DNA from: Ascidiella aspersa
Lineage: Eukaryota
Length of the DNA stretch: 64,000 bases
Reading direction: 5' to 3'
Assembly (NCBI GenBank): GCA_963924565.1
Contig: OZ004611.1
Location: 23,498,001 to 23,562,000, forward strand
Positions within the stretch are counted from its first letter, which is position 1. Every line of letters starts with the position of its first letter. The notes beneath the pieces are model-generated. The model was given only the letters and a program-made list of their open reading frames with translations. It had not been told where the DNA came from and ran no database searches. This document shows positions 1-64,000 of the stretch, piece after piece. Position numbers and translations under genes: made by a program.

Positions 1-636
1 TATGTGAGCAATTTTCTTCAAAAATAAGGTTGGCGTTAGGGCTAATGCATTACCAATGTACTATATATAGTTCCGAACGAAGCGTATACGCAATTAAAGC
101 AAAATCCCCCTATACCTAACTAGTTTGAATGTCTGACGTGTTGACGTGTTCTGAACTTGGCGATGTTACAAGTTTGCATGGGTACAGCAGCTCAGCTTGA
201 GTCTGTCTTAAAAGAAAAAGAAAGTAGCCTACAGCTTCAGAGTTCAACACGTCGTGACTATGTATGATGTCACATCTTGTTTGCGATTTTGTAACGGAAG
301 CGACGAATAATTACAACAGTGGTGCTTAACCTTTGTAGTAATGGTCTTGATAAGAATCGAACATATTTCACAATACTTTCTTTCAAAAATGGTAAACTTA
401 TGCCCTGCAATTAATAAAACACTACTAAAATAACCTAATTAGGTAAATATTAAAAAAGTTTTTATCTTTTAAAAGCTTGATACAACATTTACTTTTCAGT
501 ATTTTAAAAGTATTTCATGTTATCAAAAGTGCCCCGGGAAAAATGTGAATTACCTCTTTGGGTTAATTGCACACAGTTTCAGAACCAGTGATTTACAACA
601 TTCACAAAAATAAAACAGGAAGCAAAATTGACAGTG

Positions 637-3600
637 CTAAGTGACGTAAACGCGTTTGGTGAGGTGCGAGGAGAAGGTCACAGATCGCGGGTTCGAATCC
701 GGGCGAGGAACGGCGCTGTGGGTCGCGATCCCGCGGCTGTTGATGTCGTCAAAGTCCAGCTCCCGCGACCACTCGTACAGCGCCTTCGCCTCGCCTTCTT
801 CCGGGTCCGCCGCTTCCGGGTCGGCTTTCCCACTCCTGGACTCGCCAGCGCCACCGGACGGAAGCGGGAAGAGCGTCGATTGGCCAGTTTGAATGCGCGA
901 TGCGGTGGCGGGATGGGAGAACTTGTCGGCGATCGAGCTCGGCTGGCGAGAAACGGAACTGGTCGGTCGCACGGTGAAGTCATTCGCCTGCGCAGCAAAC
1001 GAGGAAAATTGAGTTTTTGGAAAACAGGGAGTCTTTTGGGTACACTATACATACACGGATCTGTAATGTAGCTTAATAATGAATTGTAAAGCCAAAAAAT
1101 TGACATTAACTGAATATAATACAAGCTCGTATCGCAACGTCTTAATCGACATGATGTCGATCTAATCGACCTTTTTGGTTTTGCAATTCATTACAAGGGA
1201 GTCTCTTTATTCTGAATAACCGCTCAATTTTCTGTCTGGGACATATTAAGGCTGTGGTTTTTAAAATGCCTGAAACAGTCAATTTGTATTACACATAGTT
1301 ATGTAGAAAAGCGGTGGTGTTTGCAATGAGAAAACCGCATCCTTCTTGTTTAAAAAAAACAGGGACACCAATCTCAATTGCAGAAAAATTCTTATAGCAA
1401 CCCAATTAATGTGAAAAACGCGCTGATTTTTTAAATACGGTGCGCCGCAAGCTAAAAAAGTTCAACAACCACTGCGACTGCGTTAAGGCAATAGTCCGGT
1501 AAACCGTCAAAAAAAAAAAATACGAACGTCGGTGGTGGCGGGGCGGTGCTGTTCTTCAGCTGTGTCGGGAAGGCCAAAGACCTTCTTCATTCTGGCTACA
1601 CGTCGGCGCGACTGCACGGAGCGACGTTGTGTTCCGGCCTTGGTGCTAGGGAGACGAGGCGAACGAAACAGTTCCTTCATCTGTGGAAAAGCGCTGCTTG
1701 GCGGCGACCTGTGAATTAAAGGTTTATTATGCAGAGGTGGACAAACTGTCTGCACGACACGGTTTTTATTTGCAACTCGTACAGTCGTACGTGTATTTAA
1801 TTCATCACAAAGAATCATCGGTTGAAAGAACTTCATCATAGCAGGGTAATTGCTTGAAGTTGACGATGTTACTGCAAAACTTAAAGCTTGATGAGTTCAC
1901 CAAAAACGCAGTATCGCAAATCGTGTCTTATTTAAAATTAAAAATAATATTATTTCACTTATTCATTCGGCCATTTCACTTGTGTTTTTTAGGTCCCAAC
2001 CATTTTGTGTTTTTAAAACCTCGGGTTAGTTTTTTTAAAGTGAAGCAGTTTCGATGGCCATTCGTGTTTTTAAAGGGAAACAGTACGATAAACGTGACTT
2101 TTCAGAAATGGTATAAATATGAAACACTCTATCCAAAATGCTGCATGATTTAATCGCAAATTTTAGAGTCAACCGTTAACTACAGAAATTAAGCAAGTTA
2201 GTTCAAGCCTAAATCCTGAGTTAAGGTGCTGTAATTTCGAATCAATGTCATTGCCATAACAAGCGTAAAGAAAATAATCATGAAGTTCGTCGAGCTAGTT
2301 TAGCGGAGTTAAAATGGATTCCAAAGTTTGAAAAGGGTTCTAGTATGTCGTTTTTTTCGCACACAACTTTTTACGTTGTGATGGTCGTTTTCAAATTAAT
2401 TTTACGGCTTGGTATAACTACTTCTTGGAATAATGTATTCACTTGTGTATTTGCTCTGCTATTATACAGTACGTCCGAAAGAGGTTCACAATACTCCAAA
2501 TAAAAAACAACTACGAGGGTTTCATCTTCGAACTTACACCAAACGGGAAAGGGCGCGGTACTGCTCCAGCTGGATTTCTTGCGTCACGGGTCTTGAGAGC
2601 AGCACGGGCATTTCGCTCTGCAGCCGAGCGCTGGGCATCTTCGTGCGCAGGTATTCCACGATGTCGTACATGATGCTCTGCCTTGGCAAAGCCTCCAGTG
2701 ACAACTGGCGCCAATAGTTCTCCTTACCACCCAGGTACGATGGCATCTCGTCCACGTTGCTCAGGTACTAAAGACGCGAATTGTAAAAGAGTCACGATAT
2801 TTAAGAATAAATTACAAATGGTGAATTAAAGCATTCATACACAGTTAGGGATGTTCAAAGTAGAATATCGTATCAAATTCTGCCGTTTATTTTCGGGTAA
2901 TTTGGAGACTAGTTTTTATTACAATATACACATATGTTAGCAAATTGTTCTGCGATATATTGTTGTGACTAGAGGCCAGGGTATATTAAGATTAATCCCT
3001 CCACCAAACAAAATAGAGGCTATATAAGTTAATAAAAAAATATTAGGATTCAATATTATGGATTTGTTATTTTAGATTCAAAACCTAAATATCTAGAATC
3101 TTCTGGGATTCTACTTTGAACATCTTACACAGTCGTGCACAACTGCAATTTGGTCCATCACCACCCACGATAATAGCACTAATATTGTAGTAAAGCAGGT
3201 AATGGTGCAATGTATGTTTCTTGACTTGCCCAAAATAAGTAACAAATGTGAATATACTTTCAGGCAGTGTTGTGCACATATATTCGGACAAAGTAAGTAT
3301 AATTACTAAATGAATGAATGTGTTTTTATAGTAAATAACCTTTTGAGTTTTTGTGTATGTGTGTTTAGACTTGATTTGGTGATGTACTCAAACTGGAGTA
3401 GTTTTGTGAAAGCATTCAAACAGGATTATTTTGGTGAAAACATTCAACTGGAGTTTACAGACCAGGTAAAATATCTGTAACTTTGTTTTTTTGATAAGTC
3501 ATAAAACAAATAAAAGCAAAAAAAGAAATGTTTACTCTTATAATAACTGAATAGTGAAAAAATACACTAAATGTTAGACTATGCGGTTATCACCCACTTA

Positions 3601-5951
3601 ATATACACATTCTTGGCAACACAGGCCTTAGTGGGGGAAAAAGCAGTTTAAATTTATTTATTATATTGCTGTGATTTGTCCAATTTAGTAGTGACATAAC
3701 CCAGTGCTTCTCAAACTTTTTTAGTTTTGTTCACCCCTAGCATCTATCTCCAGATTTCATTCACCCTTGTCTCATGATACGATAAAACTATCTTGTCTAT
3801 ATATAACATATACAATTTCTCGGCTCGCAAGCTATCATCCATTTCCGACGGTTCACCCTTATTCACCCCTTTTGGGTGGTTCACCCCCTGCAAAAATTTT
3901 ATTCAACCTAGGGTGACCTATTCACCTGATTAAGAAACACTGACATAACCTACCATTCTGTACCAGAACTATTTTTTGACCAGTCACAGTTATGTTTAAG
4001 AAGCTAAAATAACTAAGTTAAATGTTACCTCACCTGCATATAATCTTTAACAGTGGTGACGTCCACTTCATCGGTAATTTTGTTTTTCTCATACTGACAA
4101 GCGTCAACAATCATTTGGTCGAAAAACTTGCGGTTTCCCATCAACTTGCAAGCATCAACGGCTGCCTAAAAAGCAAGCATTTTAAAGAATGTATTAATTA
4201 GTGTACAGCTTATACATGTATGTCTACATAAACTGTTACTACCAGGCATAGTAATATAAATAAAAAAACAGCTCCTCTGGTAATTTTAATTCTTTACCAA
4301 TGTTTCAGCAACCTATGCAAGCCGCCTTCACCAGGGAAAAAAAAAAATTTGTGTGTTTTCCATTTGTTGTACAAGCGTTCAGTGTCATTTATCTTGACGA
4401 AGGCGGCTTGCATAGGTTGCCGCAATGTTGGTAAAGATTTAAAATTACCAGAGGAGATGTTTTTTGATTTATACATGTATGTGTTGTGTATGTCTATATT
4501 TAATTGCAGTTAACCATTAAGACTACTGTGGAATTTATAAACTTAACTTTTAGGCTGGATTGAGATTGTAAAAGAGTTTTCAGGTATGTTATCCAAACAC
4601 AAGTAAAATCTGTTTTTTATTTTTAAAACATTTATTTGCAACATGTTTACATTTGAAGCAGGTCTTATCGCTCGCTTTCCACTGATATACTTGGTTCCAT
4701 TGCTGACCAAGTATATCTTAAATAAAATGATAGGGGGGAATTCCATGCCGGCAAAGCGAAATCGAACTTTTGCTTTCACACTGGGATCATTTAAAAGCTC
4801 AGCTTCTTTGGGACTTATCTTTCTTAGGATGTCATAAGTCCAAGACTGTTCCTAAAATATAGTTAGAAAATTACAGTATATTTTTTAATATATTTTAATT
4901 AAGTAAAAAACACATATGTTTAATCAAGTAAAGATACTTTTTTACAATATAAACAGATCAATAACTTACAGCTGCTCTGACAGCATGTTTCAGTAAAATG
5001 AACATTTGTCTGTCTCTGTATGACAAATATGCCCTTTCAATGGTTGCAGCTGCAACAATTTGAAGTGTCCTAAAAATATAATTAGTACATCTATTTTTTA
5101 AGTTAATATGGTTAAAGATTTCATAATTATAATTGCAATTTTAGTAATATTAGGACTTAAAGTATAATCAGGAAAGTATAGGGGATCTCAAAAAGATACA
5201 TGGTCCAAAAATCATTGAATTGCCTGGGCAGCGAAGGTCAAAAGTGAACCCCACTTGTATTATATAAAAAGCGGTTCTCTTCCTATTTGGTGTGTAGAAA
5301 GTAATGCAAAAAATGGATTTTTTTCCACAAACACCGCATACCGCACATTATTTGGGTTAGGGTTTTTGGGTTTAAACACACCTTATTTGGGTTAGGGTGT
5401 CGGTTAGCGTTTGGGTGTGGGTGGGTAAAGTAATATGATACTTATTAACAATACTTCACTCACCCGCATCTTAACCTAAATAATGTGCGTGGCAGTAGGC
5501 CTTGCTGTGTTTATAGACCTTTTTTTGTGTGTGTTACTTTCCTTGTACCAAATTAATGGAGCACCTAAAAAGCTTGTTGCATTCATTTTGGGTGCGAGTT
5601 TTGGTAGTAAAAACTCTTTGATGTGCTTGCCATCCCTTTTACAGTGGCTTATGTAGGTCGGGTTCATATTTTGTAGCTGAAACCCTTATATATTGAAAGG
5701 ACTTCAAAGATTATAAAATAAAATGTGACAGATTTTTTCATCTTGATTTCTGATTATATATATATTGAGACTGTTAAATAACAGACAAGTAACTGCACAC
5801 TAAATTGAACATTTTAATACTTATTTAGTATTGCAGGAATAAATAAACGGTGTTTTTGAAGTTGAATAAAATAAATCAGTTTTCAAATAAAGATAAATAC
5901 TTACGCCGCATCGCGTTGATTTTGAATCTCATATTGTGAATGAGGATTCAT
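637..5951 (-). CDS. CXorf58: CXorf58 homolog, 7 coding exons, 413 aa
   Basis: Exons 5905-5951, 4970-5069, 4651-4851, 4034-4165, 2538-2767, 1528-1708, 637-987; all GT-AG and phase-compatible, 1242 nt. The translation contains MFILLKHAVRAAE, KVRFRFAGMEFPPIILFKIY, AVDACKLMGNRKF, GGKENYWRQLSLE and LLSRPVTQEIQ, which I recognise from vertebrate CXorf58. Confidence 0.88.
3702..3942. mobile_element. hAT-type MITE in CXorf58 intron
   Basis: Termini cagtgcttctcaa ... ttaagaaacactg with a perfect 8-bp TSD acataacc (3694-3701, 3943-3950); internal ttcaccc repeats. Confidence 0.85.
5335..5500. mobile_element. Degenerate copy of the palindromic ttgggttaggg MITE family
   Basis: ttatttgggttagggt...tagcgtttgggtgtgggtgggt matches the complete copy at 26020-26225; further fragments at ~6521-6655 (reverse) and ~26388-26495. 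Confidence 0.7.
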
Positions 5952-6830
5952 GCTAAATTATTTCAAAAACATTTTAGAATACAAAGTTACAATTAACTAA
6001 ATTTTCCTAAACATTGCACAAAAACAGGCTTTAAGTACTAAGTATGTTTTGTTTGGTACACTTTGAGTTAAAACACAGACCTACAGAAGAGTAAACCTTT
6101 ATTGTTATATTTTTTGCCTTAAGACAGACTTCAAAACCTAAAAGAATATACATCTAATAGGTATATATAAATTTGTTGTTAGCTATATCATATTTTGTGA
6201 TAGGTATATTAATTTTAAGCAGTGGACAATATATCTAAGATCTTACTAAACTCCTTAGCATAGGATATTATAACTTGTTGTCATGGACACCAATACATTG
6301 TAAACATTTGGTAGCAATATCAACGACATTTAAGGTCCATGTTATTAAAAATTTAAGTTATTTTAAAATTTACGACTTTTTTTGTATATTTCGTCACTAC
6401 ACGCTAAAAGTATTTTGGTCTGAAAAAAAACTTAGTTTGTTAAACACCATTCAGGCAAATGGTCTTTGTGTTTTAAATAAAGGCTTATTTGATCAAATTA
6501 CGTGAATAATTGGGTATAGGTCTAGAATCCTACCACTTTTTTATACGGTGACGAAACGAGTTGCCATCCTTGAAATTGCAAGTGGGAAATAAACAAAATA
6601 ATAGTATTTGACCCACCCAAACCCGAACGATAACTTATACACCAACCCAAATAACAGTAGCAATAGAAATCCCCGGACAAATATGTCATACGTTTTTTAC
6701 ACATAAGCTCTTAGATAGAAGAATTGCAGGTGATTTCATTCCTAACGACAAGGAGCCTTAATCGTATCTGCACTTGAATAGTTGTCCATCAGTACAAACG
6801 GTGCAAGTGTTGTATTGTAATGCATTTCAT

Positions 6831-6836
6831 TTTATT
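6831..6836 (-). promoter_or_regulatory. Candidate polyadenylation signal (AATAAA) ending a ~2.3 kb FMR1/FXR 3' UTR
   Basis: tttatt on the plus strand at the distal end of a long stretch that is U-rich on the minus strand downstream of the FMR1 stop. Other AATAAA candidates lie nearer the stop (~7057, ~8310). Confidence 0.4.
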
Positions 6837-9178
6837 TTTCAGAGCATGCAAAAAACAACCGAACGAATAGAACGCGAGAAAACGGGAAAGTCTCTACAAT
6901 GACGTCACAGGAAAACAATCACGGCCCATTGGTGACGTCGAGAGTTTCTCTAAAGCGATCAGAAACGAAAAACACGAAAATGCGAGAGTGAAAATAAATA
7001 CATGCAAGCCATCGGGTCGAGCACAGCTTCAGCTACAGAAATCAACGCGCGAGAGATTTATTTACCAAAAACATGAAGCGTTTAAATGAAACTTTGAACT
7101 TTTGAGACGCGACAACGAAACTGCTAAATTTAGCGCAGAGCGCTATTTTTCTAAAACTTTGCGCAACGTTTGAAAATAACTATTAACCGTAGTCGAACCA
7201 CAAAAATCAACAGAACTAAATTGGAATCCCGAATTAAGTTTTAGATTTCTTTTTTGACGTGTGTTTACAAAACAAAATGGTGCACAGTGACGGGGTGATT
7301 ACTATTGGGCGCGGGCATTGTGTGCCCCCATGCGTAAGAAACTTACAAAGACGCGGGTTGAAAACAAACTGAGCACCCATGCATGAAGAATCAAGCAAAA
7401 AACAATCAAAACTCGCGGTAAACGGGTGTATTTTAGAACAACGAAAAAAATCCTACGTAGGGGAGAGAAGCTACCAGGAATTAAAACTTTTAAAGTGCCT
7501 TTCTTTCCTCCAATGGAAGCAAAAACGGTTTTCAAGTGGGTTATTTTTAATACGAGGGGAAAATTGTTGGGTTATGCCAAGGTTTAGGTAAACTGTAAAC
7601 TTTTTAACAATGTGCCATTAGGATTACAGGAATTAGTATGTAACTAAGTAAATCTTTTTCCTTCTTAACTCGAATCAACGCCAGCTTCACAGTGGTACTT
7701 TCTGCGACGCTTCCAAAAAGGCGCGTGCAAAAGAAGGACTTTATTCCTTCGGCATTTTTACAACAACAGCGTATAAGCTTCGCTACTTGTCGTTCGGGGC
7801 GGTGCAATTTTCTTTAGAAAAGAAAATTGAACAAAACACAAAAAAAACGCTACATACAGGCAAACGAAGCAACGAGAACCACGGAGATTGAAAGAGAGAA
7901 AAACACGTTCCAAAGTGTTAAATTTAAGCGATCAACTCCGATGAGTATATTAATACACGCACTCTACAGTTTCGACGGAGGCTTTTAACGAAATGACTGA
8001 CCCATGGACAGGACTTTCGGTTTCGGGGAATCCCACCCCTCCTCAGCTGCGCTGGGGCCACCCATGACGTCACAGTAGCGAATTATGGGGGAGGGTGCTT
8101 CGTGGATACGCCGAGGGGTAAATTCGGCGAACACAAGCACGAAATATAAGATCTTTTAGCAATTCGGCCGATGCTAAGCTACTGTGGGTTTGAACTCGGT
8201 AGTTTGGGAAAAATGACAACCGGGAATAATGCGAATGAACCGTAGCGCGATTGGCAACATTTCAAGTTCGCGACAAACCTTTTGTCAAAATTTAACCTTT
8301 GCTTTACTTTTTATTTATTTTTGACAAAAAACTAACAAAAACAAATTAAGCACATTACTGACAAATCGTAGTTATAGGGAAACTAAAACAGTCAACTTGA
8401 CCGTTTTGAAACCGGTTTCTGAAAACATCCACATAAAAGTGGTTTGTCTCCTATTCTCTCAAACCTTCACTCGAAAATGTTACCACGAATTTACAAAAAC
8501 AGATGCTCAAAAGTAATGCGAAGACAGACAAAAAAAGTATGAATGTGAACATTTTTGGAATAAGTTTCTATTTGACAAAAATCTGTGGGCAACATTACTG
8601 CCTTACCCATTAGAAAAATAGTATTTACCCTCTTTAATTGTCGAAACGTTTGATCGGACTGTTTATTTTGGTTTAAATTTCTCTACGAAAGCTTGGCGCG
8701 GTTAGGAAACTTTTAATTGCAGTGGAAAAACCATTCAGGTGTGACTGGATTGGTACAGTAACAAAATAAGTGAAAAAGGAAATTTAAGACTGTTTAACAA
8801 CTTTCGAAGGATTCAGCGTTTTTGACAAATGAGTTTCCTATTGATTGAAGCACTGGAAGGAAACAGAACCTTAAATTTAGCAAATATCTGGGACGCAAGC
8901 TAAAAAAAGTGTACCCTAAAATATATGAACGACCACGAAACAAAGTTATCCGGCTAATGTGTACAGCAACAGTATATAACTGAAAAAAATACCGCTCGGG
9001 TCTACGATACAGTTACAGCGAAGAATTTTTGACGGAGTAACTTTATGACCCTTATACGAGCATGCGCTAAATTTTCTGGAGGAAAAAAGAGGAAAGCCTG
9101 GAAAGTGAGAAATCAATAAAATATTCCGGGTGAAAGGCAAAAATGATCGTAGTGTGTCACTTCGGGTGGCTTCCATGG

Positions 9179-12100
9179 TTAAGCAACGCCGTTCACTTTA
9201 GCGGCATCGGTTGGTTTGGCCTTGCCGTCACCAATCGGACCTGTCTTGCGTGGTGGACGCTGCTCTTTGGCGTCGCCATGCGGCGGTGGTGCACGCTTGC
9301 CGTTGCCGCCGTTCTACAAGGAAATTTTTCGCTGACGTTTTTGAGGAAAAGTGGCATTTTTTTCAAATCGGCAATGTCTTGCATAATATAGGGAAACCGT
9401 AGCCTTAACAGATGTCTCACGTATCATTTAAGCCAGTGCTTACCAACTAGTGGGTCGCGACGCTATTTCAGGTTGGTCGCGAAGCATTTCTAAATGTTAC
9501 AGCTTTCTTTCAGATTGGCAAATTATTGCATTATCATTACGTAACATTTATGCAACAATGTAACAAATACGTAATAATTAGATGTGTTGTGTCGCAATTT
9601 AACTATTTCAGTACGTACGCCAGTAGTAAAGATGCAGGTTTTATGTAAATGTTATTCTTATTTCCTCATTAATTTGTTTTTAATTCGTTTGGTCATGTTT
9701 CATATTGTGGGTCGCACAATAAAACTTGCATTAAATGTGAGTCGAAAACTGAACAAGGCTGGGAAGCACTGGTTTAAGCAACCGCGAAAAACTAAGCATC
9801 GGAATGATCTTGTAGGAAGAAATACGCATAATAACGTATAAAGCCAAAAAAGCACCCAGGAAATCAAAAACGCTTTATAAGCAACTTGTTTAAAATGGAT
9901 TAAAGACAATTACCAAAATTCCACATTAAAACAACGCTTACAAAATTATATTTAATTAACAAAGAAGTTGTGTACTTAGAATGTTATAAATAGCTTAACA
10001 CTTTCCTAACTGCAGTACCTGCTTTGTGTCTTGCTTTCCGTTGTTTCTGTCTGTAAAAATAAAAATAAATGGTTATCAATAGATTTCGAGTAGTTTATGA
10101 GAAAAACTTAACAAAAGTCAAACAAATTGTGAATAATAAAGCGTAAAATAACTAAATGATAAGCAGGGTCAACCAAACTACGATGTAATTCTACCAGCCC
10201 GCGGCATATCTCTAAATGAGGATGAAGTACAGCTAACATTTTGTCGTATACAATTTTAAACTATATTTTCAAGTAAATTTAAATCAATCTAGTCAAGCTA
10301 ATAAACTTCGACATAAAATTGTATGAAATAAGCTATTGTTGCCAGGCATAATGATAAAATTGTATATCCGTGCGGCTCGCGATTGCCAATCCCTACAGTT
10401 ATCGGCCATTAGGGAAAAGTTTGCTGACCCCTGGCCCAGACTTGGACAACTAGATCATTCTAGTTTCTAATTCTTTGAATTAGAGCAAAATGCGGCTAAT
10501 TCTAATTATAATCTAATTTGCGAATTGCTTGTTTGCTCTAATTCTAGTTCTAATCTAATTCGGATTTTTACCAAAAATGCTACTTTGTCCAACGGCATTT
10601 TTAGTCTCTCAGTTAAAACACAGAATTTCAATTTAGATTCTTTGGTTTGAACGACTTGTATGTAATTTTTACTGTCTAAAAAGCATAAAAAGGCATAAAA
10701 ATTAGCACACACATATTTACCATTCGCGTTCTTGTAAGAATAAATTGCGATTAAATCAAATTGATTGTAAATAATTAAATGCGATTCTAGTTCAAATTCT
10801 AGTTGAAATTTGATTTTTTAGGAATTCGGTAATTCTAATTCTAATCTAATTTGAGAAAACTCAAAACGGTCTAATTTTAATTCTAATCTAATTTGGAAAA
10901 ACGATATTGCTCTAAATTATTTCTAATCTAATTTTCAAAAGCCCAAATAAATCTAGTTGTCCAAGTCTGCCCTGGCCTAAACGATAGTTCAGTAATTTTT
11001 CAACTGAAACAAAACATCGGAGAAAATGGCTATTTACGAAAAGAAGTTGATTTTCTGTGTAGCAACACAATACTGTTATTGCCAAAATCATATACGAGCT
11101 AAACAATTGCACTGTTTAAAAAAAAATCATCGATTCGCGCTAATCTCAAATCCACACAAAAACATCATACCCTCGCTAGGTGGCGTCTCGGGAGAAGAGA
11201 GCGAATCGGAAAGCGGGGGAAAGTCAGAGTCAAGAGCTGGAGTTCGGAAAAAAGGGGAAGAAAGAAAAAATAAAGGTGTCATTGAGATTTTTAGATTTAA
11301 GAATTCCTACATTCAGATTGAATAAAACAGAAATTAAGGTTTCAAAAAGTTTGCAAAAAGAAATGAAAAGGTCAGGAGTTTAAAAGAGATACACACAAAA
11401 ATAATAGCAACGCAACGGGTTAAAAAGCATTAAAATAAAAGCACCGATTTTTCGTTAACAGCTCGACTATATGCTACTTCAGGTGTGTTGCGAAACATTC
11501 CTTAATGTTACAGTTTTCTATTAGATCGGGAAATTGTTGCACTATCATTACGTTACATTTATGCAACAATGTCACAAATATGTAACAATTAGGTGTTTTG
11601 TGTCGCATTAACTATTTGAGTATGTACGGCAGTAGTAAAGATGCAGGTTTTATGTAACTGTTAATCTTATTTCCAATTAGTTGCATTTAAATTATCGCTA
11701 AACAGTTTAATGTAATATATTTCAACTCTCTAATGCTGATTAATTATTTTTGCAGTCATATACCTCATTGCGAAATATGACAAATGGTTTGATCATACAT
11801 CACTGTGGGTCACACAACAAAACTTGCATTAAAAGTGGGTCGCGAAAAGGTTGAGAAGAACTGTACTAAAGGTGCTTTAAATCGCAAAAAACACTATACT
11901 TACTTTGCACGTCACCGTTGTGCGAAACCTGGCCATTGTTGTAGCCGCCTCTACCTCTTCCACCCCCGCGACGATTCTTACCACGATGCTGGCCTGTGTG
12001 ACGTAACACAGGCGTTTTTATTTTATCGGCCCCTGTACTAATTTACTCCAAACCTCGGAAAATTTTAGGTCGGTTTGCGTTACTCGTTAATGGTCACCGT

Positions 12101-15100
12101 TCTCAACCTTATTTTACACGCGGCGCGGCAAAACTAATTGCAAGATTGAGAATTTTATACACACAGAGTTAAAACAACATGTCTGGTGCCTTTTCAGAGG
12201 AAAACGCATACCAACAAACAAAAGCTTATAAATCATCGTGCACGAAAGTGACTGAAAAATCACGTCTTATTCTTTTTGCAAATCTTTTGTTGCAGGTCAT
12301 ATTGGCCAATGAGCTTTCCATTATTTGTTCAAGTTAAAAAAAAAGAAAAAATACTACACGATTTTAAAACGGAAGATGTACGAGTGACTAGTAATATAGT
12401 TAAAGACTCCAGGTGCAAAAATTCAAAGTCTGTTCCATTTACTCCTGTTCTTTACGGATAGCACTTCACATTTTGTATATTGTCGAAGAAGAAAAGTAAA
12501 ACTTACCGTCGCCACCGTGCGGCTTGTCGTTGCTCTCGTTGTGGCCGTTGTGGGCGCTAGAGTGCTGCGAGTCGCCGTTTTCTTCTTCAGGAACTAGAAG
12601 ATCGAACGGATTGCGATTTGGATCAGCAAGAACTACAATTATACAGTTTACTTCGGTAAGAAACCGTACATTTAATAATTATCTACAATCAAACTGCATT
12701 TCATAAAAAATGCAAGTAGCGTCAGTGAACAGCCCGTCAGTATAGAGAACGAATGTTGTTTACTATTTAAAGATATGCAAGATAAAAATCGCCAAAATTT
12801 ATTTCATTAAATTTACTGGAAACGCGATTGTTATGAACACCACGAGAGAGTGAAACACAGGATCAGACATTTTATTGTAGTTCCATTGTTTATATACGCG
12901 CCAGCGGAAGAGTGTTTGGACTCCATAAACATAGAGCCTTTTATATAAACAGTTAATATAAAACATTTGCATAGTTGTTTTTTGCAAAACACGACAAAAA
13001 TCGGTCACTATTTATTATTTATACATGCTGACTTGACGATGTGTTAAAACTATGAAGTTCCTGATTTTTGTAAAAAAAATGTCTTGATTTTTGTAAACAA
13101 GCGACCGGTGCTAAAACCTTGAACAGCCCTACTTAAATTTAAGATCAAATGTTTTTTTTTTGAATAAAACGTGTTTGACATCAGCAAACAACAACGCGGA
13201 TGAAAAAAACGGCCCTTCTTAATTTTATACAACACGTTTCAACCTTCACAAACTACAGAGCTAAAAGTTAAAAATTACACATAACTGGACCTAAACATAA
13301 TTCCTTTAGCAAGTGATCATATAACTTAGCACTATATCTAAAAAACAATCTACATAAAAATGTTGGAGAGGCACAAAACGAAAATTCGAAGCGGCAAAGG
13401 CACGTCATGACGCATGACGCATGACGTAATCAAAGTCACGCGTCTCCAACTCACTTGTGTTTTTCAGGTTTGGCTGCTCCCTCCGATCCTGGTTGTGCGA
13501 GTTACCCCGACCGCCACCCCTGGGGTAACCACCTCTGCCCCTGTTGTTGTTGTTGTAACCCCGCCTGTAACGAGGGTCGGCCCCAGGACCGTAGTCCCTA
13601 AATTGAAAAAAGAAAGATACGTTATATGTGTGGAATGCTGTCGTTTGCCTAGTTTGATCAAAATGTGTAGCCGTCGGAAAACTGTGCGTTTTTAGGAAAA
13701 AATATTTTTTTAGGTTAATACTGTTTGCTTTTTTGATCTAATGTACTTTTAGGACAAACTTGCAATTTTTCTCTTAAATTCAGCAGAAGTACGTATTTAC
13801 ATTTCATGGTTTTTATTTTTTGTATATAAAGTTTTTGATTTTATGGGCAACTCACATAAGCTAAATTTTATTAAATAAAAGTGTTTGCTATTAAAAAACG
13901 TACAGTTTACAATACAAACCAGCCGTAGTTACTGGGAATACTTAAGTATACAGAGTTGCTTTCTATGTGTATTCTTGTCTCGTTGTAAAAACGTTTAAAA
14001 AAGTTTTTTTGATATGTAACTAGCTTAAAAAGTGTCTATTGCGACACTCGCCCCTCTTATAGTTCACAACAAAATTACAAATCGAGCTCAAACCTAAAAC
14101 CCCTATACATTTCTATTCAATAGCCACTGTTCTATAGGTGGCCGACAAACATTAATCATGAAACATTAACAGTAAAAAGATAGAATATACCTTCGGGGTA
14201 ATGGCTTTCCCTCGGCCATAGAGTCGCCTGTTTCAGACCCGGTATCCGAGACGTTGGACATTTCCGAGTTCGTCGCTGTTCCGGGCTCTGGTTGAAAATA
14301 GCACCAATTAATTGTTATAATGATATTTGAGAACAGTCGTTGAACACAGTCATACGTGTGTGCAACTTTCAGTGAATGATATTACCAAACTTACAAATAT
14401 AGCATAATTGTAAGCTACAAAACGCCTTGACAAACAAACCTTTGCCGATAAAAAAGCAACTCAACTCAAAAAAGTAAAATACAGAGCCAGACATTTGTTT
14501 AAAGCAGTGGTCCGTAAATTGCGTGCCAGGAAACAATGGAAATCGTAATTTCTTTGAAACACACTAAACATTTGGGAATTCTAATATTAAGGTATTTATG
14601 TCTTGCAGTATAAGGGTGGTCACTGGTCAACGAAGCATAATTGGACTGGATTGTAACGTAATGATAGAAAATGTTACATGGCTATTATCAAAGTCGCAAG
14701 CTGAATAAATTCCTTTGGTTTTAGGAAACGCATTTAAGCATTTACCTCTGTCGCTGCGATTTCTTCTCTCGTCATTGTATCTTCTGTCCTCGTGGTATCT
14801 GCGATTTTGCCTCGGCGGTCTTCTCCCTTCACCGTCGTCGCCACGTGGTGGCAGCCCGGAGCTGTTGTTGCCAAGCTGGCGGATTTTCTGATTCAAATTT
14901 ATCTGTTCCAAACGGAGCTTGTCGAGATCCTGTTAAAAAATAACAAAATTTATTGCGATTTTTTTATCTACAAAACCCATCATTTCGGGCGATTTTCGCC
15001 TGTTAAAGTCAAATACAAAGATATGTTTTCGCTTATAAAAAAAATGAGGAAAAAAAAATTGCCATCATTACGTTTTTAGGTAATAAAAACAGCCACACTA

Positions 15101-18100
15101 CACTTGGCCGAAAAAAATTATTTGGGGCTTAATACCCAATTAAGAATCCGTATAGTTTTTGGATTTTAAGGGAAAATAACAAATTTCCTAAATTGATTGT
15201 TTTCAGAATTTTTAATAATATAATTTATAAATTAATCCATAAAAAAAGAAATAATTAGGCTTGTTATAACCGAAGTTGAGTAAGAATAATAAATAAATGT
15301 GTTATATTAATTCAAGTCTAATCAAAAGATCCGATTCCTTTCTAACGGCGATGTCTGACAATGTCGGATAGATATACGAGGCTATGGTAGTATTGGTTCT
15401 CGTCCGATATTACGCTAGTATTTGTGCCGAAGCGATGCCAAATTACCAAATTAACAAAGCAATTTTCAGCTTTAATAAAGGTAAATTTATCCTACATTGT
15501 AGGTTAATAGCTGGATGTAACTAAACTTCTTAACGCTTAACCAAAACTTTGGTCTAATAACGCACATAAAGTTACCTTTAATAGTTTATTTTGCATCTCT
15601 ATTAGCTATTTAACCATAGTAATGACGGCATTTGGTATCAGATTGGATCGCAATCCTGTTTTTGTAAAATATCGGGTGTATGGTATCTGAATAAAATGTC
15701 AGGTGTCGTACGTCGCTAGTTTTTAAATCAAATTCCAATTGCAAGAACCTTAAGATAAGCAACGTGATAGTATCGGATCGGATCGCGATGCATTTTGCAT
15801 ACAGAATCGGGTGAAAGGTATGAGAATAAAAAAAGTCCGGTATCGTACGTCGCTACTTTTTTGATTAAATTTCAATTGTAGGCACCTTGAGATAAGCAAC
15901 GTGGTAGTTGAGCATCGCCTCGGCGTTCCGGATGTTGTCCTTGGTACCGACGAAGCGGAACGGCACCAGGTTATCGGTGCGATTGTTCGGTTCGTTTTCG
16001 TCGTCGCCGATCACGCGGACACGAAGCACCCCGGATTTGTCGATCATCTCCTGAATCGTGACGCCTTTTTTGCCGATCACTTTGCCTGGAAAACCGTACG
16101 TAGGGATTTTTTTTAAACTGGTGACTTTTGAGTAAGGTGTCAATTTTCGATTTAATTATGTGACCCGATGGTGTATTTGCAATACAAAGAAATCACGTAT
16201 AAATCTAAAAATTTCACAAATGTTTACAGAATCATTTAAACGTGATGTTAAAATAAACATTTTACCTCCTGAAAAAGGGGGAGGATATTCAAATGTTGAT
16301 TTAGTCTGCTTTTATTTACTTAACAGTGTTAGAAACAAGTTCAAGTGTACAATAAATTTGAAACGAAACTTTCTTTAATGACGTTTATATTTTGTGATAT
16401 TTAAGTGAAGAAGTTCCACCACTCAGTACCACAACAAATCTAAACGGAATTGAGCAAACCGACATAGATTTTTTAAAGTTTGTGTGGCACGGTTCACGAC
16501 TTAGCTTCATGAGTGAGGTAACGAACGTGATACTGTGCTCATCATTTTTTAATTTCTCTTAAGCTTTAAAAGTCGTAACCTCAAGCTTAAAAAGCTTGGT
16601 TCATATCAGTTGCAAAAATCACGCTTGGTCTCCTTAAAGAAGCCGGAAAATGAACGCAGCACACACCAAGCTACATTTAAAGCACTGCGACGCAAACCAA
16701 TAACAAACAAATAAAACATTTAAAGATTACGTTTAACAATATTTCAGCAATAAGACCATAAATAAAATAATGTCCAGGTTGAATTATACACGAATTCGTT
16801 TTAAGACCTAAAAGAGACTAATATAAGTAAACCGAACTACGGCCCAAACCTAGAAAATACCAGTCAGAATGAGACGTAAACAGTCCAAATAACGTTTAAA
16901 CAACCTCTCACCCTACCGCAATGGCAACGCTAAATTTATATCTAACTCCAGCAATACCGCCATGCCTAACTCACTTCAAATGCCAATCATTTTTCACCAC
17001 TATCTCTTATCAAAGGCATTTGGTTTATTTATGACGTTTGTCCTAATACCGCGGCATTAAAGATAATTCCGTTATAGATATTGTTGCCTTGCAGGTCCTA
17101 TTGTGTGTTACCGTTTAACGTATGTGACAATCGCAAATAAATAAAAACAAATACTTTACAATGATTTCGGGTGACCCCATAACGAGGTGTTTCCGAATTA
17201 TTTTTAAGAATTTTACGTATCGGGCTCGGTCCTTTGCTATTTAAAAAAATCTAACATTAAACCAAAGCTGAAGTAAAATAAAGAAAATAGATAAATGATG
17301 TAACTTATATAAAGATAAGTTTTTTGAGATTGCTTTAATTCAGATTCAGAATCATCTAATTTTTGTGCATCTTTGCAAACATTGAAAAAAGAACATAAGA
17401 ATAACACAAAGACAGCGAAAGGACCTTACGGTCAAGTCGAGCTGCCCATTAATTGTTTGCCTAATCAAGTTGGGCTGCCAGGTTTGTTTTGGGGTTTACG
17501 GTTTAACACGCGAAAGTCGAAACTGATTATTGGCGGATCACTAATTCTGCTGTACTGTTCAGTACACATTTTAACAGGTATGCGGACCACAATTTAAAAA
17601 CAGGGCCAGTAAAAAGGAAACTCACCGACAAAGGGTCTCGGCACCAAAACCTCGGTCTCCAAAAACTCGAGAATATCTCTGGCCCTGGTCACGGCTTCCC
17701 TCGTCTCGCCATAGACGGTGAAGTTGTGCGTTTCCTCGTCCAAAATGATGTCCATTACTCCGGGCACCCGTCTGGCCGCGATAATGTTGTTGCCGTTGGT
17801 GCCGATGGCCAGGCCGATTAGGTCGTCAGCAACGTGAAAGTTCTCGGTGCAAGAGGTGGCGCGTTGCTGAGTGACCTGGGCGAAAAGTCGAAAGTATTTT
17901 AAAAAGGTTAAAACACTTTAGAAAGTAAGGATTCTCCCGCAGATAATAAAATGAAAAAGAACGATTCTTGTTTTCGTATAAGATGATCTCAAGACAGTTT
18001 ATGAAAACAGATAAAACATAAAATCGTTCCTTAAAATTTTACAGAAATATATTTTCTTCGCCTATAAGGCATCGTCAGTTTCTTATTCAACAAGAATTGC

Positions 18101-21100
18101 TTATAGGCAAAATAAATATTTCTGTAAATATTTTAAGATAATATTTTATGTTTTATCTGTTTTATAAACATTCAACAATCTTACGAACATTATTTAAAAA
18201 AGGCTCCCAGTTTGGACTGTTGGGAGTGTGGAGTGATCAGAATGGGATATTTTTTACTTTTTCTATTGTGGAAACCGAACGTATTGCTAAGCTACTATAC
18301 AAATAGGAAAATTGAGATTGATTAAGGCCGCCCATAATCTTGAACTGTTGCTCATCAGAATAAGCCAGTTGTTCTCAAAAGAGATCGACCGATATCCATT
18401 TTTTGTACCGATACTGATACCTGATTTTTTATATTTTTCAACTGATACCCGATACCAATTTTTTTATATACCTTAGAATGTTCAAATCTTAAATTAACTA
18501 AAGAAAATTCCAAATAATGTTTTAGTTTATATACCTTTATTAATTATTAAACTATTATTTTGCATATTAACTTGACCTGATGCTAAAACCAGATAAGTTG
18601 TTTGTTGTACAGGAAAAACGATATCATATTTTGGTACTAAAATATCGGCAAATGTATCGGCCTTCATTTACCGATATCGATATATCAGTAGAAGCCGAAT
18701 TTGACCGATATTATCGTTAAACCGATATATCGGTCTATCTCTATTTCTCAACCTTCTTTCTTTCGTGGCCTATTTTCGTTGCAAAAAAAATCTGTGGCTT
18801 AATCACTTTTATAAACAAAAAACATATTATAAAATAGGTTTAGACAAAAAAGATTTCAAAAGAGGCTATTTTGTTCAACCGTGCATTAGTGAGATACTTG
18901 CTGCTGAAGAATAAAATTTCCATTTTATTTACATTTCTTCTTAATTCCTGACCAAGCCATTATTCCTGTAAAGTTAAGTATAGTGACACAAATGAAACCA
19001 AATTTTTCAATAAATCTAGGCTTTCTTTAAATAGGTCTGTGAACCACATTACAGTTTTTTCGGTCCAAGGGTTGAAAACAGCTGGAATAAGGATTGTTTT
19101 TTTATTTCTATTGTTTCTTGTTTAACACCAAACGCTACACTGTTTTTGGTGACTTGAATTAGGGTGAAAAATCAGTTTAATTAACAAAGCCAACAAGCTA
19201 GTACTATCCCAAGAGTAGAGCGCCCAGAATGAGGCTGTTCAGGTACTACTGGTCCTTTTTTCAATTCCAGGCATGATAAAGAAACATTGACAAGAAAAGG
19301 GGCTATTCACACAGACGTGACTATAGTACTGGTATTTTTGTAAGTTCGCCACTGTTGGCATAAATATGTATTTTGAACCTCACAACCCAGCAAACAAAGA
19401 ATGTTTGGCTACACTTGGCAAAGTCAACAATTAATTTCTAACAAAATAAAGCGTTTCTTTAGTAACCACCATATGGACAACTTAAATAAAACTACCAAAG
19501 CATATTGAGGCTTTTTGTTTATAATGAATTAATAGTGATTAATAAATAGATTTTATATTAAAAGGTATTAATGTGTTAAAATTAAGATTTTTCTAGTTCC
19601 TTTGATGTACTGAGTTTAAACTCTATAAGCAACACAATGAACATATAAGAGAATCAAGAACTAAAGTTTACAAAACAATAAACATTAGCATAAAAATCAT
19701 ATAGAAGTGCAGAGAAGCCCGACGGCTTGGTTAAAAATGCCTTTGGGCCATAAACAACATGAAATAGGTATGAAAACCAAACCACTCTAGAGAAATTTGT
19801 CAGTCTTTTTTTTTAGTTTGACTTGAACCCATAATATCAGGATATGTTGACGTTAGAGATCACAATAGCGTATGCAATTGTCCTTACTGAAACACTACAC
19901 TCAATTCAAGCTTTAAATTATGCAAGCTGGTGTTTGGTTTTTCCACAAAAGTGGCAGAGTGGTACCCAAATACACTAAGGAACAAGATGTTATCTATTAG
20001 TAGAATTGATAGAATTGTTGGGTAGCCTTTAAAGATATATATCACAGATGGTTTTAAGAGCTAAATTAACTACAAAGTAATGAATTCCAAATGAACCAGG
20101 TTTTTGAAAGAGCTAAATAAACTACAAAGTACTGATCTAAATATAGGCTAAAATAAACCTACAAAATATGCCTTTCTATAAATACAACAAAAAAGTTTGT
20201 TCAAAAACAATATCCCCCCAAAAAACAGCGGCAAGAAATATTTTTACCTCCAGATGTTTTGCTGCTTCTTCCACTCTCTGTAGCATGGCCAACTTGGTTC
20301 GCAGACTTCTGAAATGCAGGTCGGCCACGATGGATGCTCGGTGTTTCGCAGATTCATTCGGCACCAGGACATCGAGGCACTTCTGCTCTGGGCGGTACTG
20401 GACAAAAATCGCCCCAGTGCTCTTTTCAAACTCTTTGTGAGCGTCAATATATTTGGTGCAACTGAAAACCGAAAAAAAAATTAACATCAGTACCTGTATA
20501 TGGGTCGAATAAGTTAGGTAAAAGAGTGGACCTATTTGTTACAAGGTTAAAAATACAATTAAAACAAAAGAAAAACGGGCTCTGACACAGTGAACCATGG
20601 ATGCATGTTCCCCAAGATAACATGAATTATCCTTATTTATATTGGCAAAAGTTCAACAAAATTTTTGTTTTTTTAAGGAGACGTTAATGCCCATTTAAGT
20701 CATCCTTTTCTTTTAAAATAAGGTTTTTTAAAAGTGAAAAAATCAATCAGTAAACTGGTAATATATTTTTATTCCTTTTAATAAGTGTTCTCATTTCAGG
20801 AAACAAAAAATGTAAACTTTGCATAAACACAAGGGATTATCACTTTCAAACAAAAAACTTACAATTCTTGCAAATCTTCAGGAACTGGAAGAATTGCCTT
20901 AAGAATCGGTGCCGAACTGAAAAGAGGCTGAGTGCTAGCACGGCGCAAGCGGTCGCGAGTCACAATTTCGGTGTGCTTCGGCTGACATGCCTGGTACTCT
21001 ATCACATGGAATTCACCCTTGGTCATCTTGACCTTGGCAAGCCACCATCCACAAGGCTCCATTTCATTGGCTCTTGTGTGGACCTTTTAAGCCACATAAA

Positions 21101-24030
21101 GAGTCACGATTAGTTTTAGGCCCAAATAAATTGTCACATTGTGGTAAAACGTTGAATGCAAAGGAGCAACTCAAACTCCTTAAATGCAAATCTGTGTGAC
21201 CCTGGAAATTATATTCTGAAACTTAAAACATTACCCAGAATCGAGTATCGTAAAGAAATTTTAAAAAAAATTAGAGTTTTTTTAGTTTAATCATAACACT
21301 ACCAACCAAGCAGTTGAAAATCTACATGATGGTGAAAATTAACAATAATTTTAGTGTTAGTGAATATAATCAAACTGTAAATTAACAGAAAGTTATTTAA
21401 TGTACATGTAAAGTTAATGGAAAAAAGGTGACAAAAACGTAATAAAAAAATTAAACCGGCAAAAAAAAATTTAGTCAAACCAATTAAATTAAATATTCAG
21501 ATAAAATAGTACAGTTATTTTGGGGAATTAAAAAAAAAGATATCATAATTGTTTGCATAAGTTGGAAGGGTAAAATACAAATAATTTTCATAAGAATATA
21601 TATATCAATAAGCAAAGCCAAGCACGTATATATTGTTTGTAGTGCTCTGCCAAGCACATATAACTATGAATACTTCTATTTCCAAGAGCTACATTGGGTT
21701 TGAATGGAAAAACTGTTGCACATTTAGGGAAATCAATAAAGACCAACACAAGTGGACAAGTGGCAATCAAAGAGTCAGGGCGATTTTTTAAACTCTATTT
21801 GAAGCCATCCTTTTATGCGGTGGCAGGGAAGTACGATTTAATCTCATTGATAAACATTGCATCAGAACCTTTTTTTGTATGACCACATGGTTTGAAATCC
21901 CAAGGGTATTGCAACTGGCATGAACTTTAATCATGACATTACACATGTCTGTCACAGTGTTTGGACCAAACCCAATCATTTCAACTTGGCACTCAATTAA
22001 AACCACAAACTTAACAACAGTGACAGCACATCAAATTCAAAATGTTTATTGTGTTTACTGCATCAAGAACACAAATTTTTGAAGTGTAGAAAAATTCTAA
22101 CAGTTTTTAGTTTAGCAGTAGGTTTATGCTGTAGTCTTACATATATATTGCAGCTGATTGTATAATTGGTTATATGAAAGATTCCACACAGTTTAAAATT
22201 AAAATGTATCTAGTATTAACAGTGGAATCATGGGAATTAGTTTTTAAGTGCTTCTAAACTTTAAAATTAACCAAATATAAAGGTATCTGCCGGGGTTACA
22301 TTTGTGTAGTTAATATTTTTTGGGGTTGCCATTAAAGATAATTCACAACAAAATATATATTTTATCCAGCTAAATTCCATGACAGAGACCAACACAATTA
22401 AATGATAGCTTTCATGGGATACAAATTTTTACAAGGTGAAACACTTTGTAACCTACAAAGCATACGTCATGTGCCATGAGTACTTAGGCAACACACAAAC
22501 AAAGTCAGAAACTCTATTTGTACCAATTTAAAGGTGAGTGTAATCAAACAACTAAAATTGGATCATGACAAGTAAACCAGTTGCAGCTTAAGGAAACAAA
22601 CTGGCAGCTGCCAAGGCACAGCTGTCATCTCTCAAACCAGGGAAAGGCACTTAATTACAGACACCCTGACTCAGACAAAGATAAAACAGCATATTAGTCT
22701 GTCTCTAGAAATGGCACCAGTTTTAACCTGCAGATGTTAGTTGTATGAACACATATTAGCTCTAAACACAGACAAAAAACTGTTTCTAATTTAAATTATT
22801 TTAAACAGACAAAAACTTCTTCTAATTTAAATTACCATCAGTACTGACTAACTAACCTTTCACAATTTCTGTGCGATATTGTTAGAAACTGTCTGTAAAG
22901 TTTATATTGTGAAAACAATGGATCTCTCAATTATAATAAAGAATTAATAAGAGAAACAGTGTAGTTCTTTTATTTTAATAACATTTTTGTTTAAATCTGG
23001 CAATTTTTGCACACAGCAATCTCTTCATATAAACCAACAAAATGATTGTTCAGAATACTTCAATGATTTTAACATTGGGTACCATCAGGCAAGAAACAGC
23101 TAAAGAACAGCTCCAAGCCAAATTAAATTAGTATTTAAGCATGAAACAATCACAACCAAATTCAGGATCCATAAAATATGTTCGTTACCTCAACATCCAG
23201 GCCTTCCACCAAGTCTTCATCACTGATTTCAGATTCTTTGGCTGTCGGAGCAAACCTGGCTTCACCGAAGCTGATTTTCCTTTCAGCTTGCCAACTAAAA
23301 TTAAACAACAGAAGCGTTCCATTTTAATCAAGGGCTATGGATACAAATACCTTTGTTTAAATTGGTTTGAACTTGTTGTTTAGCTTTGCAAAAAAAGCAA
23401 AGCAAAGCTTTTGTTCATGGCTGGTCTAGTAATACTTTGCAAAATATTTGGTAAAACAAAATGTGTTTCTCTACTTCAATCTAATAACATTATACCTTTA
23501 GTTGATGACTCTTGTTGGTAAATCAATTAAACAAACATAATAATGCGCAATAACTACAACATGAAAGGTCTCCCATCCTTACTTGTTTTCGAATGCCACT
23601 CTCACTCCATCAGGAAACACGTCCTTCAAAAAAGCCTAGAAACATAAAACGGTAAATTAAACTTTACAAAAAGTTACTAGTTGTGAAAGCCTTTAATTAG
23701 AACCTGGAAATGTTTAAAGGTCTAAAAAATGAGAATTTTCTTTCAAATATAATATTCTGCCTAATTACAAAACAAAAAACAAAGAATTATGATTCCATAA
23801 CACCTAATGAAGCCTGAAATAACTAGAAAAGTGAAAAAAAAAATAGTTTGTTTCAAAATGATAAATATAAATTACTACAAGAGCATTATCAGTATATTAT
23901 TCAAATAGAAAGGGAATCAATAAACACAAATTTTTGTAACATCAACAAAACAAACAGCCACACAAAAAAATAGGTAAACCTTGTAAAATGCAGTGTTAGA
24001 TCCTCTTACTTCCACAGCCCGTTGGTCCAT
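9179..24030 (-). CDS. FMR1: Fragile X family RNA-binding protein (FMR1/FXR1/FXR2 homolog), 15 coding exons, 655 aa
   Basis: Exons 23980-24030, 23583-23635, 23189-23294, 20863-21083, 20248-20461, 17626-17875, 15886-16085, 14746-14929, 14191-14287, 13455-13597, 12507-12632, 11904-11993, 11171-11236, 10019-10050, 9179-9313; phases consistent, 1968 nt. Motifs: N-terminus [17 protein letters not shown]; Agenet [10 protein letters not shown]; KH0 HFRSLRTKL; KH1 [10 protein letters not shown]; KH2 [19 protein letters not shown]; NES-like [18 protein letters not shown]; [11 protein letters not shown]; RGG boxes; [10 protein letters not shown]; C-terminus VNGVA*. The small exons 11171-11236 and 10019-10050 are less certain. 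Confidence 0.95.
9434..9771. mobile_element. hAT-type MITE (cagtgcttccca family)
   Basis: Termini cagtgcttacca ... tgggaagcactg; 8-bp TSD atttaagc/gtttaagc; homologous to ~11465-11863 and 34403-34708. Confidence 0.85.
10164..10433. mobile_element. hAT/Charlie-like MITE
   Basis: Termini cagggtcaaccaaact ... agtttgctgacccctg; its right end overlaps the TSD of the next element. Confidence 0.65.
10437..10969. mobile_element. hAT-type MITE with 19-bp TIRs
   Basis: TIR cagacttggacaactagat / atctagttgtccaagtctg; perfect 8-bp TSD ccctggcc; internal ttctaatctaattt repeats. Confidence 0.9.
11465..11863. mobile_element. Second copy of the cagtgcttccca MITE family (left end degenerate)
   Basis: Shares catttatgcaacaatgt, cagtagtaaagatgcaggttttatgtaa and aaaacttgcattaaa with 9434-9771. 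Confidence 0.75.
15635..15907. repeat. Diverged ~136-bp tandem duplication including the 3' end of FMR1 exon 7 and its donor site
   Basis: gtcgtacgtcgcta...aaattccaattgcaagaaccttaagataagcaacgtgatag (to 15770) vs atcgtacgtcgcta...aaatttcaattgtaggcaccttgagataagcaacgtggtag (to 15907). Confidence 0.75.
17972..18189. mobile_element. Foldback (inverted pair) element with a degenerate hammerhead motif, Penelope pLTR-like
   Basis: Arms aaaacagataaaacataaaat...ttacagaaatat...gcctataag and cttataggc...atatttctgtaaa...attttatgttttatctgtttt are reverse complements. The minus strand at 18043-18083 reads agaaa CTGACGA t gcc ttata ggc GAAG...tttct. Confidence 0.7.
18366..19084. mobile_element. hAT-type MITE with a second MITE (18379-18743) nested in its left TIR
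   Basis: Outer termini cagttgttctcaa...ttgaaaacagctg with TSD gaataagc/gaataagg. Inner termini agagatcgaccgata...tatcggtctatctcta with TSD gttctcaa/tttctcaa. Confidence 0.8.
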
Positions 24031-24599
24031 TTTAACTGCAGATTTCAGGTCAATTTTAGTCAAGTCCTACTACAAGTCGAATTGCTGAATTGCACAAAAG
24101 TAAGTTCATAACAGGGAACGTTCATAACCACGTTTGCTTCAAGTCATTACGTAAGTTAGGTATGCAACACCACCATACAAAAAAAAAAATAAATCATGTT
24201 ATGTCCAGTTGTTTTAATGTATATATATATTGCAAAATTATTGATTAATACCACTTTAAACCACTATTTTTATGGCGTTAGAAGTATTTTTTGCCGAAGA
24301 AAAACTTGATTTATATATTTCTACAATGGACATCCCAAGTAGAATGGTTAAACTAAATAACACAACAAACCAAAGCAGCAGTACAGGTATCTACAAAAGT
24401 GTGCAAACCCTAGATCATCAACTGCACATTAAAATGAGTCGTTTTATAACAGTAGAATTGAAAAAAGAAAAGTTTCAATTGTGGTTAATTCCTCTAAAAA
24501 GTTACGGCAAATCTATAGAGTAAATCCAAGAACTATAGCATCTATTTGAAATTTGAACTGAACAGTTTGAAACAGAATAATAGTTGTGTTATATATAAA

Positions 24600-24603
<4 letters not shown>

Positions 24604-24640
<37 letters not shown>
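24604..24640. repeat. (AT)n microsatellite in the PRRC1 3' region
   Basis: About 18 uninterrupted AT units. Confidence 0.95.
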
Positions 24641-24647
<7 letters not shown>

Positions 24648-24906
24648 AGAAAGTACATGCGTAGCAACAAATACAGAATTGCACCAAAGCACCATGGCAA
24701 TGTTAATAGTTGAGAGTGCCTTAAAGAAAACGCGTAATGTAAAGCGTGTACATATACTGATTGAATACAAATGTTTATCAAAAGCAGTGAGAAAAGGCTT
24801 TAAAGTGGCATTGTATTATTAAACAGACTTCCAATAAGGCAACCCCCTGGCGAATTAAAATATAGTTATATCTGTGTATGCAACATAAAGAAGCAATATG
24901 AGCATG

Positions 24907-25791
24907 TTAAACATCCTGCTCAAAGCTCTTTTCAGGGAGCTGTCTCTTGTAGAGTTCTGCAAGGCACAGGGCAGTGGAATAGATTATTTCCCTTCGAGAC
25001 ATTCCTGTTAATGCTCTGTGCCAGTCGGAAGGTTTGACCCAGGGTAACTTGGTTTGAATTGTTTCGCCAATCGTTTTTGCAAGTCCAGACCATCGCAGGT
25101 TGTAGTTATCCGGGGTGCTTTTTTGGGCTTCCAGTATGATATCAGACTCGACAGGAACGGCCATCGTGAACAGTTTAATTGTTATATTGTTTTCGGGATC
25201 TTGCAGAAGCACACAGCCGACGTCGAACCATTGCTCTGGCAACTGCTCAACACTGAAGTTTTCAACAGCAACACAAACCTCATTGGCAGGCACCTTGTTA
25301 GCTTTTCTCAGATGGTTGATTCTTTCCTGTGCGCCTTTTAAACCAGCAGTGTAGCCGACTGGCTGAGCAGCTACATTTGATTGTGCTTCCAAGCCAACCA
25401 CAGTGGCAGCACCAAACACCTTCTGGAATGCATCACGTACGGCACCCCACTTTACCTCCTTGTCGGAAGCCACAACTATCGTTATTTCACCACCTTCCTT
25501 GATGTAGGGAGTCATTCCTGGGTCCAAAGTGGTAATCATGCGATCCATGCTGGTTTTCGTCTTTTCCATAACCTTCTGCATGAATTGATTGTTGGATGCA
25601 GACTTGATCCAATTCCAAACACCGCCATGGTTCTCTGCCTGATCGGCCACTGTATCAGGACTTGTTGTTTCTGATGGCTGCTCCAAAGGCTTGTCTTCAC
25701 TTTTGGTGACTGGACTATCCTGGGCAACTGGAGCCTCCGCTGCTTTATTAGCCTCTAACTTTAAATCACTCGATGCAACAGGATCCATCAT
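24907..25791 (-). CDS. PRRC1: PRRC1 homolog (YjjX-like NTPase I/T domain), single coding exon, 294 aa
   Basis: Uninterrupted ORF with GGVWNWIK, KVMEKTKTSMDRMITTLDPGMTPYIKEGG, IVVASDKEVKWGAVRDAFQKVFG, QSNVAAQPVGYTAGLKGAQERI and DWHRALTGMSRREII. An acceptor (ttaattctag) lies 6 nt upstream of the ATG. Confidence 0.93.
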   Translation of the reverse strand: MMDPVASSDLKLEANKAAEAPVAQDSPVTKSEDKPLEQPSETTSPDTVADQAENHGGVWNWIKSASNNQFMQKVMEKTKTSMDRMITTLDPGMTPYIKEGGEITIVVASDKEVKWGAVRDAFQKVFGAATVVGLEAQSNVAAQPVGYTAGLKGAQERINHLRKANKVPANEVCVAVENFSVEQLPEQWFDVGCVLLQDPENNITIKLFTMAVPVESDIILEAQKSTPDNYNLRWSGLAKTIGETIQTKLPWVKPSDWHRALTGMSRREIIYSTALCLAELYKRQLPEKSFEQDV

Positions 25792-26019
25792 TTTGAACTA
25801 GAATTAAGTCTACAATTAATATTTTCCTATAACCAAAACAGGGATTTGATCAGTGACAGTAGTGATTTAACTAACAAGGTAACTATCATAGTGCGCCAAA
25901 ACAAAAATGTATTAGTATTTAGCTTCCTGAGTAACCGAGTAGGAATAATGCCATTTTATTATATAGCAAATTTAAACTTCAGGTTTACACAAGCACAATT
26001 AACTTTTTGTATAACCATC

Positions 26020-26225
26020 GGCGATGTTCTAGAATCCTACCACCTACCTTTATTAAACCAACCCACAATATTTGGGTTAGGGTGCTAGTTAGCGTTTGGG
26101 TGTGGGTGGGTCAAGTATTGCTATATTTATTATTGAACAATAACACTTGACCCACCCTAATCCAATTGCTAACCTGCACCCCAACCAAAATAATGTGCGC
26201 TGTGGTAGGATTCTAGAGCAGCGCC
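26020..26225. mobile_element. Palindromic MITE with ~24-bp TIRs and telomere-like ggttaggg core
   Basis: TIR ggcgatgttctagaatcctaccac / gtggtaggattctagagcagcgcc; TSD taaccatc/taaccatg. Confidence 0.8.
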
Positions 26226-26892
26226 TAACCATGAAAAATTATTTCAAAAAAAAGCAACGCAAGATGTAGACAGAAATATGAATTATGTCTACAACTTTAT
26301 ACAAGTGCACAAAAATATTTTTTTTAATAAAAGGGAAGTTGCAAGGTAACAATTTACATGTATAACAATTATTATATAAGAAAATTCGGCGCTGGTCTAG
26401 AATCCTACCACAATGTGCATTATTTGGTTTAGGGTCGGTCAAGTATTCTTATTAAATAATGAATATATTTATACTTGAACCACCTTCAACCAAAACACAT
26501 GTAAATTTACAGTTTTAGGTTTGTAACAAGCAACACAAAATAGATACAGTTTCACAAATATTTCACGTTGCATTTAACTACGTGATTGTTAAACATTTTT
26601 ACCTGGCAGACCTTTTTTGCATCCTTAAAATAATGGAGGTACATAAACAGATAATTCTAATGGAAATATTTTGAATAACCAATAAAATTAAACATAGTTG
26701 AAATTTAAATATATGTCTGGGCAATTGCTATGCCAGTCTCAATTTATAATAGTGATGGCTGGAAAAGCTGAAATTCTAGTAGCACGATTTACAAATTGTG
26801 ATTTAGAATTGATTTTGCGCTTCCAATTGAATTCACCATTTACTGGCTTGGTTGGCATTAAACAACAACACAATTAAAAACTAAAATCTTAC

Positions 26893-27300
26893 TGTTCCTC
26901 TAAACAACACGAGACTTTGGTTTTGCTACGATACGATTCGTTGACCACAAACGTAATTTCCTCTGTTTCCACAACGATTCACATCAAACGTGTCAAAATT
27001 GCAACACTGTTGTAAACAGGTTGACAAAAAATATAACTGATCAAATGTTTACCCAAAATCGGTGAAAAATTAGATTGCCCTGTGAACAAAATTGTGAAAC
27101 CTCACGTGAAAACTACGCCTGATTGCAAAACGTGCTGTAAGGAAAATGACGAGCTAGTTTGAAAGTGCTAAGTCAACGAGAGAAAGTTTACAGCTTAACC
27201 ATTGACATCCAGTCCAGTTGTCTGCCCTGATTTTTTGTTTACATTAATCGTTTAGTTGTAAACATTAATAGGCCATATTTTCGTGTACGGGAAGTTGATT
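26893..27300. promoter_or_regulatory. Bidirectional promoter region between PRRC1/FMR1 (minus) and NKAP (plus), with a probable non-coding first exon
   Basis: Local CpG-retaining patch within a CpG-poor domain between divergent genes. E-box tcacgtga at 27102-27109; tgtaaaca motifs at ~27012 and ~27258; minus-strand donor gaaca|gtaaga at 26893/26892. Confidence 0.6.
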
Positions 27301-27379
27301 TAACGGTGTTCTATTTCTTTTAAATACACAGGTATGCAATAGTTAACTGCATACAGGATTTTAACAGCAAGTTCCAAAA

Positions 27380-32208
<4,829 letters not shown>

Positions 32209-34137
32209 TTTGCGAGCGACGGTACGCCGGGTTTCGAGGGGAGTTTTCTCGCCGATCGCCATTTTTTTTTTGAAATTCCACACGGCGTTTCGGGAGGCGT
32301 TTTCCGGCGCGCGTTTTTGGTGCTCGCCAGGCGGACTTCATTGCGAGGCGAGACGGCGCCGGGTGGTGGAGAGACGTGGGAATGACGTTCCAACGTTGCT
32401 ATTTCCAGCAAATCGTTTCCGGCAACACCGGTCAATACTGATATTGTTCAAAGATCTACTTGAAACGTCTACTTGCAATAGTTCGACCTGGCTCGTTTGG
32501 CCCAATAGGCCGCGTGCTCTTTTGACCTGTTCACGTTTATTTTGGCTCACGCGCCTAGCTCGAATGTTTCTCGCGTATAGCGATTGACATTACGATCCAG
32601 CACGTCAGATTTCTTCGAGCCAGCAGCCTGAATTGGAAAATAAGAAGTAACTACTGCTGTAATGCCTTTAGATCCCTGTCTTTTTAACTTTTTAGCAACG
32701 GAATACTTGATGCGTAAAAATCTGTTACGAAACACCAAACTAAAGTTGATTATATACTGCATTAAAATAAACAACGCAACAACATTTTTTTACTTTCAGT
32801 TTTTTTTGTCCTATATTTGAACCTGTTTGAATAAGAACAAAAAATATATTCGGATGTGTATATTATTGTACTTAAGCAGCAAACAGGAAATTCCCATCCT
32901 ATAATCACACAATAATAATTCAAGCATTCTTGATGAAGCATTTGAACTGCTGATAAGGGTTTCTTACTTTCATTAAACAAAGACAACTTGCGTTCATTGT
33001 GTTAAACAAGGTGAGACTAAAGCATTAGTCTAATTTATACATTCGTTGCCGAACATCTGAAATCTTTTACGGAACACTAGTGTTTCGCGGAATAGCGATT
33101 GAAAATTACTTTCTTCAGGGGCCCTTTCTCAATTTTAATGCTGACCTTTTGTCGAGAAACTTTTTATCTTGTGTTGCCGTGGAAGAGTTCTAAAGAACGT
33201 TTAGGGCCCACCGAGTAGACAAGTTCGAAAATCAAATACCAAAGCGACCTGACATTTACTTCCAGGTTTTTGGCACGATCGGTTTAATGCGTGTGTTATC
33301 TTGGTTTCGTTAAAAATACGCCACTATATCACATCCACCGGTGTGCAATTTCTAATAAAATCAGTCGTTCATACGAACGTATCTCGTGTGATTTCCTGCA
33401 TCGTTGTTAATCATTTGAAAACACTTAGCTGTTTTTTTATTCGAAATTTAAGCAACCAATGAGCAGCAGCTGAGGTTTAGACCAAGTTTTGCGATAAAAA
33501 CATTGTTGATAAGAGGCTTGAGGTTTAGGTTGTTTTCCACAGACTGTATAGACTAGTGCTTCACAATCTGTGTGCCGTTAAACATGTCAGGTGTGCCGCG
33601 GTGTAACTGGCTTTTTTTCAAAGGCACGTTACTTTATTCGCGAAAAGTCGTAATTTAGAAACAATTTCTAAACAAACCGAACTACCAGGCCATCAGCGCG
33701 CTCAAACTATTCAACAATTGTTTACGTCTTTATACGTAAGCGGAACCACGTAGTTGTAATCCATACGCATGCAACTTCTATGGAGAATGTTAGGCATTTT
33801 TGTTATCTGCCTTGGTTCGCACCGTAATCTTTTATCTTGGTTAGTATTTCAAAATCCAAGTCAAACAGTAAAGACAAAAGACAATGTTTCAGTTAGTATA
33901 ATTTTCACAATGCCCTTCAATATCCAAACAATAACCAAAAATTTATTCCTGCTGTCATGCACGCCCGTATAGTGTTGTCCTTGGCTATAAAGCTTGGAAA
34001 TAAGTTAGGTGCACAACTGCTACGGTCGTTCCAACTTTATTGACATGAAGCTGAATATAAGTACAGCGGCGAAAGATGATACGTGTACAGGGGATGGCTG
34101 AAATATTGCCGACAGTCGCGCTTGATCAACGACTTCT

Positions 34138-37100
34138 TTAACGGTGGTGCTCCTCTTCACAATCATTTGGGATTTTACTAAAGACCCTGGTGCACTTCCG
34201 GCCTGCAAAAGCGTAACAAAGACACGTTACAAATATAAAACAAAACAGTAGATAATATGTTGAATGTGAAGTAGACAAGCTACATAATATAGTGCCGCTA
34301 TTTAAAAAAAAACGTATAGCATAATACACAGTTAAGCGATCAAATTGTGCTGTAACAGTGAAAGATACACGGACATATGTGTTCAACAACTGTAGTCTAG
34401 TCCTGTGCTTCCCAACCAGTGGGTCACGAAGCTATTTAAGGTGCGGTTCCGAAGCATTTGTAAATATTACAGTTTCCATTAGATTGGAAAATGAATGCAT
34501 AATCATTACGTAACCTTTATGCAGCAATGTAACAAATACGTAACAATTATATGTTTTGTGTGGCATTAACCATTTCAGTATACGTACGCCAGTAGTAAAG
34601 ATGCAGGTTTTATGTAACTTAATTTGTTTGGTCAAATTTTATTGAGGCACGCACAATAAAACTTGCATTACAAGTGGGGCGCGAACTGAAAAAGGCTGGG
34701 AAGCACTGGTCTAGCCCTTCTGAAGATCATAAAGGCTGGTCATAAAGTTTTAAAAATGGTCATTTAACAGCTTTAAAAGGGCTAGATTACAGTTGTCAAA
34801 CACATATGTGTGTATATCTTCGATTGAATGATATAGCGCTGTAGATTCCCATTGTACAGTTGCTTGTAGGCTTAACATAGTGGAGCAAGCTTTGACGTAT
34901 GGTTGTTTCTCGACTTTTCTGAGTCATTTTAGCTCATTTTGCAGAGCAGCAGACCCGGTAAGGTCGGAGATTTCAATTCTTTCTGCAGGCTTATTGTTTT
35001 TCTAGCTTGCCCTGCTTGCATCATTAATCGATAGATTAGTTTGTCTGCAAGGACTTTCGGAGGGTATAGTAACAGTTTCGACTTTATCTGTGGGTGCAGT
35101 TGTTACAGCGTTGCTTGCCGCCATTAAGTTAAAGTTCACTTTATTAGGCTTTCGTGATATGCTTGACATTGAGAAAACCTCGATGCAAAAGTAAAGCTGG
35201 ACCTATGGTCACCAAACAATGATCCGCTGGGATTTTAATGTCTTGAGCATTTTTGTTTTAATGCCTTCAGCATTAATAAAGATAAGATATGTTTAGCGCT
35301 TGTAGTAAATATTTAGAATTCCGGTTCGTCAAAAAAAGTCCATTTTTGCCGCAAGTTTATTGTTTTTACGGTCCTGGTTACTGGATTATTGGTAGACAAC
35401 TGCACTCCTGGTTACTGGATTATTGGAAGACAACGATATTGCATGGGTCGTCTTACTGTGATGGGCCGTCGTACAACTTCTAATGCATTGTGCACATGGA
35501 CACAGTATGTCGTGAACATCATCGAGGACTTTCTGCAGTTTTTTATTAGAAAGTCCGAGGTGGTCTGCGCCACACTTCCTCAATGCTGCTTTTCGATCTG
35601 AAAAATAAAAGAAGTGAAAAAGTTTCATTGGCATCGCATTAATATGATTGGCAAAACTCGGTTACAGGAGAAGGCCGCGTAATATTAAACTGGTTAATAC
35701 CATACGTAACATGAGAACCGACGGGTATTTTATCTATAAGTCTATTATTCAAACAATTTTTTTAATTTGAAGTTAACATTACTTGACAACGTGCTAAAAA
35801 ATTGGCGATGAGTTAGCACAGAAAAGATAGAAGTTTTACGGAAAAATGCCGCGAGTCGGAATAAACAGCTTAGCGCTCGCGGACCATTTTCTTGCCCGAA
35901 CGCATGAACAATTGAACATGTTTAGAGACGAATTTCCGCCCTAACGGGGGAGCGTATAACGAGTATGGTAGCCTAAAGAAACCTAAGGTTCTCGTTTCAT
36001 CTAGTGCAGAAATATGCTGCTAGAAGCTTTCTAATTGCATTCAAGAAAGATTTGCGCGTACAAATACCATATTTTTGTATCAGTACGGGCGTTTGTGTAA
36101 GAACAGTTTAATGCTGTTGCCGGCCGTCCCAGCTTCCTTTTACCACTGCACTGTCACGGACCGTATTTAGTCCATGTCCGACTAGTAGACTCCTATTCGC
36201 TTTTGTCTACAACAATACTCGCAATAGAAACCACAAAACACAAGGAAGTTATTTGCAAGGCAGCATGCAAAACTCGATTACTTTTCCCTAAAGCTTGTCT
36301 GCAATCTTGAATGGCTTTTATTGTGTCGCATTCATGGCAACCAGTTTGGCAAGCGTCATCGGCTTCTCCCACACAGTCCATAACTAAAAAACATAAAAAA
36401 CATAGATGTTTAAAAACAAGCTAGGTCAACTTTTACTTAAATTTTGCTATTAGTATTTCTCCTTTCGAGCTGGGGCCGGACACCTTTTCCTATAGTCGCG
36501 GACCAAAGTCAAATACTTTTGAAGTGTTCGGCGGGCCGTGATAAGTTTTAACTAATAATATTTTTTTAATACGTGAAAATTTTTGAACTTTTGAAAAAGA
36601 CAATCGTTTATGAAGGGCGGGCCTAGGATTTTTTTAATTAAAACCGGGTCTTATTATATTTAGTAAAAAGCCGGTAATGCTTTCGTTAATTGCATTTCTT
36701 TGGTGTTATATTGGAGTCCACACGGTGTCATACATCGTCACATTGAAAAGGCCCTGCATAATTGACGCTTCATCGCCGGCAAGTAAAGTTTAAGAACATA
36801 AAATCTGCTAACTTTTGTTTCAAAGCTATGCTGTTTAAAAACTGATAAACCATGTAATAAACGCAGCAAAACCATTGCATTTATGATTTTCGAAAAGGCT
36901 CGCATTGTGAAAATTCTAGTTGATTGGTGTACCAAGTACAATAAACCCCCAGAAATACAAAATTAAAATGTTATGTTTCGTTTTCTTAACGTTATTATAA
37001 AGCGGTTTGATGTGTAGGACTTTAGAACATAAGCTATTTTATAGGTCAGTTGTGGTGATAAAAAAAGGTTGCGGGGCATTGTTTTTAGGAATGTTGTTTG

Positions 37101-37278
37101 CCAGTTAAGTTAGAGATTGACTACGGTTTGTTTAACATTATTTGCACTACGTGCTAAGAACCAAGATGTTTGAACGATGAAGTAAAACTACCTTACCTGT
37201 TATAACATGTTTGAACAAAGAACCATAAACAGCATATGTAAAAGTGGCCAGCAAACACAGACCTAACAATAACTTCAT
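34138..37278 (-). CDS. Secreted Cys-rich small protein, paralog A (vanabin-like Cys spacing), 4 exons, 129 aa
   Basis: Exons 37197-37278, 36282-36383, 35457-35597, 34138-34202; all introns phase 1. Protein: MKLLLGLCLLATFTYAVYGSLFKHVITVMDCVGEADDACQTGCHECDTIKAIQDCRQALGKNRKAALRKCGADHLGLSNKKLQKVLDDVHDILCPCAQCIRSCTTAHHSRKCTRVFSKIPNDCEEEHHR*. Signal peptide, 12 mature Cys, AATAAA at 34036-34041, same exon structure as paralog B. Confidence 0.85.
34403..34708. mobile_element. Third copy of the cagtgcttccca MITE family (paralog A intron 3)
   Basis: Termini ctgtgcttccca ... tgggaagcactg; TSD gtctagtc/gtctagcc. Confidence 0.85.
34925..35068 (+). mobile_element. Degenerate copy of a tRNA-headed SINE-like element
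   Basis: ccggtaaggtcggagatttcaattctttctgcaggcttattgtttttctagcttgccctgcttgca aligns to the reverse complement of 49495-49560. Confidence 0.6.
35372..35434. repeat. 34-bp tandem duplication
   Basis: tcctggttactggattattggwagacaac occurs twice. Confidence 0.85.
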
Positions 37279-37967
37279 TTCCGATTTTAAGTTGCTCTGT
37301 AACCCAAGAAATAGAATTTGCAACGTTTACAGGACATTTTAAGCGGTAAAACAGTGTTTAATGAATAGCATTTTGATTTCAAAAAAAGATGACTGGAAGC
37401 GTTTAAAACTATGTGTTGTAAAACTTTAAAACTGAATTAGTCCTCAAGCACAACATACAAAATATATTGATGCGCTATCACAGCGACTTTCTGATGTGCA
37501 ATTTGTGACATAAGGACACCAATTTGCGTAAAACCAAATTTGCCGTTTGGTGTTTCTTGTTCCGAGGGCATTTTTCAATAAAAACAGCGGTACGCATAGT
37601 TAAGTCTCCGTACATTCCTGAATAGGTATAGCTGATGTTCTTACTTCCCGACCAGGAAAATATCCCGCGTTCACTATACTTACTACTGGTTAAATTATTG
37701 ATAAGGATTTCTTATAATATTGCTATATTGTACTAAATAATAATCAACCTAATTTGGTTGATATATATGATAATTATAGGAATTGGTTACTGTGACCAAA
37801 ATTTGTTAGTTTCGATATATTTTTTGTACTGTGCGGAAAAATGCTCCATTACCGAACGATATGATTTTAATAAAAGTCCAGTACCTCATTATTTTGGAAA
37901 ATTAACTTCAAACTGCATTCAACAATCTTAATCTTCTCCTAGCTATACGGCAAACAACTTAACCAAA

Positions 37968-38003
37968 AACTGACATATCAACCAGGTACGTTTGCCCTTT
38001 ATA
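37968..38003 (-). promoter_or_regulatory. Core promoter of paralog A: TATA box plus Initiator
   Basis: Minus-strand TATAAA starts at 38003; TCAGTT (TCAKTY Inr) has its A at 37971, placing TATA at -32. Paralog B shows the same layout. Confidence 0.7.
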
Positions 38004-39133
38004 ACAACCGCTAGTCTAGATTTCGCAACCACGTTTAAAATCACCAACGCCCCCCCTTTTTCACTTCTGCCTCTTTGCCTTTTTCTTTTCGATTGTACGC
38101 GCCGCTTTAAAATTGACTGACGCCTTTTTCCTTTAAAAAGTCAAAAAAATGAAACTAACACCAAAAAGGCCGACGGCCTTTCAACTTTCCAAGATGTTGC
38201 AATTTCACATGGTTTATACTATGAAGTGCAGAGGAATTTCATCGCACACCATTTAGACAAGACAGATTGGCTTAAATATTCTAGTCTCTCTAGCGATTCT
38301 AGTGAGGATCAGACCGACACTACACACGGGTCAAGATCAAATTAAAATATTTTCGGACTTATATTAGAATAATTAAAAAAACACGGGTAGTTTTTGCACG
38401 AAGCCAGAAAATATTGAATAATGAATATATCTGGGTTTGCATGTAATCGGCAGCACAGAACCTGAAACTCAGCAATGTTAGTTTTTGGTCAACTTATTTT
38501 ACAGTATTAACTATTTAGGATTTTTCTGTTATAGCCCTTTTTGGGGAACCAAAAGTAAACGCGACAGAATTTCGGCCAAGATTAAATTTTAGTCGAAACC
38601 ATTGGAGCTAGCATGTTAATATTTTCCTCCTAATGAACATATGTCTCTACCGGTCTATACTTTGTCAACTTAAATAATAAAACTAATTCCGTGTTTTAAA
38701 CACCACTAAAGAATCATACTAGTTTGCTTTCATTTGTAATTTTCCGTTTTATCTCTCCACCCTGTTCATTGCATTTTAAAGAAAATTTTGCGCTTCTGTT
38801 GCTCTATTTTTGCCCCTAACACTGTCAAACTCCTTCATTTTTCTCCCTCCTTTTTTGCTTATACCAAGCCAGCGAAATAAACTTACATCCAGCCAAACAA
38901 ACCACTAGTCCGCTTTTTTGCGTGAGCAAGATTCAATTCCATTTTTGTCATCAAGTATAAGCCTGTATAGTGCTGTCTTTGACAACATGACTTCGAAGTA
39001 AATTAGATGCACGAGTTACGAAGGCAGATCAGCTTTTATGCTGCTAAAGTAATGACAGCGTTGCGGCGAAAAATGCTACGATTACAGGTGTTGGGTGGAA
39101 TATTCCGACAGTCGCGCTTGATCAACGACTTCC

Positions 39134-42100
39134 TTAACGGTGGTGTTCCGCGTCACAATTGGCCGGGATGTTATCAAAGATCGTGGTACAAACAGGGTCT
39201 GCAAAAACAAAGACACGTCACTGAAAAACAAAACATATATGCTGAGTGTGAAGCAGACGTGCTATATCAGGGGTCGGGAACCTATGGGTCGCGAGCCATA
39301 TATGGCTCTTTTGATTATGTAATCTTGCTCGCAGATAAATCTAAGCTATTTTATTTCTTATCATGACTTAAATAAAACGGCCATGACCCATTTCAAACTG
39401 TAATTCTGTTAATTTAAAACTGCCTAATAACAGTTTTTCCGTGCTTCACGCGAATCCTATTCGTCTTATCGTGGCTGTTAACCGATTTAAAGAAACCCCA
39501 TTTGCCTCCTAAAGGCCCTTTTCGTACCATGGTTCTCAATTTTTGTAAACTTAGCAAACATATTTTTTCGCGCTTACTATGTTGTCTTTTCAAATGGTCC
39601 ATTTTAAATTACTATTTTGGCCAACCAAAACAATTGTTGAACAATATAATACGGCTCTCATGGAAATACAACCAAAAATATTCGGCATATATGGCTCCCT
39701 TAGCTGAAATAGTTTCCGACGCCTGTGCTATATAATATATAGTGCTGCTATTTTTGAAAAGATTTAGCTTTGCACAAGCTAAACGCCGTTTTACAGCTAT
39801 TTGGAAGTTGAGTGAAAAAGTGGGTTATTGCAGGTTCGACTTTCTCTGTGCGCGTGCATTTGTAGCGCCATAAAATATAAATGCACTTTTTAATTTTTCG
39901 ATCCTTGACATATATTAATCTTGGATGCAAAAATAAAGCTGGACCAATGGCCACCAAACAATATGACACAGGGCTATAACGCGCAATGTACAATTTAAAT
40001 TTTGACAGTTGCTTAAAAAGAAGAGTTTTCACTGGAATTAATTCGGTCGTTTTATTAGAAATCCTCTTCTTGGAAAACACTTTTTAAAAAAATAGTTTTT
40101 GTTGTAATTTTTTCCAAGTAATTTTATAAAATAGCGCGATAAGAAATATCGAAATGTGCTGCAAATTCAACAAAAATGGATTCACAAGCTAAAACGTCGT
40201 TTTCTAGAGTCTTATAGTTGAGTATGCAAAGTGGGTTTACGGATTCGACAATCTCCGAGCGTGAATATATTTGTTGCCTATCCGCTTTTCACTAACTTTT
40301 TTTTTTTGTTTTTTACTTTTTTTATAACTTGTATAATTTTGCTTCGTTACGCTGGACCAGCGGTCAGCAAAATACTGTCCGCGCAGTTATCCTGTGGCAT
40401 ATTTCCTTAATGGAATTTGATAAACCTTTATCCACGGATATTAACGGTAATCTTTGTCGGATGCAAATATAATCTAGAATTTTCACGCGAACATAAATCT
40501 AAATTTGAAATTTAAATTGTTCCACAGTTTTATAAAGTATAAATTTTGTTAAATCATAACGTTTCCTTTGTTTAGTTTCAGAAAAGGCAAGAAAGTTCGA
40601 CGCAAAAGTTATACCCGTCCCGTGATAGCCGTTCCATACATTGTCCTGCCCCTTGAATAAAAATGTTTTGCCCTTCGCTGGATGCTGGACCATTTATTAA
40701 TTTATGGTTCACCCCGAGTCGTTTTTGGCCATGTTTGCAAAGTAGCAGTTCTTTAACTTTCAGATCTGGCGCAACTGCTCCTAACGTTGATAAACGATTC
40801 GTGTAAATATCGAGAAGCTTGACTAATCGAAAAAAATGGTAGTTTTGCCCTGTTTTGCAACGTTTTAATGGCGGTTTAATTAAGCCCTCCTGGTTATAAT
40901 GACCCTCATGGTTCATGAGTGTAGGCAACAATACGAACACGGCGTGTATGTCGTCTTACCGTTATTGGCGCAATGTTTTAGGCAGTTTGCGCATTTACAC
41001 AGCAGCAAGTGGGCGCAGTTTTGAGCTTCCATAAGGCTACAGATGTCAGAATTTGGGCAGCAATGTTTATGGGCACACTTTCGAGCTACCGTTCTTCGAT
41101 CTGAAACAACAAATAGAGAGGGATTTAGCGGACACCCACCGCAGCTCACATGCCAGGAACAAGGGTTGTCAACACAACTGTATACTTGTAGAATATCTAT
41201 TTCTCAAAAAGAGCTCGTAACGACAAACTTTAACGTTAGATTCATTCGGATTAAGGAACTGATGATGTCATTATAGGCGAAATATATATTCTTTAAAAAA
41301 AATCTGATCCTGGTTTTACTCGGGTTTTTAAACTTAGTTTTTGTTAACACTAGGCGTTTTCCGTTATCCAAGTTGTAAGGTGATAGGAAAAGATTTTTAC
41401 AAAATAACACTGGGTGCAGAAAGCCTTACTATAACTCGTTTTACAAGCCAAGTTGTAATCAGTTAACAACTTTAGACATGGCTATAGGTCAGAATAGAGT
41501 AGACAATAGCCATGTTTAAACATTGGGAACACAGCTATATGGGGCAACAGTTTTGCATTTTTTTATCAAAATCACACTAGAATAAAAAACGTATTTTACA
41601 ACTCTATTCAGTCTAGACTGAGTTAGATTTGTTTCACAGCAATATAGAGAAAGGGAGTCGCAAAGCGACAGAAAGTGTCAATGCAAGACAGCATACAAAA
41701 CTTGATTACTTGGATTTTTTGACTTGTTCTTGCAACTCTGGATTTCAAACACGTTTTTGCATTGACGGTTGCAGTTACTTCTACAACTGTCAACAGCTGA
41801 TTCCACGCACGCTCCAACTAAAAAACACAAAATACAATTGAGTATCTCGAAGCTATGTATGTATAACAGTGGTTCTTAACTTTTTTTCTACCACGCCCCC
41901 TTTGGTAATTGTCCTGTGCCTTGTGTCCCCTTAAATAATAAATAATTATCATACTAAAAGTAATTCGGTATTTTTCAAGTATATATCAATAAGACAACAG
42001 AAAACTCAAAAGTTTACTCCCAATTGCGCGAAAAAATGCCTTTAATTCGTTTGATTTGGGTAAACTTCAATATAGGAGAACTGACAAATTGGGCACACAA

Positions 42101-42754
42101 AATATTGGTCGTGCTCGATATATTGGTTTTCGTCAAGCTGATTTTGACAAACATGTTGTGAAGATAGTAAGGCTACACGGAAACCATGTAAAGCTGTCGC
42201 CAGAAGCGTCAAAATTAAACATTACGAATCATGTTTTAAAAAAGTGTGATGACACAAAAGCAAAGGCTATACTGCAAATAACTTTACAAATATGCGCAAA
42301 AAATTCTCATTTCCAACCAATTTGTTATATACTAATGACAGGTTTCCGCGAATGGCAAATGTTTTCCACATTTTTGTTGTTAAAGTCGGCAAAACCACCT
42401 TTTGTGGAGAGGTTGGCATGGTACCCAACCCCCCTGTACAGACAAATACAACATGGAACCAAAAAATCATTATAAAAAGTTAAATATTGGAGTACATCTC
42501 GCGCCTCCTCCCGGTTGAGAACCACTGGTACATATGGGTTTGTTCAGTTATGAGTGGCAGGCTGGCAGCAAATCTCCAACCGCAAGCAGATAACTTTTAT
42601 TTAAAAAAATCCTAATAGGTAAACCCTGAATGGACGAACCGTCAAGGCGAAGCTATAACAATTTACCTGCACGAAGATGACCTTCCACCGACCGTCTTCC
42701 ATGGGCAACATAGGCAAAGGCGACGAGCAGACACACTCCGATAAAAAACTTCAT
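39134..42754 (-). CDS. Secreted Cys-rich small protein, paralog B (vanabin-like Cys spacing), 4 exons, 133 aa
   Basis: Exons 42667-42754, 41710-41817, 40960-41100, 39134-39198; all introns phase 1. Protein: MKFFIGVCLLVAFAYVAHGRRSVEGHLRAVGACVESAVDSCRSNCNRQCKNVFEIQSCKNKSKNPNRRTVARKCAHKHCCPNSDICSLMEAQNCAHLLLCKCANCLKHCANNDPVCTTIFDNIPANCDAEHHR*. Signal peptide and 16 mature Cys. Confidence 0.87.
39268..39725. mobile_element. hAT/Charlie-like MITE (paralog B intron 3)
   Basis: Termini caggggtcgggaac ... gtttccgacgcctg; perfect 8-bp TSD tgctatat; subterminal gagccatatatggctc. Confidence 0.9.
41251..41296 (+). ncRNA. Minimal type I hammerhead ribozyme motif
   Basis: ttaaggaa CTGATGA t gtc attata ggc GAAA tata TA|ttctttaa. 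Stem I is 8 bp (one GU), stem II is 3 bp, helix III is a palindromic tetranucleotide; predicted cleavage after 41288. Confidence 0.7.
41867..42527. mobile_element. hAT-like MITE (paralog B intron 1)
   Basis: Termini cagtggttcttaac ... ggttgagaaccactg; no clean TSD. Confidence 0.7.
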
Positions 42755-43353
42755 TTTTGACCTTAAGGTTTTTTCGCTACTCGAAAAAGGCAATAGAACG
42801 TTTGTAGTATAGTGTAAGCTTTAAACAGCGTTACACGAATAACAATGTATACCAAAAGGAATATTGCTTGAACGGTCAGGTTTTAAAACTGTATACTTAC
42901 CAAACCAAGTTTACTTTCAACAAATATTATGACCTTTGGCCCAAAAACAAATTAAAAAATATCTCCCTATATTAGTGAATACATTTATATTTGATGTTAA
43001 TCATTTATGATCCAATAAACGTAAAATCGTCGTCTCTTATGAGTCGCCAAACGCTTTATATCGGCACACAGCCCGTAGCGTCCCATACATATATTATTAT
43101 ATATGTCTGATCCTGGTTTTACTCGTGTTTTTAAAATTTTATTAATTAAACATTAGGAAAATAAATCCGACGCAACCATTGCACTTTGGCAAGACACTAA
43201 TATCGTTTTTTTAAATCGAGTTTGCCATACCCGTCGCAAAATAAATGCTATAGCAACGTTGATTTTCATAGGCCGAAAATTAATTTTTGAAATTGTAACG
43301 CGTTAAATTAAAAGGCTGCTACGTCTCTAGTCTGTCCAAAGTGCTTACTTGTA

Positions 43354-43388
43354 AACTGACATGGCGAGACTGCGCGCCGTCCCTTATA
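43354..43388 (-). promoter_or_regulatory. Core promoter of paralog B: TATA-like box plus Initiator
   Basis: Minus-strand TATAAG starts at 43388; TCAGTT has its A at 43357, placing TATA at -31. The ~100 bp upstream aligns with the paralog A upstream region. Confidence 0.7.
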
Positions 43389-44309
43389 TCACAACAGCTG
43401 GTCCTTTTTCACTTATACCTCTGTGCCTTTTACCCCGTTTTCAAACGCACGTTGTTGCTTTAAAGTCGGTTGACTTCCCTTTCTCTAAATTGCGCCAAAA
43501 TAAAAAATGTATAACAAAAAGCTACACAGTTGGGCCTGCGGTTTCTTTTCCACAGGTCGTATTTTGTACAAAGTAATATCATAACTTACCGTAAGCGGTT
43601 AAGGGCTAATAATTTGTCTGCGTCTTTTCACGCGAAATATTCGCGCGTCATTCGTAAAACCGAGAAATAATCTTGCTCAGATAAATACTTCTGCAAGGTA
43701 AAAGTTATTGTGTTAAAAACATAATAATTGTTTGTTTTTTAAATTTGGCTCGAATCGCAATAGTCATATGAAAATTCATGTAAAAACATTAAAATTTTCA
43801 CATTACGTTTACTATAAGATTCTGTAAGTCAATTTTCATAAAAAAGACGTGTCTTTATTCGATTAAACATTGTGTATTTTCTTTAAAAAACAAAGTTCAT
43901 TGTCACATGAACTTTTACATGAACAGTGTTGTTTCTTTCATATAAAAACATCGACTGTTTCTAGCACACTTGTTCCCAAGTTATTTGGGCTCAAGGCACC
44001 CTAACGCAAAATATAAATAGTCTGCAGCACTCTTGCGTTTTTGCTTTGTGGTTTACTGTGATGTCACAGTAAACTGAATTTCAGCACTATATAAGAACCG
44101 TACGTAATTTTAAAACATACCTAATTAATAGTATGCACAAAAATTGTGTCGCGAAGCGTACCAATAGGGCAAAGATTATAATCCAAAGGAAATTCAAATA
44201 TTTCGTGAAACTCTTGAGCGTTAGAAAAGGCACCGCGGTTGTAGCACTATATAAGGGCATATATTTATCTATACTGATTTCATATGTTTTTTTGAAAGTC
44301 TTTTTAAAT

Positions 44310-44643
44310 AAATAACAAGTGATGTCCCAGTCCAAGTCATCGGTTGCCCAAGTCAAGTCCCAGTCAAGTAATAGTTAAAGCAATTCAACTTCAAGTCAAG
44401 CTCTTGTCACAAAAATAAAACTTGTCCAAATGACTTAAGTCAACGCAGGTCATTTTCTCAAAAGACTTAAGTTAAGTCAGGTCATTTTCTCAAAAGACTT
44501 ACGTCAAGTCAAGTCATTTGCTCAAAAGACTTGAGTCTAGTCAAGTCATTTTGCCCAAAACACTTAAATCAAGTCAAGACATTTGATAATAGTGACCTGA
44601 GTGCACTTAAGTCAAGTCATTGACTTCAGTTATTACAACATTG
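44310..44643. mobile_element. Partial aagtcaagtc MITE (right half)
   Basis: Repeated gacttaagtcaagtca units ending in ttacaacattg; homologous to 30185-30671. Confidence 0.8.
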
Positions 44644-45234
44644 CGTAACTGCCCCATCAAAAGGCCGTAAAAAAGGCTGGTTTTGATTTGTCAAACGCTG
44701 TTTACCGAGTTCTAGTGTTGCGCACGTCACTCTTGTTGCACCCGGCAGAGTTTGCACTCGGTTCTGTCTCGGGACCGCCATTCCCAAGAAATACAGCTTC
44801 CTGGATTGATCCGGACCGGCGCAATCGGCCGGCCATCCAGCGCCGCTTTAGTCTCGGTCTTGGCACGCGCTGTAACGGGACCGGAAAAAATCGAAACGGC
44901 TCGCGGGTAGCCGTAAGTAAAAACAATACACTTGGCGCTTGGCCGCAGCGCAAGTTAGTATTGGCGCCAGCGAATTCTGCCATCTCCACTGAGAACCCTG
45001 ACTTCAGCTTCTCGATTTTGATAAGAATAATTAAACGACAGGGTTTGGTGGGATTGCTTTTCTAATGCACATACAAACCCGTGTGAGCAACACAAACAGG
45101 CTGTGGTGCTTTCTGGCAAATCTATAGGCGCCGATTGTAAGTTTTCGCCCGAGTGTTTACACCTAGGTCTGAGAATGTAAAACATACATTTGCTATATCA
45201 GTGTGGCGCTATGATTGCCAGTATAAGATATGAC

Positions 45235-45966
45235 CAGTGATTCCCAAACTGTGTGCCGCGGCACACTAGTGTACCTCAAAAGATTTTGTGCCAATTTTTT
45301 TTTGTTAATTTGGAAAAATTTCTATCACCAATAGGCATACACGCAAGCATTTTAGACTAAAATGCGCACTATTCATTACAAAGTGCAAACTTAATATGTA
45401 AAAATGAAGATATCTCCTCGTCCTAATGCACGTTAATGGCGACAATGACTTCGAATGGTTGCAAAACAGTATAGTTTTTAGTTGCAATGGGCCTCTACAC
45501 TGTAGGGTGGAGTGAAAAATTCCCAAGAGTTGGGTAGCAGGATGGTCCGGTTTTCTATAGCCCTATAACTATAAATTTCATCATATATATTTTTAACCTG
45601 GTCGCGTAGTTTGTTGCTCTTTTGATTCTATGATTATTTTCCTATGATTTTTAATTTTTACCACCTGGTTTAAGTGTTTACATTATTTTGTATTCGTTTT
45701 TTAGAGACTGATGATGCCGTGATTGGCGAAATATATTTCTCTTTTATAAACTAGAACCTATAGTGACTGATTTTGACTGAGACAAGAATTCTATACTGTT
45801 TTTTAACCACTACAAATTAATAATATTAGGACATTTGCATATAGTTTGTCGTGTAGGCTATTAAGGGCGATTGTAAAATTACTCTATTATTGTTCAGTTA
45901 AAAGTGTGCCGCGAAATATTAAGATTTTTATGTGTGCCGCAAGCTAAAAAAGTTTGGGAACCACTG
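45235..45966. mobile_element. hAT-like MITE (gtgtgccgc family) with an internal hammerhead-bearing segment
   Basis: Termini cagtgattcccaaact ... agtttgggaaccactg with subterminal tgtgtgccgc; related ends at ~1441-1474 and ~33554. Confidence 0.7.
45703..45742 (+). ncRNA. Minimal type I hammerhead ribozyme motif
   Basis: agaga CTGATGA t gcc gtgatt ggc GAAA tata TT|tctct. Stem I is 5 bp and stem II is gcc/ggc; predicted cleavage after 45737. Confidence 0.72.
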
Positions 45967-47678
45967 TTATAGACAGACAAATTACCAACCCCACTTGCAC
46001 TACATACACAGATATGCAAACAGTCTCTGTTGCTTTCTGGCAAAGCTAGGCCTGGATTATGATGGAAATTCGATCAAACGTCTTACGCAAATATTTGCAC
46101 AGCGTCGCGAATGTAAAACGCGCAGTCGCTATAAGAATGGCTCTGATAATTGCCAATGAGATTGGACTCGAAGGTGGTTTCGAATTGAGGTCGAGAAGCC
46201 AAAAATGGGTCGATGCCGCGGCAGCAAACTAGATCAAGTTGTTGATAGTGGTACTCTAGATTTTTACAACGACTGAACTGCTTTTGTTGAAATTCCAATT
46301 GACGATTGATTAACTGTGTTTACAGAGTGTAAAATTTTCGCTGTTTTATTGTAACTACAAACTAGCCGTTTCTTGTTATAGTCTTGCGTTCCATTTCCAT
46401 GTTAAACGAGTGCAAACTCTAATTGAAAAAATTGTACTTTATTTAGATTGCCAAATCGTAAATAAAACGTTACAGTAAATATTCCTATAATGCTCGTCAG
46501 AACACTGAAAGCTATGTATTAAACCTTCATAAGAAATCATCGACAGTTCGCCATAGCCGCTTCGTCCTAATAAGGTGATGTTCTTTAAATGCTAAACACA
46601 AATATTATTTTATCAGTGGGAACATTAAACGCGAATTGCTATTCGCTAATGGTGATTAGTTAGAAAAATCTTAGTTAGAAAAATCTGAAAGCTTTTAAAA
46701 TATGAAGACTTGATTCTACAAACGCGAAATATGACATAAGTCTTAACCAGTGAAACTGGGTGAGCTAAGCAATGTTACGACTTGGATAAGGAATAGAATG
46801 TATTGAACATCCCAAAACGCACAAATCCATAACGAACGTGAAAGCCAGATAACACCGGAAATAACATCCGCATACGGCTAGTGAGAAGCGGGTTGACAAA
46901 CCATTGGTCTATCTAACCGAAACATGATAAGTAAAAATTTGTCCTTCGCTATATGTTTACAATATGCCTATTTGCCAACTTCACGTTATGCTTATATTTG
47001 AAGTTAAAAGCGTGTTTTTAAACACCGTTGCTGAGTTTTTTGCGCAAATTTATAGTTACGAGGTGGCGCAAGCGATGTGCATGGTCTACTCTCCTCGATG
47101 TTGACCGAAAAAAAAACACATAATTGGAAACAATAAGGTAAAATTTTACAATAGTTTAACTGTTAAATAGTTATAAGAAGCCATATGTATGTCCTTTCAA
47201 ACTGAGCGCCATTTTTCATGCGGTCGAAAAATGTATTTAAGGCAAGTTGGGGTTAGCCCTCGTCAAGTCCAAGTTTTTTCTACAGAAAGTATTTCTTGCG
47301 TATGCTGCAAGCGCAGGTTTGCCGACCGGTAGTGACGTCAACTAAGTACCTTTCAAACAACCACAAAAGCCACAAGCACTAATTTGTGGCCACAAATCCA
47401 CCTTTTCTTTATGTTGTATCGCACCCGTCAAATAAGCATTGAAAATGTGCAACTTTTTACTTGGTCAGTATAGTTTGCGTTTGCGTTGTAATATACCGAT
47501 GAAACATATTATTAACAAAAAATGTAGACTTGCTCAGGTGTTTTTATCTGTCAAAACAGTTGCAATGTTTATTTCCGATTTCAACCTAAGAAGTGGTGCA
47601 GTAAAAATAAACGCTTTCCACGTGATCCAAATTCACTAAACTTGGATTTATTTTACAAAGTTATATTCTATTTGAATA

Positions 47679-47721
47679 AGAATCTGATGATGTCTATCAC
47701 GAAGGCGAAATATATATTTCT
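47679..47721 (+). ncRNA. Minimal type I hammerhead ribozyme motif (stem I closing pair mismatched)
   Basis: agaat CTGATGA t gtct atcacga aggc GAAA tata TA|tttct. Flanks are homologous to the 17972-18189 foldback. Confidence 0.6.
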
Positions 47722-49424
47722 GGAAAATCTTAAGAAATTATTTTATATTTAAAAACTGTTTTATAAAGTCTTGCCATCGACTTCTATATATTTACTTTGC
47801 ATACTTGACATTTAAAAACGCAGCAAGAGCATTTAAGGGGCAGGAGGGCAATAAGATTTGATGTACAGGAAGGCAATCGAACATGCAAATTAAAGCCGCT
47901 TATCTCGTGGCAAACCATTAACCTTTGCAAAATCTAGGCTTTGCCGTTGAGCCTGAGCGCCACAACGACGATATGAATAAAAAAGGACACAGAACAAAGG
48001 CGCCACGATTGTGCAGTTTGCAATCTAATAGCGCTGATGTTGCACTTTACGACTCGCGGATTGGCGCTCATATAGGCTTCTTAGGAATAGCCTCGAGCGC
48101 CGAAATCTTTCTTGGCCGAAAATCTCGTGGTGTTTTCCCGCCGTTTCGGTTAAAAATTCCCAGGCCCAGCTGTCGCTCAGTATTATAACGGCGCGGTAAT
48201 ATATTGACATGGGCAAAATACAAGCATCAAAATTTATTGTTTTTTATTGTGTTGTGTTTTCATCGACAGAATGCCGCGAAAGGAGGTTAGCTGGACCAAT
48301 TGGTACCTGACACCTATAGGTTATGCTGCAAGCAATTCCAAATAAATAAAAACTGGACGTAATTTATCAGTTTCAATAGACACGCGTCATATAACTTATC
48401 ATCTACTTTTTACGTTAATGTAGAACTAATGATCCACGTTAATCTTATGATCTACTTTTTAACGATAATGTGTGATTTTGAGTGCGGAAAAAAATAGGTG
48501 GTTTTATAAAAAAAATATGCCAAACCATTGTACAGGCAGTTGTGTCCTTATTAAAGATTACGGTAACGCCAAAGTTTGGGGCAAGTCCAACGCGTTTTTT
48601 TTAAAGTTCTTCGAACATACTATAAAAAAATATAATTTTTGTTCTACATCTAAATTATTTTTAGTTAGTATTTTGCAAAATTATAAGCAAAATAGTGGAA
48701 TAGATGTTTTGTAAGACTCGTACATACATCTCAAAGATCGCTCTAAGAGGTCAAATGTAACCGGATTGGTTAGTATTCGCAAATTACTTGCGGATTTTGT
48801 ATTTCGAAGAAAGTTTAATTAGAATACGCTCTCGAGATCGCTCTCAATTTTAGGAGAATCACCTATCTAAGAGAAACTTTTAATTTCCTGAAACGAATGT
48901 GTTTTTGATTTGTTGAAAAAAACAAACGCTCTATTGGAAAATACCGCCTTTTTCTCAGGAGATCAGCTAACAATTTACGATAAAAACATACATTTCTATA
49001 GCTGGATTACAAGTACCTCCTGTTATATGTTTGAAAGCATGTCCGATAAAAAAAATTAAAGTCGGACGAGCGAAAGATGAATCGGAGTTAAACAGAATGA
49101 TTACCAGCAGTCACATTTAGTATAGTTAGTTTCAGGGCATTGATGACATCAGAATTGACCCAAAGAAAAACGATCACTATTTAATCACTTCCCACTCGAA
49201 CCATATCACGTTTGAACTTTGCGGAAAAAAGTTTCCATAGTAATTAGCTTTTGGCGAGCGTCCGCAAGCGAACCTTTTACCAAGGCTAATTCTGCATAAA
49301 CGAGAGGAAATTCCCAGCACAAGCTTTTCACAACTGTAAGCACAACAAACAGACGTCGAGATGTTGTTATGTAAACCTGATTGTTCGTTGTTTTATAATA
49401 TCGATATACGTAATATATATATGT

Positions 49425-49610
49425 TATATACAGTGTGTATACGAGGTGCCTTCGGAAAGGTATACCGAAATCAATCAGTCTGGTCGGGATTATAGTGCAA
49501 GCAAGGGCAGGCTGAAAAAAACAACTAGCCTGCGGTAAGGTTCGAACTCACGACCTCCGGTCACGGAATACACATTGCGTATGTGTACGTTTTAGCTGCA
49601 TTGCTAACAG
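49425..49610 (-). mobile_element. tRNA-derived SINE-like element (not a functional tRNA)
   Basis: Minus strand: weak box A-like tagcaatgcagctaaa, hairpin tacacat-acgca-atgtgta, ggaggtcgtgaGTTCGAACCttacc (box B/T-arm), T7 run, body and TA-rich tail. A second copy lies at ~34925-35068. Confidence 0.65.
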
Positions 49611-49734
49611 TAGTGTTTCTAAATAGTTTTTCGCGACACTAAAATACTTGGCGTTTAGTCTAATAGCGAAGCTTTAGCGACTCAATTCTCTTCACTGCGG
49701 TGAACCAAAACATAAAAGAATGACGTCGTATTGC

Positions 49735-49856
49735 TTCGTAAATTTTTTTTGAATTTTGAAGCACATTGCTCAAATACAATCTCAACAATTTTTTTTTTTT
49801 TTTTTTTGTAAATTTTTTTTTAATTTTGAAGCACTTTGCTCAAATTCAATCTCAAC
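49735..49856. repeat. Tandem duplication separated by a poly-T run
   Basis: gtaaatttttttt.aattttgaagcac.ttgctcaaat.caatctcaac occurs twice. Confidence 0.85.
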
Positions 49857-52800
49857 CAGCTCAAATTGAATATTGTCATGGTATTTAAAAAGAAAAACTA
49901 TTTGAAGCTGGAAAACGCTTAATTCGATTCAAAACCTCATTTGGCTAACATACACTATTTAAATTTATATAGAATCGGCACTGATAACATTGTCGACGGA
50001 GTGACGATACTGTTGGCAATGGACATCTATCTGATAATTTTGGAAGCTCTTTAAGATAGTAGGGTACTGAAAAAGTGTAGGTGTCAATCTGCTATATTAT
50101 TTTCATATTTTTTTCTTAGTTATATGCCCAATATTACATAAAGCAAATTGGTAGATACTTCATAAACCCGAACGGCGTTTCGGGAAAATATTTTGCAGGT
50201 ACTCTGTTTTGGTAAAAAAAAATTACTAGGCCATCCCACCAACTCCTTTGAATGTGTTTCAACAAAGTGTCAGTTAAATATTTGTGCCCGACATCGAACG
50301 ATACCCTTTCCGAAAGTTTAGAAACTTTCCGTTCCAACGTAACTTTGTGATGTCATCTCTAAAACTCTTAATTCGTTTTGTTAAAAAAAAAATCCATCAT
50401 TCTTGTAGAAAAATTATTTAATATCGACGTCCGTTTTCTGCATGTATACATGCATTTGTTCAGATATAAGAATTAAAAACTACCAAAACTGTTAAAAATT
50501 CTAAGCTATGTAAGTTCGTTTAGTGCGCGTTTACATCATCTAGTCAAGTTGCCCTCCCGCGAACTTCGATGGGATATTTTGCACCAAACAAAAGCAAACA
50601 TTTTCAACGCAAAGAAGATCTCACGGAAAATCGATTAGAGGCTGACACGGTGTTTTCGAAACAGCATAAAGTGTGCGTGTGTACTTTCCAGCGAAACCCA
50701 AGCCAGTAAATATACAGGTAAAGTTAGGAACATCTTCTCCTTTTGCCCATCCTCGTTTTTCAAGCTAATGTGTCGAGCGGTTGCTGTTTGTTGTCGCTAA
50801 ATTCATGCGGCCAAGCAAAGCTGGTGAGTAACACGCCAAGTTGATTCATCGTTTAAAGGTTGCGGTCGACTCTTGAGAGCCTTGTAGCACTTTTTGACCG
50901 ACGTATGGTGACCACTGCATACCCACACCAAAACCATGACTTTTCGACTGGCGTTTGATCCAAAAACTGGACTTTGGCCCTGGGATGAGTGACACGAAAT
51001 AAGAAACTGGTTTACTGTCAACTCAAGGCCATAGATCTCTCTAAGGTTTACTGTTACGTCCAGTATTCTCTTTGAGACAGGGTTCGCAACCGTGGTCATT
51101 GGACTCATGGGAGTCGTACAGGATATTTCATACGACTTTATTTCTGACGTTCTGTAACGTATTATTTTAAAACGTTAGCAGGGGTGGCACAAATTATTGG
51201 GAGCCTTCTTAAGGAGGGCATCACTAACATTTAGGCTGCAACTAAGCGAGCACGATTATTTTAAGGCTGAGTTGGAAGAATTCGCAGGCACCACAAACTC
51301 TGTTAATAAATAAAATTCTTATAAAATTTATAGTATAACAGCAAGTTACCACAATACAAACTGATTCACATTCGCTTATAGCTTTTCCTCGTTTTGGTGT
51401 TTTTTCAATGTTTGTACTTTTTTACTTGGAAACGCTGAATCGTGATGAGTAGGCTATACACGAGAAGTGTATTTATTAAATGGTCTAGTGATGCTTTGCG
51501 TTAAAGCGGTTGTGCACATTTAACGGAAAAACGGGTTTGTCAACTATTATCCACTTGAGTATTTAAGTGTTGCTCATATCCAAAGTTACAAAAAGACTAG
51601 GTTTTTGTCCAAATACATTCGTTGACCTTCACACGGCGTGATTTAGGGTCCACAGTTGTCAACTTTTAACTGATTGATGATGATTTCTACCATAAGACGC
51701 CTAATGCCGGGTATTTGTTCTGTAACAAAAAATAATTTTTTCGTTTTGAGTTTTTATGGGTTGTCGTAGAATAATCACCTAAAAAGTCTCTTTGGAAGAG
51801 ATCGTACAGCCTCTTTAACAAGCAAAACGAATATGAAATATTTTTTTGATGTTTTTTGGAGCTGCGAAAAAATATAGCGCAAAAATAACTTCGAATTGCA
51901 CATGCACTTTCACTGAATAACCAACATATCCGAGCAATAATTGATATCAAGTTATATTATTGGTACTCGTCCGCTACAAGGCTGGTATTGATTTCGATTT
52001 GATTAATAATGCAATTTCAGCAATAATTTTTTCACGGCAGAATTTTCTGACTTGGAAAATGTAAAATTATCAAATAATAGTAGATTAACAACTGGAGCTG
52101 GAGGTATATCATTAGCCTAAAACCAAGTGGTTTGGTGCCGACACGGGGAGTGTATAAAACCTAATCCAGTTTTTAACGCCATATTTTTACACTGCTATGT
52201 TCTTTAGGTACGAAGTACAAATCTCGAAACTTTTGCAAAACAAATCGGGAAAGTTGTTTCCATATTCTAAAGATAAAGGACGCTGAACCTTTTAAAACTG
52301 TCGGCTTTTTTTAAAGCTTGCGTGCTAAACAAGACCTAAATCATCGTGTTACCATACCGCAAAGGCAAAACACACAGCCCATCCTTTAAAACCTGATGCA
52401 CTTGTTTGAATGACAATATGTACAACTTACATTCCGATTGAATTATATATTTTCAATCTTATCGGCAAACGTCTGGAACTGCAGAGACAGTCTACCTTGG
52501 ATCCATGATTCACGAATTTTGGTTCTTACCGCAAAAAGGTTGATTCCGTATTCATGTAATGCACCTGTTAAATGGATGGGGAAAACATTTTTGATATTTT
52601 TGTCTGGCTTTGTGAATATTGCTAGAAATCGAGTTATATTTTGCTGATCTCGAACTTGCCATAAAAACCTTTTGTGTAGGGATATTATACTACTTGGTGC
52701 TTGGTACTCATCCGATACTAGAGTAAATATTATAATAGGTTAACGACTGGCTAAAGCAAATTCCGGCCTAATCTCCTTGAAGAATTTTTCTTATGTTTTA

Positions 52801-53091
52801 ATTTCTCCCATTATGCTTGTTGTTTATAGTAATGGCGTTATTTGGTGTCATATCGGATCCCGATACTTTCTCTGCAAACTATCGCGTATCAGTGTCGGAA
52901 TGAAATGCCAAGTATCGGACATCCACACTTGCGTGTACTTAGCTGTTATTACGCTTCATATTCAAAAGTCGGCCAAGTTTTAGGGACTTGCCGAGAAAAT
53001 GGAGAGCTATGGTTTCACGATGACAGCCATATATTGGCCATCGACATATCAATATGTATAACTATCGATATATCTTTGGAACACTATACAC

Positions 53092-53430
53092 CAGGGGTTC
53101 TTAAACTGGGGTCCATGGGCCCCTTGGGGGTCCGTGAACTAGTCTTAGGGGGTCCATGAAGGCCTAATTAAAGAACTAGTGTATACTTAAGTAATTAATT
53201 TTTAATTAAGAAAACACTTTAATTAAAAATTAAACGGTTTTGCACTGAATGTAGAGTTAGACTCCATTTAACTTTCACATTTTCGGACCGAAATAAACAG
53301 AGTTATGAAGTCAGTTTGTATTGTGACGTCATATTATGACGTCATTTTGGAGAATTTGTTGCCTACCGGGGTCCATGCAAAGCAAAAAAAAATTTAGGGG
53401 CCCGCGGTAAAAAAAGTTTAAAAACCCCTG
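53092..53430. mobile_element. hAT/Charlie-like MITE (ggggtcc family)
   Basis: Termini caggggttcttaaact ... agtttaaaaacccctg; TSD ctatacac/ctatatac. Confidence 0.85.
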
Positions 53431-53448
53431 CTATATACGGATCTGTTC

Positions 53449-53661
53449 ATAAGTTTAATGGTGAAAATAACGGCCTTTTATCTATCGCTTTTGCGACGCT
53501 TGTTTCGCACCTTTTTATTATTCATTTATGCGACTAAAGTAAACTGGTGTAACTGACGCCTTCATATCACTGATGATGGCATGAGCATTTGACGAAACGT
53601 TTGAACAATAAAGTATGTCGCTTTTACGTCTATTTGGGCCGTTTTTCACCATTAAACTTAT
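53449..53661. mobile_element. Inverted-repeat element enclosing a hammerhead-like motif (Penelope pLTR-like)
   Basis: ataagtttaatggtgaaaataacggcc / ggccgtttttcaccattaaacttat form the inverted repeat. Inside: tca CTGATGA tggcatgagcatttgac GAAA cgtt|tga, followed by AATAAA (53567-53612). Confidence 0.6.
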
Positions 53662-54687
53662 CGATATATCAATAGGTAAGAGTGACGCCGACTGATTTTA
53701 ATTTTTTTATTTTGAGGGTCTCGTTTGAGGATTCAAACCAGAAAACCTATGCAATCCGTAAACCAGAGGGGCGTCTAGTACCCGTTTTTGACAGCTACAA
53801 AACTTGGGTTTTAAATTACGGAGCCACAAAAGCTAATCGAATGGTTTTGAAGTAACCTAAAAAAATGATGTATCTACTTTTTTATAATACCTTTATCTTT
53901 TAAATGCCATCAAACTCTTTTAAAGTAATGTCATCAAACTCTATTGAAGTAATAAATAAGTGATTTACACATAAGCTTTTCGATAACCTATACAGTATCA
54001 CAAACAGTGTTATATATTACCGATACATTGTGCCTGTATGGCGGATAACTTTACCAAGTACTCCGTCGACTTCCAAGTTGTTTTTCCTCTTCGAATGTAT
54101 TGGAAGTGCGAATTACAATTAACTCCGCGCATTAGCGAAACAGACTTCCCGGAAACACAATTAGGCGAAGCTCCCAGGCAATGTTGACTCGAATTTTGCA
54201 CACGTCCGCTTTCGCTCAATGCATTCTATTTATGGAAGCTTCTGGTAGCAGACGATCAGATTCTTAACGCGCACGAAACCGCGAAAAGCTAAATCAAGGT
54301 GGTTATCACTTGCTATACTGCCATCCTTCGTGCCACTAAATGCAGCCTAAACTATAAAAATGTGATTTTTCAGGTCAAACATTGTTAAGAAAGACACAGA
54401 TATCAATTTTTGAACAGGTGTTTTTAACCTTTTCTTGTTCCACTTGATACTACCTGATGTCACATGGTTTAAAAACATGTTTTGTTAGGCTTACTTGATC
54501 AGCCAAGCACACAAATAAATCAGAAAAAATCGCACAAAGCGCCAAGTACAAAGAAAAAATTTAACAACACTATTGGATACAGTTTTGACAATTAAAAAAA
54601 CAAGCTTATTTTGTTAAACCACCGTGACCCTCATCGTAATTTATGTCCATCGCAGGTAGAAAACTACCTGTTTGGTAACAAGTCTAT

Positions 54688-54910
54688 CAGTGTTGTACAA
54701 ACAAATCAGTTGGAAATGACTTAAGTCCCGGTCAAGTCATTTGTAAAATAATTCAAATCCAAGTTAAGTCGGTTTGAATAACTAACAAGTCAATCCCCAG
54801 TCCAAGACATCAGTTGCAAGTCATTTGACCCCAAAGACTTAAGTCAAGTCAAGTAATTTTAAAACAGTAACTCAAGTGCCTTATTTGTTCAAGTCATAAA
54901 CTGAAGTCAT
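54688..54910. mobile_element. Internally deleted aagtcaagtc MITE
   Basis: Begins cagtgttgtacaaacaaa and aligns to 30185 onward. Confidence 0.75.
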
Positions 54911-57900
54911 ACTGGGGCTATACGCCCTACTGATGCTTATCGTTGTTAAATACCCCTACGAAGCCGCAGTAACCACTACAACAAATTCAACTGCGGTACA
55001 CAACAACTGTATGGCTAGTTACACGCGGTGGTGAAACACTTGCTTATGGTGAATCACCTCCCTGTCTTTTCCGTTATGTGCGTCTGCCGTCTTTTTTGCG
55101 AACTGGCTTGACCCGACGTGACCTTTCCGAAGTGCTAGCTCACCGTTACACAACACAAAACTGGTTTGGGTCGAACCGGTTAACAGGCCAAGATAATGTC
55201 AGGCGCAAATCGTTTTCACACTTCGAGGCTTAAGAAAAAACAGGAACCAATATAACAACACAACCCAAGAGCGTTGGTTTTTTCAGGTGTTTTTTACTTA
55301 TTGAGCAATTTTAACGAAAATGGTCGCATTATTTTATCAATTTGTTTAACCTTTCCTGCACAAAGTTTACTGCATGAATTAAAATCACATTTAAAACAAC
55401 AGACGTTCCAATAAAAAAGTGCTTAAGTTACGAAAATTACTTTCGATTTTTCCCCATTTTTAAATGAAATACCAATCGGGAAGTTTATTTAAGTCAAAAA
55501 ACAAATTAATTGCTTGCAACGAAAGCTTTTAAAAACCGGTAAGCAGTTAGCCACACGAGTTTAGCTGGAAATGGGCTAGCGTGTCTTGCAAAAACGAAGG
55601 GAAATAGACCAAATCTGACTTTTTATGTCAATAATGCAAGTCCCGTTGCGCGGCAGTCACTCTTCAATCCAAACCTTATATAGCGTCCAAAAATAGATTG
55701 TGAAAAACAAGGGTGAATCATTATGGAAAGTGGTACTTAGCAGGGTACATCTGCATCCAATGTTTAATTGCTAGAAATCGCCGTCTGCGAAAAGTCGTTG
55801 TAAAATTGCTGCCTATGTAAGCATACCTTGAAAGCCTCGGCCGTATTGAGATAAATAGAAATAAGGCCTCTGAAACGGAACGCAAAGAGTTAAGCAAACA
55901 AAAAATGTGAAGCAGCAATTAGAGAAAACCTTATTTTCTTAAAAATTACTGTAAAAGTGCTAACGTTCAATTTACCAGCATCAAAAAATCGACTAAAATT
56001 GGCTGCAATGGTGAGGCTACAGAAAATACAAAATAGAAAACCGAATTGTACTGTATTGTACTGCAGTGAGTAATTTCCATGCCGTGTGCTGGCCAAGCAT
56101 TGAATGTAGGCCTAGTATTTGCAGATTTAAAGCTCTTTGCAATAAAGCTTTGCTTTTGTAAAAACTTTTTAAAAGGCATGTTGCTTTTTCATGAACATTC
56201 GAAGTAAAAAGGTAATGCTGTTAGTTATATACGCACATTCGCATATAATTAAACTGTATGCCGCTTTAATTCGAAATAACTTAACAAAACTGAATTTTAT
56301 TAAAGCTTTTTCAGATTTTTTTAACCTGAGTGATTGTTTTTGGACCTGTATTTGTTCTGCGGGATGAACCCTTTTTTGTAACCTAACACTATAACAAGCA
56401 GCTTAAGGTGTATCGTAAAATGTTACCATGGTACAACAAACAACTTTACAACAATTCATCGTCTAACAATATTCGTTAAATGAGCGGTGGCCGATAAGCG
56501 TAATAAAAATTTAGTAAAAACATTAGCGCGGTTTTTGCAAACATGATCTCGTTATAAAAAGACGAACCAACCGTACAGTTGGTTTTAAAATTTATTATCG
56601 ACAGTGATTCCAAAACAAATCTAAAAGCGGTTGCGTGGGTGGTTTAAAAAAATACGTATATGGCACGTGATCGACATAAACTTAGTTGCTGATTCACTTA
56701 GTCTCAAATGAACACAATCCTTTGGCCGATAAAGTCGCTTTCTGAAATGAAATGAACGAAGATATAAAGGGGCTTTTCGGCAGCGGATACACGACGGCCG
56801 CATACAAACTGAAATAGAAGCCAAAAGCATTTAACTCGATCGAAATAGAATAAGACACTAAAAAAAAGCCAAAGACAATCAAAATAGAAACGCCGCATCG
56901 AAAAATTGCAACGAAAAAAATTTTACTTATGTAAAATGGCGTTAACCGCAACTGTAAAACTGGTTTGGCAAAGTGCAAACCTCAAAAAGTTACACGCGCT
57001 TTCTCCTTTGCACGTAAGGACACCGCTAGGGAAAAAGCAGCAAGACAGCTCTTAATTTTGGCCATTTTTAATGGCCAGTCGTCGACTTTCCCACTTTAAA
57101 CCTAATTTTGAGCCGTAGATTTTCTAAAAGTTTTCGGTATTAAAAATATCTTCCTTTTTCAATGATCGACAAGCCTTGAACAAACAATTTTTGCCCTCAT
57201 GTCCTTGCCGGGAAGTTATTTTTCCGGCCGGCCGATTTTTAGAGCCGACCCCGCTTTAGAAGTGCGATTGTTATAGAGCTGTGTAGGTTCTATCGTCCAA
57301 CGTCAAGCTTACGGCGCTATTTTTGCAACGTTCGAACGAGAAACGAGCCTGGTGGCACGCATAGCCGCCGGCTAATCAGGTTCTAAGTCCTATAACACGC
57401 GGCGCTGCTCGGCCCTTGCTCGTAATTGTTCTCGTCTTTCCGGACGTTCGCCGCAGTAACTGGCGAAGGTGCGATTTGCGCCCTTTGGCGTGTTAACTAG
57501 AACTTGGCCGTAGTCGAGGAAATTTCTTCTTGAGCATCTTAGTCCTTAAGTCTGTGATGAGGAGAGATTGAACTTGGTAGGAGTTGTGGCATTGAGCAGA
57601 TAAAAGGACAAAGCTTTTTATTGGTAGAGGTTGAATTTTCACGCATTCAACTTTAATATTTTTGATAGATGTCAAACGGATTTACAAAAAAGTAAAATTG
57701 ATCAGCTCTTAAGCCAGTTAATAGTGGTCAGAAAATGCTAATTCTTAGCGTAAATGGCTTTAAAACTTGTGATGGCAATTGTTTGAAGTTTTCTCAGTAC
57801 AGTAATTAATCGTTTATCTGCGTTAGGTTAAGTTTGGCATAAAAAATGAGGGCTGGAATGTTCAAAATACACTTTAAATTGTCAAAATTCTCTTTTTTTT

Positions 57901-60900
57901 GCAAATAATCTAAAAATAGCGATCAAATTTGTTTAAAAACATCTCCGAGCCGTAAAGGCGAGAATGTACCTCGAACCTTGGTGTAAGGCTAACGTTGCCC
58001 AACTTACTACCAAATGCTTAAAATTCGAAAAAAGTCTAAAAGGTAATCGGGATTGCACTTCATAGTAGCAGCGAAGCGTATACATTCAAAAAGGGCCACA
58101 CGCGGGCCGTTTGGGGAAAGCTTGACATTCGCGCCGAAGGTACCGGTCCACGTCGAGCACGGCAATACACAACCTTTACGAGGAAGCAACGTGTGTAATT
58201 AGGTGGGCTGGTTCCCCGCTCTAACCTTACGGGCGGCCTGGGAAGATTGCCACGCCCGCAAACAGATTTCAACTCCTTGGAGATTTTGCGCGGTCATTTT
58301 TGGCGAGGAACGGTACCTGAAAATTGGAACTTCCGATACTTGACATTTTGTTTTGATACCGATACCCGATATTTTCGACAAAAAGTAGCCCCATCTGATT
58401 TTCGTATCCGTATTACATTATTACTCTGGTTGAATATGCAAAATAAATAAACCGAAAAGTTCGAAGATGTTTTTTTCAACATTCTAAACAAAAATGTGCT
58501 TTAGCGTTAAGACGTTTAGGTACTCTTGATTATAAATTTTATACCAAAAAATATTAAAAAAATTTTTTTCAAGATATATGTCGCTGTTTTAAATTTCGTA
58601 AATTTGGTATCGAATCAGCACCGGTTGTAACACTTGTGATAGGGTTTCGACTCCGATCCGGTATTATCGGAAAAAACTACCGGAAATTATCTTTCTACCC
58701 TTTTGGCGCTTTAGAATGGTTTAAATATATATTGATTCGTTATCAATACGGTTATTAACAGTTACCGAACAATTTACGTTTTTTTCTATATAACATATAA
58801 TATTTCGGACTGGCCAAGCATTTTTATTATGCAAAATTCTCTTATATAACAATGTTGTGGTAAAAAGGCATTTTTTCAGGCCAGCCAAACTAATAACAAT
58901 TACCCGGTTTGTCCACTTTGCTGCGAACTGTAATCAAACCGAAAAGATCAAAACATTTCCAATTTGTAATTGTTAAACTATAAGGCAGAAGAAAAACACA
59001 CCAGTAAATCGTCTTGCGCACGCAAAAAGTCCCGCAATTAATCTCCTTCCTTTTTTGTTATGTCATCGCTTTTCTTCCTCAATTTTGTCAGTCGTTTGAC
59101 AGCGATCATGTGCGTACATTATTATTTTTTCTCTAGGCCGAAAACCGTTTTAACGCTCGAATTTTAATTGAAATTTTTTGGGTATTCCAAATGCGCGCTG
59201 TTGTGATTCAATTTGCTTGTTTTGAGAGAAAAAAAGGAGAATTAATTTAAAGGCAGACTTTCGAGCTATCGGAACGACGCATAAGTGTATTATCATTTAA
59301 GGTCGTGTTTTTCCAGAAGCAAAGGCGAATTGTAGTTTATTTATTTTCACACCTGCCTGGCAGAAGTTAACTATTAAAATGTTCAGTATAAAGGCATTAC
59401 ATTTCAGTTTAAAAATGTAAAAAGGTAGAGTTTATCGCCTAGACTTAATGATGCCATAATGTTTGTTTGACATTTGAGCAAAGTTGATGATCAATATTTA
59501 ACGAAAGTATACAGCGATATAGCAACCGGCAAAACATGGGTTGTAACGTTCTTGGTGTAGAAGTTTTTAGGTCGACTAGCAAAATTAGGTCAGATTGATT
59601 TTGACGTCACCGGATATATGCACGTACCATTTTAAAGACAGGATACGTCCGCTAGAATCTCAGCATTAGGCTGTATGCACGTGTTTACGTTTAAAAACAC
59701 GGCATTGTGAACTCATAAACGGTTGCCGATTTAGCCACTTACAGAAAAACGAACGGCGTTACGGTACAACTTAGCCTTTTAAAATTTTAAAAGCGTTCGC
59801 ATTTTTAAACCACCTATATTTGTGTGTGTTGGATCCTTACAAACGCACGTAAAATCTGTCGCAGTAGTAATGGCAAGAAACTTTTTTTCGGAAACCAGTT
59901 GTATTAGTAGTACAAGGTTGTGTTTGGGTGCGTATAGTAATCAACTATTCGGTATAGTGAAATGGCTTTATCAAGGTTGTGCAGTGTACCCTTTGCATTG
60001 TGACTTATATCTGTAAATGCAGCGTAAACAGAATAGAGTTGCACGAGCCAACGTTTAAAAACTGTAACTTCATACTAAAAATGCAGACAAGCCTTATAGT
60101 TTAAATCTCACTGAAGCACTTTTTGATGAGTCTCTAGTCTAAGTAAATCATAAGTTCAGTGTTATAAAATTTACGTTTATATCTTTACAAGACGAAAAGT
60201 TCAAGTGTGCGGATTTAAATAGTAGGTACTTTATTAGCAAGGCACGTTAGGTGCAAACAAGGCGTTCAAATTTAAGTTCAATAGTTCATAAACTCTATAA
60301 AAGTTGATTAGAACGCTCGTTTGTGTAAAGGAAAAAAAAACTTACCGTTGGAGTAAGGAAAGCAAAGTACCGAAAGGGTTTGATTTAATGCAAGAGTGCA
60401 AAGTGAAAGTATATTGATGGTAAATTGCGCAATCCCTGCATTAAAAGCAAAAGTATAGGCGTGAGCAAACTATTTCGATATTTCACGTGCCTGGAAAATT
60501 ATTGGCCCTAAAAGTCGGGAAAAACATTTTGCGACTTCTCAGTAACCCAAATTCTGACGTCACCAAACTACGGTCGTGGGCTCGAGGCCTTTTGGGGACA
60601 CGCGTCAGTTTGGGGTTTGGCCAAATATAGGCCCACGTTTGGGGTGGGTTTTTGCTCCAACGGCCTTTTTGCCTATCACGTTACTACGAATGTAACTTAT
60701 TTTGGTTGCGTTGATTCGCTGAAATCGATTTTAACTTAGCAAGAATATCAAATCCCATACAGAAGTAGGATCATTTTGCACGCTTCGAATAACTCTTTAT
60801 CTATTTTCAACATCTACCTCCAACCAATATGCTTTAAAAGCTTTTAACTTGTTAGAGTTGTTTAAAAACGGTTTGACGAACAAAGACTGTAGATAAACAA

Positions 60901-62069
60901 AGTTTGTTAGGACTAAAAGTGCGATGTTGTCATAAACAATTTTAACGAATATGCTAATTTTCTGGCTAAATTATTTAGCTTTCGAACTTTGTTGTACGCT
61001 AATGGATGCCTAAATGTGTTTAGCGTACTCTTATAATCAGCTTAACTGACTAATCTGATGAAAATTGGCCTAAAACCCATGTAAAGCAAACTAATTTCAA
61101 GACCAGAAACATTCATGCAAATCAGTAACACCATAACAAAGCGACTAACCAGTAGCGTCGTGAATATTCGAAAACAAAACGCCCCCGAAAGGAGCAAATA
61201 ACAATGCCGTGTTTACGCGCAGAGGTGTTTTTCGCGCCGCATTGTTTGTCCCAAACTGGTGGAGAAGTTCGGTTTTAAGTGCCCCGCTCTCCGTTTACCA
61301 ACCCAAGAGATGCTTTAAGAGCCGTCGCTTAAGATGGCCATCAACAATTAGGCAATTACGAGCGGGCCAGGCCTGCCCTTCACCGTAATTACCGCAGTAT
61401 GCCGTGGTCGCCTGTGCGATCCAGAGTGACTTTCAAACGGCGACCCGCCTTTTGTTCGAGCAGATGCGAATTGCTCATTGCGACTTGTCTGAAACGATTA
61501 CGGCGTCGGTCGTGTCGAGGAGATGGCAGGCATTTAACAAGATTGCCGTCTCCCGTTTAACAAATATGTCAGTTGAGGCAAAAAACAAGGATTCTTTGAG
61601 CTTTGTTATAGGTTACAATCCGCTCTAAATTTATGTTTTTGCTTCTCCAAGAAAAAAATTTGAATCCTGCATGTGGCAATTAATTTATCAAATAAAAGGC
61701 TTTTTTTAAATCTTTCCATATTATTTAAAAATTTATCAAAAAAACAATTACCGTTAAAATAGTATATTTGATCAATGTTGTCTGATGCGGACTTTTTGCT
61801 AAACATAGAGTCGGAAGCTAAGTAGGAACAGCGCTCAGGAAAGAAAATGAAACATTTTGTAGCTCGTGATGTCATGCTGTAAGTGTGCGTCCAGTGACGT
61901 CAATTTTTCTGTGGTGACGTCATATTTAGACGTTGTAGGGCAAAGGGCGTCAGTAAGTGAGGTTGTTTCTTACGAAACGCGTTTACATTTTCGGTGGAAA
62001 ACAAGTCTTGACCCCTTTGTTGTTTTGCAGAACGGTAGGAATATTAGACACGCGCAGCACAACAGCACA

Positions 62070-63848
62070 ATGTCGTCGTTTCACTGCTGTTTCTTTGTCG
62101 CCGCACTCTTAACGACGCTCTCCTCTATTGCCGGCGCGGGCGGGGCGATGAACGTGGACCCTCTCTTAATTTTACTCCACAATTTGAACGCACCAGCGAG
62201 TCCCGGGAGCGGCTCTAGTCAGCAAAGCGACGGCGGCCCTGAAGGAGGAGCCGCAGGCAACAGCAACACTACTGGTTCCGCGGTGAGTTTGCCGTTGATT
62301 GCTTTTCGCTTTCCCGCATTTCAACATCGGTACAGTGTATGCTGGTTTCATATAGAAGTATAGGCCTAAACCCTTTAGTGTATGTCCTTATGGGAATTAA
62401 GTACATCGGGGGAGTCTGCAAATAAGCAAAACCGCCGAAGTTTGTGGCAAGAGCGAGTTTATACGAGCTCGTGTTTTTGTAAGCGATATAAAAAAAATCG
62501 CTAATTTAAACATAATAAATAAAGGGGCCTTTTGCAGTAGAAATAACAGCCACATAAAAAGGACATTTACAGCTAATTTTGTGTTTTACTTTTATTTGAA
62601 ACGCAATAGAAAATGTAAATAGAAAAACACTTTTTGAAACCATGTTAAATTTAGGTTTGGACTTATAAGCGCCTAAACCGTGTCAAATTGTAATGGTCAG
62701 TCTAAGTTAAATTTTGAAATCATTTTGTAAATATATCAGACAAAACTTAACAAAAATAACTTTTTTTCGTAACAAAATGTTACTAAAGGCAACAGCTTTC
62801 TCAGTAAAATTTGATGGCAAATCGAAAAAAATATCGTAGCCGGTATCAGAAGCGGCTTCGACGTTGTTTCTTTGGATCTATAGCGTGTAGTCGTTGTGTG
62901 TTACACCAGGCTACGACAACCCTTGCGTTTTGTATGGAAACCGTCACGTGGAGGTATTGCTTTAAACAAACTCTGCCAGAAATGACCTATCGAAAGTATT
63001 TTGGCACGATTTCAACATTAAACATGCCCTACAAACCAGGCGAGCTTTTTTCCGGCCGTACCTAATTGTTGAACGAACTTATTTTACGCCAAACCGAAAA
63101 TCGACTTGAAACTTTTTTGTTGCATAAACTATGCAATATTAAGTTCACAAAAGGACAATTCCCCCAAAATTTTAGAGGATGTCCTAATGAGATTGACCAA
63201 AATAATTTGTTTACGGCCAGATTTAATCGAGTTCAATTATTGCGCCATCGCATTGCAGCTCCGATTTTTTAGCGACGTTTGCCTGTCACGCATTAAGTCA
63301 ACAACAGTTGCCCTTCAATAAAAAAACATTAACACTCGCTGCATCTCCACGTCGTAAAAACAACGCCCGATGTTTCGACTCGGGTTTGGACAGAAATGAC
63401 CGATCGATTAATGCCTGACAGTTGCTGGCACGCACTCGCGGCCATATATGATGTTTGCTGACGCAATTTCCCGTAATAATTTATGTTTTAGGCTCGCTGC
63501 GTAAAACGTTAAATCTAACCTTACAGGGGCTTGTAAGACTATCGTTTCGTTCCATTTATTCCGATATTTGGTCATTAAACCAAATTAAAAAACAGCCATA
63601 TGTCATACGTTAGGTAAACCATCGTAACATGATAATGTGTTGGTTAGGTTATTTTTTTCGCTGCTTTTCATGCCATTACCAACTTTAAGGTATCAAATAA
63701 ACAGCAATGTCTGTTTTTCCATCAGAATTTAGTTTTTGAGAATGTTTTTCGCCAGTTATCAAACGATTTACTGATTTGTTGTTCCAGGTTGATGGCAGGC
63801 ACTTCGGACTTGGAGGAGGCAATGCGGAGGACATTTTCAATGAGTTGT
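62070..63848 (+). CDS. 5' part (first two coding exons) of an unidentified signal-peptide protein that continues beyond the window
   Basis: Exon 62070-62282 (MSSFHCCFFVAALLTTLSSIAGAGGAMNVDPLLILLHNLNAPASPGSGSSQQSDGGPEGGAAGNSNTTGSA, donor gtgagt) is preceded by the acceptor tgttttgcag at 62030. Exon 63788-63848 (VDGRHFGLGGGNAEDIFNEL, donor gtaagt) is in phase. Family not recognised. Confidence 0.7.
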
Positions 63849-64000
63849 GTAAGTTTATAAAAACCTTTTTTTTTCTGTGTGGTGCTGTTTTACGGACTGT
63901 TTAACTGGTCCATTGGGTCTTGGTACAAAGGCCAACTCGCGTAAAGTTGAAAACGAAGAGAGGAATATTTTTTCGTGCATCTAATTTGTATTAATATTTC

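What the first reader, a model, noticed from the sequence alone, without database searches (positions are those of the whole stretch)
34138..42754. Tandem pair of unrecognised secreted Cys-rich proteins resembling a remodelled half-vanabin with a His-rich tail
Seen: two 4-exon genes that the ORF track only shows as fragments. Both have a signal peptide, phase-1 introns, 12 shared mature Cys and a C-terminal EHHR*. Paralog B reads C-x3-C-x3-C-x5-I-x2-C-x3-S-x7-V-x3-C-x4-C ... C-x2-C-x3-C. From memory, the N-terminal part of the ascidian vanadium-binding Vanabin2 is C-x3-C-x3-C-x5-C-x3-C-x3-C-x8-C-x3-C-x4-C-x6-C-x2-C-x3-C, with nested disulfides C1-C12, C2-C11, C3-C10, C4-C9, C5-C8, C6-C7. On that register both partners of the innermost bond (C6/C7) are lost together, and paralog A also loses both C4 and C9, as expected for homologs. 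The vanabin C-terminal three-disulfide arm appears replaced by a new tail. Inference: a divergent, possibly metal-binding or immune, secreted protein family.
Basis: partly seen in the sequence, partly recalled or inferred. Interest (0 to 1): 0.8.

Follow-up and report, generated by a model that had tools for sequence, protein, structure and literature searches.

The report
Tandem VBP-129-like metal-binding protein genes
Two neighbouring sea-squirt genes encode small secreted, cysteine- and histidine-rich proteins; they do not look like remodelled vanabins but match the little-known blood-plasma metal-binding protein VBP-129, so they are new members of a known family.

Summary
Two intact minus-strand genes, A (34138-37278) and B (39134-42754), each have four exons, three GT..AG phase-1 introns, a signal peptide, 12 shared mature Cys (B has 16) and a C-terminal EHHR. 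RNA-seq reads confirm the exon 1-exon 2 junction of A to the base (127 reads). B is silent in that one run.

The vanabin reading is not supported. This genome has a real four-gene vanabin cluster on another contig, and Pfam Vanabin-2 detects it. The A/B exons get no Pfam hit, hhalign probabilities are 2% or less, and their Cys spacing fits vanabins no better than shuffled sequences do.

A published Ascidia sydneiensis samea transcriptome prints VBP-129, a 129-aa plasma vanadium/metal-binding protein. Its Cys spacings are 9-3-3-8-15-21-2-6-5. B has 7-3-3-8-15... and A has 7-3-2-8-14-23-1-2... A against VBP-129 gives z=4.6 (0 of 3000 shuffles); B shares an exact four-spacing run (1 of 3000). All three also share a basic linker, a V-H...L...C helix motif, about 6-7% His and an acid/His tail.

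Best reading: tandem VBP-129-family genes. The whole-protein fold and residue-level statistics could not be run, because neither the spliced models nor the VBP-129 letters have a reference. This scan had not noted the pair before.

The parts
37197..37278 (-). Gene A exon 1 (ATG at 37278): signal peptide plus the first mature residues. The 5' ends of transcripts lie at about 37296-37297.
   Evidence: Sequence. RNA depth is about 38; 12 molecules end at 37297; 127 reads splice out at 37197.
36282..36383 (-). Gene A exon 2: first Cys cluster, C-x7-C-x3-C-x2-C-x8-C.
   Evidence: The loose-end consensus of the RNA reads equals 36354-36383. AF2 of this piece is partly helical, pLDDT 69.5.
35457..35597 (-). 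Gene A exon 3: basic linker, Cys6, a long helix with the V-H-D-I-L motif, then C-x-C-x2-C-x3-C.
   Evidence: AF2 of this piece gives helices 2-13 and 17-44, pLDDT 66.8.
34138..34202 (-). Gene A exon 4 (coding part): two Cys, the EEEHHR tail and the TAA stop at 34140-34138.
34036..34137 (-). Gene A 3'UTR, with AATAAA at 34041-34036.
   Evidence: Sequence. RNA reads reach at least 34079.
42667..42754 (-). Gene B exon 1 (ATG at 42754): signal peptide.
   Evidence: No RNA reads in X7.
41710..41817 (-). Gene B exon 2: C-x7-C-x3-C-x3-C-x8-C.
40960..41100 (-). Gene B exon 3: basic linker and nine Cys, four of them absent from A.
   Evidence: The only variant seen in two other individuals is synonymous, at 41096.
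39134..39198 (-). Gene B exon 4: two Cys, the DAEHHR tail and the stop at 39136-39134.
34102..34149 (-). A block of about 48 nt covering the last codons, the stop and the first 36 nt of the 3'UTR. It is 46/48 identical to B 39099-39145, while the surrounding DNA is about 71% identical.
   Evidence: Only two copies in the genome. No fold beyond chance and no Rfam match.
39099..39145 (-). Gene B copy of the conserved stop/3'UTR block.

Best explanation
A and B are a tandem pair of VBP-129-family genes in an ascidian genome. VBP-129 is a 129-aa protein purified from the blood plasma of Ascidia sydneiensis samea. From my own knowledge of Yoshihara et al. 2008 (Biochim Biophys Acta 1780:256), which I could not read here, it binds VO2+, Fe3+, Co2+, Cu2+ and Zn2+ and pulls down the plasma vanabin VanabinP.

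Inferred mechanism: the precursor is secreted through its signal peptide. It folds into a mostly alpha-helical scaffold pinned by 6 (A) or 8 (B) disulfides; the mirrored spacings C-x3-C-x2/3-C ... C-x2-C-x3-C suggest an antiparallel three-rung ladder. It carries metal ions on His, Asp and Glu clusters, including the conserved helix His and the acid/His C-terminal tail, and so acts as an extracellular metal carrier or chaperone in body fluid.

Shown here: the gene structure, transcription and splicing of A, the paralogy of A and B, and the match to the VBP-129 Cys framework. Inferred: the fold, the metal binding and the plasma location. A is the abundantly expressed copy. B is intact but silent in the single RNA sample examined.
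For: The VBP-129 contig is printed in supplement 2 of PMC9486056. It is 129 aa, starts with the signal sequence MKF..., has ten mature Cys spaced 9-3-3-8-15-21-2-6-5, and ends in an H/D-rich tail.

A is 129 aa with spacings 7-3-2-8-14-23-1-2-3-8-10. B is 133 aa with 7-3-3-8-15-....

Permutation tests on Cys positions gave these results:
- A against VBP-129: chain score z=4.7 and 4.6, with 0 of 3000 and 0 of 2000 shuffles as good, and a run of 7 consecutive spacings within 2 residues (0 of 3000).
- B against VBP-129: an exact run of 3-3-8-15 (1 of 3000), z=2.3-2.5.
- The genome's own vanabins against VBP-129: only z=1.1-1.4.
- A/B against vanabins: z=-0.8 to 0.7.

By eye, all three proteins have a strongly basic 14-15-residue linker before Cys6. 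The residues that are invariant between A and B in exon 3 recur in VBP-129: R, R, H and L are identical, and K, L and A are replaced by similar residues. 'S-R-K-C' in A matches 'S-R-A-C' in VBP-129.

There are 8 His in mature A, 7 in B and 8 in VBP-129, against 2-4 in the local vanabins.

The genome is an ascidian's. It has a vanabin cluster over the Pfam cut-off, with 0 of 14 control genomes hit, and a GH6 domain hit as in tunicate cellulose synthase.

VBP-129-like contigs are abundant in the blood-cell transcriptome, and two are listed (Table 1 of PMC9486056). Gene A is strongly transcribed here.
Against: No residue-level statistic was computed, because the VBP-129 letters have no reference and were compared by eye only. 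Identity is roughly 23-28% in the ungapped blocks, much of it Cys.

VBP-129 has 10 Cys, against 12 and 16 here, and the C-terminal third needs indels of 5-6 residues.

The exhaustive profile search with exon 3 found no relative at E<=0.001, only a spurious repeat protein. The word searches were blank. This has low power: a true vanabin exon was blank as well.

Metal binding, fold and tissue were not tested. The functional data on VBP-129 rest on my memory of a paper that is not held in the library.
Confidence: 0.7

Rival explanations
1. A/B are remote vanabin derivatives that keep the first nested-disulfide helical hairpin (vanabin Cys1-12), with some pairs lost, and replace the C-terminal three-disulfide arm with a new tail.
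For: The local vanabins are also signal-peptide proteins. Their single intron is phase 1 and sits between Cys6 and Cys7, at the turn after the first Cys cluster. Intron 2 of A/B is phase 1 in a comparable place. Vanabins diverge so fast that sequence tests have little power.
Against: There is no PF11437 hit on any exon at E<=10, while the same model scores 34.8 and 31.9 bits on the local vanabins. Genome-wide scans with PF11437 and with a local vanabin profile never touch the window. hhalign probabilities are 2%, 0.9% and 0.3%, and the whole-length hit is in the wrong register. The Cys framework is no better than shuffles, z=-0.8 to 0.7. Composition differs, with less Lys+Arg and more His. There are four exons rather than two. 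VBP-129 fits much better.
Confidence: 0.1
2. A/B are a lineage-specific, fast-evolving family of secreted Cys-rich effectors (antimicrobial, immune, reproductive or signalling) with no metal function. The resemblance to VBP-129 is then convergent, the result of a disulfide-stapled helical design.
For: No relative was found in 1.84 billion representative proteins, Pfam, PDB sequences or the ESM Atlas. The paralogs are only about 30% identical outside the Cys. One individual (X2) carries four nonsynonymous variants within six codons of the mature N-terminus of A. The proteins are mildly basic, pI 8.0 and 8.7.
Against: The Cys-framework match to VBP-129 is specific: it was not reached by any of 3000 shuffles for A and is not shared by helical Cys-rich vanabins. 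The shared non-Cys features (basic linker, helix His, S-R-x-C, His richness, acid/His tail, same length) are not what convergence alone would give.
Confidence: 0.15
3. Gene B is a decaying or silenced duplicate and only A is functional.
For: There are no RNA reads on B exons 1-3 in run X7. The AATAAA of A reads CATAAAA at the aligned place in B. High-copy repeats lie in the introns of B (depth spikes at 39260-39459 and 41260-41459).
Against: The reading frame is intact. All six splice sites are canonical. All 12 family Cys are kept, and the extra Cys come as an even number, four. The only exonic variant in two other individuals is synonymous. Only about 6% of one RNA run, of unknown tissue, was read.
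Confidence: 0.25

Closest known systems
VBP-129 (vanadium-binding protein of 129 aa, blood plasma of Ascidia sydneiensis samea; sequence in supplement 2 of PMC9486056, contig ID 66)
   Same: Signal peptide and precursor length (129 aa against 129 and 133). The first six Cys have the same spacing framework (3-3-8-15 is exact in B). A long Cys-free helix is followed by C-x2-C. There is a basic linker before Cys6 and a conserved V-H...L...C motif. His content is about 6-7%. The C-terminal tail is acid/His-rich. Two related transcripts are listed in A. sydneiensis, and two genes are present here.
   Different: VBP-129 has 10 Cys, A has 12 and B has 16. The first spacing is 9 rather than 7. The last third differs by indels of 5-6 residues. 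The tails differ (...HDRHDDH against ...EHHR). Residue identity is only about a quarter. No function has been measured for A or B.
Vanabins (Pfam PF11437 Vanabin-2; Vanabin2 structure PDB 1VFI); local copies at G000 C3 25.475-25.497 Mb (L003, L004, L005, L022)
   Same: Ascidian-specific, small, with a signal peptide, disulfide-rich and predicted helical. They have C-x2-C-x3-C motifs and a phase-1 intron after the first Cys cluster. They belong to the same metal-handling biology: from my own knowledge, VBP-129 interacts with VanabinP.
   Different: Vanabins have 18 (or 16) Cys in a different, conserved spacing and two exons. Two of the three local vanabins are Lys/Arg-rich (24%), and all three are His-poor. 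The Pfam model, the profile comparisons and the Cys-framework tests all fail for A/B.
Disulfide-stapled helical hairpins in general (CHCH twin Cx3C/Cx9C proteins, plant alpha-hairpinins)
   Same: Mirrored C-x3-C-type spacings on two helices imply an antiparallel helix pair cross-linked by a ladder of disulfides.
   Different: These are unrelated lineages and cellular compartments. This is only a structural analogy and was not tested here.

Membership tests
Vanabin (PF11437) | A match to the Pfam Vanabin-2 model at or above the 25-bit cut-off | tested here: not met
   No hit at E<=10 on any A/B exon peptide. The genome-wide six-frame scan hits only C3 loci. As a positive control, local vanabin exon 2 peptides score 34.8, 31.9 and 18.5 bits.
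Vanabin (PF11437) | 18 (rarely 16) conserved Cys with the family spacing (...C-x2-C-x3-C-x6-C-x4-C-x3-C-x13..17-C-x2-C-x4-C) | tested here: not met
   A has 12 Cys and B has 16, with different spacings. The Cys-chain score against three local vanabins gives z=-0.8 to 0.7. PMC9486056 states the 18-Cys, nine-disulfide rule.
Vanabin (PF11437) | Bow-shaped four-helix fold with nine disulfides (PDB 1VFI) | tested here: inconclusive
   Only single exons could be folded. Exon 3 is helical (pLDDT 66.8) and exon 2 is partly helical (pLDDT 69.5). Foldseek on the exon 3 model gave only generic helix matches with E>1. The whole spliced protein has no reference and was not folded.
Vanabin (PF11437) | A Lys/Arg-rich core, which supplies the amine-nitrogen ligands for V(IV) | tested here: not met
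   K+R is 15.5% in A and 14.9% in B, against 24.6% and 23.7% in vanabins L003 and L004. The divergent L005 has 14.1%. The role of Lys/Arg is taken from PMC9486056.
Vanabin (PF11437) | Two-exon gene with one phase-1 intron between Cys6 and Cys7 (as seen in this genome's copies) | tested here: inconclusive
   A/B have three phase-1 introns. Intron 2 lies after the first Cys cluster, in a comparable place. Phase 1 is common in genes for secreted proteins, so this is weak evidence.
VBP-129 family | Secreted precursor of about 129 aa with an N-terminal signal peptide | tested here: met
   A is 129 aa and B is 133 aa, and both have a hydrophobic N-terminus. The VBP-129 contig is 129 aa and starts MKF.... 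No signal-peptide predictor was available, so this was judged by eye.
VBP-129 family | Cys framework C-x9-C-x3-C-x3-C-x8-C-x15-C-x21-C-x2-C-x6-C-x5-C | tested here: met
   B has 7-3-3-8-15 and A has 7-3-2-8-14-23-(1)-2. For A, z=4.6-4.7 with 0 of 3000 shuffles as good. For B, the exact four-spacing run is reached by 1 of 3000 shuffles. Vanabin controls are not significant. The last two spacings differ by indels.
VBP-129 family | His-rich mature protein with an acid/His C-terminal tail | tested here: met
   There are 8 His (7.3%) in A and 7 (6.1%) in B, and 8 in VBP-129 by count. The tails are EEEHHR, DAEHHR and HDRHDDH.
VBP-129 family | Statistically significant residue-level similarity over the whole length | not testable with these tools
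   The VBP-129 letters come from a paper supplement and have no reference, and the spliced A/B models have none either. A by-eye alignment gives about 26-28% identity in two ungapped blocks of 34 and 25 columns.
VBP-129 family | Binds VO2+, Fe3+, Co2+, Cu2+ and Zn2+, and interacts with plasma VanabinP; located in plasma | not testable with these tools
   The biochemistry is recalled from Yoshihara et al. 2008 (own knowledge; the paper is not held). Here only the abundant transcription of A was shown.

The most novel reading that the evidence does not exclude
The VBP-129 family, including A and B, and the vanabins could be two branches of one ancient ascidian superfamily of disulfide-laddered helical-hairpin metal carriers. 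The evidence here neither supports nor excludes this: the sequence tests have little power, because even true vanabins barely recognise each other.
Probability: 0.1. Interest if true: 0.5.

Novelty: new member of a known kind. Interest (0 to 1): 0.3.

Why it matters
To my knowledge, VBP-129 is known from one biochemical study in one species and has no Pfam model, so genome annotation pipelines miss it. This locus gives the family a gene structure: four exons, all introns in phase 1, and a tandem duplicate. It also shows which features are conserved across ascidians: the first six-Cys framework, the basic linker, the helix His and the acid/His tail. A and B are two natural variants, with 12 and 16 Cys, that could be used to ask how plasma metal carriers hand vanadium and other metals to vanabins. 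This is useful for ascidian metal biology and annotation, but it is not a new kind of system.

Tried and rejected
- **Pfam** on all six exon peptides gave nothing relevant.
- **PDB sequence searches** with exon 2 and exon 3 of B and with the exon 3 profile gave nothing or chance hits. A profile of the true vanabins also failed to find Vanabin2 in the PDB copy, so this route has little power.
- **Word-based protein searches** with the ORFs that contain exon 3 of A and of B, using the region option, were blank. A true vanabin exon was blank too.
- **Exhaustive HMM search** of 1.84 billion representatives with the exon 3 profile returned only P0001, a repeat-derived protein that I judge spurious.
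- **ESM Atlas** gave no usable hit for exon 3 of A or of B.
- **Own-genome searches** with exon peptides, exon profiles and the 3' DNA found only the two copies. Weak hits with E of 0.24 or higher were not followed.
- **AF2** of exon 3 and of exon 2 alone gave helical models of modest confidence. Foldseek on the exon 3 model gave generic helix-turn-helix matches with E>1, which are meaningless.
- **Conserved 3' block:** RNA folding showed no structure beyond shuffles, and Rfam over 33000-44000 gave no match at E<=0.1.
- **A bacterial promoter scan** was irrelevant to a eukaryote.
- **Other families considered by eye and rejected:** phospholipase A2 (there is no Ca loop and no His-Asp after the CC), saposin-like proteins, the IGFBP N-domain and insect OBPs (Cys patterns differ).
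- **The original VBP-129 paper** could not be read.
- searching or folding the joined spliced proteins, and any tool comparison using the VBP-129 letters, because neither has a reference. Exons were joined only inside scripts, from window coordinates, for counts and local comparisons.
Full report
**What is there**

The window is AT-rich eukaryotic DNA from a 308.6-Mb, 75-contig assembly, at C5:23498001-23562000. Reading the minus strand and translating the exons by reference gives two four-exon genes.

| Gene | Exon 1 | Exon 2 | Exon 3 | Exon 4 |
|---|---|---|---|---|
| A | 37278-37197 | 36383-36282 | 35597-35457 | 34202-34138 |
| B | 42754-42667 | 41817-41710 | 41100-40960 | 39198-39134 |

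A script that joined the exons from window coordinates confirmed complete reading frames of 129 and 133 aa, six GT..AG introns all in phase 1, and 12 and 16 mature Cys.

The exon-by-exon alignments show about 30% identity in exons 2 and 3 and 50% in exon 4, with every Cys of A aligned to a Cys of B. The local alignment score of A against B lies 19.6 standard deviations above shuffles. DNA homology remains at the promoter/exon 1, at exon 2 and at exon 4/3'UTR. The whole mature proteins are 6-7% His.

**Are they expressed?**

- RNA run X7 is from the same species label, and about 6% of it was read. It covers exon 1 of A at a depth of about 38, on the strand expected for a minus-strand RNA.
- Molecules end at 37296-37297, which marks the 5' end of the transcript.
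- 127 reads leave the genome at 37197. Their consensus equals window 36354-36383, ending exactly on the first base of exon 2. The exon 1-exon 2 junction is therefore confirmed.
- Six reads that touch the B copy of the conserved 3' block continue into the 3'UTR of A at 34079-34108. The 3' end of A is therefore transcribed too.
- Junctions 2-3 and 3-4 of A lay outside the stretch and remain unverified.
- B exons 1-3 have no reads. B is nevertheless intact, and its only exonic variant in two other individuals (DNA runs X1 and X2) is synonymous, at 41096.

**Family size and organism**

Exon peptides, exon profiles and the 3' DNA find only these two copies in the genome.

The genome is a tunicate's and, more narrowly, an ascidian's. 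Pfam Vanabin-2 finds a cluster on contig C3 over its curated cut-off, with 0 of 14 control genomes hit. A glycoside hydrolase 6 domain, as found in tunicate cellulose synthase, is also present.

**Testing the vanabin idea**

The true vanabins of this genome served as a positive control. There are four tandem genes at C3 25.475-25.497 Mb (L003, L004, L005, L022). Each has two exons with one phase-1 intron between Cys6 and Cys7, 18 or 16 Cys, and Pfam scores of 34.8, 31.9 and 18.5 bits on exon 2.

Against this control, A and B fail every sequence test:

- There is no PF11437 hit at E<=10 on any exon.
- They are never touched by genome-wide scans with PF11437 or with a local vanabin profile.
- Exon-wise hhalign probabilities are 2% and 0.9%.
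- Whole-length hhalign, run in a script, gives 0.3% in a non-collinear register.
- Pairwise scores are z=-0.2 to 2.6.
- A Cys-position chain score is no better than shuffles, z=-0.8 to 0.7.
- Composition differs: 15% Lys+Arg against 24% in two of the three vanabins, and 6-7% His against 1.5-3%.

Two caveats apply. Vanabins diverge so fast that one true vanabin pair reaches only z=2.95, and a vanabin profile fails to find Vanabin2 in the PDB copy. Remote homology therefore cannot be excluded. The phase-1 intron after the first Cys cluster is a weak point in its favour.

**What they match instead**

No library gave a hit: Pfam, PDB sequences, two word searches, the exhaustive search of 1.84 billion representatives (only the spurious P0001), and the ESM Atlas.

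I recalled that a 129-aa plasma vanadium-binding protein, VBP-129, had been described in Ascidia sydneiensis samea, and looked for it in the literature. Supplement 2 of PMC9486056 prints contig ID 66, labelled 'vanadium-binding protein VBP-129'. It is 129 aa, has a signal-like start, and has ten mature Cys spaced 9-3-3-8-15-21-2-6-5. Gene B reads 7-3-3-8-15-..., and gene A reads 7-3-2-8-14-23-1-2-3-8-10.

Only the spacing numbers were typed into a script. The results were:

| Comparison | Result |
|---|---|
| A vs VBP-129 | Chain score z=4.7 and 4.6 (0 of 3000 and 0 of 2000 shuffles as good); seven consecutive spacings within 2 residues (0 of 3000) |
| B vs VBP-129 | Exact run of four spacings (1 of 3000); z=2.3-2.5 |
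| Local vanabins vs VBP-129 | z=1.1-1.4 |

By eye, the three proteins also share:

- a 14-15-residue, strongly basic linker before Cys6;
- the residues that are invariant between A and B in exon 3 (R, R, H and L are identical in VBP-129; K, L and A are replaced by similar residues);
- an S-R-x-C motif;
- 7-8 His;
- an acid/His C-terminal tail.

Table 1 of the same paper lists two VBP-129-like contigs among abundant blood-cell transcripts. That parallels the two genes here and the strong expression of A.

**Mechanism**

From my own knowledge of Yoshihara et al. 2008 (BBA 1780:256), which is not held in the library, VBP-129 is a plasma protein. It binds VO2+, Fe3+, Co2+, Cu2+ and Zn2+ and pulls down VanabinP. 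An N-terminally truncated form loses V and Fe binding.

I therefore read A and B as secreted metal carriers or chaperones. AF2 of single exons predicts helices: exon 3 gives helices 2-13 and 17-44 at pLDDT 66.8, and exon 2 is partly helical at pLDDT 69.5. The mirrored spacings C-x3-C-x2/3-C and C-x2-C-x3-C suggest an antiparallel three-rung disulfide ladder. The fold, the disulfide map and the metal binding are inferences.

**Limits**

Exons were joined only inside scripts for counting and local comparisons. The VBP-129 letters also have no reference, so residue-level statistics were left out. That comparison rests on Cys spacings and a by-eye alignment.

**Verdict**

The pair is real, and A at least is expressed. 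The vanabin homology is not supported. The pair is best filed as new members of the known but obscure VBP-129 family (confidence about 0.7), and interest is modest. The scan's earlier notes on this genome do not mention this pair.

Noticed in passing
window 34102-34149 and 39099-39145 (minus strand): A block of about 48 nt spans the last four codons, the stop and the first 36 nt of the 3'UTR. It is 46/48 identical between A and B, while the flanking DNA is about 71% identical and the rest of the coding sequence has diverged to about 30% amino-acid identity. This is either a short gene-conversion tract or a selected cis element. The conserved EHHR end may partly reflect this nucleotide-level constraint. 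It has no fold beyond chance and no Rfam match.
   Followed up: partly
G000 C3:25475189-25497042 (loci L003, L005, L004, L022): A tandem cluster of four true vanabin genes. Each has two exons with one phase-1 intron between Cys6 and Cys7, and 18 or 16 Cys. Two are over the Pfam Vanabin-2 cut-off.
   Followed up: partly
window 37200, 37201, 37212, 37215 (gene A exon 1): The genomic contig of DNA run X2 carries four variants within six codons of the mature N-terminus of A. All four are nonsynonymous by my reading (F>L, K>Q, I>M, T>A). None of the roughly 127 RNA reads of X7 carries them. The N-terminus may be hypervariable or unconstrained.
   Followed up: no
window 39260-39459, 39660-39859, 41260-41459, 41860-42260, 42460-42659: High-copy repeats lie inside the introns of B, where genomic word depth rises 4- to 65-fold and contigs break at 39268/39312 and 41303/41335. 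They lie in or near the area that another note calls hammerhead/retrozyme motifs. Rfam at E<=0.1 found no hammerhead between 33000 and 44000.
   Followed up: partly
window 35073-35220 and 39831-39962: A stretch of about 150 nt in intron 3 of both genes is 71% identical. It is either a remnant of the duplicated intron or a shared repeat.
   Followed up: no
window 31861-32205 (+) and 24910-25791 (-): Neighbouring ordinary genes: an exon encoding the NKAP C-terminal domain (Pfam E=8e-48), and an intronless 294-aa ORF with an NTPase_I-T (DUF84) domain (E=6e-13).
   Followed up: partly
window 40550-40691 and 40881-41049: A run labelled as a different organism (X4, organism B) holds low-depth contigs that are 99-100% identical to B intron 3 and exon 3, unspliced. 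This is probably DNA of the same or a very close species in that sample.
   Followed up: no
G000 C5:19613851-19614090 (L024): A glycoside hydrolase family 6 domain hit over the Pfam cut-off in an animal genome, as expected for tunicate cellulose synthase.
   Followed up: no

Follow-up and report, generated by a model that had tools for sequence, protein, structure and literature searches.

Relict spliced leaders are found in dinoflagellate retrogenes, where the spliced leader (SL) has been fixed in DNA through retroposition. Those relicts lie on host genes, whereas dispersed copies of one of the two leaders described below, SL2, are, among the matches listed, mostly found on Penelope-like element (PLE) hammerhead stubs. 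A retrotransposon RNA is also described as acquiring the host SL in Caenorhabditis elegans, where the long genomic RNA of Cer1 skips the site (PMC3315495). However, Cer1 is an LTR element in which the SL is seen at the RNA level, it has no hammerhead, and the accessible text of that account describes no SL-led genomic copies (PMC3315495).

The motifs reported here are like the minimal hammerheads of metazoan PLEs (Cervera and de la Pena 2014, PMC4209133) in their core, the unpaired base before stem II, the G10.1-C11.1 pair, a short stem I and a palindromic helix III region, and also in occurring as thousands of solo copies with few beside full ORFs. The origin of such motifs in PLE pLTRs is already known (Cervera 2014); what is new is the SL at the 5' end of the copies. 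Unlike the published hammerheads, about half of the copies sampled here have the 5' strand of stem I completed by a trans-spliced leader, and SLs are not mentioned in the available portion of that paper (PMC4209133). The 5' UTR intron of Drosophila virilis Penelope is similar in that its 3' splice site is reported to map to the helix I 5' end, so that the ribozyme occurs in both a spliced and an unspliced form (PMC4209133; PMC8557442). There it is a cis-intron, whereas here the site is an SL acceptor and the spliced form has been fixed in the genome hundreds of times.

In PAc Poseidon (Frangieh et al. 2024, PMC11167929), two reverse transcription starts downstream of the hammerhead and near the ORF start are reported to set the pLTR end and tail, as is proposed here, with uncleaved RNA, primed internally in vitro, as the main template. 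The tail is approximately 75-85 nt here rather than 30-40, the ORF of one family (F) starts at +131 rather than at stem II, and the evidence for PAc is in vitro, whereas here it is genomic and marked by the SL. The non-LTR retrozymes (bioRxiv 10.64898/2026.07.22.740005) likewise have type I hammerheads derived from PLE pLTRs, but are defined there by tandem units (at least 2 consecutive short ones, each with a hammerhead), whereas the copies here are solo or head-to-head.

Hammerhead motifs in the window

The window is the whole stretch of 64,000 nucleotides analysed. An earlier note had proposed that it holds a dispersed family of minimal hammerheads, and all four motifs were found at the coordinates it gave. 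The three on the plus strand are as follows.

41251..41296 (+): minimal type I hammerhead, family B; stem I of 8 bp, stem II of 3 bp with a G-U pair, AUAUAU palindrome; cut predicted after 41288
45703..45742 (+): intact minimal type I hammerhead of family A, with 5 bp in stem I and 4 bp in stem II; cut predicted after 45737
47679..47721 (+): minimal hammerhead of family C, probably impaired, the first stem I pair being U-U; cut predicted after 47716

In these three the core CTGATGA begins at 41259, 45708 and 47684 and the CUGANGA, GAAA and UH elements are all present; the predicted cuts are consistent with the GAAA-TATA-UH register of the sequence. The copy at 47684 fails a contiguous stem I test through its U-U pair, and 5 of the 8 bases in the 5' strand of stem I of the copy at 41251 are supplied by the spliced leader. 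The minus-strand motif (18078) is present as CTGACGA, but its core is broken (GAAGAAAA). A motif at 53567, which had been grouped with the others, belongs instead to a separate family, with GAAACGUU as its core and a single mismatch in stem II.

By itself, CTGANGA shows no enrichment in the window (20 vs 15.3 +/- 3.8). The full pattern occurs 3 times, against a mean of 0.005 (maximum 1) in 200 dinucleotide shuffles. As this pattern was derived from the window copies themselves, genome counts are the fairer test: there are 304 full patterns genome-wide, with none for a reversed-pattern control, and 4,162 looser cores against 99 in the control. The high genome load that had been expected is borne out by these thousands of cores, although the window is about 4-5 times denser than the genome average of approximately 0.9 cores per 64 kb. 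Rfam scans of the window found no hammerhead at E<=10, and no SL family was found by Rfam either.

The suggestion that the stems stay paired despite sequence change holds at the level of families. Across 7 family references, 35 of 35 stem I cells are Watson-Crick, with 1 of 5,040 permutations equally good, and the stem II closing pair G10.1-C11.1 is G-C in all 7; an eighth reference (A2) was excluded from the covariation test, its core being unparsable. The GTC/GGC and GTCT/AGGC stems are G-U decay of a family GCC/GGC and are not compensatory. The assignment to minimal type I hammerheads of PLEs is supported by core, stems, covariation and the link to PLE ORFs.

Helix III / loop 3 is palindromic in the families of this genome (TATA, TATATA, TGCA, CTATAG) and in a second organism (TATA, CTAG, TCGA). 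The hammerhead fold was not obtained in monomer MFE folds. Dimerisation gives folds of greater stability than two separate monomers do, which is expected of any palindromic loop and hence uninformative. The hammerhead would likely cleave only as an AUAUAU-palindrome dimer or with the help of protein, and would be mostly uncut in RNA templates. Approximately 96 of 100 family A copies, among the matches listed, span the scissile bond, and there is no pile-up of copy starts or RNA read ends at the predicted cut.

The reading of the earlier note would make the copies non-autonomous units of the retrozyme kind, which would cleave themselves as dimers, become circles and insert again. Intact cores, covarying stems, a palindromic loop 3, the homodimer folds and, in 2 of 100 family A copies (among the matches listed), an arm whose start is exactly the predicted cut count in its favour, yet it is very improbable. 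The copies span the cut site, a circle would have no capped SL end, and the 14 TRF rows hold no hammerhead array, so that tandem units of the retrozyme type are absent from the window. Neighbouring positions also have approximately 0.6 starts per position per 100 copies (hand count), and family B has no pile-up. Starts at the cut were rejected as a sign of cleavage, 2 per 100 being no clear excess over the scattered background.

Parent elements

By sequence match, the window motifs are pLTR remnants of three PLE families, with RT and GIY-YIG, located elsewhere in the genome. Families A, B and C of the window match ORF-linked copies, in agreement with the suggested link to PLE RT loci. These are three families rather than one, with proteins 43-49% identical to a common reference. 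The window has no RT or GIY-YIG, as had been noted, and neither has the 10 kb on either side.

The ORF of locus L145 matched GIY-YIG (E 6.9e-6, above the Pfam cut-off) and RVT_1 (E 3.4e-5, below it), and both domains were matched below the cut-off in L056 and L149. An ORF with RT and, at its C terminus, GIY-YIG lies upstream of the pLTR, as in EN+ Penelope-like elements. The CGxCxLC linker, GIY-CxxC-YVG and downstream histidines are found in 7 aligned proteins, with single-copy substitutions of these residues in L148 and L155. The Neptune clade is defined by a CX2-5CxxC linker and a CCHH endonuclease, and in Neptune-type EN+ PLEs RT is followed by C-terminal GIY-YIG, the linker is CxxCxxC and cysteines lie between GIY and YIG (Craig et al. 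2021, PMC8557442). The likeness here is based on motifs rather than RT phylogeny, and Nematis too is reported to have a linker Zn motif (PMC8557442).

Tandem pLTR organisation is seen in a 3,422-bp family F array, where the first in-frame ATG of the long, frameshifted ORF is 131 nt downstream of the core. The tails of families A and E have no ATG-initiated open frame within the 186 nt translated. Copies end 3' at about +95 or +175, both ends being found in families A-F and one in G, and native ORF-linked copies have the same two ends as SL-led copies. A native acceptor, polypyrimidine-AG, lies 3-5 nt upstream of CUGA in ORF-linked copies of families A-F. It overlaps stem I in families A-E, and the junction is approximately 11-13 nt upstream in G.

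Spliced leaders at the 5' ends of the copies

Three of the four window copies start with a 16-nt SL, which the earlier note had overlooked and which is their most telling feature. In short copies, SL1 or SL2 substitutes for all sequence upstream of the AG of the element. The copies of the window and their parts are as follows.

41240..41255 (+): spliced-leader exon SL2 at the 5' end of the insertion, 1 mismatch to array genes, last 5 bases in stem I
41240..41343 (+): complete SL-led insertion of family B, matching ORF-linked L083/L085/L087/L094 at 85% over 81 nt; candidate 10-bp TSD 41230-41239 / 41344-41353, 8/10 identical (by eye)
43103..43139 (+): family B fragment without hammerhead, 89% over 37 nt
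45373..45816 (no strand): family A insertion within another repeat (likely MITE); reads belonging to other host-repeat copies connect 45372 to 45807/45811; candidate 10-bp TSD 45373-45382 / 45807-45816, 8/10 (by eye)
45382..45474 (-): inverted copy of the end and tail of the family A pLTR (+85 to +177 relative to the core), matching L004 at 96.8% over 93 nt
45520..45802 (+): family A pLTR in unspliced form, with 3' UTR, native acceptor and hammerhead, ending at ~+95; matches ORF-linked L061/L062/L065/L082 at 89-95% over 280-293 nt
45690..45704 (+): polypyrimidine tract of the native acceptor with its AG (45703-45704), the AG being the outer two stem I bases and the SL joining point in other copies
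47665..47680 (+): spliced-leader exon SL1, exact match to the Ciona SL (PMC1488885 Table 1)
47665..47775 (+): whole SL-led family C insertion, end approximate (~+90 to +95), matching family C copies at 77-80% over 85-93 nt
18082..18097 (-): SL1 exon, decayed (2 mismatches)
17910..18083 (-): family C copy led by the SL, hammerhead (18043-18083) with broken core, tail to ~+168
18101..18173 (+): second family C segment, inverted and 5'-truncated, head-to-head with the SL-led copy 17910..18083
53476..53661 (+): separate hammerhead-bearing repeat, family H, core at 53570 of GAAACGUU type, without SL
53431-53475: inverted tail of the family H repeat

The SL1 16-mer is the Ciona SL (PMC1488885 Table 1), and its genes lie in tandem arrays of 584-bp units with a GTAAG donor. 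Both types together, 2,609 SL genes with this donor are found in tandem arrays. SL2 has 2,274 exact 16-mer matches with a GT donor directly after them, in 429-bp units (first 100 listed). It interchanges with SL1 on the same families, SL2-led LINE copies exist, and approximately three quarters of the dispersed SL2 copies among the matches listed are PLE hammerhead stubs (hand count, 100 rows). In two shallow read alignments from one run SL2 was not seen at host mRNA 5' ends, for which its interchange with SL1 and the LINE copies are indirect evidence. No Sm-site motif of the Ciona kind given in PMC7986045 could be seen by eye in the SL array units inspected, which have a hairpin plus a U-rich run downstream of the donor, and no Rfam snRNA matched L095, L105 or L143. 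Ciona is reported with one SL type; the data suggest that an ascidian can have a second major type, and a second ascidian SL has no match in the literature searched (titles and abstract openings).

An SL followed by 2-6 nt and a core occurs 342 times genome-wide, against none in the control. Among the 100 rows listed, spacers of 2 and 6 do not occur, and 89 rows carry exactly the post-AG bases of a family (hand count). Of 30 loci chosen by the hammerhead pattern alone, 15 are SL-led, compared with 0.00055 for random flanks. SL1 and SL2 are found on identical PLE families.

In a sample of 40 SL-led copies, none has SL-gene upstream sequence or a native outron before the SL. TSDs of at least 11 nt are present in 6, against 0 and 1 in controls; four of these six are clean 11-12 mers adjoining the SL, and so outside it. 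When TSDs of at least 9 nt are counted, there is little excess (11 vs 3 and 6). There is no clear TSD in 34 of the 40, and 17 have an inverted segment upstream instead. The second organism has 116 distinct SL1-hammerhead insertions, with TSDs of at least 9 nt in 50 of 105, against 6 and 3 in controls.

Two explanations without trans-splicing bear on these junctions. The RT could have switched template from PLE RNA to SL RNA or an SL-capped host mRNA, giving chimeric cDNAs, and PLE RTs do leave many inverted or jumped junctions, as in the 17 copies above, while the common terminal AG offers 2 nt of microhomology. This is extremely unlikely: ordinary 5' truncations are scattered, whereas the junction sits where the SL exon ends and immediately follows the family-specific polypyrimidine-AG in those 89 rows. 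Alternatively, the 16-mer could be a target site, with elements inserting into SL genes or SL-like DNA. SLACS/CZAR-type elements insert into SL genes, and SL genes are abundant here. Even so, this can hardly be the explanation, given that the copies are dispersed outside the C3 and C7 arrays, that in all 40 the upstream flank has at least 5 mismatches in 12 bases to SL-gene upstream sequence, and that it is contradicted by TSDs outside the SL. An SL-gene-targeting retrotransposon was ruled out on the absence of SL-gene upstream sequence from all 40 copies and the position of these TSDs.

Origin of the SL-led copies

The SL-led copies are probably cDNAs that were primed internally on a trans-spliced, uncleaved element mRNA and represent its 5' end, the motifs being PLE terminal-repeat hammerheads. 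Because these copies read as cDNAs of trans-spliced mRNA, sense, spliced PLE RNA would be a template in vivo. The pre-mRNA may start in the pLTR or read through a tandem copy, and would be trans-spliced at the acceptor, a site that would correspond to where the Drosophila Penelope intron ends. The protein of the element would then bind around the ORF start, nick DNA and prime internally at +95 or +175. On a trans-spliced template, reverse transcription would cross the uncleaved hammerhead, reach the cap and yield a dead-end copy of 110-195 bp; on an unspliced template it would extend further, into the pLTR and the ORF upstream, giving native copies such as 45520-45802.

None of the 40 SL-led copies passes about +187 or runs into the ORF, and none does the latter in L195-L233. 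The template could therefore be a short RNA rather than the mRNA. Read-through RNAs over solo or 3' pLTRs, or over older SL-led copies (the SL ends in AG), would be trans-spliced to short SL-capped RNAs and mobilised in trans by PLE protein, in a SINE-like manner. Consistent with this, solo pLTRs are far more numerous than ORF-bearing copies, and two repeat families, X and Y, hold SL1 or SL2 within otherwise conserved sequence. It is nevertheless unlikely, since the two 3' ends shared with native ORF-linked copies mean that internal priming suffices for the short length, and SL-led copies ending at +95 lack the tail and ORF-start region reported to be required by the PAc protein in vitro (PMC11167929).

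Among 6 of 130 and 4 of 6 loose read ends inspected, none carries an SL; the RNA reads, 6% of a single run, are too shallow to confirm trans-splicing and do not speak against it. The unique flanks of the 41-48 kb copies have almost no RNA depth.

The SL is added only post-transcriptionally and to the sense strand; SL-led genomic copies thus tag the template strand, processing state, 5' end and priming site in vivo. They indicate that sense, spliced, uncleaved RNA gets copied, giving stubs only, and are silent on the strand that templates full-length copies. Why PLEs keep introns, and whether the template is antisense or unspliced sense RNA, are described as open in the field (PMC3846280, PMC8557442). 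The intron-retention question becomes directly countable in tunicate genomes. A link between SLs and PLEs has no match in the literature searched (titles and abstract openings, with thin coverage of subscription papers).

More speculatively, tunicate SL trans-splicing into stem I might act as a switch in the PLE cycle, turning tandem precursors into capped mRNA, rewriting stem I and producing a dead-end template, with X and Y as SL-tagged retroposons that renew themselves with a fresh leader per cycle in an ascidian with two SL types. Such rewriting would take stem I from 5 to 6 bp in families A, B and D, from 7 to 8 in E and from 8 to 5 in C, leaving F unchanged. If true, full copies would come only from unspliced sense RNA, which would explain PLE intron retention.

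Family H has no ORF in 20 loci, and its layout suggests a PLE origin. The copy at 17910..18083 sits in an intron of a KH-domain (FMR1-like) gene, as indicated by spliced reads (17873-20246) and a KH_1 match.

Hammerhead motifs and their parent families

Three matches to the full hammerhead pattern lie in the window, far above the shuffled background (mean 0.005), and a scan of the 308.6-Mb A. aspersa genome identified 304 matches against 0 for a reversed-pattern control. With a looser core, 4,162 matches were found genome-wide against 99 in the control. The motif density of the window is about 4 to 5 times the genome average. All four of the motifs previously reported by eye are present as described, including the degenerate minus-strand copy, and as observations they are confirmed. 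A scan of the window with Rfam detected none of them. The copies are named here by the position of their cores. Cleavage of the three plus-strand copies is predicted after 41288, 45737 and 47716.

Core 41259, plus strand: hammerhead copy in which a stem II pair has become G-U; family B (85% over 81 nt)
Core 45708, plus strand: intact hammerhead copy; family A (89-95% over 280-293 nt)
Core 47684, plus strand: hammerhead copy whose basal stem I pair is U-U; family C (77-84%)
Core 18078, minus strand: hammerhead copy with a broken core; family C (77-84%)

The earlier note held that the stems differ between copies yet remain paired; 47684 departs from this with its U-U in stem I, and 41259 has a G-U in stem II. 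Covariation is evident across the reference copies of seven families: four of the five stem I pairs vary, 35 of 35 cells keep Watson-Crick pairing, and every reference has a palindromic loop 3.

The segment 45520-45802 has many relatives in the genome, several of which extend upstream into an ORF with reverse transcriptase (RT) and GIY-YIG motifs, linking the motifs to Penelope-like elements (PLE). A protein search returned 102 matches, and in most of these loci the hammerhead is approximately 240-390 nt downstream of the stop codon. Seven families, A to G, were each defined by one ORF-linked reference copy. The proteins of the six other families are 43-49% identical to that of family F, and a CxxCxxC linker together with a GIY-YIG that contains cysteines is common to the set of seven, the layout given for Neptune and Nematis (PMC8557442). 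PLE hammerheads and solo copies have been known since 2014 (PMC4209133). The interpretation of the motifs as a dispersed Penelope-type family is partly supported: the PLE origin stands, but the copies fall into families A, B and C, and that at 53570 belongs to a separate one (family H). No PLE protein was found inside the window or beside it, in agreement with the RT and GIY-YIG ORFs having been reported absent.

The 45708 copy is nested in another repeat, whose other copies give RNA reads that lack 45373-45806. Further faint, hammerhead-less fragments of families B, D and G are at 12847-12914, 19505-19533, 23728-23802 and 41977-42016. GUAA replaces the core GAAA in family G and in the family C reference copy (L147, L152, L153, L149), and is constant in the four family G copies parsed. 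The commonest hammerhead family among the matches listed (for example L062:2596) combines a longer stem II with a GAAACG-UC core, and is outside families A-H.

Spliced leaders at the hammerhead junction

Two 16-mers are common to unrelated families, just 5' of the core in short copies; ORF-linked copies have a polypyrimidine-AG there. The one at 47665-47680, here SL1, is identical to the spliced leader (SL) of Ciona (PMC1488885 Table 1; PMC7986045), which points to an ascidian host; the other is here SL2. One or other type is followed by a GT donor at 2,609 genomic sites. SL1 genes form 584-bp units on contig C3, and SL2 genes, with 2,274 exact matches, form 429-bp units on contig C7 among the matches listed. 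The two array classes are at approximately 14.76-14.83 Mb on C7 and 5.2-5.45 Mb on C3 (L097-L106, L142-L144), with SL2 making up about 87% of exact SL matches. SL2 was not seen on host mRNA in the RNA reads, which gave almost no depth on unique flanks.

An SL, 2-6 nt and the core occur together 342 times in the genome, against 0 in the control. By hand count of 100 of these, 89 spacers are the exact post-AG bases of some family, 8 are one substitution off, 1 is one insertion off and 2 have no matching family reference. Half of the loci picked by hammerhead pattern alone (15 of 30) are SL-led, with 3 or fewer mismatches, against 0.00055 for random flanks. Of 100 dispersed SL2 copies listed in which the next base is A, C or T, about three quarters proved by hand count to be hammerhead stubs. 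SL1 is found on the same families as SL2. The SL provides the terminal AG of stem I; the stem thereby gains 1 bp in families A, B, D and E, loses 3 bp in C and keeps its length in F. Titles and abstracts listed from a library with few subscription papers mention neither SL-led PLE copies nor a second ascidian SL.

Ends and target-site duplications

Forty SL-led copies were examined, some from loci chosen without bias and others selected by their SL. In none is the SL preceded by SL-gene upstream sequence or by the native outron. In 6 of the 40 the 5' flank and the region of the 3' end have a direct repeat of at least 11 nt in common, whereas control regions gave 0 and 1. Four of the six are clean 11-12 mers that directly adjoin the SL and whose second copy is at +93 to +96 or +176 from the core, and one is due to a head-to-head duplicate. 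Since neither upstream sequence precedes the SL and the clean direct repeats are outside it, the inserted cDNA includes the SL. An inverted element segment is upstream of the SL in 17 of the 40.

SL-led and native copies have common 3' ends, at about +95-100 and +170-185, and none of the 40 reaches past the tail. In the family F tandem array the first in-frame ATG of the long ORF, which has one frameshift, is at +131, inside the tail and after three short upstream ATGs. The array (L225-L226) has head-to-tail units with a 3,422-bp period and the identical frameshift in each full unit. Some SL-led copies are paired head-to-head, joined at their SL 5' ends (L128/L129, L132/L133), and short inverted SL pieces are found ahead of single SL-led copies.

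Metagenome contigs yielded at least 122 SL-hammerhead stretches, 116 of those listed having distinct flanks. All those listed carry SL1, a 2-nt spacer and the core, with a complete minimal hammerhead in 51 of the 116. Of 105 testable insertions, 50 show target-site duplications (TSD) of at least 9 nt, most of them at +87 to +96; the controls gave 6 and 3. Several families are represented, with TATA, CTAG and TCGA loops. Because they match families of the A. aspersa genome over 66 nt at most, these insertions appear, from their sequences, to come from another host.

Possible mechanism

The acceptor-like AG, the exact junction, the SL genes, the TSD position, the two 3' ends and the ORF start were counted as observed. 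From these, the SL-led stubs are probably internally primed cDNAs of the 5' end of a trans-spliced, uncleaved PLE mRNA. Trans-splicing at the acceptor-like AG would produce a capped PLE mRNA, by likeness to D. virilis Penelope; there a cis-intron ends at helix I (PMC4209133), whereas here a putative SL acceptor is at that place and splicing would be in trans. In C. elegans, RNA of the retrotransposon Cer1 takes the SL1 of that host (PMC3315495). Internal priming near the ORF start would then give a stub from a spliced template and a pLTR (the PLE terminal repeat) or longer copy from an unspliced one. Such priming, on uncleaved RNA and near the ORF start, has been described in vitro for PAc (PMC11167929).

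Among 100 listed family A copies, about 96 span the scissile bond and 2 begin at the predicted cut, near which copy starts are scattered, which argues that templates are mostly uncut. A short read-through RNA, and not the element mRNA, may have served as template. Whether PLE use antisense or unspliced sense RNA as template was left open by PMC3846280, and PMC8557442 calls the significance of PLE intron retention unknown.

Host genes and RNA reads

Three host features were identified in the window.

12500-24580, minus strand: KH-domain gene, spliced and expressed according to RNA reads, which we take to be FMR1-like
24907-25797, minus strand: DUF84 ORF just upstream of the KH-domain gene on the same strand, presumably PRRC1-like
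31774-32208, plus strand: NKAP C-terminal exon

The first two are possibly an operon. Seven reads are spliced across the 18078 copy within the KH-domain gene, the 5' end of which is beyond the examined stretch. A read alignment that took in the 41-48 kb copies comprised 874 reads, 19 at 99% or more, and unique flanks there had next to no coverage; six of 130 loose read ends were inspected and none is an SL. Three copies of one repeat, which has a 32-bp array inside it, are at 30199-30645, 44296-44621 and 54703-54896, and are well covered by reads from its other copies.

Other elements with spliced leaders

Two further families, X (L400-L412) and Y (L413-L432), are repeats of approximately 350-380 bp without a canonical hammerhead, in which the SL 16-mer is internal; conserved sequence extends for about 260-280 nt on its upstream side and 85-95 nt on its downstream side. 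Some copies have SL1 and others SL2, and no PLE protein match was found near them. The pattern suggests that the leader is re-added in every cycle and the upstream part rebuilt. LINE copies starting with SL2 are also present (L163, L164; also L137-L141), some with two SLs in tandem, and one SL2-led LINE has an ORF1 of 248 aa and an endonuclease-RT ORF2 of 1,006 aa.
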